Origin: an uncultured Planctomycetaceae bacterium
GTDB taxonomy: Bacteria; Planctomycetota; SZUA-567
Assembly (NCBI GenBank): GCA_964460225.1
Contig: CAYWTJ010000001.1
Location: 1-40,387, forward strand
Length of the DNA: 40,387 nucleotides
Direction: 5' to 3'
A program made the position numbers and the translations under genes. How positions within the stretch are numbered: the first letter of the stretch is position 1; each line of letters opens with the position of its first letter. The notes beneath the pieces were generated by a model. That model was not told where the DNA came from, made no database searches, and was given only the letters and a program-made list of their open reading frames with translations. Shown piece by piece: positions 1 to 40,387 of this stretch.

Positions 1-57
1 CGGCATAACAGCCGGTATCACTACTCACCGCTTGGGGGCCGGACTCCAGTACAGGCG

Positions 58-282
58 ATGGAGGCGAGTGGCATAAAGCCGGTGTTCCCGGCGAAGCTTG
101 CGGCGCGGAAGTTTCCCAAGCCCGTGCAGGGCACGTACCATGTGGTGCGCTTCATTCGCAGCGACGGGATTCTGGATGTCTTCGGTGAGCACTTCCAGCT
201 GCCGGAAGAAGTGGTTTACGAGTATGTGAACTGCTCATCGTTTCTCCACCAAGTAATCCGCCATTTATCGCGGTGCCGGTGA
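58..282 (+). CDS. hypothetical protein (the frame stays open to the window edge, so it may be the 3' end of a longer gene)
   Basis: ORF from the track. There is no in-frame stop between position 1 and 58. No recognisable motif. Confidence 0.25.
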   Translation: MEASGIKPVFPAKLAARKFPKPVQGTYHVVRFIRSDGILDVFGEHFQLPEEVVYEYVNCSSFLHQVIRHLSRCR

Positions 283-396
283 AGGTTTGCTGTCGTCTTT
301 TTATTCGCCATGATTCGCCCTTATTCATCACAATCCGTGTACATAATCCATGTACAAGCACCTTATAGCGACTATTTTTCCCGTGTCAAGCATAAA

Positions 397-436
397 GAAA
401 AAGCCTTGCAAGCGTAGTGCCTGCAAGGCGTTATTT
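397..436. terminator. bidirectional rho-independent terminator-like hairpin (GCCTTGCA..TGCAAGGC) flanked by an A-run and a T-run
   Basis: Seen in sequence: aaaaaGCCTTGCAagcgtagtgccTGCAAGGCgttatttgttt. On the minus strand it lies immediately 3' of the tRNA and is followed by TTTTTCTTT. Confidence 0.5.
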
Positions 437-439
437 GTT

Positions 440-516
440 TGGCGCGCCCAGAGGGGATCGAACCCCCGACCGCGGGATTAGAAATCCCGTGCTCTATCCA
501 ACTGAGCTATAGGCGC
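440..516 (-). tRNA. tRNA-Arg (anticodon TCT), CCA encoded
   Basis: Reverse complement is GCGCCTATAGCTCAGTTGGATAGAGCACGGGATTTCTAATCCCGCGGTCGGGGGTTCGATCCCCTCTGGGCGCGCCA. It has a 7-bp acceptor stem, a D arm GCTC/GAGC, an anticodon stem CGGGA/TCCCG with loop TTTCTAA, and a T arm GGGGG-TTCGATC-CCCTC. Confidence 0.85.
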
Positions 517-1120
517 TGTAAGGAGTTAAGAGCGTTCTTTCTTCTTTTACGCGACAACTCGTTTTCAAACTCCGCGGCAAGTTCGTCGCAGGACTGTCGA
601 TGCTTGCCGGATGGCCTTGGACGTAAACGGAGAGTTCCGTCCATAGGCCTACCGGCTGACTGTTGGACGACGTGGGGATTTTCCCCGCAATCGAACCACT
701 CGCTCACATAATGTATATCACAGGCTGTGAAAGTCAAGGCACCGCATCTCTTTCGTAATGACTTCCACAAAGCGGCCGATCATTTGTAATGCCCCGGTCC
801 TATGGCGCTTGAATTCCCGAAGGACATTATTTGATCGTTTTCCGCCGTTATTGGGTGGAAAATGCACATCCCGCCGGAGGCATTTTCGGGCTAATTTCGG
901 TGCGCACTCCTCCCCACTCGGAACCATTCGAGTTGTGATTGCCGTCTTAAGCTCGCTTCTGTCGCCTTCCCGCAGGCATACCGGTTGGCGAGTTTTTTTC
1001 ATTGTGCCCCGCAAGGCCGTGGTAAATTGCTTGCGCTGCCGAGGGGATTTTGATACCCTTCGACGGAAGGAGCGGTTGCGATTACGCGGAATGGGGACAG
1101 GAACCACGGGGAGGGAAAAA

Positions 1121-1708
1121 ATGGGCACCTGGTTTGCGGGAAGTCTGACTGAGCAGATTTTTCTGCTGGCAGCGTTAGTAGGCGGGCTGTTCTTTGCGCT
1201 GCGCTTGGGTATGAGCATGCTGGGCGGCGGGGATGCTCACGGCGTGGATCACGGCGCGGGGGCGGGTGACGGGGGGCACCATCCCGGCGATACCGACGCC
1301 AGCTTCCATGTCCTGACGATTCAGGGCGTGACGGCTTTTTTTCTCTTTGGCGGGTTGGCCGGGCTGGTGGGTGCCCGGCAGTTGGGGGTGGGCGACCTTC
1401 TGGCTACGCTGGCAGCGCTGGCGATCGGTGTGCTGGCGATGTTCGCCAACGCCTGGCTGGTAAAGTTGCTATTGGGGCTGCAGACGGTAGGAACGCTTCG
1501 CATGGAGCAGGCGATCGGGAAGGAAGGCGTCGTGTACCTGACCATTCATCCCGACAGCGGCGGGCAGATTCAACTTGAATTACAGGGCAGTCTGCAAACC
1601 CTTGAAGCGGTTTGCGAAAGCGGCAAGGAGATTGCGACTGGCGAGCGGGTCTGGGTGGTCGGCGTGCTGAATGGTTCGACCTTGTCCGTAGAGAAGCTGC
1701 CTGCCTGA
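1121..1708 (+). CDS. NfeD-like (YqiJ-type) membrane protein, partner of flotillin
   Basis: GGAGGG lies 6 nt upstream of the ATG, the in-frame internal start of track ORF 758..1708. It has two N-terminal TM helices, a Gly/His-rich linker and a C-terminal beta-rich OB-like segment. It sits 44 nt upstream of an SPFH/flotillin gene, the classical yqiJ-yqiK arrangement. Confidence 0.65.
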   Translation: MGTWFAGSLTEQIFLLAALVGGLFFALRLGMSMLGGGDAHGVDHGAGAGDGGHHPGDTDASFHVLTIQGVTAFFLFGGLAGLVGARQLGVGDLLATLAALAIGVLAMFANAWLVKLLLGLQTVGTLRMEQAIGKEGVVYLTIHPDSGGQIQLELQGSLQTLEAVCESGKEIATGERVWVVGVLNGSTLSVEKLPA

Positions 1709-1769
1709 ACAGTCGCGGAAAGCGAAAGACGGTGGCTCCTTCTGCCGTTGATTGGAAGCGGCTCAACGT

Positions 1770-3734
1770 ATGAGCAGCGGACGAAGCGGGCCGGGCAATA
1801 TGCAGGATGAATGGGAAGATTGGGGATACGGAATGAGTGCAAACAATCAAGCAAAACGGCCGCAACAGCCAGTTTCCGGGCAAAGCGGGCAACGACCGAA
1901 TGTCACGGAGCAGCAATTGCGGCAAGCCATGCAACAGGCGAAGTCGGCCACCGGGAGCGCACAGCAGCAGTCCTCCAGACCGTCCTCCGCAGGCAATGCC
2001 GGACAAGCCAGACCGCAGGCGCAATATGAACGGGTGGAAACGCCTTCGCGTACATACAACAACAACGGCAGCATAACACCGGCCCGTTCCGGCGGCTGCT
2101 TTTCATGGGGAGGGGGATGTCTGATGATTGCAAGTCTGTTGATCGGGATTCCGGCGATTACGTGGGCAATCGGCGGCGGCGGCGAGGGTGCGCCGTGGCT
2201 GCTGGTGCTGGCCGGGGTGGGGGTGGTATTCTTCTTTTCGATTCTCTGGTTCTGGGCATCGCGGTATGTGCGCTGCCCGTCGGATCGCATTCTCGTCGTT
2301 TATGGACGCACGCGTTCGGGGCAGGCGGCGAACTGCATTCACGGCGGCGGCGTCTTCGTCTGGCCGTTGATTCAGGATTACCGTTTCCTCAGCCTGACGC
2401 CGATGACCATCAGCATCCCCCTGCAAGGCGCGCTGTCGTTCCAGAACATCCGCATCAACGTCCCCAGCACCTTCACCGTCGGCGTGAGCACGCAGCCGGC
2501 GATCATGAGCAACGCCGCCGAACGTCTGCTGGGACTTGGGCAGGGCGACATTGAAACTATGGTGAAGGAGATCATCTTCGGCCAGTTGCGGCTAACAGTG
2601 GCCTCGCTGACCATTGAGCAGATCAATCAGGATCGCGAAAAGTTTCTGGAGGCCATCCGCCGCAACGTCGAGCCGGAATTGAATAAGGTTGGCCTGTTCC
2701 TGATTAACGTCAACATCACCGACATCACCGACGAGGCGGATTACATCGGCAGCATCGGCAAGAAGGCAGCCTCCGAGGCGGTCAACAAGGCCAAGATCGA
2801 CGTAGCCGAGCAGGAAAAAATCGGTGCGATCGGCGAGTCGCAGGCGACGCGCGAGATGGATATCCGCGTGGCAGAGAACGTCGCACAGGCCGAGAAGGGC
2901 AAGAAGCAGGCCGAGGCCGATAAGCGCGTCTTTGTCCAGCAGCAGGAAACGAGCGCCGCCATCGGCGAATCCGATGCGATGCGCGAAAAGGAAATTCGCG
3001 TGGCGGAAAATGCCGCGACAGCCGAGAAGGGCCGCAAACAGGCCGAGGCCGACAAGCGCGTCTATGTGCAGGAAAAAGAGGCTCTGGCGGTGTCGGGCGA
3101 GAACAAGTCGCGGGCGTTGATTGCGCAGTCGCAGGCGGAGTATGAGGTGGCGCTGGCGGAATCGAAGAAGCGCGGCGACGTGGCAAAGTTTGAGGCCGAA
3201 GCCGAAATCCAGAAGAGTCAGGCAAAGGCGGAATTGCAGCGCCTCAACGCGGTGGAAGTGGTGCGCGAAGAGACAGAGAAGGCGAAAATCGTGATCGCCG
3301 CACAGGCGCAAGCCGAGAAGGAACGCACCGTCGCGCAGGGCCACGCGGACGCGATTCTGAAGGAATACATGGCGAGCGCGGAAGGCACGAAAGCGGTGCT
3401 GGCGGCGAAGGCACTGGGCTACCAGTCTCTGATCGAGTCGTGCGGGGGCGATGCGAAGGCGGCGGCGACGCTCTTGATGGTCGAGAAGATCGAGGAAATG
3501 GTAAAACTGCAGGTCGAGGCGATCAAGAACATCAAGATCGACAAGGTGACGGTGTGGGACTCCGGCAGCAATGGCAAGAGCGGCAACGGCGCGGCGGAGT
3601 TTCTGTCGGGGATGGCCAAGAGCCTGCCGCCGCTGCACGACGTCGCCGCAATGGCCGGCATCGACCTGCCGCAGTTCCTCGGCAAGGTGAGCGCCGAACA
3701 GACGAGCACCGCGAATTCAACCACTTTGAAGTAG
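1770..3734 (+). CDS. flotillin-family SPFH/band-7 protein with a Gln/Ser-rich N-terminal extension. The start is uncertain (TTG 1752, ATG 1770 or ATG 1800).
   Basis: TM hairpin followed by RYVRCPSDRILVVYGR...VFVWPLIQDYRFLSLTPMTISI, which is SPFH. A long Ala/Glu/Lys coiled-coil carries an internal duplicated 46-aa unit (IGES.A.RE..IRVAEN...AEKG.KQAEADKRV). Confidence 0.8.
   Translation: MSSGRSGPGNMQDEWEDWGYGMSANNQAKRPQQPVSGQSGQRPNVTEQQLRQAMQQAKSATGSAQQQSSRPSSAGNAGQARPQAQYERVETPSRTYNNNGSITPARSGGCFSWGGGCLMIASLLIGIPAITWAIGGGGEGAPWLLVLAGVGVVFFFSILWFWASRYVRCPSDRILVVYGRTRSGQAANCIHGGGVFVWPLIQDYRFLSLTPMTISIPLQGALSFQNIRINVPSTFTVGVSTQPAIMSNAAERLLGLGQGDIETMVKEIIFGQLRLTVASLTIEQINQDREKFLEAIRRNVEPELNKVGLFLINVNITDITDEADYIGSIGKKAASEAVNKAKIDVAEQEKIGAIGESQATREMDIRVAENVAQAEKGKKQAEADKRVFVQQQETSAAIGESDAMREKEIRVAENAATAEKGRKQAEADKRVYVQEKEALAVSGENKSRALIAQSQAEYEVALAESKKRGDVAKFEAEAEIQKSQAKAELQRLNAVEVVREETEKAKIVIAAQAQAEKERTVAQGHADAILKEYMASAEGTKAVLAAKALGYQSLIESCGGDAKAAATLLMVEKIEEMVKLQVEAIKNIKIDKVTVWDSGSNGKSGNGAAEFLSGMAKSLPPLHDVAAMAGIDLPQFLGKVSAEQTSTANSTTLK
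2820..3090 (+). repeat. intragenic tandem duplication (about 138-nt unit, 2 copies) inside the flotillin coiled-coil region
   Basis: aagggcaagaagcaggccgaggccgataagcgcgtc compared with aagggccgcaaacaggccgaggccgacaagcgcgtc, about 139 nt apart. The protein-level repeat is visible. Confidence 0.6.
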
Positions 3735-3784
3735 TGAGTGGTGGATGCCGAGAGGCGCAGGAACCGATGTAAGGAGTGCAGCGA

Positions 3785-4105
3785 ATGTCCGAAGGAATAG
3801 AGGCAATTTTTTGGGTGGTGCTGTTGTTTGTCGGCGTGACCGGATTCTATATTTTGGTTTCCTATGCCCTTCCGATTTGGCAGCTACTCGGGGCGGCAGG
3901 AGTCGTTGTGTGTTGTCTGTTTGTTTTTGCCATGCTGCCCTTGCTTTTTGGCATTTGGTATATGGCGACTCACGGACTTCAGACGATTGGTCTATACTTC
4001 TTCGTAACCGGATTTATTGGCGTGTTTGCAGATGCCGGCTTTCTGCTGTGGTGTTTGAAGAATAAGCGCGCTTTTGCACCGAATGGCGGCAAACCCATCG
4101 AATAG
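3785..4105 (+). CDS. small integral membrane protein (3 TM), hypothetical
   Basis: AAGGAG lies 8 nt upstream of ATG 3785. The track GTG 3776 overlaps the RBS. The product is very hydrophobic. Confidence 0.5.
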   Translation: MSEGIEAIFWVVLLFVGVTGFYILVSYALPIWQLLGAAGVVVCCLFVFAMLPLLFGIWYMATHGLQTIGLYFFVTGFIGVFADAGFLLWCLKNKRAFAPNGGKPIE

Positions 4106-4146
4106 AACTGACGAAGATACAATAATCCTACCTTGTATATTTCATG

Positions 4147-4216
4147 CTGCCGGTCGCCTTCTCTTGCGTTCCCGGCAGCTTGTTTTTACAATGGGGTGAA
4201 ACGAAACGTTTCGTTT
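4147..4216 (+). promoter_or_regulatory. hydF upstream control region: a hairpin GCTGCCGG(n18)CCGGCAGC plus T-run; a sigma70-like promoter (TTGCGT-17-TACAAT); and a perfect 18-bp palindrome AAACGAAACGTTTCGTTT just downstream of the -10
   Basis: All seen directly in the sequence. The palindrome at about 4199-4216 is exactly self-complementary. The hairpin and the promoter are mutually exclusive readings. Confidence 0.35.
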
Positions 4217-4240
4217 GTCTCTGGAATTCACGAAGGGGAA

Positions 4241-5479
4241 ATGATGCAGACGGTGGCGCGGGGAATGCGGTTGCACATCGGGATCTTCGGGCGGCGGAAC
4301 GTCGGCAAATCCAGCCTGCTTAACGCCATCACCCGGCAGGCGGTGTCCATCGTCTCCGACACACCCGGCACGACCACCGACCCGGTGGAAAAACCGATGG
4401 AGCTGCTGCCGCTGGGGCCGGTGCTCTTCATTGACACAGCCGGCCTTGACGACGAGGGCGAGTTGGGGCAGATGCGCAACGAACGCACGAAGCTCGTCTT
4501 CGACCGCACCGATCTCGGCGTTCTCGTCTGTGAGCCGGGCACGTGGGGCGAATATGAAGATTTGATTCTCGCGGAGTTCAAGCGCCGCGAAATTCCGGTC
4601 ATTGCGGTCTTCAATAAATCCGATCTTGGTGCGCCCGATGCCGCACGGCTGGCGGCACTGAAGGAGGCGGGGGCGCAGACGGTGTGCGTCTCGGCGCAGT
4701 CGGGCGAAGGCATCGCGGAGGTGCGGCAGGCGCTGCTGGCGGCCGCGCCGGAGGACTTCGTGAATACCCCGGCGATTCTCTCCGACCTCGTGCCGGCGGG
4801 CGAGACGGCCGTGCTGGTGATCCCAATCGACAAGGAGGCGCCGAAGGGGCGTCTTATCTTGCCGCAGGTGATGGCGATCCGCGACCTGCTCGACAACGAC
4901 AGCATCTGCATGGTCGTCAAAGAGCGCGAACTGCGCGAGGCGCTGTCACGTCTGAACAAGCCGCCGAAGCTGGTGGTGACGGACTCACAGGCGTTTTTGA
5001 AGGTCGCGGCGGACACCCCGCCGGAGATTCCGATGACCAGCTTTTCGATCCTCTTTGCGCGTTTCAAAGGCGATCTCATGGCGCAGGTGCGCGGCACCCT
5101 GGCGATTGAATCGCTTAAGCCCGGCGACCGGGTGCTGGTAGCCGAATCCTGCACGCATCACCCCATCGGCGAGGACATCGGCCGGGTGAAAATCCCGCGC
5201 TGGCTGCGGCAGTACGTCGGCGGCGAACTGGAGTTCACACATGTGGCCGGACACGATTTCCCGCCGGATCTGGCGGAATACAAGCTCTGCATCCACTGCG
5301 GCGCGTGCATGACCAACCGGCGCGAAGTTCTCAGCCGTTTGCTGAAGTGTCAGGAGGCGGGAGTTCCGGTGACGAATTATGGGCTGGCCATCGCCTACAG
5401 CCTCGGCATCTTCAAGCGCGCACTGGCCCCCTTCCCCGCCGCCTTGGATCTCTATCATCACGTTCATAAAAAGGAATAA
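4241..5479 (+). CDS. hydF: [FeFe]-hydrogenase maturation GTPase HydF
   Basis: N-terminal GTPase with G1 GRRNVGKSS, DTPG and DTAG, NKSD. C-terminal FeS-binding signature CTHHP...(44)...HCGAC, the HydF CxH...HCxxC motif. GAAGGGG RBS. In-frame ATG inside track ORF 4133..5479. Confidence 0.85.
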   Translation: MMQTVARGMRLHIGIFGRRNVGKSSLLNAITRQAVSIVSDTPGTTTDPVEKPMELLPLGPVLFIDTAGLDDEGELGQMRNERTKLVFDRTDLGVLVCEPGTWGEYEDLILAEFKRREIPVIAVFNKSDLGAPDAARLAALKEAGAQTVCVSAQSGEGIAEVRQALLAAAPEDFVNTPAILSDLVPAGETAVLVIPIDKEAPKGRLILPQVMAIRDLLDNDSICMVVKERELREALSRLNKPPKLVVTDSQAFLKVAADTPPEIPMTSFSILFARFKGDLMAQVRGTLAIESLKPGDRVLVAESCTHHPIGEDIGRVKIPRWLRQYVGGELEFTHVAGHDFPPDLAEYKLCIHCGACMTNRREVLSRLLKCQEAGVPVTNYGLAIAYSLGIFKRALAPFPAALDLYHHVHKKE

Positions 5480-5519
5480 AACTTTCGGCAATTTTCGTCT
5501 CAAGAATGATGGGTGTGGC

Positions 5520-5547
5520 TTGACAACAACCCGCCACGTGGTATAGT
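5520..5547 (+). promoter_or_regulatory. sigma70-like promoter TTGACA-16-TATAGT upstream of the sugar kinase gene
   Basis: cTTGACAacaacccgccacgtggTATAGTat lies about 115 nt upstream of the start. A roughly 110-nt leader follows. Confidence 0.4.
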
Positions 5548-5665
5548 ATAGCATTGAATGCCAACGATGGCATAAATCGGCGTCGCACGCGGACGCAGGA
5601 AGAACCGGTGCGGGTTGCTGCTGCCGGATTTTAGTGAAATCAGGGTAACCGTAAGGAGTATGGCA

Positions 5666-6766
5666 ATGGCGTCGTTTGAGATCAAGCCGAAGGGTAGCTG
5701 TCTGTGGGACGAGGTGTCGCTGGGGGAAGTGATGGTCCGGTTTGATCCCGGTCTCAGCCGCGTGCATACCTCCCGTGTCTTCACCGCGTGGGAAGGCGGC
5801 GGCGAGTACAACGTCGCCCGCGGTCTGCGCCGCTGCTTCAACCTCAAGACCGCACACGTCACCGCCATTGTCGACAACGGCGTCGGCCGTCTGCTGGAAG
5901 ACCTCATTCTGCAGGGAGGCGTGGACATGAGCCACGTCAAGTGGGTCGAGTTCGACGGCATTGGCGCAAAAGCCCGCAACGGCCTGAACTTTACCGAGGC
6001 CGGCTTCGGCGTCCGGGGCGCGGTCAGTACCTCCGACCGCGGACACACCGCCGTCAGCCAGCTCAAGCCCGGCGACATCGACTGGGACACCGTTTTCGGT
6101 AAGGAAGGCGCGCGCTGGTTCCACTGCGGCGGCATCTTTGCCGCTCTGGGCAAGCACACCCCCGAGGTCGCAATTGAAGCGATGAAGGCCGCCAAGAAGC
6201 ACGGCACCATCACCAGCTACGACCTCAATTTCCGCGCCAGCCTCTGGAAGGACAACGGCGGCACCAAACGCGCAATGGAGGTCAACCGCGAAATCGCAAA
6301 ATATGTTGACGTCATGCTTGGCAACGAAGAAGACTTCACCAAGGCGCTCGGGTTCCATGTTGAGGGGCTGGACGAGAATTGCGCCCAACTTGATACCAAC
6401 AACTTCAAGAAGATGATTACAATGGCCGTCAAGGAATACCCGAACTTCAAAGCGGTAGCGACCACCCTGCGCGGGGTAAAAAGCGCGACGGTCAACGACT
6501 GGGGCGCGATTCTCTATACCGGCGGACAATTCTACGAGGCCAAGCCGTTCCCGAATCTGGAGATCTTCGACCGCGTCGGCGGCGGCGACTCGTTCGCTTC
6601 AGGGCTGATTTACGGCTTTTTGGCGGACAAGGCTCCGGCGCAAACGATCAACTACGGCTGCGTCCACGGCGCACTGGCGATGACCACGCCCGGAGACACG
6701 ACAATGGTTCGCCTTGCCGAGGTTGAGAAACTGGTTGGTGGCGGCAGTGCCCGCGTAGATCGCTAA
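5666..6766 (+). CDS. PfkB-family carbohydrate kinase (2-dehydro-3-deoxygluconokinase-like)
   Basis: AAGGAG lies 7 nt upstream of ATG 5666. N-terminal GG..N.A motif (EGGGEYNVARGL). C-terminal DRVGGGDSFASGLIYG anion-hole/catalytic motif typical of ribokinase/PfkB kinases. Confidence 0.8.
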   Translation: MASFEIKPKGSCLWDEVSLGEVMVRFDPGLSRVHTSRVFTAWEGGGEYNVARGLRRCFNLKTAHVTAIVDNGVGRLLEDLILQGGVDMSHVKWVEFDGIGAKARNGLNFTEAGFGVRGAVSTSDRGHTAVSQLKPGDIDWDTVFGKEGARWFHCGGIFAALGKHTPEVAIEAMKAAKKHGTITSYDLNFRASLWKDNGGTKRAMEVNREIAKYVDVMLGNEEDFTKALGFHVEGLDENCAQLDTNNFKKMITMAVKEYPNFKAVATTLRGVKSATVNDWGAILYTGGQFYEAKPFPNLEIFDRVGGGDSFASGLIYGFLADKAPAQTINYGCVHGALAMTTPGDTTMVRLAEVEKLVGGGSARVDR

Positions 6767-6797
6767 CGGCGAGCGCAAAACGACCGCAATCCCGATA

Positions 6798-6825
6798 AAA
6801 CCCGCCAGCGATGGCGGGTTTTCCT
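6798..6825 (+). terminator. rho-independent terminator of the kinase gene
   Basis: AAACCCGCCagcgatGGCGGGTTTTcc. A 9-bp GC stem and 6-nt loop with a T-run. Confidence 0.7.
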
Positions 6826-7111
6826 CTTCCAGCACAACAGCTTCCGTATCTTAGCTCGCAAATCCCGGGGGCATCGTTGTCAGCAGAGAGCCCCCTTGCG
6901 CCGGCAGGGCAATCGCATTCAAAACAGGTGGAAAAGCTTTTTGTTGCGAATTCATAACGACTTTCGTCTCGCACTTGCGGCAATGCGATCCGACGTGCTA
7001 CGTTTACATCATGTACAAACTGCGCTACACTCACCCATACCACGAATTCTACTGAGGTTACAGAAGAAAAGCAAGCGCTCTTCATGTTTGTCGTGGATAT
7101 TTAAAAGACGG

Positions 7112-7139
7112 TTGACTTTAATGGGTGGATTGCTACAAT
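7112..7139 (+). promoter_or_regulatory. sigma70-like promoter TTGACT-16-TACAAT upstream of the STAND NTPase gene
   Basis: gTTGACTttaatgggtggattgcTACAATatg lies about 70 nt upstream of ATG 7209. The RBS is AAAGGGAA. Confidence 0.45.
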
Positions 7140-7208
7140 ATGTACTGGCTATTGGGAATAACCACAGTCGCTTGATATACGATATGTATTTGAAGAAAAG
7201 GGAACTGT

Positions 7209-9491
7209 ATGACACCTGATTTCTTTGAAAACGAAGTTCGCAGAATAGCACGTTTGAAGTGGCCTTCTGCTGCAACGTCTGGCGGTGCGGAAATGATTGA
7301 TCGGCGAGAACGTGATGGAATTTTCATTACGGAGGAGTGTGTTCATCTAATTGAATGCACAACATCACAAAAGAAGGAAAAAGCCTCTGAAGACATAAAA
7401 AAGCTTTTCGATCTTTCAAAAAAATATAAAATTTCACATCCAGTACATGCCGTGAAGTGTTGGTTTGTAACAAAGAATGAACCCACTGCGGATCAAAGAG
7501 CGTGTCTAAAAGAGTGGAAGATTCCCGACAATATCGTCAGGGTGCTTTCATTTTCAACACTTCAAGCAACTCTTGTGGATTCAAGGTCATACCTTCAAGG
7601 CAGAATGCTCCATAAATTCGGAAGTGCCACTAATCTAAAGAATCAAACAAATAACTCAAATGAAATAGAATATATCCCTGTTGCACTTAGGATTCAAGAT
7701 GAAGAGTCAGCAAAAACAGTAGCTGAACTTTCTGACTACATTGCAGGTGGAAGACGCTTTGTGTTTCTGGGGGAATATGGTGTAGGGAAAAGCGTGACTC
7801 TTTTCGAAATATTCAAGGTTCTGAAGAACCAGCACGAGCAAGGAAAAACCTCACATTTTCCCATATACATCAATTTACGTGAACATCAGGGGCAAACAGA
7901 GCCAGCTGAGATTATTGAACGGCATGCTCGAAATATCGGATTTGACTCGCCGAGCCAACTAGTCCGAGCATGGAAAGCGGGATATGTAATACTGCTACTT
8001 GATGGCTTCGACGAGGTGTCTTCCGTTGGACTAACGGGCGCATGGAGAAGACTACGAGATGCTAGAATTACCAGTTTGCGAGGGGTTTTTAATCTTGTTG
8101 AAGGGACACCCGCCGAGTGCGGCATTGCCATCGCCGGGCGGGAAAATTTTTTTGATTCGCCCGATGAGCGCAGTAAGGCAATGGGAATTACTCCTCAGTG
8201 GAAAAAAGTCCACTTGGATGGATTCGGCGACGAACAGATACAACAGCTTATGATGGCATTTGATATCAACGTGGAAATTCCCGCTTGGTTTCCATCCCGT
8301 CCGCTTCTTTTAAGTACTCTTTTTGCCTCTATGATTCATTCAGGGGCAGCAATTGATTTTACGCATTTAAATAGTCCAGCACTGGGATGGGATTATTTGC
8401 TAGATAAAATAACGGAACGTGAGGCAAAAATTGAAGCGGGTGTTACTGGAGATAATATTCGCAATATTCTCGAATTATTAGCAACAATTGCAAGGCGAAT
8501 GGAAGGTGGCCTTGGTCCCTTCTCCTCCACGGACATAGTTCATGCATTTGAACGGGTGTGCGGATATACACCTTCAGACCAAGCACTAATTGTTCTGCAG
8601 CGTCTTCCCGGACTTGGGCGGGGTGAAGGTGCTGTGGAAAGTGAACGTACTTTTATTGACAAAGAATTTGCGGATGCCTGTCGTGCCGGTGATGTTGTAA
8701 GATTTTGCATCGATCCATATGGCGATTCTATTGAGCAATTTTCAGGCACTCAAATTCCGCTCGGCGAAATTGGTGCAACTATAGCTGCACATAAGTTATC
8801 TTCAAACGGCTTTAATGCTGGTCAGTTGCTTGCAGCTATTCACGCTTCCGACAAAATTGATGACCCTGGGGTAATTCCATCCGATTTGTTTCATTTGGCA
8901 ACTGAAATGCGAATAGACGTGAAATACTCACTAAATATTCGAAGTGTCTCATATGAACGGATGACAATGGACGCTATCGAAATGGATCTATCAAATTGCC
9001 ATTTTTCTGAGTGTATTATTGAAAATTTGGAGCTGCCACCAGACTTCCCGGTCGGTTTTTGCCCATCTTTTGATGATTGCCTGATTTCAACGGTAATAGG
9101 TCGAACAGGCACAAGCGATATTTCAAATGAGAAGTTTCGAAATTGTGAGATCGGAAAATTTACTGGAAATATAGATACAGTAGATGCGACTATGGCACTT
9201 CCTATTCCGGTTGGAACAAGAGTTGTCCTCACAATATTGCGAAAACTATTCGTTCAGAGTCTCAGTGGAAGAAAGGAAAATGCTCTTTATCGAGGGCTGG
9301 ATTCGGAATCACAGCAATATGTTCCTTCTGCCATTAGTTTACTCTCACAAAAAGGTTTGATCTTTGTGAGCAGCAGGAGCAGTGAACGTATATGGCTACC
9401 GGTTCGAAAAATGCGGGAGCGTGCATTGGCAATTATATCATCCCCATCGACTTCATCGGATAGCGTTATTCTGGAGAGTAAAAAAATGTAG
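7209..9491 (+). CDS. NACHT-type STAND P-loop NTPase with an N-terminal Mrr-like (restriction-endonuclease fold) domain and a C-terminal helical/repeat region. This is an NLR/Avs-like antiphage defence candidate.
   Basis: Walker A FLGEYGVGKSVT. Walker B with the NACHT double-acidic signature VILLLDGFDEV. N-terminal 150 aa FENEVRRIARL..RDGIFITEE..HLIECTTS..KCWFVTKNEPTADQ matches the Mrr catalytic-domain layout (FE..lv, D-G-I, h-h-(E/Q)-C-(K), hhhTT..Ft..A). C-terminus has pentapeptide-like DLSNC HFSEC IIENL repeats. It lies in a markedly AT-richer tract than its flanks. Confidence 0.75.
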   Translation: MTPDFFENEVRRIARLKWPSAATSGGAEMIDRRERDGIFITEECVHLIECTTSQKKEKASEDIKKLFDLSKKYKISHPVHAVKCWFVTKNEPTADQRACLKEWKIPDNIVRVLSFSTLQATLVDSRSYLQGRMLHKFGSATNLKNQTNNSNEIEYIPVALRIQDEESAKTVAELSDYIAGGRRFVFLGEYGVGKSVTLFEIFKVLKNQHEQGKTSHFPIYINLREHQGQTEPAEIIERHARNIGFDSPSQLVRAWKAGYVILLLDGFDEVSSVGLTGAWRRLRDARITSLRGVFNLVEGTPAECGIAIAGRENFFDSPDERSKAMGITPQWKKVHLDGFGDEQIQQLMMAFDINVEIPAWFPSRPLLLSTLFASMIHSGAAIDFTHLNSPALGWDYLLDKITEREAKIEAGVTGDNIRNILELLATIARRMEGGLGPFSSTDIVHAFERVCGYTPSDQALIVLQRLPGLGRGEGAVESERTFIDKEFADACRAGDVVRFCIDPYGDSIEQFSGTQIPLGEIGATIAAHKLSSNGFNAGQLLAAIHASDKIDDPGVIPSDLFHLATEMRIDVKYSLNIRSVSYERMTMDAIEMDLSNCHFSECIIENLELPPDFPVGFCPSFDDCLISTVIGRTGTSDISNEKFRNCEIGKFTGNIDTVDATMALPIPVGTRVVLTILRKLFVQSLSGRKENALYRGLDSESQQYVPSAISLLSQKGLIFVSSRSSERIWLPVRKMRERALAIISSPSTSSDSVILESKKM

Positions 9492-9543
9492 TGCGGGGCT
9501 TGTCTACGTGCATACCGCAATCTGAACTTATGAAGTATTAGAA

Positions 9544-9570
9544 CAAGGGGCCGCATTACGCGGCCCCTTG
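9544..9570. terminator. bidirectional terminator hairpin between convergent genes
   Basis: CAAGGGGCCGCattacGCGGCCCCTTG. A perfect 11-bp stem with a 5-nt loop. Confidence 0.55.
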
Positions 9571-9607
9571 AAGTCTCCTCCCGATCTGGTTGAAGTGATG
9601 GAGCCAG

Positions 9608-10114
9608 TTAAACCGTTTTGCTGGTGTCGAAGCCCAGTTCACTCGCCAACCGCAGGAACTCACGGCGTGTAACCACCTCCCGCCCCATCCCAAACGGCGC
9701 AGGAATTGTTTTGAGTTTGCCCGCAGCAATCCGAGCCTTGACCGAATCCAAGGTTAAATCCAACGCCACGGCAACCATGTCGAGCGTGTAGGATTCAACC
9801 GACCGCAGGGTTCCTTTCGGCAGTTCCCGTGGTTCCCGCATTTCGATTTGCAGAACCCTTTTGACCTCAGAAGGTGGAACATACGCACCCGAAGCAGGAA
9901 CCGAAGCCGAAGTGCTGGCGGGACTGAGCAATTGCAGCCCATAGGATTCAACCGCCCCTACGACAGACAACGGGGCAAGCAGTTCAGCCGCTTCGTCCAG
10001 CGTGTAAACTGCATACTGCCCGTCTCTGCTTGCCGTAACCGTTACCGGCAGGACAAGGGGTTTTCTTCCGCCGACCGCTTTGGGGGAAGAGGTAGAACGT
10101 GTTGCTGTAGCCAT
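9608..10114 (-). CDS. hypothetical protein (mobile-element associated)
   Basis: AAGGAG lies 7 nt upstream of the ATG. No recognisable domain. It is the first gene of the minus-strand phage-like module. Confidence 0.6.
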   Translation of the reverse strand: MATATRSTSSPKAVGGRKPLVLPVTVTASRDGQYAVYTLDEAAELLAPLSVVGAVESYGLQLLSPASTSASVPASGAYVPPSEVKRVLQIEMREPRELPKGTLRSVESYTLDMVAVALDLTLDSVKARIAAGKLKTIPAPFGMGREVVTRREFLRLASELGFDTSKTV

Positions 10115-10253
10115 AGTAGAACTCCTTCTTGTTGTTGCGGCTGGTTGATTTCCAGCCCGCAGGGTGATGAAGAAAAAGGGAGCAGTGAACGATCAAGGAG
10201 AATAACGGGTAGTCAGTCCGCAGTTCATTCGTCCATCGCCCCCAACGATATTG

Positions 10254-11888
10254 TTAAACCGCAGCCGCCCGCATTGCCAGCAAGTTCTGTTCAACCATTT
10301 TTACCGCCTGTTCGTGCTGGGTGATGTTTGCGGATTGGTCGCAGGAAAGAACAGAAATACGGCGAGCATCCAACCAGTTCTTCCGAATCCGGCAGGCTGT
10401 GGTGAAGAAGCCGATATAGCCGGGGAACCATTCAACGCTGAGTTTGGTTCCCTCATTTGTCGTCGCTTTGCCCCGATATGCCGCCCGTAGCGTACTGGTA
10501 GCTTCATCTGCGGTGTAATCTGGTTTGCCTTCGACCTTTTCGCAAGCGGTTTGATATTGCAGCATGAACGGTTCGGCTTCTTCCAGCGTTAAACCGATCT
10601 CCCGCAGGCGGGATGCAAGTTCTTGCCCTGTGCTGATTCTTCCCGCCAGTGAAGCGTCATAAATCGCCCTGCGGGTGTTGTACTCTGGTTCGTCACCAGC
10701 AGTGTTGACCCAGCAAATGACTTCTTCGCCAGTTTGGTCAACCCGCCGTAGCTTCCAGACCTCGCCAAAAGGTGATTCCGGCATAGTTCCTGCTCCGTAA
10801 TTATCAGCACGGGGCGGAAGGTCTTTCTTTGATACGGCTTCATTTGGGTCGCGCTTTGCGCGACCAACCGAAGCGTCCGATTCAGCCGAAGATTTCTTTT
10901 CTGCGTTCCTTGTCCGTGCAGCCTCTATTTCTGTTTTCCGCTTCGCCTCAAGGTAATCAGGAAGTTTCTCCTGCTTCGCCGCTTCGTATTCTTCTTCCAA
11001 CCCCAAAGCCTTCACGATGGCGTTAAACCCGCAGCCTTGGCTCTGGCATTTCATCCAGCAGTCGCCGTTCTCGTAAACCGTGATGGAAAGGCTTGGGTCG
11101 CTGTCATCGTGAGCGGGGCATTGCGCCATATACTTCCCGCCCCCGGCGTGTTTAATCCGCAGCCCCTTCCGGTTCAATGCAGCCTCTACGTCATCCCATT
11201 TCAATCTGGGCATGAGTTTGTACTCCGGGTCGTCAATTCCTGCCCCGGTGCTGGTCATGCTTTCGGTTAGTTCGATCTCGACCGCCTGTTGAATGGCGTT
11301 GGATAAATCAAGGTTTGCCCCGAGTTCATCCCGCCCGTGTTTGATCGCCGCAGAGTAAAGTTCGGAAATATCTTTGTAGGGCGGTTGTTTGATCGCCTTC
11401 ACCTTGCCGGTGTAACCGAGGCTGGTCAAATGCGCTTTCACCCGAGCCGGGAATTCTTTCCCCGCTTTATCGGGTTCTTGCCATACATATACGGCAGGGA
11501 ATTCGGCTACATCCTCCAGCGTCAGGCAATTGGTGTTGCTCGCCCCCGGCAGCCCGAGGCAGGGATAACCCGCCATCCATGCAGCCCAGCAATCGCTTTC
11601 CCCTTCTACGATCAGAAGGGTGTCGGCGCAGGCAGGCCACTCGGCTTTCACTTTGTCGATTATCCAGCGTCCGTATGGTTGGGTGGTTGAATCTTTCTTC
11701 CAGCGGAAGCGGTCATTGCCGGTTAAATTCAAACGGTAGCGGATGGATTCCGTGTTGCCCTCTTTGTCGAGGTAGGGGATTTCAACGGCGGTTTGCCCAT
11801 AGGCAGTTGTGTCGGTCAAACCAAGCGAAGAAAGATAATCCGTGGTGAGGTTTTTGGCTTCCGCCAGTTCAGCAAGTGTACAGCTCAT
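10254..11888 (-). CDS. phage/plasmid-type DNA primase-like protein (Toprim-like acidic motifs plus CHC2 zinc finger)
   Basis: LLIVEGESDCWAA (Toprim-like E-G-x-x-D) and VWQEPDKAG (DxD-like). CHC2 zinc finger CPAHDDSDPSLSI...CWMKCQSQGCGFNAIV (primase zf-CHC2 pattern). AGGAGC RBS. Confidence 0.7.
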   Translation of the reverse strand: MSCTLAELAEAKNLTTDYLSSLGLTDTTAYGQTAVEIPYLDKEGNTESIRYRLNLTGNDRFRWKKDSTTQPYGRWIIDKVKAEWPACADTLLIVEGESDCWAAWMAGYPCLGLPGASNTNCLTLEDVAEFPAVYVWQEPDKAGKEFPARVKAHLTSLGYTGKVKAIKQPPYKDISELYSAAIKHGRDELGANLDLSNAIQQAVEIELTESMTSTGAGIDDPEYKLMPRLKWDDVEAALNRKGLRIKHAGGGKYMAQCPAHDDSDPSLSITVYENGDCWMKCQSQGCGFNAIVKALGLEEEYEAAKQEKLPDYLEAKRKTEIEAARTRNAEKKSSAESDASVGRAKRDPNEAVSKKDLPPRADNYGAGTMPESPFGEVWKLRRVDQTGEEVICWVNTAGDEPEYNTRRAIYDASLAGRISTGQELASRLREIGLTLEEAEPFMLQYQTACEKVEGKPDYTADEATSTLRAAYRGKATTNEGTKLSVEWFPGYIGFFTTACRIRKNWLDARRISVLSCDQSANITQHEQAVKMVEQNLLAMRAAAV

Positions 11889-12143
11889 TTTTTGCTCCTA
11901 TTGTCCCGCATCGGTTGAATGCGGATGAAACGGTTGATCTGGTTTGCGTCCGCTGTCATTAGCGGAAGAAGCGCAAGCGTGATCGTTTTCCGCCTGCCGG
12001 TCTGCTCCAGTTGAACCGCTGGTTTGCAGGGCAGGGTCTTGCCGTTTCATTCACCAATAGGCGCAGTTCGCAAAATGAACCGCTGAGGCGTGAATGGGTG
12101 TTCCAACCTTCCTTTGGAAGGAATGCTTGTTGTTCCTCGGGTG

Positions 12144-12440
12144 TTACTGCTCCCGTTTGATTGCTGCGGAAGCCTCGGTCAGCGCTTCATCGAGGGTTGA
12201 AAAAGTTCCGCCGTGGAACTTGCGTTGCGGTTCTTCGTGAACAAACATCAGGCAGTAATCAAACCCCTCCCGTTTGTCTGCGTCCGTGGTGGGGCGGTGT
12301 TTGAAAACCGTAGCCCAGCCTCCTTTGAATCCTCGCTTTGCCCCTCCTGACTTTGTCGCCTTCCAGCGTTCCCCCATACCGTCAGTCAGCGGTTTTGGGC
12401 GTTCAGCGTTGAATCGCTGAAGATGTTCTAGTGTTCCCAT
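12144..12440 (-). CDS. small hypothetical protein (98 aa), mobile-element associated
   Basis: Internal ATG of track ORF 12144..12644, with AAGGAG 8 nt upstream. No recognisable domain. Confidence 0.45.
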   Translation of the reverse strand: MGTLEHLQRFNAERPKPLTDGMGERWKATKSGGAKRGFKGGWATVFKHRPTTDADKREGFDYCLMFVHEEPQRKFHGGTFSTLDEALTEASAAIKREQ

Positions 12441-12640
12441 GATCAATTTCTCCTTCTTCTGGTGATTACAGTCCTGCCCACATAGCAGGGCGTTGAATTT
12501 TCTTCCGCCTTCTCTTCCCTCCGGCGTTCGGAAGGAGGAGGCAGCGGTTTGTTTTCTGGTTAGCCTCTGTTTGCACTCCTCTTCGGGCTTCCCGTTTGTT
12601 TGCGGCTTCGCCGCGAACAAACAGCCAAGAAAGGAAGCAA

Positions 12641-12844
12641 TCAATCGAACAGTTCGCTTTCTGGTTTGCCCAGCAATGCACTCAGCCGCTGGCGGTTCTT
12701 CTGGCTGACCGCCATCCGCCCGTTAATCAAAGCCGATAGCGTCTGCGGTGCCATGCCCAGAGCCTTGGCAATGTCTGCCCGGCTCCTCATGGTCGCATCA
12801 ATCGCCGAGGCGAGTTTTATGTTCATCAGCCGTTCGATTTTCAT
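12641..12844 (-). CDS. XRE-family helix-turn-helix protein (Cro/CI-like)
   Basis: 67 aa. ...ADIAKALGMAPQTLSALINGRMAVSQKN is an HTH_XRE signature. Its ATG overlaps the upstream recombinase stop (ATGA), which suggests translational coupling. Confidence 0.65.
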   Translation of the reverse strand: MKIERLMNIKLASAIDATMRSRADIAKALGMAPQTLSALINGRMAVSQKNRQRLSALLGKPESELFD

Positions 12845-13551
12845 TTCCTTCCCTCCCGGTTCGTTCCCTCTGTATATGGCATCGCATCCCGGATGATACT
12901 GAACATCATCTGTTGTTGATTCGCCGGGTCGAGCAAGCCCTCGGTTACGCTGTGAACCCGAACCTTGTGTTTGCGAAGAAGCGTGGGAATCCAGTTAATC
13001 AGAACCGAGAGAAATTTCGGTCGGGCAATGCGGGTCATATCCCGGCAAAGAAGAAGATCAACCTCGCCCCCTTCCACCCGCTTGCAGACCTCGCCGAAGC
13101 CGGGGCGGGTCTTCTGCCGCATCTTGGCAATATAGGCTTGCGTTTCTTCGTCAGAATCGAATACTTTCTCATAGCCAGCAGGTGGGCAGCGTCCGGAAAT
13201 TCCTTCATCGGTGAAGGTGCCGACGATCTTGTAGCCGCAGGATTTTGCCAGCCCTTCGCAGGCGGCAATCTGCTCGGATACGGAAAGGGATTGGTCTTCG
13301 CTTTTGCGGTCATCCGATGATTTTCTGGCGTAAATGATCGCTCTGAGGGCTGTTTTTGCCTCTTTCTTCAAGCTTCGGCTGGAAGAAAAAGTTTCGATTG
13401 GGGAAGGGGAAGTTCCGCCGCTCGCGGCGGAACTTAAATCCCGGTTCCTTTTCAATGATTCGGCGGAACTTGAAGGCTGCCCCCTGCTCGAAGAAGTGCT
13501 GGAACTTGCAAGAACGGGTGAAACAGGGGCTGTTTTTGGCTCTTTTCTCAT
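12841..13551 (-). CDS. small serine recombinase (resolvase/invertase catalytic domain) with a Ser/Thr/Pro-rich N-terminal extension
   Basis: RAIIYARKSSDD...SLSVSEQ catalytic serine motif (the YAR.SsddQ pattern of serine recombinases). There is no C-terminal HTH in this ORF; the HTH is supplied by the overlapping downstream ORF. Confidence 0.7.
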   Translation of the reverse strand: MRKEPKTAPVSPVLASSSTSSSRGQPSSSAESLKRNRDLSSAASGGTSPSPIETFSSSRSLKKEAKTALRAIIYARKSSDDRKSEDQSLSVSEQIAACEGLAKSCGYKIVGTFTDEGISGRCPPAGYEKVFDSDEETQAYIAKMRQKTRPGFGEVCKRVEGGEVDLLLCRDMTRIARPKFLSVLINWIPTLLRKHKVRVHSVTEGLLDPANQQQMMFSIIRDAMPYTEGTNREGRK

Positions 13552-13799
13552 CGCTTTTCTCCATGTAACGCTCTGACAATTCGAATGTTAAAGGAGCGTA
13601 GCATATTTTGCAAGTGTTCTCTTGGCGCGGGGTTGGGGCGCGTAGCTCCATGCGGTGAATAGTACTTATAAGCCTAAAATCAAGTTGTTTCCGCCGTTTC
13701 GTGCGGTTGAATTTAATGCGATTCGGCGATAGCGGAAAATGGCTCTGGATGGGCCTGCAAGGTGACGGTGCAGCCGGTCCTATACCTGCGGTACCCAGT

Positions 13800-13840
13800 C
13801 AAAAAAAATCCCCCGCGATACCTGATCGTATTCGGGGGAA
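13800..13840 (-). terminator. rho-independent terminator (minus strand) downstream of the secreted protein gene
   Basis: The plus strand shows A8 followed by TCCCCCGCGATAC-ctga-TCGTATTCGGGGGA. On the minus strand this is a GC hairpin followed by T8. Confidence 0.55.
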
Positions 13841-13872
13841 GGTTGTCATCGCATTCGAAACCGCAGAACCGT

Positions 13873-14574
13873 CTACTTCTTGGCGGTGGTATTTGCTGAT
13901 ATGGTGAACTCGAGCTTGATTTCGGAGAGATCCACCAGATCCTGGCTGTCAAGGCAGATCTGGAAGGCCGTGGCCTTGGGCCGCAGGTCTTTGAAGGAAA
14001 ACCGCATTCCCTCGGCTTTCAGGGTCAGAGACAGGTTGCCCTTGGAAATGGTCAAGGACTTGGCGCTCGCAGGCAATTCCAGTTCCTTGTCGCTCTTTTC
14101 CTCCGGAATTTGAAGTTTTGTTTTCCCATCAACCAGTATGGAACCGCCGGCAAAATCAGCCGAGGCGATGGGGAAGGTGAAAAAGATGCGCTCAAAGGAT
14201 ACCTTGCCCTCGTCCACCGGCGTCAGCAGATAACTGACCGTCATTTCCGTTTCACCACCGCTGTTTTTGGTGATCACTGCCTTTTCCGTCATGTTCATTT
14301 TCGGATTGGTTTTGTACAAAGCAGTGACATTATTGCCTTCGCTCTTGATGTCCGCCAGACAATAGTCCTGAGCCGCCCAGCCGCCATTGGGCTTTAGGAT
14401 AAGGTTATTGGCGCCCCACGTAGCCGTGCTATCGGCCCGCAGCACACCCGGTATTTCCACCAATCCCCGGTTGTCGAGCTTGATCTCTGCGGCACGGAGC
14501 CCCTCCATCATGCCCCCGAAAATCGCACAAAAGGCGATAAACAACATCCCGCTCACACAGACATTGCGATTCAT
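13873..14574 (-). CDS. secreted hypothetical protein (signal peptide)
   Basis: AGGAGA RBS. N-terminus MNRNVCVSGMLFIAFCAIFGG is signal-peptide-like. No recognisable domain. Confidence 0.6.
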   Translation of the reverse strand: MNRNVCVSGMLFIAFCAIFGGMMEGLRAAEIKLDNRGLVEIPGVLRADSTATWGANNLILKPNGGWAAQDYCLADIKSEGNNVTALYKTNPKMNMTEKAVITKNSGGETEMTVSYLLTPVDEGKVSFERIFFTFPIASADFAGGSILVDGKTKLQIPEEKSDKELELPASAKSLTISKGNLSLTLKAEGMRFSFKDLRPKATAFQICLDSQDLVDLSEIKLEFTISANTTAKK

Positions 14575-14780
14575 ACTTTCTCCTGAAATTCCGTGTTTAA
14601 AATTACGCTCTACGAAATATGCCTTTTTATCTCTATAAAACCATATCGCAACAATTGCAATGTTTCATGCGCACGCATCAAGAAGGGTCGCCCGGTTGTT
14701 GACCTGCGCGCCCGTTCTCCCGCGCCGTTTCACCGCAAAACCAGCATCGTGCCCGAATCCGCCCCGCAACCATGATCGGA

Positions 14781-15542
14781 TCATTGCGCATTCCAGTTTC
14801 CGGCGGCATTTTTTCCGGAATTGGGCAACGAGCCGAAGTTACAGCTTACCGCATGACCGTCAAAAAATCCGACATTCAGACGGGCCCCATTGCCGTGGCG
14901 GGGAGGAATGTTGTAGGTCAGCATCCACATCGGCGTGCCCGACCACGTATACAAAACCCGGGCCGCAACGGGTTGATCGCCGCCGCCATCTCCGAGCATA
15001 TCCATCAGCATGAAGGTATTGGCCGGCCGAATGACCTTCCCGACGGGTATGCCGGAACAATTCAGGTTGAACGCAATCGCCATTTTGCAGTTCCCGCGGA
15101 ACCCCGCTTCGCTCATGCTCGCCATGTCCTGCGGCGAAACCCGCGGGCAGGCAAACACGCCCAGAGGATACCGGACACTTACGCCACCGACGCTGACGCT
15201 CTGGGCATAGGATGTGGTGATCGTTTTTCCGGGAAAGTGATAGGGCATCAAATAATTCTGCCAAAAATAGAAGGACTGCATGTTGGTGAAGGTGGTCACC
15301 GGCATCTGCGTAAAATGCGTAATCGCGGGCGGAACCTTATTGTTGTATTCTCCCGAATAAGCCGATTGCATGGTCGCAATTTGCCGGAAATGATTAATGC
15401 ATTGAATGTCCTTGGCGGAACTGGCCGCACGTTGGAGTGCCGGGAGCAGCAACGCCGCCAGAATGGCGATGATCGCGATCACAATTAGCATCTCGATCAG
15501 CGTAAAATGCCTCAGATTTGCCCGGATTCTTTCCATGAGCAT
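14781..15542 (-). CDS. prepilin-type N-terminal cleavage/methylation domain protein with a C-terminal H-X9-DG motif (DUF1559 family)
   Basis: FTLIEMLIVIAIIAILAALLLPAL is the class III signal peptide/N-methylation motif. C-terminal HGNGARLNVGFFDGHA is H-X9-DG. GAGGGGGGG RBS. Confidence 0.85.
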   Translation of the reverse strand: MLMERIRANLRHFTLIEMLIVIAIIAILAALLLPALQRAASSAKDIQCINHFRQIATMQSAYSGEYNNKVPPAITHFTQMPVTTFTNMQSFYFWQNYLMPYHFPGKTITTSYAQSVSVGGVSVRYPLGVFACPRVSPQDMASMSEAGFRGNCKMAIAFNLNCSGIPVGKVIRPANTFMLMDMLGDGGGDQPVAARVLYTWSGTPMWMLTYNIPPRHGNGARLNVGFFDGHAVSCNFGSLPNSGKNAAGNWNAQ

Positions 15543-16000
15543 CGTTTCCCCCCCTCTATCGCGGAAATGAATATGCGCGCCGCCCCTCCCCCCGCCCTAT
15601 GGCGCACAATCCCCTCCCCCGGATATTGTCTCGCGCCAATAACTATACCATCCGAAGTGATGGTATGCAATAATCTACCGAAATATATCTAACATAAACG
15701 GCACCGTCTATCCCGACAGGCGGAGCAGAATCGAGGGGAACCAGTACGCCTTACTTGTTGCTTGAATATTGCGAAACATCAAAACAGGCGTGTCTGTGTT
15801 GCGCCGCCCCCCCCAAAAAAACATGCATTTCGTAGACGGGGCAGCTTCAGAAAAGTGGGGATGTCCGCCGCATCCGCAGACGCCCTATTTCACGTAGATA
15901 TTCCAAATGGAATAGACATCGGCACATAATGGTCGGAAAAACAGGACAGGGTGTACGCTCGATTTGTCGATAAACACTCTGCGACATCAGGAGGAAAATC

Positions 16001-16075
16001 ATGCGTAGCGGTAGTTCTGCGCATAATCTCTCCAGAACGATTCGAATCTTGTCCTCTGCGGAAAAGTGGGAATGA
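16001..16075 (+). CDS. 24-codon leader ORF (MRSGSSAHNLSRTIRILSSAEKWE) translationally coupled to arsC
   Basis: AGGAGGaaaatcATG, the strongest RBS in the region. Its stop TGA overlaps the arsC ATG (gaATGAtg). arsC itself lacks a good RBS. Confidence 0.3.
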   Translation: MRSGSSAHNLSRTIRILSSAEKWE

Positions 16076-16521
16076 TGCAAAAGTATCGGGTTTTGTTCTT
16101 GTGTACCGGGAATTCCTGCCGCAGCCAGATGGCCGAGGGTTGGGCACGGCACCTGAAGGACGATTGCATGGATGCCTACTCGGCCGGGATCGAGACGCAC
16201 GGCCTCAACCCCAACGCTGTGAAGGTCATGGCAGAAGCGGGGGTGGATATCTCCGCGCACAAAAGCAAACTCGTCCGCGATCTTGGGGACATTGCGTTTG
16301 ATGTCGTGGTGACGGTCTGCGGGCACGCCAACGAACACTGTCCGTTCTTTGCAGGTAGGCCGAAGATCGTTCATGTCGGCTTTCAGGACCCGCCGAAGAT
16401 GGCGCTGGAATGCGACACGGAGGAGGAGAAATTGGACTGTTATCGCCGGGTGCGGGATGAAATCCGGGCGTTCATTCTCACGTTGCCGGAGGCCATCATT
16501 CGCTTAAAAGAAAACCTGTAG
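16072..16521 (+). CDS. arsC: arsenate reductase, LMW-PTP (thioredoxin-coupled) type
   Basis: CTGNSCRSQMAEGW is the CX5R P-loop. A downstream Cys pair is present (VCGHANEHCP). Length about 150 aa. Confidence 0.85.
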   Translation: MMQKYRVLFLCTGNSCRSQMAEGWARHLKDDCMDAYSAGIETHGLNPNAVKVMAEAGVDISAHKSKLVRDLGDIAFDVVVTVCGHANEHCPFFAGRPKIVHVGFQDPPKMALECDTEEEKLDCYRRVRDEIRAFILTLPEAIIRLKENL

Positions 16522-16546
16522 GCGGCCCGGAAGATTCCGGGCCGCC
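16521..16546. terminator. bidirectional terminator hairpin between convergent arsC and the thioredoxin-like gene
   Basis: GGCGGCCCGGaagattCCGGGCCGCC. A perfect 10-bp GC stem. Confidence 0.65.
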
Positions 16547-16570
16547 TACAGGTTGCGCAACACAATCCGA

Positions 16571-17047
16571 TTACTTGTTACTCTGAACAAACTTCAGTGT
16601 CTCTTCCTGCACATACTTGAAGAATTCGTCCGGTTGCGAGAGCAACTTCCATGACCGGTCAAGCGGCTGAGCGGCCACGATTTTGCCCTTCACGACCTTC
16701 GCCAGCGCCGGCATCTTCGCCTTTGTCTTCAACTCCGTCAGAAGCGTTGCCTGCTCCGGCTCATCCACATTCACAGAGCGAAAGACCAGTTTTTGGCCCT
16801 TGAGCAATTCAGCGACCGGAGCATTATCGACCGTAATTTCCTTCCCATCCGCTCCCTGCAGCGTTCCGCCTTCAATCGCCGCCTTGGTCAGAGCCTCGAT
16901 CATATTGCAGGACATGCAGCGAAAGGTGGTATGGGGGTAATACACCACGAACTGCTCCGCCGGTGCGCTCTCCGCCGCTCCGGCACTAAAGACAGAAACG
17001 ATCGCCAGAATAAACGCCAGCACGGAACTGCTCAAATTACGCTTCAT
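16571..17047 (-). CDS. secreted thioredoxin-fold-like protein with a CxxC (CMSC) motif, hypothetical
   Basis: Internal ATG with GGAGAG RBS. Signal peptide MKRNLSSSVLAFILAIVSVFSAGAA. VVYYPHTTFRCMSCN has the beta-strand-CxxC-helix arrangement. Confidence 0.5.
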   Translation of the reverse strand: MKRNLSSSVLAFILAIVSVFSAGAAESAPAEQFVVYYPHTTFRCMSCNMIEALTKAAIEGGTLQGADGKEITVDNAPVAELLKGQKLVFRSVNVDEPEQATLLTELKTKAKMPALAKVVKGKIVAAQPLDRSWKLLSQPDEFFKYVQEETLKFVQSNK

Positions 17048-17070
17048 TTGTCTCTCCATAGAAAAGAGGA

Positions 17071-17766
17071 TCAGCTCTTCCAGATCGTATAAAGTCCCGC
17101 AAGAATCACCAATATTCCGCACACCTTTTTCAGCCAGACCGCGCCGCTGGAGCGCTCATTCCAGTGTAGATAATGCTGTACTATTTCGGAAAAAGTCCCG
17201 GCGAAAATAATCACCAGACAATGCCCGACGCCAAATAGCAACGGAAGCAACATTGCATGGAGCAGACTGGAAGGGGCAATTTTAAAAGCTGCGGCCATGA
17301 TCGGCCACAGATAGCCGAAGGTGCATGGCCCAAGTGCAATCCCGAACACCAGGCCCAAAACCAATGCTCCGAGCACTCCGCGCGTCTTTACGCCGCTGAC
17401 ATTCGCGCCCTTGAAGGGGTTGCCGACCACATCAAGAAAGTGTAGACCGACCAGAACAAAAACAACGCCGACAATGTAGCTGCCCCACGGGCCGATGTCC
17501 CCCGCCATGCCGCCCAGAAACGAGGTGATAATTCCGATCAGGGCGATTGTGGCAAGAATTCCGGATGCGAAAACGGTGGACAACCAGCAGGCCCGGCGGG
17601 TACTGAGATCGCCTTGCTCATCAATGTAACCGACGATTAGCGGAATACTCGCCAGATGGCACGGGCTGAGAAGTACGCTGAGGAGGCCCCAGACGAAAGC
17701 GGCGGATAAACCAATCCACCAAACGCCGTCCACCGCCCTGGTCAGACTGGTAAATAATTCGTCCAT
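17071..17766 (-). CDS. CcdA/DsbD-family transmembrane thiol-disulfide electron transporter (cytochrome c biogenesis protein transmembrane region)
   Basis: 6 TM. Conserved Cys in TM1 (LLSPCHLASIPL) and TM4 (LGPCTFGYLWP). Confidence 0.8.
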   Translation of the reverse strand: MDELFTSLTRAVDGVWWIGLSAAFVWGLLSVLLSPCHLASIPLIVGYIDEQGDLSTRRACWLSTVFASGILATIALIGIITSFLGGMAGDIGPWGSYIVGVVFVLVGLHFLDVVGNPFKGANVSGVKTRGVLGALVLGLVFGIALGPCTFGYLWPIMAAAFKIAPSSLLHAMLLPLLFGVGHCLVIIFAGTFSEIVQHYLHWNERSSGAVWLKKVCGILVILAGLYTIWKS

Positions 17767-17784
17767 CTTGTTTCCTTTTTTCGG

Positions 17785-18582
17785 TTAGAACTGATAACCG
17801 AGTTCCGCCCACTTCTTGACGATATCTTCCTCCGGGAAGTAGCCGTTGTTCCGGAACAACTCTTTGCCATTTGGATCGAGAAACACCTGCGTCGGAATCG
17901 TGCTGACCTTGAAGGAATTCGCAATGTCGCCCCTGAGTTCAACATTGTAGAACTCAGCAGAAAGTTTATCCTTGTACTTCGCCTGCAACGCCTGCAGCAC
18001 CGGCTCCATCATCTTGCACGGCACGCAGGTGGTGGAACCGAACTCCAGCATCCGGGGAAGCCGCTTGCCTTCCGCGTTTACGGCGTATTGCTGGAAATCC
18101 TGATTGTTATCCGGTGTCCCCTTTTGAGACTTGAATACCAGCAAGGCGACCACAACAACGGCGACCAGCACCAACACGATGGTTTTTCCGATCTCACTTT
18201 TTTTCTCGCCAGAAGCATCCGAAGCGCCGCCGCAACCGCAGTCTACACGTTCCGCTCTCGACTCAGAAAGACAGCCGCACCCACATTCCTCTTTCGGCGC
18301 TCCAGCAGCACCGGAACACGCCTCGGGAGACTGTCCGCCTTCTTTGGCGGCAGCAAGTAATAAATCCTTGATTTTATCCGGATCAAGCACTCTGCCCGCG
18401 CTTTCCACCCTGCCGTTGATCGCCAAGCCGGGTGTGCTGATGATTCCGAACGCAGAAATATCGCTCAGTTCCGTCACCTTCTCGATCTGGCAATCAAGCC
18501 CGGCCAGACGCGCCGCCACGGCGGTATTCTCGGCAAGCTGTTTGCACTTCGGGCATCCGGTGCCCAAAATCTGTATCAACAT
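17785..18582 (-). CDS. fused double thioredoxin-family protein: N-terminal small redox-active disulfide protein (CPKC), a Cys-rich linker, one TM, and a C-terminal thioredoxin domain (CVPC)
   Basis: MLIQILGTGCPKCKQLAENT...; linker CGCGC...CGCGG; TM IVLVLVAVVVVALLVF; TCVPCKMMEPV. AAGGAGA RBS. 18 nt downstream gap to CcdA. Confidence 0.7.
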   Translation of the reverse strand: MLIQILGTGCPKCKQLAENTAVAARLAGLDCQIEKVTELSDISAFGIISTPGLAINGRVESAGRVLDPDKIKDLLLAAAKEGGQSPEACSGAAGAPKEECGCGCLSESRAERVDCGCGGASDASGEKKSEIGKTIVLVLVAVVVVALLVFKSQKGTPDNNQDFQQYAVNAEGKRLPRMLEFGSTTCVPCKMMEPVLQALQAKYKDKLSAEFYNVELRGDIANSFKVSTIPTQVFLDPNGKELFRNNGYFPEEDIVKKWAELGYQF

Positions 18583-18693
18583 TGTTGTCTCCTTTTCTTG
18601 AATCAATGCGCGCAACAACCAATCCGCTCTGCATATAGGAAATACCCTTCAGCGCCGGAAAAAGAACAACAACCGTCCGCAACTTCCCGCGCA

Positions 18694-19068
18694 TCACGCG
18701 AGAGCCTTTTCAGCTACCGCGCACAACTTGTCGATATTGGTGTCATCCACTGACGTGCTGCCCTTTGCCAAACCGAGGTCGGCGAGCTGAATGTGTTCAA
18801 ACTTTGTGAATCCCGCCTGCTCCAGAGAAGCCTTGACGCAATTGAGCGGACAGCCGTCGATGGCAACAATCTTCTCCGCCGACTCGGTGGTCTTCAAGAT
18901 CCCCGGAACGCGGCCGCCGATTCCGGCGAGGCAGAACATCTTGCCCTTGCCTTCGCGGGTGAGCTTGCGCGCAGCCTGATCCGCCACCGCGCCCACGTCT
19001 GCCGCGCCCGAACAGGCAAAGATCAACTTGACGCCGCCGCCGCAACCGCACCCTGTGTTCTCAGCCAT
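18694..19068 (-). CDS. DGC-domain protein (putative metal-binding, ars-cluster associated)
   Basis: KIVAIDGCPLNCV is the DGC motif. N-terminal CGCGGG and a FACSGAADVG Cys-rich segment. Confidence 0.7.
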   Translation of the reverse strand: MAENTGCGCGGGVKLIFACSGAADVGAVADQAARKLTREGKGKMFCLAGIGGRVPGILKTTESAEKIVAIDGCPLNCVKASLEQAGFTKFEHIQLADLGLAKGSTSVDDTNIDKLCAVAEKALA

Positions 19069-19219
19069 TTTAACTCTCCTTTGAAATAGGGCGAACTCAT
19101 TGTACCACCGCAACGTTCACCAGGTACCAATATTTTGGCTCAAGCGCGTCCGTCCAAGGGAGTTGCTCGTTCCTCCACGCGGACATGGATTGACTCGCCT
19201 TGCAGAGCAGGAAATTCCA

Positions 19220-20764
19220 TTAAAACCACGCCCCATAGGCAATGCCGCTGATGGTTGCCATACCGATTACCAGTGACACAAACACGAGTGTTTTCTTCGT
19301 ACCCATCACATTACGGATCACGAGCATACTCGGTAAGCTGAGTGCAGGTCCCGCCAGCAGAAGCGCCAATGCCGGGCCTTTGCCCATACCCGCCCCGATC
19401 AGCCCCTGCAGAATCGGCACCTCCGTCAGGGTGGCAAAGTACATAAACGCCCCGAAGACACTGGCGAAGATGTTCGTCCAGATCGGCCAGACCGAACGAA
19501 TGAAGTCCTGCATGCCGCCCGTCTCCATCTTCATAACAGAAAAGAAAACGTCCGGACTGTCGCCGACCAGCATCTGCACATAAATCCCCGGAATAAAGCC
19601 CTCATGCCCCGGCCGGCCAAGCAGAAAACCGGAGATCACAACGCCAATCAACAGCAGCGGGATCATCTGTTTGGCGAAGCCCCAACTCGCCCCGAACCAT
19701 TCGCCGCCCTCGCCTTTATCGGTGGCAAGAATCCAGCAAAGGCCAAGAATGCCCGCAGAAAAAGGCAGCAGCACCCAGACCCCGGCGGTGGACGGCAACC
19801 ACAAAACCAGCGCAATAGCCGGGAGCGATCCAAGAAGCACCTTCCAGAACGGGACCGCAAACCAGAAGAGCAGAATCAACGCGAAGAGCACAACGAAGCC
19901 CGCCGTGACCAGCCATTTGCTCTGCCAGATGCTGGTCCACGTTCCCGGCATCGGAGTCTTCGAGAGAAGATCAGCGACGGCAATTTTTACTTCTGTTCCC
20001 TTCTGGTCGCCATCGAGAAGCGTTACTCCATACGCCGCGCTGGCTGTCTGCCCGCCCTCCGGCGCGCTGATGATCGCCGCGTGAATCACTTTCCCGTCGC
20101 GGGTGAGGAACTGATAGTCATTGGGCGCACCCCAATTGGCGAATACCAGCACCCCGACCATAACCAGAAAGAATGCCGCATTGTGCCAGAGCGGACGTTT
20201 TACCTCCACGGACGCAACATTCCCCTGCGCCTCAGCCTTCGCTGCTTCTTCCTTCCGGAAAAACAGATGCATCAGCAGACCGATGATCACCGAAAATACG
20301 ATCGCCCCCACAGCGCGCGCCACCCCGATCTCCAGCCCCAGAATCCGGGCCGTCAGGATGATCGCCAGCACGTTAATCGCCGGGCCGCTGTAGAGAAACG
20401 CACATGCCGGACCCAACCCCGCGCCCCGTTTCCAGATCCCGGCAAACAGCGGCAGAATCGTACAGGAGCAGACCGCCAGTAAGGTTCCCGATACTGCCGC
20501 CACACCGTAGGCCAGCGGTTTGTTCGCACACGGCCCAATGTATTTCATCACGGCATCTTTACTGACGAAGACGCCAATCGCGCCGGCAATAAAGAAGGCC
20601 GGAACCAAGCAGAGCAGGATGTGCTCCCGCGCGTACCACTTCAAAAGCGCCAGCGACTCCATGAGCGACCGGTCAAACCGATCCCACCCGATAGGGAGAT
20701 AAAAGCAGGCCAAAAAAAGGGCGATCAGCACGGCCGCCCATTTCCCCTCTTGCTTCCAATCCAT
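19220..20764 (-). CDS. permease of the DUF318/ArsP-like family with a large soluble insertion (514 aa)
   Basis: Multi-TM. LAVCSCTILPLFAG resembles the TPFcSCS..P motif of ArsP-type organoarsenical permeases. A roughly 110-aa hydrophilic insert sits mid-protein. Confidence 0.7.
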   Translation of the reverse strand: MDWKQEGKWAAVLIALFLACFYLPIGWDRFDRSLMESLALLKWYAREHILLCLVPAFFIAGAIGVFVSKDAVMKYIGPCANKPLAYGVAAVSGTLLAVCSCTILPLFAGIWKRGAGLGPACAFLYSGPAINVLAIILTARILGLEIGVARAVGAIVFSVIIGLLMHLFFRKEEAAKAEAQGNVASVEVKRPLWHNAAFFLVMVGVLVFANWGAPNDYQFLTRDGKVIHAAIISAPEGGQTASAAYGVTLLDGDQKGTEVKIAVADLLSKTPMPGTWTSIWQSKWLVTAGFVVLFALILLFWFAVPFWKVLLGSLPAIALVLWLPSTAGVWVLLPFSAGILGLCWILATDKGEGGEWFGASWGFAKQMIPLLLIGVVISGFLLGRPGHEGFIPGIYVQMLVGDSPDVFFSVMKMETGGMQDFIRSVWPIWTNIFASVFGAFMYFATLTEVPILQGLIGAGMGKGPALALLLAGPALSLPSMLVIRNVMGTKKTLVFVSLVIGMATISGIAYGAWF

Positions 20765-20817
20765 GGCGCTTTTCCTTTGCTTATTGGCAAATTGGCAAAT
20801 ATACGGCTTTAAAAGGA

Positions 20818-20835
20818 ACCGTGCTGGTCAGCACG
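20818..20835. promoter_or_regulatory. perfect palindrome CCGTGCTGgtCAGCACGG between arsR and the permease gene, next to a tandem TTGGCAAA x2
   Basis: Seen in sequence. Could be an intercistronic hairpin/attenuator or a protein-binding site. Confidence 0.3.
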
Positions 20836-20904
20836 GAAGATTGACCGCTTCCTATTTACAGGCCTCTCGGTTCATGACCGTCCGATCAGTGCGCTCAACT
20901 GGCC

Positions 20905-21225
20905 CTAATGATGAATGGCCAACAGCTCGCGGATGTTTTCCGAGATCATGGAGTCCACGCAATCCATAAACTTCAGGACGCAACGCGCTTGCAGTGTATA
21001 AAAAACCATCAAACCGCGCTTTTCATCGCGGATGATCCCGGCCTGCTTCAGCACAGAAAGATGCTTGCTGACCGTAGACTTGTCGGCACCGATCATTTCG
21101 GTCAGTTCGCAAAAACACTTTTCGCCAGTAGCCAAGACACTGACCACCAGAACCCGGCTGGGATGCCCCAGCGCCTTAAATACATTCGCCTTTGCTTCCA
21201 GACGGGCATATTCTTTTCGGTCCAT
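20905..21225 (-). CDS. arsR: ArsR/SmtB-family metalloregulator
   Basis: FKALGHPSRVLVVSVL...CFCELTE...TVSKHLSVLKQAGII is a winged HTH with a Cys pair in helix 3. GAAGGGGGGGG RBS. Internal start of track ORF. Confidence 0.85.
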   Translation of the reverse strand: MDRKEYARLEAKANVFKALGHPSRVLVVSVLATGEKCFCELTEMIGADKSTVSKHLSVLKQAGIIRDEKRGLMVFYTLQARCVLKFMDCVDSMISENIRELLAIHH

Positions 21226-21248
21226 TGCGCCCCCCCCCTTCTCGTGTT

Positions 21249-21288
21249 CGTTTGTTGGCATTATAGCAAACAAACGCGCCTTAGTCAA
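21249..21288 (-). promoter_or_regulatory. arsR operon promoter (TTGACT-17-TATAAT) with an 8-bp inverted repeat CGTTTGTT/AACAAACG flanking the -10. Putative ArsR operator.
   Basis: The minus-strand reading is TTGACTaaggcgcgtttgtttgcTATAATgccaacaaacg, about 30 nt upstream of the arsR ATG. Confidence 0.5.
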
Positions 21289-21670
21289 GCTTTCCGGGCT
21301 TTTTTTTCGGCGGCCCCTCTTCACCGGCAATCTCAGTCGTAAGACAGACAACAGAGTACGGCCGGCCTCTCAACCATTCCTTCTGCGTGCCATGCGCACG
21401 CCCCGTCAAAATTCACGTTCCCATTATTTCCGCCTGCAATAACAGACTTACGCTATTCCCGCCCTTGCGTGTCATGGCATGAATTCGGACAAAAAAAAGC
21501 CGGCGGCGCCTACAAAAAAGAAATGCAAAAAAAATACGGATGTGTTAGCATACCTTTACTTGCCGGGCAGGATCGATTCAACCTTCTCCGTTCTGCCGGT
21601 TCCGCCGGCGGACTCGTCCGCTTGAGCGCGGCAGGTGTTTGGTTATTGCATTCTTGCATAAGGGGCGATC

Positions 21671-22009
21671 ATGACCGTACTCAATCAGGAAACCGCTCTG
21701 ACCAATGCCAGCAACGACCCGGAATTTCTCGCGGAAATCGCCGTAATGTTTGTTGAGGATGCGGCGGTGGAGCTGAACGGCCTGCAAACTGCGATCGCGG
21801 CAGGCGATCCGGAACAAATCCGCTTCCATGCGCATACGTTGAAAGGGATGGCGGGCAACCTCGGCGGGGAGGAGCTGCATCTGGCCTGTCTGGAGGCGGA
21901 AACCGCCGGCCGCAACGGCGACATTGCGGCGGCGTCCACAGCCCTGCTCCGCATCCAGAGCGCCCTCAGCAGTTTTAACGAGGAACTCAAGCGCTACTGC
22001 AAACTCTAA
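21671..22009 (+). CDS. Hpt (histidine phosphotransfer) domain protein
   Basis: [13 protein letters not shown] is the Hpt active-site His motif. 112 aa all-helical. AAGGGG RBS. Confidence 0.8.
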
Positions 22010-22073
22010 CCGCGGCTTCCGCGCGGGGGGAACTCGCGCTGACGGTGGACGCGACTATGGCACGGGAACAGGC

Positions 22074-25064
22074 ATGACGAATGAACGCACACAAGACGGA
22101 CGCCGCAATCTGGCCGTTCTTTTGGTCCTGATTCCGCTCCTCTTCGCTTCCTTCGCCCTCTGCTGGCGGCAGTGGCGCCAGGAGTACGCCGACTTCCAGC
22201 GCAGCGCAATGGAAATCCTGCATCTGCGCCAGCACAGCATCATCCGTCAATTGCAGTATTCCCTGCAGGGGATGGAGAGCGATCTACGCATTATCACCAA
22301 CTCCAACGATCTGGCAGACTATCTGAACGCCCCGACCATGGAAAGCCGCCAGAATATTGAGCGTCTGTTTACGAATATCGCCCTTTCACGCGGAAATTAC
22401 CACAAAATCCGCCTCCTCTCCCCCGAAGGCCTGGAATTGACCGGGGTGGTCAGCGACCGGGGCATGACGCACCCGATTCCCGCCGCGGAACTGACGGATC
22501 GCTCAAGCCGGCCGTTTTTCAAGGAAATCCTGAAGTCGCCGGAAGGCCGGACGTTCTTCTCGGAGCTGGATCTGAATGTCGAAAACGGGGTCATCGAAAA
22601 TCCGGCGCGGCCGATTCTGCGCATCGGCGTTGTGCTGCGCAATCAAACGCGGAAGATCATCGGCGTACTGATTTTGAACTATCAGGCAACCCCGATCATA
22701 GAAGCGCTGCAACCGGAATCGGCCAATCCCCCCGCGCAAACGGAATCCTATCTTCTCAACCGCCGGGGCGGATGGATCGGCGGCGGCGACGACCGCTGGA
22801 TGGCATTCCTGAACAATCCCTACCAGACCTTCGGCAACGAGTACCCCTCCTTCTGGAGCGATATGCAGCAATCGCCCGAGGGCATCCTGACCGCCCCCGA
22901 CGGCAGCATGGCTCTCTACCACACCTTTTATCCGCAGCATCCGCAGACCAATGAGGTCGACAACGACTATTTCTGGAAGCTGGTCGGCCTGCTGCCGGCC
23001 AAAACCGCACAGGCCGCAAATCAGACATTGCGCTCGCGCTGGGGCGCGGTATTTCTCGTGATCGCCCTCCTCTCCACGACCGGCGCGCTGCTGTATCTGC
23101 GCTCCCGCAAGTGGATCATCCGGCTCAGCACGGATCTGGAACACGAGCGCCACCGCCAGCGCTCCGTCTTTAACGCCAGCCCCGACCTGATTCTGCTCCT
23201 GCGCGGGCAAACCATCATCACCGCCAACAAGACCGCCTGCCGGGAATTCGGCCTGAGCGAGGAAGAACTGACCGGCATGGAGTTCAACGTCTTTGTTCCG
23301 GGCTATACCGACCCGGCCCAGCCCGTCGGCACACGCGATACCTGGGGGTTCAGCCACCCCGAAGGACAGCTCTCCGTCGAACTGGACATTCACCGTCCAG
23401 ACGGCTCGGTTTTTCCCGGCTCGATCAGCACTACCGCCCTCGACGCCGCCCGCGACCTGCACTGCCTTTTTATCCGCGACATCACCGAACGCAAGAGCGA
23501 CGCGCGCGCACTTCAGATCCGCGAGCGCCACTACGACTTCTCCCTGCGCGCCGCCGGCGCCTGCAGTTGGGAGTATGCCCCCGGTGAATCCAGTCTGGTC
23601 GTTTCGCCCCACATCTACGACATTACCGGCTACATTCCCGACGAACTTTGCACCGTGGAACAGCTTTTCTCGCACATTCTTCCCGCAGATGTTGAATATA
23701 TGCAGCGGCTGTTCCGGGAACTGGAAGCAGAACCCTGCGAACGGAGCATGGAGTACCGCTTCCGCACCAAAAGCGGCGAGGAAATCTGGCTCTATTCCTG
23801 CGGCCGCAGCATTGACGACGAAGAGGAAGGCGGCAAACGCATCTGCAACGGCATCACCTACGACATCACCGAGCGCAAGCGGCTGGAGGCGTCGCTTCTT
23901 GAAGCGCGGGAACGCGCCGAACAGGCCGGTCAGGCCAAAGCCGAATTCCTGGCCAATATGTCGCACGAAATTCGCACCCCCATGAACGGCGTCATCGGCA
24001 TGTCCGACCTGCTGATGACCACCGAAATGACCGTCGAACAGCGCGAGTATGCCACGACCATCCGGCGTTCGGGCGAGACCTTGCTGCAATTGATTAATGA
24101 TATCCTCGACTACTCCAAGATCGAAGCCGGCCGGCTGGAACTGGAGAACAAGCCCTTCTCCCTGCGGGATCTCGTGTTGCACGGCCAGAAAATGCTGCAG
24201 GCGAAAGCGGCCGAGAAAGGGGTGGATCTTGTCGCCACGTATGCCTCGACCTTGCCGGAATACTTCTTCGGCGACCAGTTGCGGATGACCCAGATCCTGC
24301 TCAATCTCCTGAGCAATGCCGTCAAGTTTACCGCAGCCGGCTCCGTCCGCATCAGCGCCTTCCCGGCGGAGGAAATGACCGGCGAAAGCAAAATCCTCGT
24401 CTGTCTGGAGATCCGCGATTCCGGCATCGGCATGGACGAGGCGGCCTTGAAGAAGCTCTTCCAGAAATTCACGCAGGCGGATGCTTCCACGACCCGGCGC
24501 TTTGGCGGCACCGGCCTCGGGCTTGCCATCAGCAAAAACCTCTCCCATCTGATGGGCGGCGACATCACCGTCACCAGCGAACCCGGAAAAGGTTCGGTCT
24601 TTACCGTCAAAATCCCGCTGGTAATCGCGCAAAAACCCGCGCAGGAGGAGGCCGACCCGCTGTTCGAAGTCCTGGAAGACTGCGCCAGCAAGCAGCTCCT
24701 GCTGACCGAAGATAACCGCATGAACCAACGGCTGGCGATGCGCATGCTGGAAAAAATTGGCCTCCGAGCCGATCTTGCGGAAAACGGACTGCAGGCCGTA
24801 AAAATGGCGGGCGAAAAAGCCTATGACCTGATCTTCATGGATATGCAGATGCCGGAAATGGACGGCTTGCAGGCGACGGAGCGGATCCGGTTGGAAGAGA
24901 CAGCCAGTCACCGGCACGCCATTGTCGTAGCCATGACCGCCAACGCCCTCGAAAGCGACCGTCAAGAATGCATCAAAGCGGGAATGGATGACTTCATCAC
25001 AAAGCCCATAACGTTACAAAGCCTGAAAATAACGTTAACAAAATGGCTTAAACGCGCCAAATAA
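22074..25064 (+). CDS. hybrid sensor histidine kinase: 2 TM flanking a periplasmic sensor domain, PAS domains, HisKA, HATPase_c, and a C-terminal receiver
   Basis: H-box [21 protein letters not shown] boxes [16 protein letters not shown]. Receiver [11 protein letters not shown]...[14 protein letters not shown]...K. The start is placed at ATG 22074, which avoids overlap with the Hpt gene. Confidence 0.85.
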
Positions 25065-25140
25065 GCACCTTTTTATTACACAACAAATGCAGAGTATTTC
25101 TTTTTTCGATACAACCATTTTTTACGCAAGTTTTATGATC

Positions 25141-25169
25141 TTGCATAAAACGTTAGGAAAACCTATACT
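25141..25169 (+). promoter_or_regulatory. sigma70-like promoter TTGCAT-17-TATACT upstream of the STAS gene, in an AT-rich tract with interleaved inverted repeats
   Basis: cTTGCATaaaacgttaggaaaaccTATACTtgcg. The nearby sequence caagTTTTATGatCTTGCATAAAA forms inverted repeats. Confidence 0.4.
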
Positions 25170-25253
25170 TGCGTAGATTTCGGGGGTTGCCGATTGTCGA
25201 TGCGCTCCCCGCGCTGGTGCGCGAATGCCGAGTACTCGTACACAGGAACACGG

Positions 25254-25754
25254 ATGAGCGAAGAACATTACATTGAGGTCGCCACCTCGGGCGCGGACGC
25301 CCTGATCAAGATCACCGGATTGGCGGACATGCACCTTGCTCCGACGCTGGATGACCTGACGATTATGCTTGCCCGCGAAGGATGCTGCCATCTGGCGATC
25401 GACCTCTCCGCCTGCACGGGCATGGACAGCACCTTCATGGGAACGCTCATCAGCATCAATGTGCGCTATTCCGAGGACAATCACTGGATGTGCCTGATTA
25501 ACGTCACGCCCGACAACCAGTCGCTGCTGAAAATGCTGGGGGTATGGGGAATGGTGCAGGTCCGGGAAAACTTCGACATCCAGCCGGTCAAGACGGCCAA
25601 GATCCGCCCGCCGGCGGAGGATTTTGCCGAACGGCGAATGCAGATCGTCGCGCAGGCCCACCAACGCCTGATCGAAATCAGCGCGGACAACCAGGAGCGC
25701 TTCGGCCCCTTCCTCGACGCGCTTCGCAGTTCCCTGCGCGACCAGCAGGATTAA
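25254..25754 (+). CDS. STAS-domain protein (anti-sigma-factor antagonist-like)
   Basis: LIKITGLADMHLAPTLDDLTIMLAREGCCHLAIDLSACTGMDSTFMGTLISI has the STAS/SpoIIAA topology. AGGAAC RBS. Confidence 0.7.
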   Translation: MSEEHYIEVATSGADALIKITGLADMHLAPTLDDLTIMLAREGCCHLAIDLSACTGMDSTFMGTLISINVRYSEDNHWMCLINVTPDNQSLLKMLGVWGMVQVRENFDIQPVKTAKIRPPAEDFAERRMQIVAQAHQRLIEISADNQERFGPFLDALRSSLRDQQD

Positions 25755-25782
25755 CTTCAGAGCCGTCTGCCCACACGACCGC

Positions 25783-26427
25783 TTAACGGCGCGTGATCCG
25801 CAGCCACCAGCACTCAAGCGCCTGCCGGGGATTCCCTCCGGCAGGCGCTCTGATGAGCGGCGCGCTGCAAGCCCGGGCGCATTCACCGACAATCCCCTCC
25901 GGGGACGCAGGCTTGGATATTGCTCCAGCGACAGGAAGCGCAGACGCACCGTCCGGCACCGGCAATTCCACCCGGCAACCGGGCGAAAGGCGGGAGCAGA
26001 GCTTTTCCGTGAACGCCCGCAACTGCGCCTCGCTGTCGAAGAAATTTTTACCGATCCGGAACTTCCCGGCCGGAGTTTCAATCCCCAGAGCATCGTCCTC
26101 ATACACGCGAATCACCTGCTCCACCTCAATCCGACGGTTCCAGAACAGGCCGGGAATCGTGATCCGGTTGCCGACGAGTCCCGGCTGCGGCCGCAGACGG
26201 AAGAAAATCCGCCCCAACCGCAAAAGCGCAGAGGCCCCCGCCGCACCGCAAAAAATTAACAGAATAACCCCGATCGCGTCGGCCTGAAATAACAAGTACC
26301 AGCAGAGCCAACCAAATCCGGCCGCTACCACCATGCACATACCCACCGCCCCCGCCACGGCGGCTGGCGTGCGGCGGACATAGGTGCAATCCCTCTTTCT
26401 CCGGAGTCGTTCGGAATGTGAACGCAT
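25783..26427 (-). CDS. membrane protein with a bacterial PH-like (bPH_2/YdbS-like) domain
   Basis: Internal ATG with AAGGAGGGG RBS. A TM hairpin is followed by a beta-rich ITIPGLFWNRRIEVEQVIRV...GKFRIG. The track ORF N-terminal extension overlaps hydS and was rejected. Confidence 0.5.
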   Translation of the reverse strand: MRSHSERLRRKRDCTYVRRTPAAVAGAVGMCMVVAAGFGWLCWYLLFQADAIGVILLIFCGAAGASALLRLGRIFFRLRPQPGLVGNRITIPGLFWNRRIEVEQVIRVYEDDALGIETPAGKFRIGKNFFDSEAQLRAFTEKLCSRLSPGCRVELPVPDGASALPVAGAISKPASPEGIVGECARACSAPLIRAPAGGNPRQALECWWLRITRR

Positions 26428-26506
26428 CGTCCCCTCCTTGCCTCGCCCGCACGCCCCACCCGACAGACGGAGAACCGGATTCAGAATGGCCGTCGAAGAC
26501 CGGCCG

Positions 26507-28252
26507 TTAACTGGTTCCTTCGTCCTCCGACGCCACCGGGGGATTAGCGTAGTCCTCCGCCAGCGAACGGAGCAGAATCTCTGTCTCGGCCATATTCTCG
26601 CCCAGCTCGGCGGCGATGCTCTGAACGGTTTCGAGATTTTTCTTGATGACCTGCCGCGCGCGGTTGGCAATCTGCTCGCGCCGCTGGCCGGGGTCGGTAA
26701 TGTCCATCAGGAGCATGCCCGCCACCTGCCCCGGATCAATGGTAAAGACCCGGACCTCCAGAATCTTGTCAAACGCCCGCAGGGACTCCCGGTGCTGATC
26801 CTGCCCCGTCTGCAGATTCTCCCGGATAAGGTCCGAAAACGGCAGCATTTTCTTGAGGTTGGCCCCCTCCATTCCGGGGTTGGCCTCCCACAACAATTGC
26901 GCCTCCTCGCCGACAAGGTCCGCAAACGCCCGATTGCACTCGATGATGTGCAGATTCGCGTCCGCCACCACCACCCCGGACGGAATGCAGCGTAAAAGCG
27001 CATTCGCCTTCTTTTGCGCCTGCTTGCGCAGAAAGCTCAGGCACATGCACTGCTCGGCTCGGCCGTCAAGCAGCGCATTGGCGAACTCCCGGCAACAGTC
27101 GTAACCGCATCCGCCGCAATTAAGCTCATCCTCGGGACCTGATTTGCCAACCTTCAGCAAGGCTCCCCGAATCTCCTCCTCCGTGTGCTCCTCACTCGTT
27201 AACGGGGCGGCCGGTATCGCACCGGCAACCGGCACGCCGTCGCCGGTGCGGGGCAGCCCCTCCTGCGGAACCGCCTCCGCATCGCGGGAGGCAAGGACGT
27301 TGAGCAGGCCCGGGCGGCCGTCGCTCATGCAGGGACCGTTGATGCAACCGCCGCTACAGGCAAGCACCTCAAGGAACACCTTCTCCTTCAAATCGTCGTC
27401 CCTCAATCCCCGCAGAGCGCGCTCCATCTCGGTCAACCCCGATACGGTCACGCACCGGAAGCCCTCAATTCCGCGGCTCTTGAGGGTGCGCAACATACCG
27501 CCCTCCACCGGGTACAACGCGCCGTCGACCGCCCGCTCCGGCACGAAGGAGCAGTCGCCTTGCGGATAGACCCGCTCGGGAGTAATGCGGGCAAGCTTGA
27601 GCCAACGGCGAAGATCCTCAAAGGTGAGCGCGGCATCAAGATCCTGCGCGAAGGCATCCGATTCGGTCTTTTTGGCAATGCAGGGACTAAAGAAAACCAC
27701 GCCGATCTCCGGCCCGAAGCTCTTGCGCAAAAGCTGGCAATGCGCCATCACCGGCGAAAAGATCTCCGTAATCCGCCCCGCCAGTTCCGGCAGATATTTG
27801 CGGATAAACGCCGCCGCCGCCGGACAAGCCGAGGAAATGAAGAGATTCCCCGGCTTTCCGGGCAACTCGTCCGCCAGCCGCTGCGATACCATCTGAGCGC
27901 CAAGGGCGGTTTCGCTTACCCCGGAGAAGCCCAACTGGCGCAGGGTTTGCACCATTTTTTCCGGCGACACTCCGGGAAAGTCGCTCACCCAGGACGGCGC
28001 AAGAGCCGCGTATATCGCCCGCCCCGAACCGAGCAGTTCCTGCACCTGCGGCAGATCGTCCCGAACCCGCTTGGCGTCGTTGGGACAGACCGAAACGCAA
28101 ATTCCACACGAAACGCAGCGCTCGGCAATCACCGTCGCCCGCCCCTTCTCGACCCGGATTGCCTTCACCGGACAATTGCGCAGACATTTATAGCAATCCT
28201 GACATTCGGTGATCTCCGTGTACACCGGCGACCGGCCATCATTCTTCATCAC
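26507..28252 (-). CDS. sensory-type [FeFe] hydrogenase (HydS/HfsB-like): 2x[4Fe-4S] ferredoxin, a variant H-cluster domain, an extra Cys4 cluster, and a C-terminal PAS domain
   Basis: CxxCxxCxxxCP x2 at the N-terminus. H-cluster motifs are altered exactly as in sensory hydrogenases: L1 FISSACPAA (proton-relay Cys replaced by Ala), L2 FSPCIAKKTE (Met replaced by Ser), L3 EVLACSGGCINGPC (Met replaced by Leu). Followed by CGGCGYDCC and a PAS-like C-terminus (VVADANLHIIECNRAF...). Confidence 0.8.
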   Translation of the reverse strand: MMKNDGRSPVYTEITECQDCYKCLRNCPVKAIRVEKGRATVIAERCVSCGICVSVCPNDAKRVRDDLPQVQELLGSGRAIYAALAPSWVSDFPGVSPEKMVQTLRQLGFSGVSETALGAQMVSQRLADELPGKPGNLFISSACPAAAAFIRKYLPELAGRITEIFSPVMAHCQLLRKSFGPEIGVVFFSPCIAKKTESDAFAQDLDAALTFEDLRRWLKLARITPERVYPQGDCSFVPERAVDGALYPVEGGMLRTLKSRGIEGFRCVTVSGLTEMERALRGLRDDDLKEKVFLEVLACSGGCINGPCMSDGRPGLLNVLASRDAEAVPQEGLPRTGDGVPVAGAIPAAPLTSEEHTEEEIRGALLKVGKSGPEDELNCGGCGYDCCREFANALLDGRAEQCMCLSFLRKQAQKKANALLRCIPSGVVVADANLHIIECNRAFADLVGEEAQLLWEANPGMEGANLKKMLPFSDLIRENLQTGQDQHRESLRAFDKILEVRVFTIDPGQVAGMLLMDITDPGQRREQIANRARQVIKKNLETVQSIAAELGENMAETEILLRSLAEDYANPPVASEDEGTS

Positions 28253-28345
28253 GCCATCCCGTCAAAGTAGTTACACGATTGCCCGCACACACACACCAAT
28301 GCCCCGGCGGACCCATGCACCGCGATCATACCCCTCCGTCACTTT

Positions 28346-28457
28346 TCACGCAAACAAGAAAAATGCCCACACCCCAATGGCGCGCATAGGCGCATTGCGC
28401 CAGAAAACAGACCGCCGCAAAAACATTAAAACAATTACTGATATCACGCAAACAAGA
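28346..28457. repeat. two copies of the 14-nt direct repeat TCACGCAAACAAGA, 98 nt apart, in the hydS-rex divergent intergenic region
   Basis: Seen in sequence at about 28346-28359 and 28444-28457. Confidence 0.4.
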
Positions 28458-28572
28458 CCGCGCACGCGAAATTGCAGTCCCCGGAAAATTGGGCGCAAAC
28501 GAGAAAACATCGAATGCCATTACTAACTGATATACAACAGGTTAAATGCATTGCAAACTATATCTGAGGTTT

Positions 28573-28626
28573 TCGTGAAATATTTCTCCAAAATCTCTTG
28601 ACTTACCTTGATTGTCGGTGTATATA
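28573..28626 (+). promoter_or_regulatory. Rex-box-like site TCGTGAAatatTTCTCCA abutting a sigma70-like promoter (TTGACT-17-TATATA) upstream of rex
   Basis: Compared with the Rex consensus TTGTGAAnnnnTTCACAA, the half-sites match 6/7 and 5/7 with correct spacing. The promoter follows immediately downstream. Confidence 0.35.
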
Positions 28627-28824
28627 GAGATTAAATTACTGAAAAACTGCGGGCTGGAGTACAGTTTCTGATGGCAGTTCGGCGGGTGGCCCCAGCCGGA
28701 TGAAGCGATAAAGGATTCGGCGGCTGCGTGCGCAGGAGATGGCACGTGCTGCGGGTGCGGCAACATCACCCGGTTACTTATGGTTCGAGAAATTGTGATC
28801 TTCAACAAAGGAGAGCTCTCCCCG

Positions 28825-29520
28825 ATGACCCAGCACACCGGCGAACGAGGCGACGACGAAAACGCCAGCTCCGCACCAGTGCCGACACTGCGCAGGCTCC
28901 CGAAATATTTGGAGTATCTGCGTGGACTGCGGGTTCACGGAGATGCGCATGTCTCCTGCACCCAGATCGCCGGGGCGCTTGACCTCGTGCCGACGCAGGT
29001 TCGCAAGGATCTGGCCTGCACCGGCATCGTGGGCAAACCCAAAAAAGGCTATCCCGTCTTCGCCCTGATGTCCTCCATCGAGGATTTTCTGGGCTGGAAC
29101 AATCCCCGCGACGCATTTCTCGTTGGCGCCGGCGCGCTTGGTACGGCCATTCTCGGCTACGAAGGTTTCCGTAATAACGGCTTGAATATCGTCGCTGCCT
29201 TTGATACCGATACCTCGAAGATCGGCACCCGTATCCGCGGCGTCGAAGTTCTCCCCCTCGATAAGCTCGAAGAGCTCACCCGCCGGATGCGCATCCTCAT
29301 CGGCGTGATGACCCTGCCCTCGCAATATGCGCAGGCCGTTACAGATATTATGGTTCGCGGCGGCATCCGGGCCATCTGGAACTTCACCCCGGCGCGGGTG
29401 GTCGTACCGGAAGAGGTAATCCTTGAAAACGCGCAACTGACCTCCAGTTTTGCGGTTCTTAGCAGCAAGCTTCGCCAGACGATTTATCAGGAACGGGAAG
29501 CCGAACGCCAGCAGTCCTGA
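28825..29520 (+). CDS. rex: redox-sensing transcriptional repressor Rex
   Basis: PTLRRLPKYLEYLR, a winged-helix with VSCTQIAGALDLVPTQVRKDLACTGIVGKPKKGY, and a Rossmann LVGAGALGTAILGY...NIVAAFDTD. AAAGGAGAG RBS. Internal ATG of track ORF 28780. Confidence 0.85.
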   Translation: MTQHTGERGDDENASSAPVPTLRRLPKYLEYLRGLRVHGDAHVSCTQIAGALDLVPTQVRKDLACTGIVGKPKKGYPVFALMSSIEDFLGWNNPRDAFLVGAGALGTAILGYEGFRNNGLNIVAAFDTDTSKIGTRIRGVEVLPLDKLEELTRRMRILIGVMTLPSQYAQAVTDIMVRGGIRAIWNFTPARVVVPEEVILENAQLTSSFAVLSSKLRQTIYQEREAERQQS

Positions 29521-29694
29521 GTACATGAAGCGCATCCCCAGGACCGCGCCGGGGATGAAAGAAATCGGAGCGCGGAATCATAGAGTCGAAATACGGAGAT
29601 GGTAGCATCGGACTTGAAGCGTAACACAGTCTGAACAACCCTGTCGGAATCAAACCGGTCTGCGGTAAACAACCGAAAAAAGCGGTGTCTTCCT

Positions 29695-29712
29695 GGCTGA
29701 ACGATTTCAGCC
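29695..29712 (+). promoter_or_regulatory. palindrome GGCTGAAcgatTTCAGCC (Rex-box-like GAA-n4-TTC core) about 120 nt upstream of the hydrogenase operon
   Basis: Perfect 7-bp arms with a 4-nt spacer, seen in sequence. Confidence 0.35.
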
Positions 29713-29829
29713 GGGTTCTCTGCTGAATTAGGACAGGCTAAATCGCCGCTATCGAGAAATGAATCAGGAAATCGCGAAAGCGCTAAAATTTTAACCCAGG
29801 GGTTCGCCCCGTATCCGCAAGGAGCAGAC

Positions 29830-30321
29830 ATGCCGGCAGTAGAGGAAGACATGGCGGAGGTCGTCGCCATTCTCGACAGGTTCGAACGCAATGCATCCAA
29901 ACTCATCCCGATTCTCGCCGCAATTCAGGAGCATTACCGTTATCTGCCGGCGAAGGCGATGGCCGTGACGGCGGAACTGCTGGGCATGCCGGCGGCGAAG
30001 ATTTACGGCGTGGCGACCTTCTACGCCCACTTTGCGCTGGAGCCGAAGGGCAAACACGTGATCCGCGTCTGCGACGGCACCGCCTGCCACGTCAAGGGTT
30101 CGACCAAGATTATCGATGCGCTCTACGAGCGTCTGGGCGTCAGTGCGGAAAAGAAGACCAGCAAAGACCTGCTCTTCACGGTCGAAACCGTATCCTGCCT
30201 CGGTGCCTGCGGCCTTGCGCCGGTCATGCTGGTGGACGACGAGGTATATGGACAAGTGAAGCCTGAAAAGGCGCTCGCCCTCGTTGAAGAAATCCTCAAG
30301 ACGACTGCGGCTGCGAAGTAA
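29830..30321 (+). CDS. hydC: NuoE-like [2Fe-2S] thioredoxin-like ferredoxin subunit of multimeric [FeFe] hydrogenase (HydC/HndA-type)
   Basis: CDGTACHVKG...VSCLGACGLAPV 2Fe-2S motif. AAGGAG RBS. Confidence 0.85.
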   Translation: MPAVEEDMAEVVAILDRFERNASKLIPILAAIQEHYRYLPAKAMAVTAELLGMPAAKIYGVATFYAHFALEPKGKHVIRVCDGTACHVKGSTKIIDALYERLGVSAEKKTSKDLLFTVETVSCLGACGLAPVMLVDDEVYGQVKPEKALALVEEILKTTAAAK

Positions 30322-30376
30322 GCGCGCCGCAACGGCCTCACTGATTTGAACAACCTTTTGAGAAAGGCATATACGA

Positions 30377-32275
30377 ATGTCCACTGTCATCGATCTTGAC
30401 AAAATCGCCGCCGAATACAAAGCGGCGGAAAAGAATGTCGCCCGCCGGATCGTGATCTGCGCCGGCACCGGCTGCGTCGCCAACGGCTCCCTGAAGGTAT
30501 ATGATGCCTTCATCCGTGAGCTGAAAAAGAACAACCTCGATGTTATCGTCGACCTCGATAAGCACGACTGCTCCAAGAAAGGCGTCAACTACATTTCCCA
30601 TAGCGGCTGTCAGGGATTCTGCCAGCAGGGTCCGCTGGTCCACATCGCGCCCGACGATCTGCTTTATGTGAAGGTCACCGCCGACGACGTAGCCGAGATC
30701 GTCGAAAAGACCTTCAAGGCCAATCAGGTCGTGGAGCGCCTGCTCTACGTCAACCCGGCCACCGGCAAGAGCCATCAGGGCGATCACGACATTCCGTTCT
30801 ATACCCGCCAGAAGCGGCTGATCATGAAGAACTGCCGCATCGAGCCCGGAAGCATTCACGAGTACATCGCCGTCGGCGGTTATTTCGGCGCCCGCAAGGC
30901 TCTGCTGCAGATGACCTCCGCCGATATTTGCGAAGACGTCATCAAGAGCGGCCTGCGCGGACGCGGCGGCGGCGGCTTCCCGACCGGTCTGAAGTGGAAG
31001 CTCACCCTGCCGAACAAGGCGGAGACCAAATACATCATCTGCAACGGCGACGAGGGCGACCCCGGCGCGTTCATGAACCGCTCCGTTCTGGAGGGCAACC
31101 CCCACAGCGTGATCGAAGGGATGATCATCGCCGGCAAGGCGATCGAAGGCACCGAGGGCTACGTATACGTCCGCGCGGAATACCCGCTGGCCGTGCAGCG
31201 CATGAAGCGCGCGGTGGCCGACGCCGAGAAAGCCGGTGTGCTGGGCGAGAACATCTTCGGTTCGGGGATGTCGTTTAAGATCCACGTCATGGAAGGCGCG
31301 GGCGCGTTCGTCTGCGGCGAGGAAACCGCTCTGATCGCGTCGATCGAAGGCCAGCGCGGCATGCCCCGCCCGAAGCCCCCGTTCCCGGCCCAGAAGGGTC
31401 TGTGGAACAAGCCGACGGTCATCAACAACGTCGAGACGCTCTCCTCCATCGGCCGGATCATCACCGACGGCCCCGATGCGTTCCGCACCTGCGGCACGGA
31501 AAAGTCCCCCGGCACCAAAACGTTTGCCCTGACCGGCCACGTTGCGAACACCGGCCTGATCGAAGTGCCCTTCGGCACCACCCTGCGCGAGATTGTGATG
31601 GAAATCGGCGGCGGCGTGACCGATGACGATGGCAATCTCACCGGCGAGTGCTTCAAGTCGGTGCAGATCGGCGGTCCTTCCGGCGGCTGTCTGACCGAAG
31701 AGATGCTCGACCTGCCCCTCGACTACGATTCCCTGCGCTCAGTCGGCGCAATGGTCGGCTCCGGCGGTCTGGTTGTGATGAACAAGCAGACCTGCATGGT
31801 GAAGATGGCGAAGTTCTTCATGCAGTTCACACAGAACGAATCCTGCGGCAAGTGCGTGCCCTGCCGCGAAGGCACCAAGCAGATGCTGGCGATGCTGGAG
31901 GATATCACCAAGGGCGAAGCGACCGACGAGACGCTTAAGACCCTTGAGGAACTGGCGAAGGCGGTGGCGAAGGCCTCGCTCTGTGGCCTCGGCAAGACCG
32001 CGCCCAACCCGGTGCTCTCAACCTTGCGTTACTTCAAGGATGAATACATCGCGCACGTCCGCGACAAGCGCTGTCCCAGCGGCCAATGCAAGGATCTGGC
32101 GATGCCGGAGATTCTGGCCGACAAGTGCAAGGGCTGCACGGCATGCGTCCGCAAGTGCCCGGTGGGCGCGATCAGCGGCGAAGTGAAGAAGCCGCACGTG
32201 ATCGACGCGAGCAAGTGCATCAAGTGCGGCGCCTGCGCGGCGGCCTGCAAGTTCGGCGCGGTGGTGGGTGTCTGA
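30377..32275 (+). CDS. hydB: NuoF-like NAD(P)H-binding flavoprotein subunit of multimeric [FeFe] hydrogenase (HydB/HndC-type), with an N-terminal 2Fe-2S domain and C-terminal 2x[4Fe-4S] ferredoxin
   Basis: GRGGGGFPTGLKWK (NADH/FMN site). ESCGKCVPCREG (4Fe-4S). C-terminal CKGCTACVRKCP and CIKCGACAAAC. Confidence 0.85.
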   Translation: MSTVIDLDKIAAEYKAAEKNVARRIVICAGTGCVANGSLKVYDAFIRELKKNNLDVIVDLDKHDCSKKGVNYISHSGCQGFCQQGPLVHIAPDDLLYVKVTADDVAEIVEKTFKANQVVERLLYVNPATGKSHQGDHDIPFYTRQKRLIMKNCRIEPGSIHEYIAVGGYFGARKALLQMTSADICEDVIKSGLRGRGGGGFPTGLKWKLTLPNKAETKYIICNGDEGDPGAFMNRSVLEGNPHSVIEGMIIAGKAIEGTEGYVYVRAEYPLAVQRMKRAVADAEKAGVLGENIFGSGMSFKIHVMEGAGAFVCGEETALIASIEGQRGMPRPKPPFPAQKGLWNKPTVINNVETLSSIGRIITDGPDAFRTCGTEKSPGTKTFALTGHVANTGLIEVPFGTTLREIVMEIGGGVTDDDGNLTGECFKSVQIGGPSGGCLTEEMLDLPLDYDSLRSVGAMVGSGGLVVMNKQTCMVKMAKFFMQFTQNESCGKCVPCREGTKQMLAMLEDITKGEATDETLKTLEELAKAVAKASLCGLGKTAPNPVLSTLRYFKDEYIAHVRDKRCPSGQCKDLAMPEILADKCKGCTACVRKCPVGAISGEVKKPHVIDASKCIKCGACAAACKFGAVVGV

Positions 32276-32314
32276 GCCGTTCATCAACAAAATTAACCTA
32301 TAAGGATATTCAAC

Positions 32315-34066
32315 ATGACCACAACTGAGAAGAAAACCCTGACGGTGGACGGCCAGGTGGTGGAAATCGGCAACGAACGCAACCTGCTGGAATTGATCCG
32401 CCGCGTCGGCATCAACCTGCCCACCTTCTGCTACCACTCCGACCTGAGCATCTACGGCGCGTGCCGCCTGTGCCTCGTCGACGTCGAAAAGCGCGGCATC
32501 ATGGCCTCCTGCTCGACCGCGCCCGAGGCCGGGATGGTCGTCCAGACCAACACCGAAGAAATCCGCCAGATGCGCAAGATCACCATCGAGCTGCTGCTGG
32601 CCAACCACAAGCGCGAATGCCCCACCTGCGAACGGAGCAACAACTGCTCCCTGCTGACCCTGTCGCGTCAGTTGGGCGTGGATACCGTCCGCTACAAGAA
32701 CCGGACCGCCGAAACCCCGCTTGACTTCTCGAGCCCGTCGCTGGTCCGCGATCCCAACAAGTGCATTCTCTGCGGCGATTGCGTCCGGATGTGTTCGGAA
32801 GTTCAGGGCATCGGCGCGATCGACTTCTCCTTCCGCGGCTCGAAGTCCTGCGTCTCTCCGGCGTTCGACAAGGACCTCGGCGACGTTGAATGCGTCAACT
32901 GCGGCCAGTGCGCGCAGGTCTGCCCGACCGGCGCTCTCGTGGTCCGCTCGCAGCGTGACGCGGTGTGGAAGGCGATCAACGACCCGAAGAAGACCGTGGT
33001 CGCGCAGATTGCTCCGGCTGTCCGCGTCGCCATCGGTGAATACTTCGGCATCGAGCCGGGCACCGACTGCACCGGCCAGATGGCTACCGCCCTGCGCCTG
33101 ATGGGCTTTGACGAGGTGTACGACACCAGCTTCGCGGCCGACATGACCATTCTGGAAGAGGCCAACGAGCTGCTCGGGCGCGTGAAGGAAGGCAAGAACC
33201 TGCCGCTCTTCACCAGCTGCTGCCCCGGTTGGGTGAAGTTCGTCGAGACCTATTACCCCGAACTCAACGCGAACCTCTCCACCTGCAAGAGCCCGCAGCA
33301 GATGTTCGGCTCGGTGGCAAAGAAGATGCTGCCCGAGAAGCTCAAGGTCAAGCGCGAAGACCTCGTGGTCGTCTCGATCATGCCCTGCACCGCGAAGAAG
33401 TTCGAGGCCGGCCTCGACAAGTTCAAGACCGAAGGGCAGCCGGACGTCGATTTCGTCATCACCACGCAGGAACTGGCGCGTATGATTAACGGCCGCGGCA
33501 TTGAGTTCAAGAGCCTTGAGCCGAGCTCCCTCGACATGCCGATGGGCTTCTATACCGGCGCGGGCGTGATCTTCGGCGCGACCGGCGGCGTGATGGAAGC
33601 GGCGCTGCGCTACGCGGCTGGCGTCGTCAACGGCGTCGACGGTGGTTCGCTGCAGTTCCAGGCCGTGCGCGGCTTCGAGGGAATCAAGGAAGCGACCGTC
33701 AACCTCGGCGGCACAGACGTTCAGGTTGCCGTCGCGCACGGGCTGAAGAACGCCCGCAAGCTGGTGGAAGCAATCAAGAGCGGCGAGAAGAGCTATCACT
33801 TCATCGAGATCATGGCCTGCCCAGGCGGCTGCATCGCCGGCGGTGGCCAGCCGCAACTGGACAAGGTCACCAAGGCCAAGAGCAAGGCCGCGCGCGCCAA
33901 GGGGCTTTACACCTCCGACCGCGTGCTGCAACTGCACAACTCCGGCGACAACACCATGGTTCAACAGGCGTACGACAAGTGCCTGCACGGCGGCATCGGC
34001 GGGCACGACGCGCACACCGCGCTGCACACCTGCTACCAGAACCGCTGCGATCTGCTCAAGCCGTAA
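32315..34066 (+). CDS. hydA: [FeFe] hydrogenase catalytic subunit HydA (2Fe-2S, His-ligated 4Fe-4S, 2x4Fe-4S, H-cluster)
   Basis: Canonical H-cluster motifs FTSCCPGWVKF, MPCTAKKFE and EIMACPGGCIAGGGQP. N-terminal CYHSDLSIYGACRLC and HKRECPTCERSNNC. AAGGA RBS. Confidence 0.9.
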   Translation: MTTTEKKTLTVDGQVVEIGNERNLLELIRRVGINLPTFCYHSDLSIYGACRLCLVDVEKRGIMASCSTAPEAGMVVQTNTEEIRQMRKITIELLLANHKRECPTCERSNNCSLLTLSRQLGVDTVRYKNRTAETPLDFSSPSLVRDPNKCILCGDCVRMCSEVQGIGAIDFSFRGSKSCVSPAFDKDLGDVECVNCGQCAQVCPTGALVVRSQRDAVWKAINDPKKTVVAQIAPAVRVAIGEYFGIEPGTDCTGQMATALRLMGFDEVYDTSFAADMTILEEANELLGRVKEGKNLPLFTSCCPGWVKFVETYYPELNANLSTCKSPQQMFGSVAKKMLPEKLKVKREDLVVVSIMPCTAKKFEAGLDKFKTEGQPDVDFVITTQELARMINGRGIEFKSLEPSSLDMPMGFYTGAGVIFGATGGVMEAALRYAAGVVNGVDGGSLQFQAVRGFEGIKEATVNLGGTDVQVAVAHGLKNARKLVEAIKSGEKSYHFIEIMACPGGCIAGGGQPQLDKVTKAKSKAARAKGLYTSDRVLQLHNSGDNTMVQQAYDKCLHGGIGGHDAHTALHTCYQNRCDLLKP

Positions 34067-34212
34067 TTCCGGCAACATGAAGATCGGGCAATGAAATGCA
34101 AGCGGGGCGCACAGTGTGCGCCCCGCCTTTATCTTTATCCGCTATGAGCCGAACCGGCAACACCCCGCAAAGGCGAACATGACCGCATTGGGGATGGCCG
34201 GAACGAGGAGAA

Positions 34213-35586
34213 CTATTTTTCGGCCAGAGCCAGAGCGTGATTGCGGACATCGCCGATCAGGTACAGACTCCCGGTCACGAGAACCATTCCCTCCTCGCCG
34301 GCAAGCCGCAATGCCATATCCACCGCCGCGCAAGGATCATCCTTCACATCATGGCGGACATGCGGATACAGCTCCATGGCAATCCGCGCCATATCCTCCG
34401 GCAGCATGTGCCGGGGGCTGTTGTTCGCGGTGAAGATCACCGAACGCACCAGCGGCAACAAGATGCGCAGGATTCCGCGCACGTCCTTATCCGCGCAAGC
34501 GCTAAAAACCAGCACGCGGTTGAGCCGGGCCGGATAGCGCGCATTCACCGTCTCCGATAACGCCCACGCGCTGGCGGGATTGTGCGCGCCGTCAAGGATC
34601 AACTCCGGATTACGCCGCACCAGTTCAAACCGGCCGGGCGGGCAGACGTTGCGCCACGCCCGCGACAGCGCAAGATTGTCCACCGGCGCCTCCAAAAAAG
34701 CTTCGACCAGACCGATCGCCGCCAGCGCATTCTCCCTCTGATGCGCCCCCGCCAGCGCCAGCGGAACATCCGTATATTCCCCTTTGGTGGAACGCGCGCT
34801 GATGACCTGCATCACGCCGCCATTCTCGGCCGGGTCGAGGTCCCGGTAGTCCGTCAACACCAGTTCACGTCCGACCTGCCAGACCCGGATGTTCAGACGC
34901 TCGGCCTTGCGCTCGATCACCTTGCGCGCCGACGCCTCCTGCCGCCCCAGAATCAGCGTCGAACCCTGCCGGAGAATTCCGGCCTTCTCCAGCGCAATAT
35001 CGGTCAGTTCACTGCCCAGCACCTTGGTGTGATCGTAGCTTACCGGCGTGATGGCGCTCGCAACGACGGGCAGCGCGCTGACGTTGGTCGCATCCAACCG
35101 CCCGCCGAGGCCGACCTCAATCACGGCGATGTCGACCGCCTGATCGGCAAAAGCCTGATACCCGATGGCGGTGAGCATCTCAAAATAGGTCGGCCGGTCC
35201 TCCATTTGCTCGGCCGCACTCCGGACGGCGGCGAAGGCTTTGCAGAAAATCGCGCGGTTGAGATTCCGGCCGCCGATCTGAATCCGCTCCAGAAGGTCCG
35301 TGATGTGGGGGGAGGTATAGAGTCCGCACCGCAAGCCCAGCCCCGCCAGCGCACCGGCAGTCAAATAAGCGGTGGACCCTTTGCCCTTGGTGCCGGAGAT
35401 ATGAAGCACCGGATAATTCTGCTGCGGATTGTCGAGCAGGTCGAGCAGACGCTCCATGCGCGCGGTGCCAAGGGCACCGGTGCCGGCGGGGTAATCGGCG
35501 GTACGCTCGTAGTTCTGAAAACCGCCGAGGTACTCCAAAGCCTCCGGGTAGGACGGCAGGAGAACCATGCTCTTTTCATCGTTCAT
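34213..35586 (-). CDS. folC: bifunctional folylpolyglutamate synthase/dihydrofolate synthase (Mur-ligase family)
   Basis: HISGTKGKGST P-loop, VIEVGLGGRLDATN, DGAHNPAS. The internal ATG MNDEK is chosen; the track N-terminal extension is Arg/Gly-rich and unlikely to be real. Confidence 0.8.
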   Translation of the reverse strand: MNDEKSMVLLPSYPEALEYLGGFQNYERTADYPAGTGALGTARMERLLDLLDNPQQNYPVLHISGTKGKGSTAYLTAGALAGLGLRCGLYTSPHITDLLERIQIGGRNLNRAIFCKAFAAVRSAAEQMEDRPTYFEMLTAIGYQAFADQAVDIAVIEVGLGGRLDATNVSALPVVASAITPVSYDHTKVLGSELTDIALEKAGILRQGSTLILGRQEASARKVIERKAERLNIRVWQVGRELVLTDYRDLDPAENGGVMQVISARSTKGEYTDVPLALAGAHQRENALAAIGLVEAFLEAPVDNLALSRAWRNVCPPGRFELVRRNPELILDGAHNPASAWALSETVNARYPARLNRVLVFSACADKDVRGILRILLPLVRSVIFTANNSPRHMLPEDMARIAMELYPHVRHDVKDDPCAAVDMALRLAGEEGMVLVTGSLYLIGDVRNHALALAEK

Positions 35587-36517
35587 CGGTGTCTTCCATC
35601 CACAACCGGCACTCGCCGGGCCTGATCGTCTGAATCCCCTCATCACTGTGCCGGTGCCACGAACATCCCGTCCACCGGCCAGCACACCTCCAGCCCCCGG
35701 CCGGCAAGAGCAGGGATTGCTCCTCCCCGCCCGTTCCGCCGGCAAAACACGCGGCAAAAATATACCTCCGGCCATCGCAGCCTTGCGCGTACACCGCCCG
35801 CACCAGACGCGAACAGCCGCACTCAAGCCGCACAAGCCGGCGATCCTGAAAAATCTCATGCTGCAACACCACGGGACATTCGGAGATCAGAGCCGTCCCC
35901 CGGTCGGTCATTTCCGCTGCGTCCGGATCTTCCCCCGCAGACGGCAGCCAGTGGAACTCATCCCGGTTGGTCCCGTCCGCCGACAATTGCCGCCGCACCC
36001 AAAAAGTATCCGCGCCATAAATCCCCAATAGCGCGTATCGGTCATCGAGATTCACCCAGGGAGAGCGCAGATTCATCGACTCGCCCGCGCCATCAGCCTG
36101 CGGGAACAGCATGCCGCCATTTTTCGTGAAGCAAAAGATGCCGGAAGGATCGCTAAATGCCCAGGACGCCGGCAGCCCCGCCAGCAAGGCAGTCAGTTGA
36201 CCGTTTCCCCGTGAAGCAACCAGCGAACGGGGGGCGTCCATGCCTGCCTCCCGTTCTGCTCCGAAGCGAATCCCACTCGCGGCAGCGGCAAAGAATTCCA
36301 GCAGAATCAGCGTCTGTCCGTCCGGCAGGAGGCAGGCAGCCGCCTGCCGTCCGCCGTCGCACAGCATCCGGCAAGCGCCCGGCGAGAACGCCGCGGATGA
36401 ACCATACGCGGGCGCGTCTTCGCACACGCCCTCACGATCCGGAATGGTCAGATTCAGGGTGGCGCACCACCAGAGGTCCTTCAACGGCGCACACGGCAGG
36501 TCGGCTGGGGCGGGCAT
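35576..36517 (-). CDS. hypothetical Cys-rich protein; its stop overlaps the folC start by 11 nt
   Basis: GAGGGA RBS 8 nt upstream of the ATG. No recognisable domain. Codon usage matches the host. Confidence 0.4.
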   Translation of the reverse strand: MPAPADLPCAPLKDLWWCATLNLTIPDREGVCEDAPAYGSSAAFSPGACRMLCDGGRQAAACLLPDGQTLILLEFFAAAASGIRFGAEREAGMDAPRSLVASRGNGQLTALLAGLPASWAFSDPSGIFCFTKNGGMLFPQADGAGESMNLRSPWVNLDDRYALLGIYGADTFWVRRQLSADGTNRDEFHWLPSAGEDPDAAEMTDRGTALISECPVVLQHEIFQDRRLVRLECGCSRLVRAVYAQGCDGRRYIFAACFAGGTGGEEQSLLLPAGGWRCAGRWTGCSWHRHSDEGIQTIRPGECRLWMEDTDER

Positions 36518-36580
36518 CACAGGATCCCTCAAGGAGTTGCGCGGACACTGGTGGGATTGTCCCAAAATAAACCGTCCCTG

Positions 36581-37066
36581 TCAACGGGCTTCCAGCTCCA
36601 GAAGCCGGATTTTCCAGTCCAGCCCGGAACTGAATCCACCGAGAGAGTTCGCGGCCAGAACCCGGTGGCACGGCACCAAAATAGGAACCGGATTCGCACC
36701 GCATGCCTGCCCGACGGCCCTCGCCGCCAGCGGACTGCCCGCACGTGCGGCGAGTTCTCCATATGACACCGTCTGCGCATACGGAACTGCGCAGAGCGCC
36801 CGCCAGACGCGGATATGAAACACGGGGCCCTCCGGAAGAACCGGCGCAACCGTAAAAATCCTGCGCTTACCGGCCAAATACTGCCTCAGCTCGCGCTCCA
36901 AACGGTGGGCCTGTTCCGCTCTCGCGCCGCGAAAAGCCTCAATCCTCGCAACGTCCCCTTCCCGGTCATCGTCACCTGCCGCCGGAAAGCACAAACGGGA
37001 AATCCCCAGAGGCGTAACACTGGCGGTAAACGCCCCCCAATCCGTATCAATCCGGCAAACTTGCAT
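36581..37066 (-). CDS. ogt: methylated-DNA-protein-cysteine methyltransferase
   Basis: TVSYGELAARAGSPLAARAVGQACGANPVPILVPCHRV. The PCHRV active site and the helix-turn-helix DNA-binding segment are present. Confidence 0.8.
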   Translation of the reverse strand: MQVCRIDTDWGAFTASVTPLGISRLCFPAAGDDDREGDVARIEAFRGARAEQAHRLERELRQYLAGKRRIFTVAPVLPEGPVFHIRVWRALCAVPYAQTVSYGELAARAGSPLAARAVGQACGANPVPILVPCHRVLAANSLGGFSSGLDWKIRLLELEAR

Positions 37067-37279
37067 CTTCCTCCTCCGGCTCACCCACGTTCCCGCGCCC
37101 CATGAAGGAATGCCCTTCACGCAAGCACATATCGTACCACGATCCGGCTTCAGTTTACCATTTTGGTCAGGCCCTCTGCAAGTCTTTCCGAATCTTCCCT
37201 CGCTTCCCCTTCACCCGATCTCCGGCAAAGGCCCACATCCGGCTGCTTCCATCAGAATTCCGAATATCGGACTTCCCGC

Positions 37280-37310
37280 TTGACAAAGCGCAACCCATCG
37301 TGTATTTTTA
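37280..37310 (+). promoter_or_regulatory. sigma70-like promoter TTGACA-17-TATTTT upstream of the IclR-type regulator, followed by an AT-rich leader
   Basis: cTTGACAaagcgcaacccatcgtgTATTTTtaattcataaataattc. Confidence 0.35.
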
Positions 37311-37346
37311 ATTCATAAATAATTCTTATTAATCTATGGTTAATAC

Positions 37347-38159
37347 ATGACAACCTTCAAGCCTGTGCAATCCCTTCAACGCGGGATTCAAATGATTGAG
37401 TGTGCAGCCGCGCAAACGCACAGCTCCGGGACTGCGCTCAAGGAGCTGGCTGCGGCAGCGGGCTGCTCGGTTCCGGCGGCTTTTCATCTTGCACAAACCC
37501 TGGTTGATGCCGGCTTTTTGCGACGCGAGGAGAACCCGCCACGTTTTTTTCCCGGCGACCGCCTGTTGATGATCGCCGGCAATCATTCGCGCCGGAACAC
37601 GGATGCCAGCATGGAACGCCTGATGAACTGCATTCATGCCGCCTATCCGGAAGCAGGAATCTATTACTGCAACGAGTCGGGGGCGAATGTGCAGGTGCAT
37701 CTGCAACTGAACCCCGGCGACAATCTGGGCAAAATCGCCCATGATGTCGATTACATTCTCCCCCCCTATACCTCCGTGGCCTCGTTGATGCATCTTGCAT
37801 TCTGGCCGGCCGGGCGCGTCCGGCAATATGAAGCGGCTCACGATTTCGATGCCTTGGGGACCATTCTCTGGCCCTCCCGAGAAGCCCTGCGGCAGATGCT
37901 GAATGAGATCCGGGGGCGCGGTTGGTTCTTCCTGCCACTGCGCAACCCGCATCAACTGAGGGCAGGCTTCGGGGTCTTCTCCGCCAAGGGAGAATTCCGG
38001 GGCTCGCTTACGGTCTCGCGCGACCTGCCGCAAACGGAGGAGCCGGGCGCCGCGCGCGATGCGCTAAGCGCAAGCGTCCTGACGGTACTCCGGGCGGAAA
38101 CCGGCTGGGCGGCAGCCTTTGGCGCGCAAAAAACGAAGCGAGAACCGACCGCAACGTGA
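37347..38159 (+). CDS. IclR-family transcriptional regulator
   Basis: N-terminal VQSLQRGIQMIECAAAQ...GTALKELAAAAGCSVPAAFHLAQTLVDAGFL matches the IclR HTH layout. A C-terminal effector-domain-sized region follows. Confidence 0.6.
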   Translation: MTTFKPVQSLQRGIQMIECAAAQTHSSGTALKELAAAAGCSVPAAFHLAQTLVDAGFLRREENPPRFFPGDRLLMIAGNHSRRNTDASMERLMNCIHAAYPEAGIYYCNESGANVQVHLQLNPGDNLGKIAHDVDYILPPYTSVASLMHLAFWPAGRVRQYEAAHDFDALGTILWPSREALRQMLNEIRGRGWFFLPLRNPHQLRAGFGVFSAKGEFRGSLTVSRDLPQTEEPGAARDALSASVLTVLRAETGWAAAFGAQKTKREPTAT

Positions 38160-38198
38160 CACATTCAATCCTTTGGGACTTCCATAATTCAGGAGAAC

Positions 38199-39470
38199 AT
38201 GATGAGCGGGGTATCGATTCCGGAAGCAGCACGGCAGACACAGGTCGCGGGAACATGGGACGTGGTAGTCGTCGGCGGCGGAATTGCCGGCGTTGCGGCC
38301 GCGCTGTCGGCTGCGCGGCGCGGGGGCAAGGTGGCGCTGGTCGAGAAGGAATGCGGATTGGGCGGGTTGGCGACGCTGGCAAACGTGATCGTCTATCTGC
38401 CACTCTGCGACGGACGCGGCCGGCAAGTGATGGCGGGAATCACCGAAGAGCTGCTCAAGCTCTCGATGCGCGACGTGAAGACGGCGCACCCGGAGCAAGG
38501 CATCCGCCCGGTGCCGGAGTGCTGGCATGTGCCGTCCCTGCACCCCAGCGCAGAGCTGTTGCGCGCCCGCTGCAAGGATCGCTACCAGTGCGACTACAAT
38601 CCCCACTCCCTGATTCTGGAGTTGGAAGAACTGCTGCTTTCTCACGGGGTGGAGATCTTCTATGACACCCGCTTTTGCGGGTGCGCAAAAGACGGTACCC
38701 GCCTCACGCATGTCATCGTCGAGAACAAGAGCGGACGCCTCGCCCTCGCCGCAAGCGCGTTCATCGATTGCTCTGGAGACGCCGATCTCTGCGCCGCCGC
38801 GGGATGCGCCGCCGACGACATTGACGGCAACGTCGTCAGCGGCTGGTATTACCTCCTGCACAACGGAAAATTGGTGTTGCGCGCACACTCCCGCCGCTTC
38901 GACAGCGAGTTCCGCCGCGAGAAGGGCGAAGCCCCCTTCTTCTCCGGCATCCGGGGCAAGGATGTGAGCGGCCAGATCATAGAAACCCGCAACGACATCC
39001 GCTCCCAAATCGCCCGGATGCGCGCCGACAAACCGGAGGATGAGGTATTCCCGATCATGCTGCCCTCGATCCCGTCGTTCCGCGCCACCCGCCGCCTGCG
39101 CGGTGATTTCACCCTCACCGACGCCCACCGGCATGTCTGGTTCGACGACGCCCTCGGGCTTTTCGGAGACTGGCGCAAGGCGGGGCCGGTCTGGGCGCTT
39201 CCGATCGGTTCTCTGCGCACCGCACATTGCCCGAACCTGTATGCCGCCGGCCGCTGCCTCTCGGCGGATATCACGGTCTGGGATGTAACGCGCGTGATCC
39301 CGGTCTGCGCACTGAGCGGAGAGGCCGCCGGAGCCGCCGCGATGCACGCCAAACGGCATGGCGGAAACGACAGCAACAAGATCGACATTGCGCGCCTGCA
39401 GAATGACTTGCGGCAGGAACGCAACCTTATCGATTCGGCACTGGTCGCGGAAGCCCCCGAATACAAATAG
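38199..39470 (+). CDS. FAD-dependent oxidoreductase (GIDA/FAD_oxidored-like)
   Basis: WDVVVVGGGIAGVAAALSAARRGGKVALVEKE is a Rossmann dinucleotide-binding motif. AGGAGA RBS. Confidence 0.75.
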   Translation: MMSGVSIPEAARQTQVAGTWDVVVVGGGIAGVAAALSAARRGGKVALVEKECGLGGLATLANVIVYLPLCDGRGRQVMAGITEELLKLSMRDVKTAHPEQGIRPVPECWHVPSLHPSAELLRARCKDRYQCDYNPHSLILELEELLLSHGVEIFYDTRFCGCAKDGTRLTHVIVENKSGRLALAASAFIDCSGDADLCAAAGCAADDIDGNVVSGWYYLLHNGKLVLRAHSRRFDSEFRREKGEAPFFSGIRGKDVSGQIIETRNDIRSQIARMRADKPEDEVFPIMLPSIPSFRATRRLRGDFTLTDAHRHVWFDDALGLFGDWRKAGPVWALPIGSLRTAHCPNLYAAGRCLSADITVWDVTRVIPVCALSGEAAGAAAMHAKRHGGNDSNKIDIARLQNDLRQERNLIDSALVAEAPEYK

Positions 39471-39578
39471 CCGCACGGACGGAACTTCTGACGCGCCCGT
39501 AGGTGCGGGGAATTCACGGCAGGACGCCGACGGTTCTCTACGAGAGGAATTCCCGCTGCGCGTCCACAAAAGCGCCCT

Positions 39579-39612
39579 CCCCCGGTTATCGACCGGGGGA
39601 TTTCTTTCCTTG
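39579..39612 (+). terminator. rho-independent terminator of the oxidoreductase gene
   Basis: CCCCCGGTtatcgACCGGGGGatttctttcc. Confidence 0.65.
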
Positions 39613-39856
39613 CTGCGCCCCCCGCCCCACTCTTTGCGCGGAATCCGTTCTGACACGCGAGAATCAATCCGCCTGCGAATATTCTATAAATCCGGCATCA
39701 TCCGGGACTCATGATGGAATCCGCAACAGCCTTGCCGCTTACGAAAAGCGCACAAGAATAGATATTTCTTTATGGCATAATACGTTATAGCAATTCCCCA
39801 TTCTGGCACACATCTTGTAAATGCGCCCTCGTCCAATTTCTCAAAGGAGAAACCAA

Positions 39857-40387
39857 ATGAAAACGGTACTGTATGCTGTGTGCGCACTTGTGAGCGGGGG
39901 GCTTTGCGGAGTTTTGCCGGCGGCAGAAACAACCGATGCCACGCCCGCGGCCACCACGACGGCAACCGAGAAAGACGCCACAAAGGCGGAAAACAAAGCT
40001 GAAAAGCAGGCATTCCGGGAGGGTCAGCAGGAAAAGCGCACCGAGCATTTCGACCAGCAGAAGGAGGAAAATCAAGCCTTCCGCAAGGACGAAAAGGGCA
40101 AAGAACCGCAAGAAATCGCCGGGGACATCAAAACCCACCGCGAACAGCAATTCGCGGAGAATCAGCAGTTCCGTAAGGAGCAGTTCGACCGTTTGTACGC
40201 GTTTGTCAGCCAGAGACTGACCGAAAAGAACGTCGATGCGACAAAGAAGGAGGAAATCCTGAAATGGCTGACTGATCGCAATGCCGAACGCAACGCGCAT
40301 TTTCAGCAGCAGCACACGGAAAATATGGACTTCCTCGCCCAGCTCGCCGCAAAGTCCGACCTGACGATAGAGGAACTTCATGCGGAA
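39857..40387 (+). CDS. secreted Gln/Glu/Lys-rich repeat protein, partial (runs off the window end)
   Basis: AAAGGAGAAACCAAATG strong RBS. Signal peptide MKTVLYAVCALVSGGLCGVLPAAE. Degenerate repeats QAFREGQQEK/QAFRKDEKGK/QQFRKEQ. No stop before the window end. The antisense track ORF is rejected. Confidence 0.6.
   Translation, partial: MKTVLYAVCALVSGGLCGVLPAAETTDATPAATTTATEKDATKAENKAEKQAFREGQQEKRTEHFDQQKEENQAFRKDEKGKEPQEIAGDIKTHREQQFAENQQFRKEQFDRLYAFVSQRLTEKNVDATKKEEILKWLTDRNAERNAHFQQQHTENMDFLAQLAAKSDLTIEELHAE

Follow-up and report, generated by a model that had tools for sequence, protein, structure and literature searches.

An Islet Probably Composed of a Decayed Serine-Integrase Element and an Intact Defense-Type NACHT Gene

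Introduction

Phage satellites often carry defense genes (PMC10085698), and a locus at which a STAND gene adjoins a primase, an XRE regulator, and a serine recombinase raises the question of whether it represents such an element with its cargo. We analyzed this locus in a window of 40,387 bp, which is an entire metagenome-assembled contig. An earlier note had described the block at 6850–13560 as a compositionally distinct satellite or integrative element. Its gene list (NACHT, h168, primase-like, small ORF, XRE, and Resolvase-domain ORF) was borne out. The reading that we prefer, with a probability of roughly 0.6, is that of a horizontally acquired composite islet of ~6.9 kb (~6.91/6.97 to 13.63/13.86 kb), in which a decayed serine-integrase element and an intact defense-type NACHT gene would have two origins. 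The first piece (~7.07–9.57 kb) would be an AT-rich single-gene cassette for a nuclease–NACHT–sensor STAND protein, and the second (9.6–13.63 kb) would be the remnant of a large-serine-recombinase-type integrative element.

Composition and Boundaries of the Islet

The GC content falls from 0.59–0.60 at 1–6.8 kb to 0.37–0.45 over ~6.95–9.55 kb. The sharp drop reported for 6.9–9.6 kb is thus real, but it is limited to 6.9–9.55 kb, i.e., to the NACHT gene. This gene has a GC content of 0.43 and a GC3 of 0.34, compared with 0.59 and 0.77 in the flank and with a GC3 of 0.75–0.88 in clearly native genes. The minus-strand module (9551–13800; GC3 of its genes 0.55–0.69) has a GC content of 0.54, about the same as the 0.55 of the DNA to its right (13.8–21.5 kb), which contradicts the view that the whole block is compositionally distinct. 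By GC-normalized tetranucleotides, the module lies at the 13th percentile and the NACHT segment at the 9th percentile among size-matched host segments. The composition of the module at 9.6–13.6 kb is not significantly atypical.

The contig is chromosomal and comes from an anaerobe; on it, the islet is flanked by a pfkB-family kinase gene (5615–6766; PfkB Pfam match 1e-20) and a hypothetical gene. The hairpin behind the kinase gene, which an A-run and a T-run border on opposite sides, could work in both directions and belongs to the native left flank (Table 1). On the right, the hairpin after h233 (13873–14574) is located inside the candidate direct-repeat boundary. The sole tRNA gene, tRNA-Arg(TCT), is at 440–516, confirming that no tRNA is present at the junction.

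The GC steps at both edges of the NACHT cassette are abrupt and intergenic. AT-rich DNA starts at 7072/7073, exactly at the end of the left leader homology, and the opposite step coincides with the hairpin at which the NACHT and h168 genes converge. Abrupt steps in a window that is a complete metagenome-assembled contig could also arise if the AT-rich segment had been mis-assembled into it. We regard such an artefact as highly improbable: the steps fall between genes and are accompanied by plausible signals (a promoter-like site, a shared terminator), homology between the leaders connects the island's right end with the junction on the left, and in an unrelated genome a homologue likewise stands as a low-GC islet of one gene.

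No empty site was found, because the searched collections contain no close relatives of the source genome. The case for horizontal acquisition of the module is accordingly built on which genes it contains and on L093, a sequence from an unrelated metagenome with a further, mosaic copy of part of the module.

Table 1. Coordinates of the features in and around the islet.
Feature	Position	Strand	Basis or remark
Hairpin terminator after pfkB-family kinase gene	6797..6824	.	read from sequence
14-bp direct repeat ATCGCATTC[A/G]AAAC, left copy	6912..6925	+	candidate outer end, tentative
Left, inverted copy of large-serine-recombinase leader	6975..7072	+	promoter-like hexamers TTTACA-17-TACACT and 5'UTR
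Sigma-70-like candidate promoter of NACHT gene	7112..7139	+	TTGACT, 16-nt spacer, TG-extended TACAAT
760-aa STAND NTPase	7209..9491	+	Pfam NACHT 8e-08, AlphaFold model
GC-rich hairpin between convergent NACHT and h168 genes	9545..9569	.	sequence, GC profile
h168, orphan protein	9608..10114	-	translation; internal repeats
544-aa primase-like protein	10254..11888	-	PHROG primase families 1e-16 to 1e-11
h99, small orphan ORF	12144..12443	-	translation; homologue in L093
XRE-family HTH regulator, 67 aa	12641..12844	-	HTH_3 9e-09
XRE leader and ribosome-binding site	12842..12881	-	near-identity to L093
Truncated large serine recombinase	12841..13371	-	Resolvase domain 4e-16
155-nt stretch between two recombinase-start copies	13372..13526	-	array of AAGTTCCGCCG sites
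Right copy of recombinase leader	13553..13610	-	5'UTR and GGAG Shine-Dalgarno before ATG at 13551
Terminator-like hairpin and T-run after h233	13801..13838	-	sequence
14-bp direct repeat, right copy	13848..13861	+	candidate outer end, tentative

The NACHT Protein and Its Family

The NACHT protein starts with a restriction-endonuclease-fold (PD-(D/E)xK-like) domain (residues ~1–135), which is followed by the NACHT module with Walker A (GEYGVGKS, 188–195) and Walker B (DGFDE, 265–269) motifs. C-terminal to this module are a helical region, beta-strand repeats (~575–652), and a winged-helix-like region. The AlphaFold model (pLDDT 84), for which NLRC4, NOD2, NLRP9, and NAIP5 were the top PDB matches, has an NLR-like predicted fold. 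The model's N-terminal portion matched the nuclease domains of Nt.BspD6I, Cdn1/Card1/Can2, Avs4/Avs3, and NucS, with weak E-values (4e-3 and worse), and D36, E49, and K58 in this domain are invariant in the family. The candidate promoter upstream of the gene, assigned by consensus match alone, agrees at 10 of 12 positions and has an extended -10.

Phage defense by a protein of REase-NACHT architecture was shown for bNACHT25 (Kibby et al., preprint 10.1101/2022.07.19.500537). By analogy, the protein encoded by the intact gene is a putative anti-phage sensor-effector, and none of the PADLOC models matches it. If the protein works like bNACHT25 and Avs, its C-terminal region may sense a phage or an infection cue, upon which the NACHT module would oligomerize in a nucleotide-dependent manner. 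The N-terminal PD-(D/E)xK-type nuclease would then be activated, degrade DNA, and abort the infection.

More than 820 full-length homologues with 40–57% identity were found in Planctomycetota, Verrucomicrobiota, Gammaproteobacteria, Leptospirales, and Chloroflexota. The nearest of these are solitary, either amid housekeeping genes, as in L084, where the homologue is a single-gene low-GC islet (0.51 vs 0.65), or beside IS elements, as in L086, where it adjoins IS110/rve genes. A comparison of the flanks of the nearest homologues revealed no common non-coding flank. Homologues are also present on at least nine IMG/VR contigs and in Pseudomonas phage Haddon (39% identity over 96%), in which the gene adjoins excisionase genes. 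The NACHT gene is a mobile defense-type gene. That the neighboring element carried it is unproven: it stands sharply apart from the module in composition, the homologues closest to it are solitary, and it comes with a promoter-like site and a terminator of its own.

The Minus-Strand Module

The serine-recombinase gene, the XRE regulator, and the phage/MGE-type primase domain indicate that the minus-strand block originated from a mobile element, as do the mosaic L093 copy and the primase homologues in elements with large serine recombinases. These homologues either share an element with a serine recombinase of 523 aa or accompany an HTH_17 gene by housekeeping genes. One primase-bearing element (L081/L082) contains a large serine recombinase, uncharacterized large genes, and a PDDEXK gene.

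The primase-like protein consists of a Toprim-type domain (1–190), a CHC2 zinc finger (235–297) scoring below threshold, and an orphan C-terminus of ~250 aa. This order is swapped relative to the homologues, since the finger precedes Toprim in 48 of the 48 that have both domains. No homologue matches the residues beyond 320, and no helicase or P-loop was detected in the protein. Distant matches to phage primases/helicases and a PADLOC RTasDnaG-like match (2e-08) were obtained. The replication gene of the element would thus be a rearranged Toprim/zinc-finger protein lacking a helicase.

The protein h168, the representative of a singleton cluster, has an internal duplication of ~51 codons. Its sole family match is a faint wHTH (E 0.15), and its C-terminal stretch resembles, by eye, an excisionase/MerR-type HTH. 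The h99 ORF contains the palindrome AAGTTCC-N5-GGAACTT at 12203–12221.

L093 comprises the XRE gene (94% nucleotide identity; protein 92.5% identical), the small ORF h99 (50% amino acid identity), and the primase, whose 5' end is 97% identical in nucleotides. Similarity sets in 36–38 nt ahead of the XRE ATG, at the very point where the homology to recombinases stops in the island. Upstream of the XRE leader, L093 is unrelated at the DNA level and has no clear recombinase homology; an open frame there runs into the same ...PYTEGTNREGRK* end, so that XRE may be preceded by a conserved short ORF.

Truncation of the Serine Recombinase

The recombinase had been taken for a small resolvase-type enzyme, an assignment that we reject in favor of a truncated large serine recombinase. 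Its annotated form has 176 aa, and the in-frame ORF reaches the ATG at 13551 (236 aa). The best PDB sequence matches are TnpX and TP901-1 integrase. Relatives identified by an exhaustive search are full-length proteins of 500–640 aa with recombinase and zinc-ribbon domains, including P0225 (65% identity), which contains Resolvase, Recombinase, and Zn_ribbon_recom domains. The short relatives end at scattered positions and appear fragment-like.

Only the first ~165 of ~560 codons are present, corresponding to the catalytic N-terminal domain and the first turns of helix E, which breaks off after ~12 residues, ahead of a proline. Homology to the full-length recombinases stops at ...IRDAM, at the joint (nt 12881/12882), which is the upstream end of the XRE leader; the XRE ATG overlaps the recombinase stop codon (ATGA). 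A tblastn search of the window found the C-terminal part nowhere in the contig. The joint looks accidental, because what precedes the same leader in L093 is unrelated. Some ~390 integrase codons, comprising the recombinase domain, zinc ribbon, and coiled coil, may have been lost through a deletion or illegitimate joint at nt ~12881, which left the stump attached to the XRE leader.

In large serine recombinases, the att half-site is occupied over its full 25 bp by the RD and ZD domains (PMC3783163). Since the stump has no DNA-binding domain and has lost most of helix E, the element is most likely immobile, i.e., unable to excise or integrate by itself, which settles in this direction the mobility previously regarded as unclear. 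All family-invariant catalytic residues are retained in an open frame, and some residual activity of the stump is possible.

Two copies of the 25-nt recombinase start (13527–13551 and 13347–13371) enclose AAGTTCCGCCG sites arrayed at a 36-nt phase, among them a perfect 12+2+12 palindrome at 13410–13435. The motif occurs 7 times vs 1.23 expected, a count reached by 0 of 100 shuffles, and 4 of 4 exact copies are in the module. Judged by its sequence, this stretch is probably a protein-binding region (operator, res-like, or ori-like). Its highly non-random array, lying directly upstream of the annotated start and containing the hix-like 26-bp palindrome, would also suit a split system, in which the catalytic domain and the XRE HTH act together on the array, e.g., as a resolvase/invertase at the inverted leaders. 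The intact catalytic residues, the overlap of the recombinase stop with the XRE start, and the inverted repeats of ~57–100 nt that flank a 6.6-kb segment point the same way. However, small serine recombinases need helix E, here cut short, for dimerization and catalysis, and the accidental look of the joint and the scattered ends of the short relatives speak against such a system. With no homologue found that has a catalytic domain–XRE architecture, a split system is very unlikely.

Leaders and Repeats at the Edges

The left leader copy has no recombinase gene behind it. Its segment 6975–7019 matches nt 1–45 of L088, which lie upstream of the closest recombinase of full length, at 37 of 45 positions (score 50; shuffle maximum 26), and 7016–7072 aligns with 13610–13553(-) with a score of 29, reached by 0 of 300 shuffles. 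The right copy also forms part of a three-way alignment of the leaders.

The window contains no long att-type repeat, consistent with the earlier note, but a weak 14-bp direct repeat brackets the island. Its pattern has just two matches within the window, and for the local alignment of the two outer flanks, 2 of 300 shuffles scored as high. The right copy falls slightly beyond the intervals (6.85–7.2 vs 13.55–13.85 kb) that had been proposed for a direct-repeat comparison.

The position of the NACHT cassette between inverted leaders and inside the 14-bp repeats, with AT-rich DNA beginning exactly where the left leader ends, would be expected if the NACHT gene had been cargo of a single element before its decay, the leaders being the two ends of the element or of a head-to-head pair. 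The pairing of a large serine recombinase with uncharacterized large genes and a PDDEXK gene in L081/L082 is in line with this. The GC3 values (0.34 in the NACHT gene vs 0.55–0.69 in the module), the tetranucleotide correlation of 0.64 between the two pieces, and the absence of such neighbors around the nearest NACHT homologues argue against it, and L093 is too short to reveal cargo. We consider a single element unlikely. In the composite islet that we favor, the inverted leaders, the duplicated integrase start, and the AAGTTCCGCCG array may be scars or regulatory sites of the element family.

Comparison with Known Systems

The elements and prophages with large serine recombinases used for comparison were those of the phiC31, Bxb1, TP901-1, and A118 integrases, TnpX of Tn4451, CcrAB of SCC, and the PLE integrase. 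The catalytic domain in the island is of the same type and has the DMTRIAR motif found in TnpX. The recombinase is at one end and reads inward; in L089, too, the gene has this placement, beginning 52 nt behind a host gene for an ABC transporter. The pairing of a recombinase with a replication gene recalls SCC elements. Unlike these elements, the island keeps ~165 of ~560 codons, without the recombinase domain, zinc ribbon, or coiled coil, and has a second, inverted leader copy without a gene.

PICI, cfPICI, P4-like, and PLE satellites resemble the island in having a small integrase/regulator/primase block with an adjoining defense-type gene. The operon-like block is similar to the left half of PICI-type satellites (PMC10085698), and PLE-type satellites are reported in the literature to use large serine recombinases. 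The locus could accordingly be read as an active satellite or integrative element with STAND cargo, excised by the recombinase, replicated by the primase, and transferred by a helper phage; a recombinase-leader copy beyond the NACHT gene would place this gene within element-derived DNA, and the 14-bp repeat brackets the whole island. Unlike these satellites, the island has no terS, capsid-morphogenesis, Sid/Psu-like, portal, terminase, packaging, or other hijacking gene in Pfam, PHROGs, and NCBIfam searches. Its integrase is truncated and devoid of any DNA-binding domain, its primase has a rearranged domain order and no helicase/replicase domain, and relatives of both are absent from 2.9 million viral contigs. 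The authors of SatelliteFinder do not accept an integrase, a regulator, and a primase alone as a satellite (PMC10085698). As the NACHT gene also differs far from the module in composition and has solitary closest homologues, we find an active element improbable. What stands of the earlier proposal is mobile-element DNA next to a defense-type STAND gene, without satellite marks; the region is probably an ordinary, immobile defense islet.

In common with DnaG-type and phage/plasmid primase-helicases, the primase-like protein has a Toprim-type domain, which shows the motifs EGESD and EPD, as well as a CHC2 finger (CPAHDD...PSLS), and shares 35–45% identity with metagenomic primase/helicase proteins and 25–33% with phage ones. 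It differs from them in that the finger follows Toprim (0 of 48 homologues) and an orphan 250-aa tail replaces the helicase.

Unlike bNACHT25-type proteins, the NACHT protein has no PADLOC match, and its C-terminal region (helical, short beta-strand repeats, winged-helix-like) belongs to no recognized repeat class. By architecture it can be likened to bNACHT25, with a tripartite arrangement of REase fold, NACHT module, and C-terminal sensor, and its family, like bNACHT-type genes, consists of single units that are horizontally mobile and in some cases phage-borne.

Genomic Setting and Composition

The window encodes NfeD/flotillin, HydF, a pfkB-family kinase, [FeFe]-hydrogenases, a NuoF-like subunit, and a Mur ligase, together with a hybrid histidine kinase and an ArsR/permease/DGC/thioredoxin/DsbD cluster. 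It comprises an entire 40,387-bp contig from a metagenome-assembled genome. The genes are chromosomal, and their content points to an anaerobic host. The tRNA-Arg(TCT) gene is the sole RNA gene, and an Rfam search of the window detected this tRNA and no other RNA family. The right flank (13873-21351) appears native, with a host-like tetranucleotide signature and a GC content of ~0.55, below that of the rest of the contig (0.59-0.63).

The GC content is 0.59-0.60 up to 6.8 kb, falls to 0.37-0.45 across ~6.95-9.55 kb, and then returns to 0.51-0.58, followed by ~0.54-0.55 to about 21.5 kb. The sharp drop at 6.9-9.6 kb described in an earlier note is real, as is its gene list. The trough corresponds to a single gene, encoding the NACHT (STAND) protein, with a GC3 of 0.34 in comparison with 0.75-0.88 for the native genes. 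The GC3 of the minus-strand module at 9.6-13.6 kb (h168, primase-like gene, small ORF h99, XRE gene, and recombinase gene) is 0.55-0.69, similar to that of the genes on its right. When GC-normalised tetranucleotide signatures were compared with those of size-matched control segments of this contig, the module fell at the 13th percentile, and the NACHT segment fell at the 9th; the signature was not significant and was dropped as evidence of a foreign module. Based on the GC3 and tetranucleotide results, "compositionally distinct", which the earlier note applied to the whole island, is firm for the NACHT gene only and does not extend to the module. In a search for the empty site, the pfkB-family kinase was compared with 185,579 species genomes; among its 589 relatives (best 71% identity), none shares another gene of the window, and the search yielded no empty site.

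Coordinates of features in and around the island
Feature	Position (nt)	Strand	Remark
tRNA-Arg(TCT)	440-516		
pfkB-family kinase gene	5615-6766		left flank
Hairpin	6797-6824		
Direct repeat, left copy	6912-6925		13/14 match to right copy
Leader, left copy	6975-7072	+	98 nt
Promoter-like site	7112-7139	+	TTGACT, 16-nt spacer, TG-TACAAT; good consensus match
NACHT gene	7209-9491	+	760 aa
GC-rich hairpin	9545-9569		frames the NACHT gene together with the promoter-like site
h168	9608-10114	-	
Primase-like gene	10254-11888	-	
Palindrome	12203-12221		inside small ORF h99
Recombinase product P0105	TTG start at 13371	-	176 aa; in-frame ORF reaches ATG at 13551
Recombinase start, two copies	13347-13371; 13527-13551	-	first 25 nt of the gene
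Palindrome, 12+2+12	13410-13435		perfect; pair of AAGTTCCGCCG copies
AAGTTCCGCCG array	sites in 13410-13507		between the two recombinase start copies
Leader, right copy	13610-13553	-	5'UTR and Shine-Dalgarno sequence ahead of the ATG at 13551
Direct repeat, right copy	13848-13861		13/14 match to left copy
h233	13873-14574		
Prepilin-type N-methyl protein	14781-15542		right flank
ArsF-like protein; ArsR/ArsP_1 permease/DGC/double-thioredoxin/DsbD cluster	within 13873-21351		right flank

The Recombinase Is a Truncated Large Serine Recombinase

The recombinase product contains a resolvase-type catalytic domain (PF00239, 4e-16, Pfam). Its YARKSS and DMTRIAR motifs align with TnpX and TP901-1, and TnpX and the TP901-1 integrase are its closest matches among solved structures. 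The family-invariant residues are kept, and the catalytic Ser/Arg set is present. A word-indexed homologue search returned only the query itself; an exhaustive HMMER search yielded 443 relatives. The best 150 of these are mostly 500-700 aa long, and the short ones end at scattered positions. The best relative, P0225 (558 aa, 65% identity over residues 2-168), and the further best relatives P0226 (502 aa) and P0228 (586 aa) each possess the Resolvase, Recombinase, and Zn_ribbon_recom domains.

The product in the window stops at residue 176, and the C-terminal recombinase domain (PF07508) and zinc ribbon/coiled coil (PF13408) are absent. The homology ends at ...IIRDAM within helix E, after which the protein reads PYTEGTNREGRK and terminates. 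Helix E is cut and followed by a proline, and the HTH is absent from the polypeptide, being encoded by the separate XRE gene in another frame. A tblastn search of the whole window with three full-length relatives matched only 13368-12856, with nothing past codon ~170. As the relatives are full-length and the homology ends in helix E, the gene is that of a large serine recombinase of which only the first ~165 codons remain, rather than the "small resolvase-type" enzyme of the earlier note. In large serine recombinases, the recombinase domain and the zinc ribbon, both missing here, make contact along the entire 25-bp att half-site (PMC3783163). As a caution for annotation, what is labelled a 176-aa "resolvase" beside an XRE gene can turn out to be all that is left of a large serine integrase, and its presence is therefore uninformative on mobility.

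The contexts of full-length relatives all lie on 1.8-5.5-kb contigs, from which an intact element could not be reconstructed. A recombinase scan recovered one distant locus from metagenomes, none from viral contigs, and no attP form, and a search of plasmid DNA with the module gave no match. Near-identical sequences (AATCTTGAACCATCACAAACC...CCCTGCCTATGTCAATGGCAGGG) directly follow the recombinase stop codons of two homologous loci, L088 (1771-1835), which encodes P0225, and L090 (1831-1888); their recombinases are only ~40% identical to that of the window. This shared stretch could be a terminator conserved in that element family, or one of its sites.

A Second Copy Places a Joint Between the Stump and the XRE Gene

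A 1,112-bp contig from another sample (L093) contains an XRE gene (92.5% aa and ~94% nt identity), a 100-aa homologue of h99 (50% aa), and the first 41 primase codons (100% aa). Its near-identity with the window starts 36-38 nt 5' of the XRE ATG, at window nt 12881. The recombinase homology ends exactly at this nucleotide, and the L093 sequence upstream of it is unrelated. The start of near-identity where the recombinase homology ends indicates that the stump-XRE junction is a deletion or recombination joint, and the comparison further indicates that XRE, h99, and primase form a mosaic unit occurring elsewhere.

In the alignment of L093 1-1112 with window 11780-12881, the XRE gene and the primase 5' end are 94-97% identical in nucleotides, while h99 shows only 50% aa identity. 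As read from the alignment, this mosaic similarity indicates that diverged relatives have recombined. The 5' open frame of L093 runs into the same C-terminal 12 residues as the stump, and its similarity to recombinases is unconvincing. Considered as a possible recombinase homologue, the frame agrees at only 3-4 of 24 informative residues and lacks the family-invariant Gly/Asp; the assignment was taken as unproven.

The Primase-Like Protein and h168

Residues 1-190 of the primase-like protein form a Toprim-type domain, with 35-45% identity to metagenomic and 25-33% to phage primase/helicases, and residues 235-297 correspond to a CHC2 finger (Pfam Zn_ribbon_DnaG, 17 bits, under the cutoff of 24.9). 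In DnaG-type primases the CHC2 finger is N-terminal to Toprim, whereas the order is reversed in the window protein. The finger also comes first in all 48 homologues with both parts detectable, and in another 46, without a finger, the Toprim domain is directly followed by a helicase. We found no match to the residues beyond 320, and the protein has no P-loop; the C-terminal ~250 residues are an orphan. The protein may have arisen as a chimera by rearrangement, or it may represent a new architecture. PADLOC gave only weak DRT-associated primase-like models for this ORF.

Homologues of the primase occur in small elements. One (L081/L082) carries XRE genes, a PDDEXK gene, and a 523-aa serine recombinase, and in another (L083) an HTH_17 gene lies directly beside housekeeping genes. 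The h168 gene exhibits an internal duplication at a 153-nt spacing, with its motif appearing twice (YTLDEAAELL and YTLDMVAVAL). By eye, the C-terminal copy looks like a helix-turn-helix of the excisionase/MerR type; none of the family models was significant.

Leader Copies, Repeats, and the Island Ends

We detected a second copy of the recombinase leader, the DNA 5' of the large serine recombinase gene, to the left of the NACHT gene. Its first part (6975-7019) matches the DNA upstream of P0225 in L088 at 37 of 45 positions (score 50, shuffle maximum 26), and its second part (7016-7072) aligns with the leader of the window's own recombinase (score 29, 0/300 shuffles). Lying in inverted orientation, the copies flank the island on either side, and the AT-rich cassette begins where the left copy ends. 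Three further features were tried and rejected. A divergent small gene opposite the leader block was discarded because most differences between L088 and the window are non-synonymous whichever frame is read; the apparent strong dyad symmetry of the block was reduced on inspection to a palindromic ACGT core; and a recombinase coding-start remnant after the left leader (7061-7208) was not significant, with 22/300 shuffles reaching its score.

Within the leader block, nt 5-31 of L088 are identical (27/27) to nt 1241-1267 of an IMG/VR contig (L092), which lie inside a phage tail-sheath gene (Phage_sheath_1C domain), and the left leader copy of the window shares most of this stretch. A pattern of its 21 fixed bases gave one match in 2.9 million contigs. 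On these alignments, this recombinase clade may use the stretch as an attB-like target, or the identity may be coincidental.

The search for direct repeats at the island ends, proposed in the earlier note, yielded a weak 13/14 repeat with only two matches in the window, whose alignment score was reached by 2/300 shuffles; the candidate boundary is tentative. Deleting the DNA between the copies would leave the pfkB-family kinase gene and h233 convergent on the hairpin at 6797-6824.

The recombinase gene has its initial 25 nt duplicated in frame, at a distance of 180 nt. Of the two copies, the upstream one carries the better Shine-Dalgarno sequence and lines up with the point where the closest full-length relative begins, so the annotated TTG start may be secondary. 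The Ser-rich 60 codons between the copies may be inserted non-coding DNA. The same interval holds the AAGTTCCGCCG array. This motif has four exact copies in the 40-kb window, all within the module, and seven when one mismatch is allowed, versus 1.2 expected. Three copies are phased at 36 nt. Tandem Repeats Finder detected no 36-nt array, and a tandem repeat was rejected. By motif arrangement, the sites look like a candidate binding-site array.

An active stump would turn these features into a working device, with the catalytic domain, the XRE protein, and the AAGTTCCGCCG array acting as a split resolvase/invertase-like system and the leaders serving as recombination sites or a docking site through which defence cassettes such as the NACHT gene are captured, inverted, or exchanged. 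We regard this as very improbable.

Most likely, the module is a decayed, probably immobile serine-integrase element that lies next to, or carries, an independently mobile defence-type NACHT gene. If the island conceals anything new, it could only be in the inverted leader copies, the duplicated start, or the motif array. Should intact relatives come to light, these recombination scars could assist in delimiting att or regulatory sites for a rare clade of serine integrases.

The NACHT Protein and Its Family

The 760-aa product contains a NACHT domain (PF05729, 8e-08, above the Pfam cutoff), in which Walker A (GxxGxGKS, 188-195) and Walker B (DGFDE, 265-269) are invariant in 30 homologues. An AlphaFold model built on 30 homologues (pLDDT 84) gave NLRC4, NOD2, NLRP9, and NAIP5 as the best Foldseek matches (probability 1.00), as well as NLRP3. 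Modelled separately, residues 1-140 (pLDDT 83) adopt an alpha-beta-beta-beta-alpha-beta core, corresponding to the restriction-endonuclease fold. The top matches are all PD-(D/E)xK nucleases (Nt.BspD6I, Cdn1, Card1, Can2, Avs4, Avs3, and NucS), with probabilities of 0.84-1.00 but weak E-values (4e-3 to 9e-2). We found no sequence-level match for this domain and no PDB sequence relative of the protein; D36, H46, E49, and K58 are invariant. The predicted structure thus has a tripartite layout with an N-terminal restriction-endonuclease-fold effector. According to the usual STAND mechanism, the C-terminal region would sense a cue, the protein would then oligomerise, and the oligomerisation would switch on the N-terminal nuclease.

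The family comprises >820 proteins that vary very little in length (about 755-770 aa), align end to end at 40-57% identity, and occur in Planctomycetota, Verrucomicrobiota, Gammaproteobacteria, Leptospirales, and Chloroflexota. The two nearest homologues stand solitary. One (L084) forms a single-gene low-GC islet (0.51 vs 0.65) flanked by a GAF/HD gene and a HisF-like gene and lacks mobile-element genes in its vicinity, and the other (L086) adjoins IS110 and rve genes. The non-coding flanks of the cassette showed no conservation across loci. The cultured Pseudomonas phage Haddon (PQ571161, 13749-16049; L096) encodes a homologue, with 39% identity over 96% of the length, among excisionase-annotated genes, and full-length relatives are present on at least nine IMG/VR contigs (L097-L105). 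The relatives in Haddon and the viral contigs (26-40% identity) are annotated as hypothetical proteins and often lie close to contig ends.

The horizontal spread, the solitary low-GC islets, and the carriage by a temperate-type phage and IMG/VR contigs are indirect evidence for a putative role of the family in phage protection. PADLOC 2.0 (Avs/AVAST and others) returned no family for the NACHT protein at E<=0.01. With >820 members, several of them on phages, and no matching PADLOC 2.0 model, this REase-NACHT family would be a sensible choice for experiments.

Comparison with Known Systems

The core set of PICIs consists of an integrase, a regulator, a primase-replicase, a capsid morphogenesis gene, and terS (PMC10085698). 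Of this set, the module has only the integrase, regulator, and primase-replicase, present in name, and two of these three are defective: the integrase is truncated, and the primase is without its helicase/replicase part. Searches of the ORFs at 6.6-14.6 kb (Pfam, PHROGs, NCBIfam) detected no helper-hijacking genes (capsid morphogenesis, small terminase, Sid/Psu/Delta, or head). Such three-gene clusters are treated as possibly defective or unrelated elements by the authors of that study. The phage-database check of the primase and recombinase found no relatives of either in IMG/VR contigs and likewise lends the satellite reading no support. The island proposed in the earlier note holds in outline, while its phage-satellite interpretation is unsupported and its recombinase was misread.

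The module derives from, and works like, a large-serine-recombinase integrative element, a likeness that fails on the DNA-binding domains. The island adds one more case, of limited reach, in which an NLR-like defence-type gene lies amid the wreckage of a mobile element. For bNACHT25, phage defence and nuclease-dependent toxicity have been demonstrated (preprint 10.1101/2022.07.19.500537). The NACHT protein has the REase-NACHT-sensor layout in common with bNACHT25, and the STAND gene fits into the REase-NACHT class of bacterial NLR-related proteins.

Follow-up and report, generated by a model that had tools for sequence, protein, structure and literature searches.

A single-chain nuclease-fold, NACHT NTPase and candidate sensor protein from an uncultured planctomycete represents a widespread and mobile family of probable antiviral STAND proteins

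We report that a single gene in a 40,387-nucleotide stretch of an uncultured Planctomycetaceae genome (contig CAYWTJ010000001.1, hereafter the window) encodes a 760-aa protein in which a nuclease-fold effector domain, a NACHT-type STAND NTPase and a C-terminal candidate sensor region are joined in one chain. This tripartite architecture had been put forward in the original prediction, which proposed a single-gene NLR/Avs-like antiphage candidate, and that reading is supported by the architecture itself, by the NACHT membership and by the mobile, defence-like behaviour of the family. The protein is probably an antiviral STAND/NLR-like protein of the bacterial NACHT group (bNACHT/Avs-like) that stands alone and is horizontally mobile, and most likely belongs to an already known type, the nuclease-armed bacterial NACHT proteins. 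The open reading frame (7209..9491, + strand) begins with ATG and is exactly as first called; it has at least 820 homologues with full coverage, of ~755-770 aa, and carries all of the residues that are invariant in the family. A literature search found no tested member of this family.

The gene lies in an AT-rich tract as described, with a GC content of 43.0% compared to 58.1% in the rest of the window. To its left a PfkB-family gene (5615-6766, Pfam match), the host sugar kinase of the prediction, is ended by a strong hairpin with a U-run (6797..6822, + strand; -18.4 kcal/mol, z -4.3) which forms the left edge of the low-GC islet. The phage-like module expected on the right was also found; it is transcribed leftward and includes a DNA primase, an XRE-like regulator and a serine recombinase. 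Between the NACHT gene and a convergent 168-aa ORF of this mobile module lies a GC-rich hairpin (9544..9570), with a folding energy of -24.4 kcal/mol (z -5.8) on one strand and -24.7 kcal/mol (z -4.9) on the other. A simple terminator scan called neither of the two hairpins. Searches for att-like direct repeats around the islet or the 6.9-13.6 kb module returned only short, chance-level repeats, and the sole tRNA is far off, at 440-516. A defence island in the window was ruled out, the remaining genes being housekeeping genes. The proposed promoter TTGACT-16-TACAAT does exist (7112..7139, + strand), with 10 of 12 matches and a TG extended -10, and is the best site in 6600-9800; it should be noted that the region holds 7 promoter-like sites against 4.8 +/- 2.3 in shuffles, i.e., no excess, and the site is therefore a consensus match only, of putative function. 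A purine-rich AAGGGA 5 nt 5' of the ATG (7198..7203, + strand) reads as a putative Shine-Dalgarno-like element. All quoted protein motifs were located: FENEV at residues 6-10, RDGIF at 35-39, LIEC-T at 46-51, KCWFVTKNEPTADQ at 83-96, GEYGVGKS at 188-195, LLLDGFDEV at 262-270 and DLSNC/HFSEC/IIENL at 595-609.

The NTPase is a member of the NACHT clade. Residues 183-349 match Pfam PF05729 with 32.7 bits against a gathering cutoff of 26.7, and the same domain was present in all 120 of the 120 homologues listed. The Walker A motif GEYGVGKS (residues 188-195; 7770..7793, + strand) conforms to GxxxxGK[ST] as G188-EYGVGK194-S195, with G191, G193, K194 and S195 invariant, and is accompanied by a sensor-1-type arginine within the invariant pair G310-R311. 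The Walker B motif ILLLDGFDE (residues 261-269; 7989..8015, + strand) carries, as DGFDE, the D[GAS]hDE signature of the NACHT clade as defined in Kibby et al., after Koonin & Aravind (2000). D265-G-F-D-E269 is invariant in alignments of 49 and of 22 sequences, and K194, D265, D268, E269 and R311 are the invariant NACHT residues across the family, so that the predicted NACHT-type STAND NTPase is borne out. Conservation and motif layout suggest that the module continues past residue 349, probably spanning residues ~171-500 (7719..8708, + strand) with a nucleotide-binding domain, a helical domain and a winged-helix domain; residues 351-500 are conserved (entropy 1.38 bits), and FxDxxFADAC stands where, from the sequence alone, the FxHxxxQEF of the winged-helix domain would be expected, with Asp replacing the usual His.

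The N-terminal domain (residues 1-135; 7209..7613, + strand) has the alpha-beta-beta-beta-alpha-beta core fold of the PD-(D/E)xK superfamily, with a core composed of E7 on alpha1, D36 on beta2, E49-x-T51 on beta3 and K58, D62 and K65 on alpha2. The defence nucleases Can2, Card1, HamA, Shedu, Upx, NucC, Cap4 and Avs4 are among its neighbours in structure, and the closest are cleavage domains which require dimerisation, e.g., FokI and BspD6I. The Mrr-like N-terminus of the original prediction thus stands as far as the PD-(D/E)xK fold is concerned, whereas there is no sequence match to the Mrr_cat profile (PF04471), nor a significant match to any other Pfam domain. Because no significant match came from searches of PDB sequences with full-length and N-terminal family profiles (best E 0.12-0.24), relatives of solved structure can be recognised only by their fold. 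The reported replacement of the (E/Q)xK lysine by Thr is a family trait, since the position of T51 holds 21 Thr and 1 Ser among 22 sequences, while the acidic residues named D37 and E50 need correction, the conserved ones being D36 and E49. The canonical D...(D/E)-x-K signature on beta2 and beta3 is therefore lacking, with D36 and E49 invariant and T51 in the place of the Lys, and the domain is a member of the superfamily by fold and not by canonical active site. E7, D36, E49, T/S51, K58, D62 and K65 are invariant at about 25-57% identity, which indicates purifying selection on an active site; a complete, non-canonical, metal-site-like set of residues is strictly conserved. With Thr at the canonical Lys position catalysis would hinge on a putative substitute, K58 or K65, and these two invariant alpha2 lysines are the candidates that the alignment offers. 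The domain is a predicted nuclease. No stand-alone or shuffled version of it was retained: matches of ~200 aa were gene calls cut short or frameshifted, which stop at the Walker A region or shortly beyond it, and a 1007-aa match was a chimera.

The C-terminus differs from what had been described in both length and composition. The region that follows the complete NACHT module comprises ~260 aa (501-760) and not ~380 aa, and it is not purely helical, being built of variable helices, then a beta-repeat and then a winged helix. The hypervariable helical part (residues 501-570; 8709..8918, + strand; helices in the AF2 model) is a candidate ligand-sensing surface with an entropy of 2.43 bits, compared to 1.3-1.4 bits in the nuclease, NTPase and terminal winged-helix domains. 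It is followed by a short pentapeptide-repeat-like beta-helix of four beta-hairpin coils with conserved Cys, Phe and Leu (residues 575-652; 8931..9164, + strand) and by a well conserved C-terminal winged-helix domain (residues 668-745; 9210..9443, + strand). Foldseek comparison of the C-terminus with the PDB gave no match to the whole module. Typical Avs sensors have 400 aa or more (Lee et al., 2026), and the much smaller size of this region counts against an antiviral reading.

The distribution of the family was addressed by examining the homologues and their loci. The family spans at least 145 GTDB species and more than 10 phyla in the scan, and among the matches listed the closest homologues are in Planctomycetaceae MAGs. 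The GC content of the gene averages 11.5 points below its flanks; it is more than 3 points lower in 68 of 77 loci and more than 3 points higher in none of the 77. Housekeeping surroundings with uniform GC had been named as the pattern that would speak against a defence role: ordinary housekeeping neighbours and no defence island were indeed found at most loci, including the window and the closest homologues (L001 and L003), whereas the GC content of the gene is below that of its flanks at most of them. Copies are carried by mobile elements, i.e., in the integrase-proximal accessory region of the temperate Pseudomonas phage Haddon, whose homologue (PQ571161 CDS0030) is present on at least 225 P. 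aeruginosa contigs, and on a plasmid from Erwinia, where an integrase and a toxin-antitoxin pair lie beside it. The window gene adjoins the primase/XRE/serine-recombinase module. A conserved partner gene was ruled out by all-versus-all clustering of 502 neighbour proteins, which gave only three Hsd clusters, and type I restriction-modification (R-M) subunits are the only recurrent neighbours (within 5 kb in 12 of 84 loci). In nine of the 84 loci (~11%) the gene sits inside an hsd operon, on the same strand and within 100 nt, with overlapping stop and start codons in some cases (L013, L022 and L030). These hsd-linked loci come from at least six phyla and show varied operon positions (hsdM-X-hsdS, hsdR-X-hsdS, hsdS-X-hsdR and hsdR-X), the embedded ones being found in Bacteroidota, Chloroflexi, Actinobacteria, Betaproteobacteria and Lentisphaerae. 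One locus (L004) has TIR, Fic and GmrSD genes as well, and Septu and other methyltransferase neighbours also occur. The R-M neighbours, the prophage and plasmid copies and the GC deficit, all taken as raw counts, associate the family with defence genes and mobile elements, and its genomic behaviour is mobile and defence-like.

By analogy with characterised relatives, the protein would be a latent monomer in uninfected cells. A phage-derived or infection-induced cue may engage the variable helices, beta-helix and winged helix of the C-terminus, upon which the NACHT NTPase would drive NTP-dependent oligomerisation and bring the N-terminal PD-(D/E)xK domains together; the assembled nucleases might then cut DNA, leading to destruction of phage DNA and/or death of the infected cell. 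The nuclease activity, the nature of the trigger, the oligomerisation and the antiphage function are all modelled here on those relatives. Set against this reading are the lack of a call by PADLOC 2.0, the housekeeping neighbours at most loci and the replacement of the canonical Lys by Thr.

The hsd-embedded copies, in varied positions and diverse phyla, and the standing of type I R-M as sole recurrent neighbour family raise the possibility of a guard or back-up of type I R-M, in the manner of the PrrC/RloC anticodon nucleases in hsd loci. The EcoprrI locus harbours PrrC, and pentapeptide-repeat proteins are known to mimic DNA. Through its beta-helix and winged helix the present protein would watch over the R-M complex or detect phage anti-restriction factors (e.g., DNA-mimic proteins), and the nuclease would fire once restriction is disabled. 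We think this improbable, as 72 of the 84 loci (about 86%), the window included, lack type I R-M genes within 5 kb, and the copies on phage and plasmid likewise stand alone. Unrelated defence genes, moreover, commonly gather at hsd loci, so that adjacency by itself is no proof of functional coupling. There is a still more specific version, which we hold to be very improbable, in which the protein is a PrrC-like sentinel of type I R-M able to travel alone, whose sensors read anti-restriction proteins or a stalled or disabled Hsd complex, and whose E-x-T...K nuclease is a distinct PD-(D/E)xK variant that would be catalytic only with a lysine supplied by the oligomer. If true, it would link NLR-type immunity to the surveillance of another defence system. 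Since the gene has entered type I R-M operons repeatedly, cross-talk between NLR-like sensors and restriction systems is an idea that can be tested directly.

The mobile context also admits a selfish cargo or addiction module, which would serve element maintenance or the exclusion of competing elements or plasmids and give the host no protection from lytic phages. The primase/recombinase module beside the window gene, the accessory copy in phage Haddon, the plasmid copy beside an integrase and a toxin-antitoxin pair, and transposase, rve and resolvase singletons near other loci would all fit; most loci, however, have no recognisable mobile-element genes among their nearest neighbours, and we regard this explanation as unlikely. 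Its sensor-switch-nuclease logic overlaps with defence, and it therefore differs mainly in the target. The C-terminal winged helix, which resembles DNA binders of the MarR/ArsR/PadR type, could equally mean DNA binding for regulation, as in a non-defence STAND regulator like MalT, AfsR or GutR, which would have the winged helix as its DNA-binding part, the NACHT module as a switch gated by a ligand and the nuclease fold as a module that binds DNA or protein and has no catalytic role. The Thr in place of the canonical Lys and the many housekeeping neighbours would agree with such a role, as would the interspersion of non-defence STAND clades with defence clades that is noted by Lee et al. (2026), whose study has 589 clades. 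Such winged helices (RPA32, cullin WHB, Zalpha) are also used to sense proteins or nucleic acids, however, and a regulator is very unlikely given that there is no conserved neighbouring target operon, that the gene bears a strong signature of foreign GC throughout the family, that copies occur in a temperate phage, a plasmid and R-M operons, and that all acidic metal-ligand positions and two alpha2 lysines are invariant, which is unexpected in a purely structural domain.

If confirmed, an antiviral function would bring a widespread lineage, not recognised until now, into the nuclease-armed bacterial NLR-related proteins and would close a gap in PADLOC-type annotation. This lineage includes copies in tractable organisms, i.e., in a P. 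aeruginosa temperate phage and in Streptomyces venezuelae ATCC 10712 (XUM03390.1). It also provides a non-TPR sensor of small size (~260 aa) and a PD-(D/E)xK active site that is non-canonical and strictly conserved, both of which lend themselves to dissection.

Among known systems, Avs3 and Avs4 recognise portal or terminase through large TPR sensors, and their NTPase falls outside the NACHT clade. They are antiviral STAND proteins with an N-terminal Mrr-like or Cap4-like nuclease (Gao et al., 2022) and, at 1540 aa for 8dgf_A, are about twice as long as the present protein. The check by PADLOC that had been suggested gave no call, as the models for Avs (AVAST) types 1-5 and for the NLR-like bNACHT01/09 found no match and the only hit was to a Csx1 tail (E 0.037). 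PrrC and RloC resemble the present family in joining an NTPase and a nuclease in a single protein inside hsd operons, an embedding limited here to ~11% of loci. Both have an ABC-type NTPase and an anticodon RNase, unlike the present protein. The FokI and BspD6I type IIS cleavage domains and the CRISPR-ancillary nucleases Can2 and Card1 share 13-21% sequence identity with the nuclease domain and keep the (D/E)xK Lys, in contrast to the invariant Thr/Ser and the lysines on the following helix found here.

Similar in design are the REase+NACHT and Mrr_cat+NACHT proteins catalogued in clades 2 and 3 of Kibby et al., e.g., KAF0246040.1 (Planctomycetes) and WP_157567192.1. These match the present family in their two-domain description, in their similar length (~700-740 aa) and in their taxa, which include Planctomycetes and Actinobacteria; in those listed, however, NACHT starts at residues 214-289, compared to ~171 here. 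The Tox-REase-8+NACHT protein bNACHT27 (Kibby et al.) scores -0.3 bits against the family profile, and the supplementary tables of that study contain none of five family accessions and no Pseudomonas aeruginosa entry. The variable patch at 501-620 parallels the diversifying SNaCT sensor of bNACHT01. The E. coli proteins bNACHT25 and bNACHT32 (clade 6 of Kibby et al.) show DnaJ-dependent phage sensing and defend against DNA and RNA phages, and D48A in the nuclease abolishes this defence. They likewise are single polypeptides of near-identical size (752 versus 760 aa) with an N-terminal PD-(D/E)xK DNase (predicted here), a NACHT module and a short non-repeat C-terminal domain, and the essential Asp of bNACHT25 (D48A) matches the position of the invariant D36. 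Comparison with residues 1-399 of bNACHT25 (the first ~400 aa, from Table S2 of Kibby et al.) gave no full-length homology to this clade (REase + NCH1), and a blastn search of E. coli genomes with the Erwinia homologue found no match. Only the NTPase core of bNACHT25 is recognisably homologous, with 24% identity over 144 columns (hhalign E 2.9e-5) and 14.7 bits in hmmsearch; its nuclease domain does not align, the N-terminal profile of the family scoring -1.4 bits against it. By eye, the beta3 equivalent of bNACHT25 reads I-C-K, with the Lys kept and no acidic residue, compared to E-x-T in the present family, and its C-terminus is a helical NCH1 where the present family has variable helices, a pentapeptide-like beta-helix and a winged helix.

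The NACHT gene occupies positions 7209..9491 of the forward strand, starts with ATG and encodes 760 aa, exactly as the original prediction had it, and every motif quoted there was found in the protein. The gene has a GC content of 43.0% and the remainder of the window one of 58.1% (59% on the gene's left, 54% across the mobile module next to it), which bears out the proposed AT-rich tract. Upstream lies a PfkB-family kinase gene which, as had been claimed, is ended by a strong hairpin and U-run at 6797-6822 (-18.4 kcal/mol, z -4.3), and a further strong hairpin (9544-9570, z -5.8) lies between the NACHT gene and the leftward-transcribed module. The proposed promoter TTGACT-16-TACAAT is present on the plus strand at 7112-7139, where it has an extended -10 TG and, at 10/12, is the top-scoring site of the region; since promoter-like sites are no more numerous there than the shuffled expectation, its status is that of a consensus match only.

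The module next to the gene (9608-13551, minus strand, 54% GC compared to 59-63% in the host) had been described as phage-like and encodes a DNA primase (10254-11888, PHROG E 1e-16), an XRE-like protein of 67 aa (12641-12844) and a serine recombinase (12841-13551) whose stop overlaps the XRE-like ORF by 4 nt, together with ORFs of 168 and 166 aa, all on the minus strand. No att-like repeats were found flanking this module. An ORF just past it (14781-15542, minus strand; PHROG pilin-like) carries an N-terminal methylation motif of the prepilin type (N_methyl E 5.6e-4). The remaining genes of the window serve the housekeeping of an anaerobe (HydF, flotillin, thioredoxin/DsbD, a hybrid histidine kinase, an [FeFe]-hydrogenase operon, a Mur ligase), which rules out a defence island here; the NACHT gene thus stands alone as an islet of low GC next to what is left of a small mobile element. 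The sole tRNA within the window, a tRNA-Arg (TCT) at 440-516 on the minus strand, is about 6.3 kb away from the islet and so offers it no obvious integration site.

The family comprises at least 820 full-length proteins, nearly all of 755-770 aa. In a pattern scan that took one genome for each GTDB species, at least 145 loci were confirmed, distributed over Planctomycetota, Verrucomicrobiota, Lentisphaerae, Acidobacteriota, Chloroflexota, Bacteroidota, Actinomycetota (including Streptomyces venezuelae ATCC 10712), Alpha-, Beta- and Gammaproteobacteria, Spirochaetia, Gemmatimonadota and Elusimicrobiota. Across the 77 loci with adequate flanks the GC content of the gene was on average 11.5 points lower than that of its surroundings, the deficit exceeding 3 points in 68 of them and an excess of more than 3 points occurring in none; this pattern points strongly to horizontal acquisition on repeated occasions. 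The temperate Pseudomonas phage Haddon carries a full-length homologue (38.7% identity) in an accessory region near its integrase/excisionase, and this protein is found on at least 225 P. aeruginosa contigs. Residues 155-271 of the 7209-9488 product, in the NTPase region, also match weakly (E 1.6e-5) a phage protein family without assigned function, PHROG 18297, which is consistent with such phage-borne relatives. An Erwinia persicina plasmid (NZ_CP146502) encodes a 27.9%-identical homologue next to an integrase and a RelE/Phd pair. At this locus (L087) a separate "pentapeptide repeat-containing protein" gene (4601-5176) lies about 800 bp upstream of the NACHT homologue, which deserves mention because the NACHT protein itself has a pentapeptide-like beta-helix.

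The threonine noted in place of the lysine of the (D/E)xK motif proved to be family-wide: position 51 was Thr, and once Ser, across 49 close and 22 very diverse members (identity down to ~25%), in all of which D36, E49, K58, D62 and K65 were invariant. E7 was nearly invariant too: Glu stood there in all but one of the 22 diverse members and in ≥90% of the close ones. This conservation runs counter to a degenerate domain and indicates a selected, non-canonical putative active site, in which the substitute lysine is probably supplied by helix alpha2. When searched against 1.84 billion representative proteins the nuclease-domain profile matched only 544 clusters, and the full-length proteins among the 150 matches listed were NACHT-family proteins of ~750-790 aa. 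Four apparently stand-alone nuclease proteins of ~200 aa were, on inspection, truncated or frameshifted gene calls, and one match of 1007 aa was a chimera; as far as the inspected matches show, the nuclease variant therefore appears private to the family.

Assignment of the NTPase to NACHT was upheld by a Pfam NACHT match at residues 183-349 (32.7 bits, gathering score 26.7) and by the D[GAS]hDE motif, the criterion by which Kibby et al. set NACHT apart from other STANDs, here D265-G-F-D-E269. This motif is invariant in the family alignments, as are Walker A K194, R311 and R480-x-F482-x-D484 (RxFxDxxFADAC; residues 480-484, window 8646-8660). NACHT winged-helix domains usually carry the histidine of FxHxxxQEF, a position whose mutation hyperactivates NLRC4 and bNACHT25, whereas at what appears to be the same place the family has Asp in 22/22 diverse members and His in 0/22.

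Clustering of 502 neighbour proteins identified no conserved partner gene. The only three recurrent clusters were HsdR, HsdM and HsdS (by Pfam and PADLOC), and a type I R-M gene lay within 5 kb in 12/84 loci, i.e., 14%, compared to less than 1% expected for a random gene by a rough, uncomputed estimate. Nine of the 84 have the NACHT gene inside the hsd operon, in the same orientation and at most 100 nt away, and in some of them stop and start codons overlap; these loci span at least six phyla and the position within the operon is not constant. Two Bacteroidota MAGs show an hsdM-NACHT-hsdS insertion (L022 8365-13434; L030 269-5472) where the NACHT stop and hsdS start overlap by 4 nt in both, while the end of hsdM and the called NACHT ORF overlap by 17 nt in L022 and are 6 nt apart in L030, an arrangement which suggests translational coupling. 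One member (L004 1-22268, JGI 3300036760 contig Ga0373620_0000313) is surrounded by a dense defence island with a TIR_2 protein, an AAA+/Sel1 protein, DUF5131, HsdR - NACHT - HsdS, Fic, HsdM and GmrSD. All other neighbours were singletons, many with housekeeping roles (gyrase A, fumarase, tRNA synthetases, HisF), with occasional transposase, integrase, Septu and methyltransferase genes; L001 and L003, the closest homologues, are each inserted singly between housekeeping genes, as the window copy is.

The reading best supported, and one we consider fairly probable, is a single-chain antiviral STAND protein in which the C-terminal module would sense an infection cue, the NACHT module would then oligomerise on NTP, and the clustered N-terminal nuclease domains would cut DNA, with protection as the presumed outcome. 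In structure the effector comes nearest to FokI and BspD6I, enzymes that must dimerise for activity, which fits an effector gated by oligomerisation. The hsd-embedded loci could instead suggest a PrrC-like guard of type I R-M, which is unlikely given that R-M is absent from 86% of loci. A role in maintaining the mobile element or in excluding competing ones has a similarly low probability, and its mechanism would overlap with defence. The C-terminal winged helix would also suit a STAND regulator outside defence; this too is unlikely, being disfavoured by the GC signature, by carriage on phage and plasmid, by the invariance of the metal-site residues and by the lack of any target operon that is conserved.

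The antiviral STAND interpretation of the original prediction is thus supported. The analysis shows the folds, the NACHT membership, the conservation of residues and the mobile, defence-like genomics, from which nuclease activity, oligomerisation, a trigger and protection are inferred. As an antiphage protein of the nuclease-NACHT type the gene product is a credible candidate, and the gene itself is intact and horizontally acquired. Its supposedly new domain combination, on the other hand, is not new: clades 2, 3 and 6 of Kibby et al. already hold proteins of 700-740 aa catalogued as REase+NACHT and Mrr_cat+NACHT. Their bNACHT25/32 (752 aa; REase 2-178, NACHT 185-558, NCH1 575-747) defend E. 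coli against DNA and RNA phages, depend on the nuclease Asp, since defence is lost in the D48A mutant, and detect phage via DnaJ. Alignment of the family profile with bNACHT25 did not extend beyond the core of the NTPase (24% identity, hhalign E 2.9e-5), the nuclease profile matched neither bNACHT25 nor bNACHT27, bNACHT01/02/25/27 scored at most 15.6 bits and bNACHT67 gave no reportable match with either profile; by these comparisons the family is no close relative of bNACHT25/32. PADLOC 2.0, with its AVAST and bNACHT models, did not call the window protein, NCBI names members only "NACHT domain-containing protein", and a literature search found no paper describing or testing the family. Lee et al. 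(2026) defined 589 STAND clades, 198 of them defence-associated, and clustered sensors of 400 aa or more, so that the ~260-aa post-NACHT region would fall below their filter. The family is a large lineage inside a known, validated kind. Three of its features are distinctive, without breaking the category, and worth following up: a nuclease variant with invariant E-x-T...K, a compact C-terminus made of a pentapeptide-like part and a winged helix, and the recurrent placement inside type I R-M operons. With Avs3/4 the family shares its logic, but its protein is half as large, its NTPase is of the NACHT type and its sensor is non-TPR.

Follow-up and report, generated by a model that had tools for sequence, protein, structure and literature searches.

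The 40,387-bp stretch of DNA analyzed in this study (the window), which derives from an uncultured planctomycete, carries on its minus strand the gene hydS (26507..28252), encoding a putative H2-sensing [FeFe] hydrogenase with M2f architecture as judged by Pfam, by alignments to PDB entries, and by alignment to the HydA of the same window. Counted from its GTG codon, the open reading frame encodes 581 amino acids, and translation likely starts at the ATG one codon further in (28249); an identical 580-amino acid product is present in the public collection (P0001). In the protein, two [4Fe-4S] motifs at the N terminus are followed by an H-domain, then by a Cx2Cx4Cx16C motif, and finally by a PAS domain. 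The corresponding Pfam matches are the Fer4 dicluster models for 2x[4Fe-4S] at residues 16-60, which include CQDCYKCLRNCP and CVSCGICVSVCP, Fe_hyd_lg_C at residues 80-307 (E=7e-42), the FeS family PF04060 at residues 377-404 (25.2 bits against a cut-off of 23), and PAS_8 at residues 418-455 (26.7 bits against a cut-off of 21.8), together with a PAS_4 match at residues 423-516 that lies below its cut-off. An earlier reading made from the sequence only had described a sensory-type [FeFe] hydrogenase with a C-terminal PAS domain and an additional Cys4 motif (CGGCGYDCC), and the domain matches bear out both parts of this description.

The active-site motifs of HydS were placed by alignment rather than by eye, using T. 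maritima HydA (7p5h_A), Thermoanaerobacter HydA1 (8a6t_A), and the window's own HydA. In these alignments, FISSACPA of HydS lies opposite FTSCCPA/S in the two solved enzymes and LFTSCCPG in the HydA of the window; FFSPCIAKK is matched to FMPCTAKK and IMPCTAKK, and FLEVLACSGGCING to IEVMACNYGCVGG and FIEIMACPGGCIAG. SSACP, SPC, and EVLACSGGC are thereby identified with the L1-L3 motifs of the group A enzymes, and the substitutions proposed earlier (TSCCP to SSACP, MPC to SPC, and EIMAC to EVLAC) are confirmed. All four H-cluster cysteines are kept. The position of the proton-relay cysteine (C299 in CpI), on the other hand, is occupied by Ala in four independent alignments against TSCCP, and L1 of HydS does not retain the canonical CC on careful alignment. 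About 43% of sensory sequences have alanine here (PMC10055695). In pairwise alignment, Leu stands in place of E279 of CpI and R286 has no counterpart, whereas S319 and E282 seem to have kept their equivalents, an assignment that depends on the alignment.

As an alternative to a sensory function, HydS may be a hydrogenase that works in catalysis, if slowly, or may serve HydABC as an electron-transfer partner. Its H-cluster ligands and N-terminal clusters are all intact, TmHydS and TamHydS catalyze H+/H2 interconversion at low rates (PMC10055695, PMC8163306), and a metabolic role has been raised for a group C1 enzyme that is encoded with bifurcation subunits (PMC8542988). However, HydS has the equivalents of both Cys299 to Ala and E279 to Leu, and the CpI variants C299A and E279A show less than 1% activity (PMC6226526). 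Moreover, the PAS domain and, in relatives, a signaling phosphatase are conserved with HydS. A non-sensory function of HydS is, in our estimation, improbable.

HydS is an ordinary member of a widespread family of putative H2-sensing [FeFe] hydrogenases. The sensory role in this family is putative, that of TmHydS included (PMC8924675). Homologues at E<=1e-50 number more than 4,800. Among the closest 120 homologues listed, all have Fe_hyd_lg_C, PF04060, and the Cx2Cx4Cx16C motif; (S/T)ACP is present in 106, the pattern being unmatched in the other 14, and at the M353 position, where the window protein has Ser, the residue is Gly in 106. The extra cysteine motif of HydS, CGGCGYDcC-x16-C, fits the published Cx2Cx4Cx16C, a motif described together with the definition of M2f (PMC8163306), while the first cysteine of 'CC' and the cysteine of 'QCMC' are not conserved among relatives. 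A PAS domain after the Cys4 motif sets M2f (group C) apart from M2e (group D) (PMC8163306). In a comparison with the NCBIfam group A models, HydS scores far below cut-off (87 against 406), whereas the HydA of the window passes.

TmHydS, considered here by its description, shares with the window HydS the 2x[4Fe-4S] part, the H-domain, the C-terminal Cys4 cluster motif, the PAS domain, and Ala at the position of CpI C299, and both genes adjoin a trimeric group A hydrogenase; it differs in having Gly at M353 and Ser at M497, where the window HydS has Ser and Leu. These two pocket residues (M353S and M497L) and Cx2Cx4Cx16C are instead common to TamHydS, whose gene is likewise upstream of a trimeric hydrogenase, but TamHydS has no PAS domain (M2e). 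The HydS of R. albus and HfsB of Thermoanaerobacterium are also PAS-bearing hydrogenases and proposed H2 sensors, the signal of which has been proposed to reach fermentation and hydrogenase genes via neighboring Ser/Thr kinases or phosphatases, with Rex also involved (PMC5707799). Deletion of hfsB was reported to give a regulatory phenotype without loss of bulk hydrogenase activity (PMC5707799). In those Firmicutes operons the kinase or phosphatase genes are in cis, whereas the window, for which the closest relatives with a name are Planctomycetota MAGs, has neither in cis.

As had been proposed from the sequence, hydS stands head-to-head with rex and a trimeric hydrogenase operon, an arrangement confirmed by Pfam and NCBIfam. 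The redox-sensing repressor gene rex (28780..29520, plus strand), which is divergent from hydS, matches the NCBIfam Rex equivalog with 275.7 bits against a cut-off of 130, and its true start is probably the ATG at 28825, behind AAAGGAG. It is followed on the same strand by hydC (NuoE-like, 29830-30321), hydB (NuoF-like, 30377-32275), and hydA (32315-34066), the last with the canonical TSCCP, MPC, and EIMAC motifs according to Pfam and alignment. The three genes form one operon (29830..34066) for a trimeric group A [FeFe] hydrogenase, the HydA of which scores 768 bits on NCBIfam NF040763 (cut-off 765). By sequence the enzyme would belong to group A3 (bifurcating), or to 'A6 NADH-dependent' in NCBIfam terms, an assignment that does not decide between bifurcating and NADH-only chemistry. 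The gene for the H-cluster maturase GTPase, hydF (4133..5479, plus strand; Pfam HydF_tetramer, HydF_dimer, and MMR_HSR1), is distant from hydS, at 21 kb rather than the 22 kb given earlier. Synteny with hydS extends to the relatives, as Rex is encoded at 36 loci, HydC at 35, and HydB at 29, and in 45 of 80 loci a gene for a small NuoE-like [2Fe-2S] protein lies directly upstream of hydS. The window contains no match to the Rex operator TTGTGAAN6TTCACAA when up to 3 mismatches are allowed, about 1 being expected by chance, and Rfam models found only a tRNA in the window and nothing in the gap between hydS and the STAS gene described below.

The only unusual trait of the window hydS is that it lacks the phosphatase gene present in almost all of its relatives. 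In 76 of the 80 relative loci, hydS is followed on its own strand by a SpoIIE/PP2C gene whose start lies 2-95 bp away. The same arrangement is seen in L082 and L083, whose HydS proteins are 68-69% identical to that of the window, and Pfam SpoIIE was confirmed for the PP2C genes of L001 and L002. Within the window, no PP2C was found by tblastn or by a profile HMM built from 73 sequences and run with filters off (--max) in six frames. A decayed PP2C pseudogene, whether in the 750-bp interval between hydS and the STAS gene or elsewhere in the window, is therefore rejected at that sensitivity. HydDB distinguishes the [FeFe] classes C1, C2, and C3, with C1 termed 'histidine kinase-linked' and C3 'phosphatase-linked' (PMC5037454). 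The relatives resemble C3, compared by its description, in the phosphatase gene that follows hydS, while the window hydS itself differs in having no linked phosphatase.

The window is one entire contig of a public metagenome assembly, and the junction between hydS and the next gene, gapD, was found nowhere else. The missing PP2C may accordingly be suspected to be an assembly artefact, with the two genes joined chimerically or the sequence between them collapsed. However, two independent assemblies of the nearest relatives also have no PP2C directly after hydS. In L081 (HydS 74% identical), a convergent esterase gene lies 16 bp after hydS, and in L084 (84% identical) no PP2C starts within the 106 bp past the hydS stop codon that the contig reaches. 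In addition, the G+C content is continuous over the junction (0.61-0.64), and gapD is preceded by a ribosome-binding site of its own and forms a pair with the STAS gene as in L085. We regard an artefact as extremely unlikely; rather, a small subclade that includes the window has lost the adjacent PP2C and retained the FeS/PAS output region. Between the HydS proteins of the window and L084, dN/dS is about 0.10 overall and 0.064 in the FeS+PAS region, values that are rough because dS is near saturation. The FeS/PAS output region is under purifying selection and strongly constrained.

The position held by the PP2C gene in relatives is filled in the window by gapD (25783..26427, minus strand), a gene read in the same direction as hydS. 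An AAGGAGG ribosome-binding site precedes its start, which lies 80 bp past the end of hydS. The product is an orphan protein of 214 amino acids, predicted to have two transmembrane helices in its N-terminal part, and the same open reading frame is found in the public collection as P0165. An exhaustive HMMER search of 1.84 billion representatives gave a single homologue, P0166, which is a gene of L085 (35% identity); a word-indexed search returned only gapD itself, and there was no match in Pfam or NCBIfam. The AlphaFold2 single-sequence model (pLDDT 48.8) was too poor for a fold search. Three antisense open reading frames on the minus strand (22503-24965, 25122-26102, and 28774-29535) had no Pfam domains and were rejected as genes, and that at 25122-26102 gave matches only as an antisense shadow of the STAS gene.

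Beyond gapD lie three genes on the plus strand. The first encodes a stand-alone Hpt phosphotransfer protein of 112 amino acids (21671..22009; Pfam Hpt, E=9e-15) with an HTLKG motif. The second encodes a hybrid histidine kinase (22074..25064), recognized by Pfam, its transmembrane segments, and its H-box, in the order transmembrane segment, dCache, transmembrane segment, PAS, PAS, HisKA (H639), HATPase, and REC; its dCache sensor, placed between the two transmembrane segments, is extracytoplasmic (periplasmic). The third encodes a STAS-domain protein of 166 amino acids (25254..25754; Pfam STAS, E=2e-7) of the anti-sigma-factor-antagonist type, which is extended at its C terminus and, as judged from the sequence, retains a phosphorylatable motif, IDLSACTGMDSTFMG (MDSTFMG). 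Its matches to the NCBIfam models for SpoIIAA, anti-sigma antagonist, and RssC are weak and all below cut-off, including an end-to-end alignment with the RssC model at 24 bits (cut-off 250). Orthologues of the STAS protein are 59-91% identical to it.

In the sequence-only reading, these three genes were placed immediately upstream of hydS and were proposed to receive the H2 signal, HydS feeding into an Hpt/hybrid-kinase phosphorelay that acts on the STAS protein and replaces the PP2C/kinase output. They are in fact downstream of hydS and convergent with it, with gapD in between, and so do not share a transcript with hydS. The proposal is favored by the location of the genes within 5 kb of a hydS from which the usual PP2C is absent, and the two cytoplasmic PAS domains of the kinase could in principle pair with the PAS domain of HydS. 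However, homologues of the kinase and the Hpt protein were found near hydS in 0 of 84 loci (the 80 genome loci and 4 further close loci) and near the STAS gene in 0 of 6 orthologous STAS loci. In L085, which has the closest STAS orthologue (91%), the STAS gene abuts pfkB, with neither kinase nor Hpt gene. The conserved linkage to hydS in relatives, on which the earlier reading had itself let the role of the trio depend, is thus not found. A metagenome scan with the kinase added little, as its 80 loci matched only the generic kinase core and REC (residues ~290-996, 34-50% identity), and none of them had a match to the sensor region or a STAS or HydS gene nearby. As a separate matter, a simple insertion at 6.8-25.2 kb relative to L085 was rejected, since the opposite relative orientation of pfkB in that locus indicates a rearrangement and not a clean insertion.

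The biochemistry of phosphorelays also bears on this proposal. Hpt proteins give their phosphate to the Asp of REC domains and not to STAS domains, and to our knowledge direct Hpt-to-STAS phosphotransfer has no precedent in two-component chemistry. A route from Hpt via a REC-kinase to STAS does have a precedent in the HptB-HsbR-HsbA system (PMC5085249, PMC6482189), and the STAS orthologue in L089 lies near a REC-HATPase_c_2 protein, so that such a route exists in principle. Like the window, the HptB-HsbR-HsbA and RssB-RssC systems of Pseudomonas encode a hybrid kinase, an Hpt protein, and a STAS anti-sigma antagonist together. However, no counterpart of their adaptors, HsbR (REC-PP2C-kinase) or RssB (REC-PP2C), is present in the window, where neither a REC-PP2C or REC-kinase adaptor nor a terminal response regulator was found and the sole REC domain is that of the hybrid kinase; furthermore, the trio is not kept as a unit in any relative. 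The recognition of a histidine kinase-linked class C1 in HydDB (PMC5037454) lends the proposal some plausibility, but the window HydS falls inside the PP2C-linked clade, and a kinase that is convergent with hydS and not conserved in position does not represent a C1-type linkage. The kinase also carries a dCache sensor of its own. It seems very unlikely that the trio constitutes the output of HydS.

The STAS protein deserves separate consideration. SpoIIE/RsbU-type PP2Cs dephosphorylate STAS proteins, as in the pairs SpoIIE-SpoIIAA and RsbU-RsbV. Because STAS proteins are the substrates of such PP2Cs and of RsbW-type kinases, the contrast drawn earlier between a STAS partner switch and a PP2C/kinase pair is a false one, and L001 indeed has a STAS gene beside a hydS-PP2C pair. 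HydS may signal through a PP2C/STAS partner switch in which the STAS protein is the phosphatase substrate, with the PP2C acting in trans in this organism and the STAS gene kept beside hydS. In L001 (HydS 64% and STAS 71% identical), hydS is followed by the PP2C gene and then by a convergent STAS gene, the 3' ends of the last two overlapping by 4 bp, and this flanking position makes such a switch conceivable. The window has a matching geometry of hydS and STAS, with gapD in the PP2C slot; its STAS protein keeps the DS(S/T) phospho-motif, and other STAS orthologues adjoin RsbW-type HATPase_c_2 kinases (L087, L089, and L090). Neither an RsbW-type kinase (HATPase_c_2) nor a PP2C phosphatase was found in the 40-kb window. 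However, a search with a STAS-family profile HMM, covering +/-7 kb around hydS, detected a member at only 1 of the 80 loci, L082 has no STAS gene across the 5.8 kb beyond its PP2C, and four of the six STAS orthologue loci have no hydS. Although the occurrence of a STAS gene next to hydS in two lineages could reflect function, the window and L001 are related, and the shared adjacency may thus be inherited synteny. We consider a HydS signal through a PP2C/STAS switch rather unlikely, and regard the STAS protein as a partner-switch component whose link to HydS is possible.

The reading that we find likely is that HydS is an intact hydrogenase and putative H2 sensor of group C (M2f) within the PP2C-linked clade, that it still signals, to a partner encoded elsewhere, and that the Hpt protein and the kinase are independent of it. 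By analogy with what has been described for TmHydS, R. albus HydS, and HfsB, an H-cluster without the proton-relay cysteine would turn over slowly, and HydS would report the H2 partial pressure to a partner protein by way of its C-terminal [4Fe-4S]/PAS module. The signal of this partner may tune how strongly the adjacent rex-hydCBA hydrogenase is expressed or how active it is. Most likely this partner is encoded elsewhere in the genome and could be a PP2C, which we assume to act in trans. The Hpt protein and the hybrid kinase would then form an independent phosphorelay driven by the periplasmic dCache sensor and would be chance neighbors of hydS. There is a small chance that the H2 signal of HydS in this lineage is delivered to the STAS switch, the STAS protein being the substrate of a HydS-associated phosphatase that was lost in cis, and having come to lie behind the Hpt/dCache kinase pair. 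If so, one STAS switch would integrate intracellular H2 with an extracellular cue.

The identification of interaction partners was called critical in a 2026 study of TamHydS (PMC13104023). Within the clade of the window HydS, comparison of the loci shows two conserved partners in cis, a SpoIIE-type PP2C at 76 of the 80 loci and a small NuoE-like [2Fe-2S] protein at 45 of them; a histidine kinase is not among the conserved partners. The locus does not represent a new kind of circuit; it offers instead testable candidate partners for HydS, namely the PP2C and the STAS protein.

The open reading frame at 26507-28252 (minus strand) is real, with a likely start ATG at 28249, and its 580-aa product, HydS, is identical to an entry in the public protein collection, where it is encoded on a contig of 40,387 bp, so the window amounts to one entire deposited contig. 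Pfam places a 2x[4Fe-4S] ferredoxin domain at residues 16-60, Fe_hyd_lg_C at residues 80-307 (E=7e-42), PF04060 'FeS' at residues 377-404 (25.2 bits; cut-off 23) and PAS_8 at residues 418-455 (26.7 bits; cut-off 21.8). The HydS motifs FISSACPA, FFSPCIAKK and FLEVLACSGGCING fall in the same alignment columns as FTSCCPA, FMPCTAKK and IEVMACNYGCVGG of Thermotoga maritima HydA (7p5h_A), their counterparts in Thermoanaerobacter HydA1 (8a6t_A), and LFTSCCPG, IMPCTAKK and FIEIMACPGGCIAG of the window's own HydA, to which HydS is 30% identical (E=1e-23). These alignments bear out the three substitutions (SSACP, SPC and EVLAC) pointed out in an earlier, sequence-only reading of this DNA. The four H-cluster cysteines are retained, whereas the proton-relay Cys (C299 in the numbering of the reference hydrogenase CpI) is replaced by Ala, leaving no canonical CC in L1, and Leu stands at the E279 equivalent; the CpI variants C299A and E279A have <1% activity (PMC6226526). 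The extra Cys4 motif and the PAS domain claimed for the protein were also recovered, the former as CGGCGYDcC-x16-C, which conforms to the Cx2Cx4Cx16C motif that defines the M2e/M2f C-terminal cluster (PMC8163306) and occurs in 120/120 of the closest homologues listed by protein search. By these features HydS counts as a genuine member of group C (M2f), the putative sensory hydrogenases, whose sensory role is putative across the literature. The gene itself shows no sign of decay: its dN/dS against the 84% identical relative L084 is low (~0.10 overall and 0.064 over the FeS and PAS region, rough values as dS is near saturation).

At the position of CpI M353, 106 of the 120 closest homologues listed carry Gly, as does TmHydS, whereas the window HydS and its five nearest relatives belong to a group of 14 with Ser; the M497 position is Leu wherever the motif was detected in this set. 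The resulting pair, Ser in the SPC motif (L2) and Leu in EVLAC (L3), matches the one reported for TamHydS, and a Ser or Thr at M353 is reported to be conserved in group D (M2e), whose enzymes lack a PAS domain (PMC8163306). TamHydS is such a PAS-less group D enzyme, whereas the window protein bears a PAS domain and is therefore an M2f-type protein whose pocket resembles that of TamHydS.

As proposed earlier, hydS lies head-to-head with rex (28780 or 28825 to 29520, plus strand; NCBIfam Rex equivalog, 276 bits) and the trimeric hydrogenase genes hydC, hydB and hydA downstream of it (29830-34066, plus strand), all of which are divergent from hydS; hydF is found at 4133-5479. As HydA (32315-34066, plus strand) scores barely above the cut-off of the NCBIfam model 'NADH-dependent [FeFe] hydrogenase, group A6' (768.3 against 765 bits), the label 'bifurcating' for this operon is an assumption. 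A search for the canonical Rex operator (TTGTGAAN6TTCACAA, allowing up to 3 mismatches) gave no match between hydS and rex, between rex and hydC, or elsewhere in the window.

A scan of the genome collection returned 80 hydS loci (HydS identity 45-64%) from Planctomycetota, Victivallales/Lentisphaerota, Hydrogenedentota and other groups, in which neighbour conservation was assessed by tblastn with every window protein and by clustering of the neighbouring ORFs. Near hydS, 36 of these loci have rex, 35 have hydC and 29 have hydB. The strongly conserved neighbour, however, is a ~390-aa SpoIIE/PP2C-domain protein (Pfam SpoIIE E=1e-13 in L001 and L002), whose gene starts 2-95 bp past hydS on the same strand in 76/80 loci. 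Among the other four, L047 is uninformative because it ends 151 bp past hydS, L078 encodes a PP2C elsewhere in the locus, and L032 and L057 have none. In addition, 45/80 loci (e.g., L005:9641-9892) carry, immediately before hydS and in the same orientation, a gene for a ~85-aa NuoE/HydC-like [2Fe-2S] protein with the motif ICMGSSCFARGN...C..C..GPN, so that the clade has a second conserved partner in cis. HydDB describes [FeFe] group C1 as 'histidine kinase-linked', C2 as 'chemotactic' and C3 as 'phosphatase-linked' (PMC5037454); the hydS-PP2C pairing in the relatives matches the description of C3. Variants of the arrangement were also seen: L043 has two tandem hydS-PP2C pairs (6770-9639 and 10001-12909), the second HydS being 31% identical, and in about 14 loci (e.g., L033 and L037, at ~12.9-14.6 kb) the genes after the PP2C encode, in place of HydCBA, a further small [2Fe-2S] protein and an [FeFe] hydrogenase of a different, shorter kind.

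Neither partner is found in the window. Searches for a PP2C by tblastn with two PP2Cs, and by a profile HMM of 73 PP2Cs run with filters off on the six-frame translation, gave no match (best HMM score -2.6 bits); SpoIIE, HATPase_c_2 and stand-alone REC domains are all missing from the other window ORFs scanned, and the small ferredoxin is absent from 28252-28780. Loss of the phosphatase gene through an assembly artefact is argued against by the nearest relatives, obtained through protein search. In L081 (HydS 74%), hydS is followed after 16 bp by a convergent gene resembling acetyl-xylan esterases, and L084 shows no PP2C start within its 106-bp tail after hydS. Because both likewise lack a PP2C directly after hydS, loss of the adjacent gene appears characteristic of the subclade immediately around the window; L082 and L083 (HydS 68-69%) retain divergent rex-hydC, hydS and then PP2C. 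The PP2C position is instead taken by gapD (25783-26427, minus strand; 214 aa), which is preceded by the ribosome-binding site AAGGAGG, begins 80 bp past the hydS stop codon, lies within the 750-bp STAS-hydS interval and is predicted to encode two N-terminal transmembrane helices. Its sole homologue among 1.84 billion representative proteins is a gene of L085 (1633-2154, 35% identical), likewise convergent with a STAS orthologue, and gapD is best accounted for as a lineage-restricted orphan gene.

The sequence-only reading had HydS signal through an upstream Hpt and hybrid kinase to a STAS protein. The three genes (Hpt, 21671-22009; kinase, 22074-25064; STAS, 25254-25754) are actually downstream of hydS, on the plus strand and convergent with it. 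By tblastn, no kinase or Hpt homologue was found near hydS in the 80 loci, apart from one weak kinase match in L074 (24%, 5 kb off). The kinase, ordered TM(10-28), dCache, TM(322-340), PAS, PAS, HisKA, HATPase and REC, is predicted to sense from the membrane through an extracytoplasmic ligand-binding domain of its own, since the dCache is flanked by the two TM segments. Moreover, the window has no REC adaptor joining Hpt to STAS, whereas HsbR or RssB supplies this link in Pseudomonas (PMC5085249, PMC6482189).

The STAS protein retains the DS(S/T) phospho-motif and was found near hydS only in L001 by tblastn; searching +/-7 kb around hydS with a STAS-family profile HMM likewise gave a match in 1/80 loci, again L001. 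Six loci of its orthologues (59-91% identity) were examined. In L085 (91%), divergent pfkB, STAS, the convergent gapD homologue, DUF190-CBS, CrcB and a paralogous hydA'B'C' set occur without hydS, kinase, Hpt or rex; hydA'B'C' (3984-8125, minus strand; 41-47% to window HydABC) lies 2.4 kb from the STAS-gapD pair, with the CrcB and DUF190-CBS genes intervening. L086, L087 and L088 carry the same STAS protein (69%): PAP2 lies upstream of it in L086 and L087, together with a STAS-HATPase_c_2 fusion in L087 (3279-4547) whose L086 counterpart is unannotated and cut by the contig end, and the 1.6-kb L088 contig shows only an MreD-like gene beside STAS. A REC-HATPase_c_2 protein (6412-7326) lies nearby in L089 (68%), and a convergent STAS-HATPase_c_2 fusion (4708-5964) in L090 (59%). 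The partners conserved with this STAS family are thus RsbW-type kinases, one of them (L089) coupled to a receiver domain, as would fit a partner-switch protein. Among these loci and the window, the kinase/Hpt pair stands beside STAS in the window only, so conserved linkage of the pair is missing from both the hydS and the STAS loci, the outcome that the sequence-only reading had named as refuting its proposal.

In L085, pfkB directly adjoins STAS, whereas in the window 18.5 kb separates the two and their relative orientation differs. The intervening 6.8-25.2 kb, absent between these genes in L085, is rearranged relative to that locus; it holds a low-G+C island (NACHT, resolvase), an ArsR/permease/thioredoxin cluster, and Hpt and the kinase. 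The island (6800-17000; G+C 0.41-0.55 vs ~0.60 in the flanks) contains a NACHT NTPase (7209-9491), a resolvase-domain gene (12841-13551, minus strand) and many domainless ORFs, and is probably a mobile or defence island. Just before Hpt, 17071-21351 (minus strand) encodes a co-directional ArsR-family regulator, ArsP-like permease, DGC-domain protein, double thioredoxin and DsbD-like membrane protein. A tRNA-Arg(TCT) gene (440-516, minus strand) lies near the contig's left end.

STAS proteins are substrates of PP2C phosphatases and partner-switch kinases. Setting a STAS switch against a PP2C/kinase pair, as the earlier reading did, is therefore misplaced. A weaker idea is that STAS may be a substrate of the HydS-linked PP2C: in L001 the STAS gene is convergent with that of PP2C (4-bp overlap), and the window geometry matches. 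The two genomes behind this idea are, however, related to each other, and the majority of relatives speak against it.

The original proposal is thus partly supported, in that the identity of HydS holds and its wiring to Hpt and kinase does not. HydS would sense H2, its FeS/PAS module would signal to a trans-encoded partner, most likely a PP2C, and it would thereby modulate the rex-hydCBA unit, while Hpt and the kinase would form a phosphorelay unrelated to it. The window HydS is a further member of a known group of putative sensory hydrogenases, and mildly atypical because a cis phosphatase and the small ferredoxin are missing.
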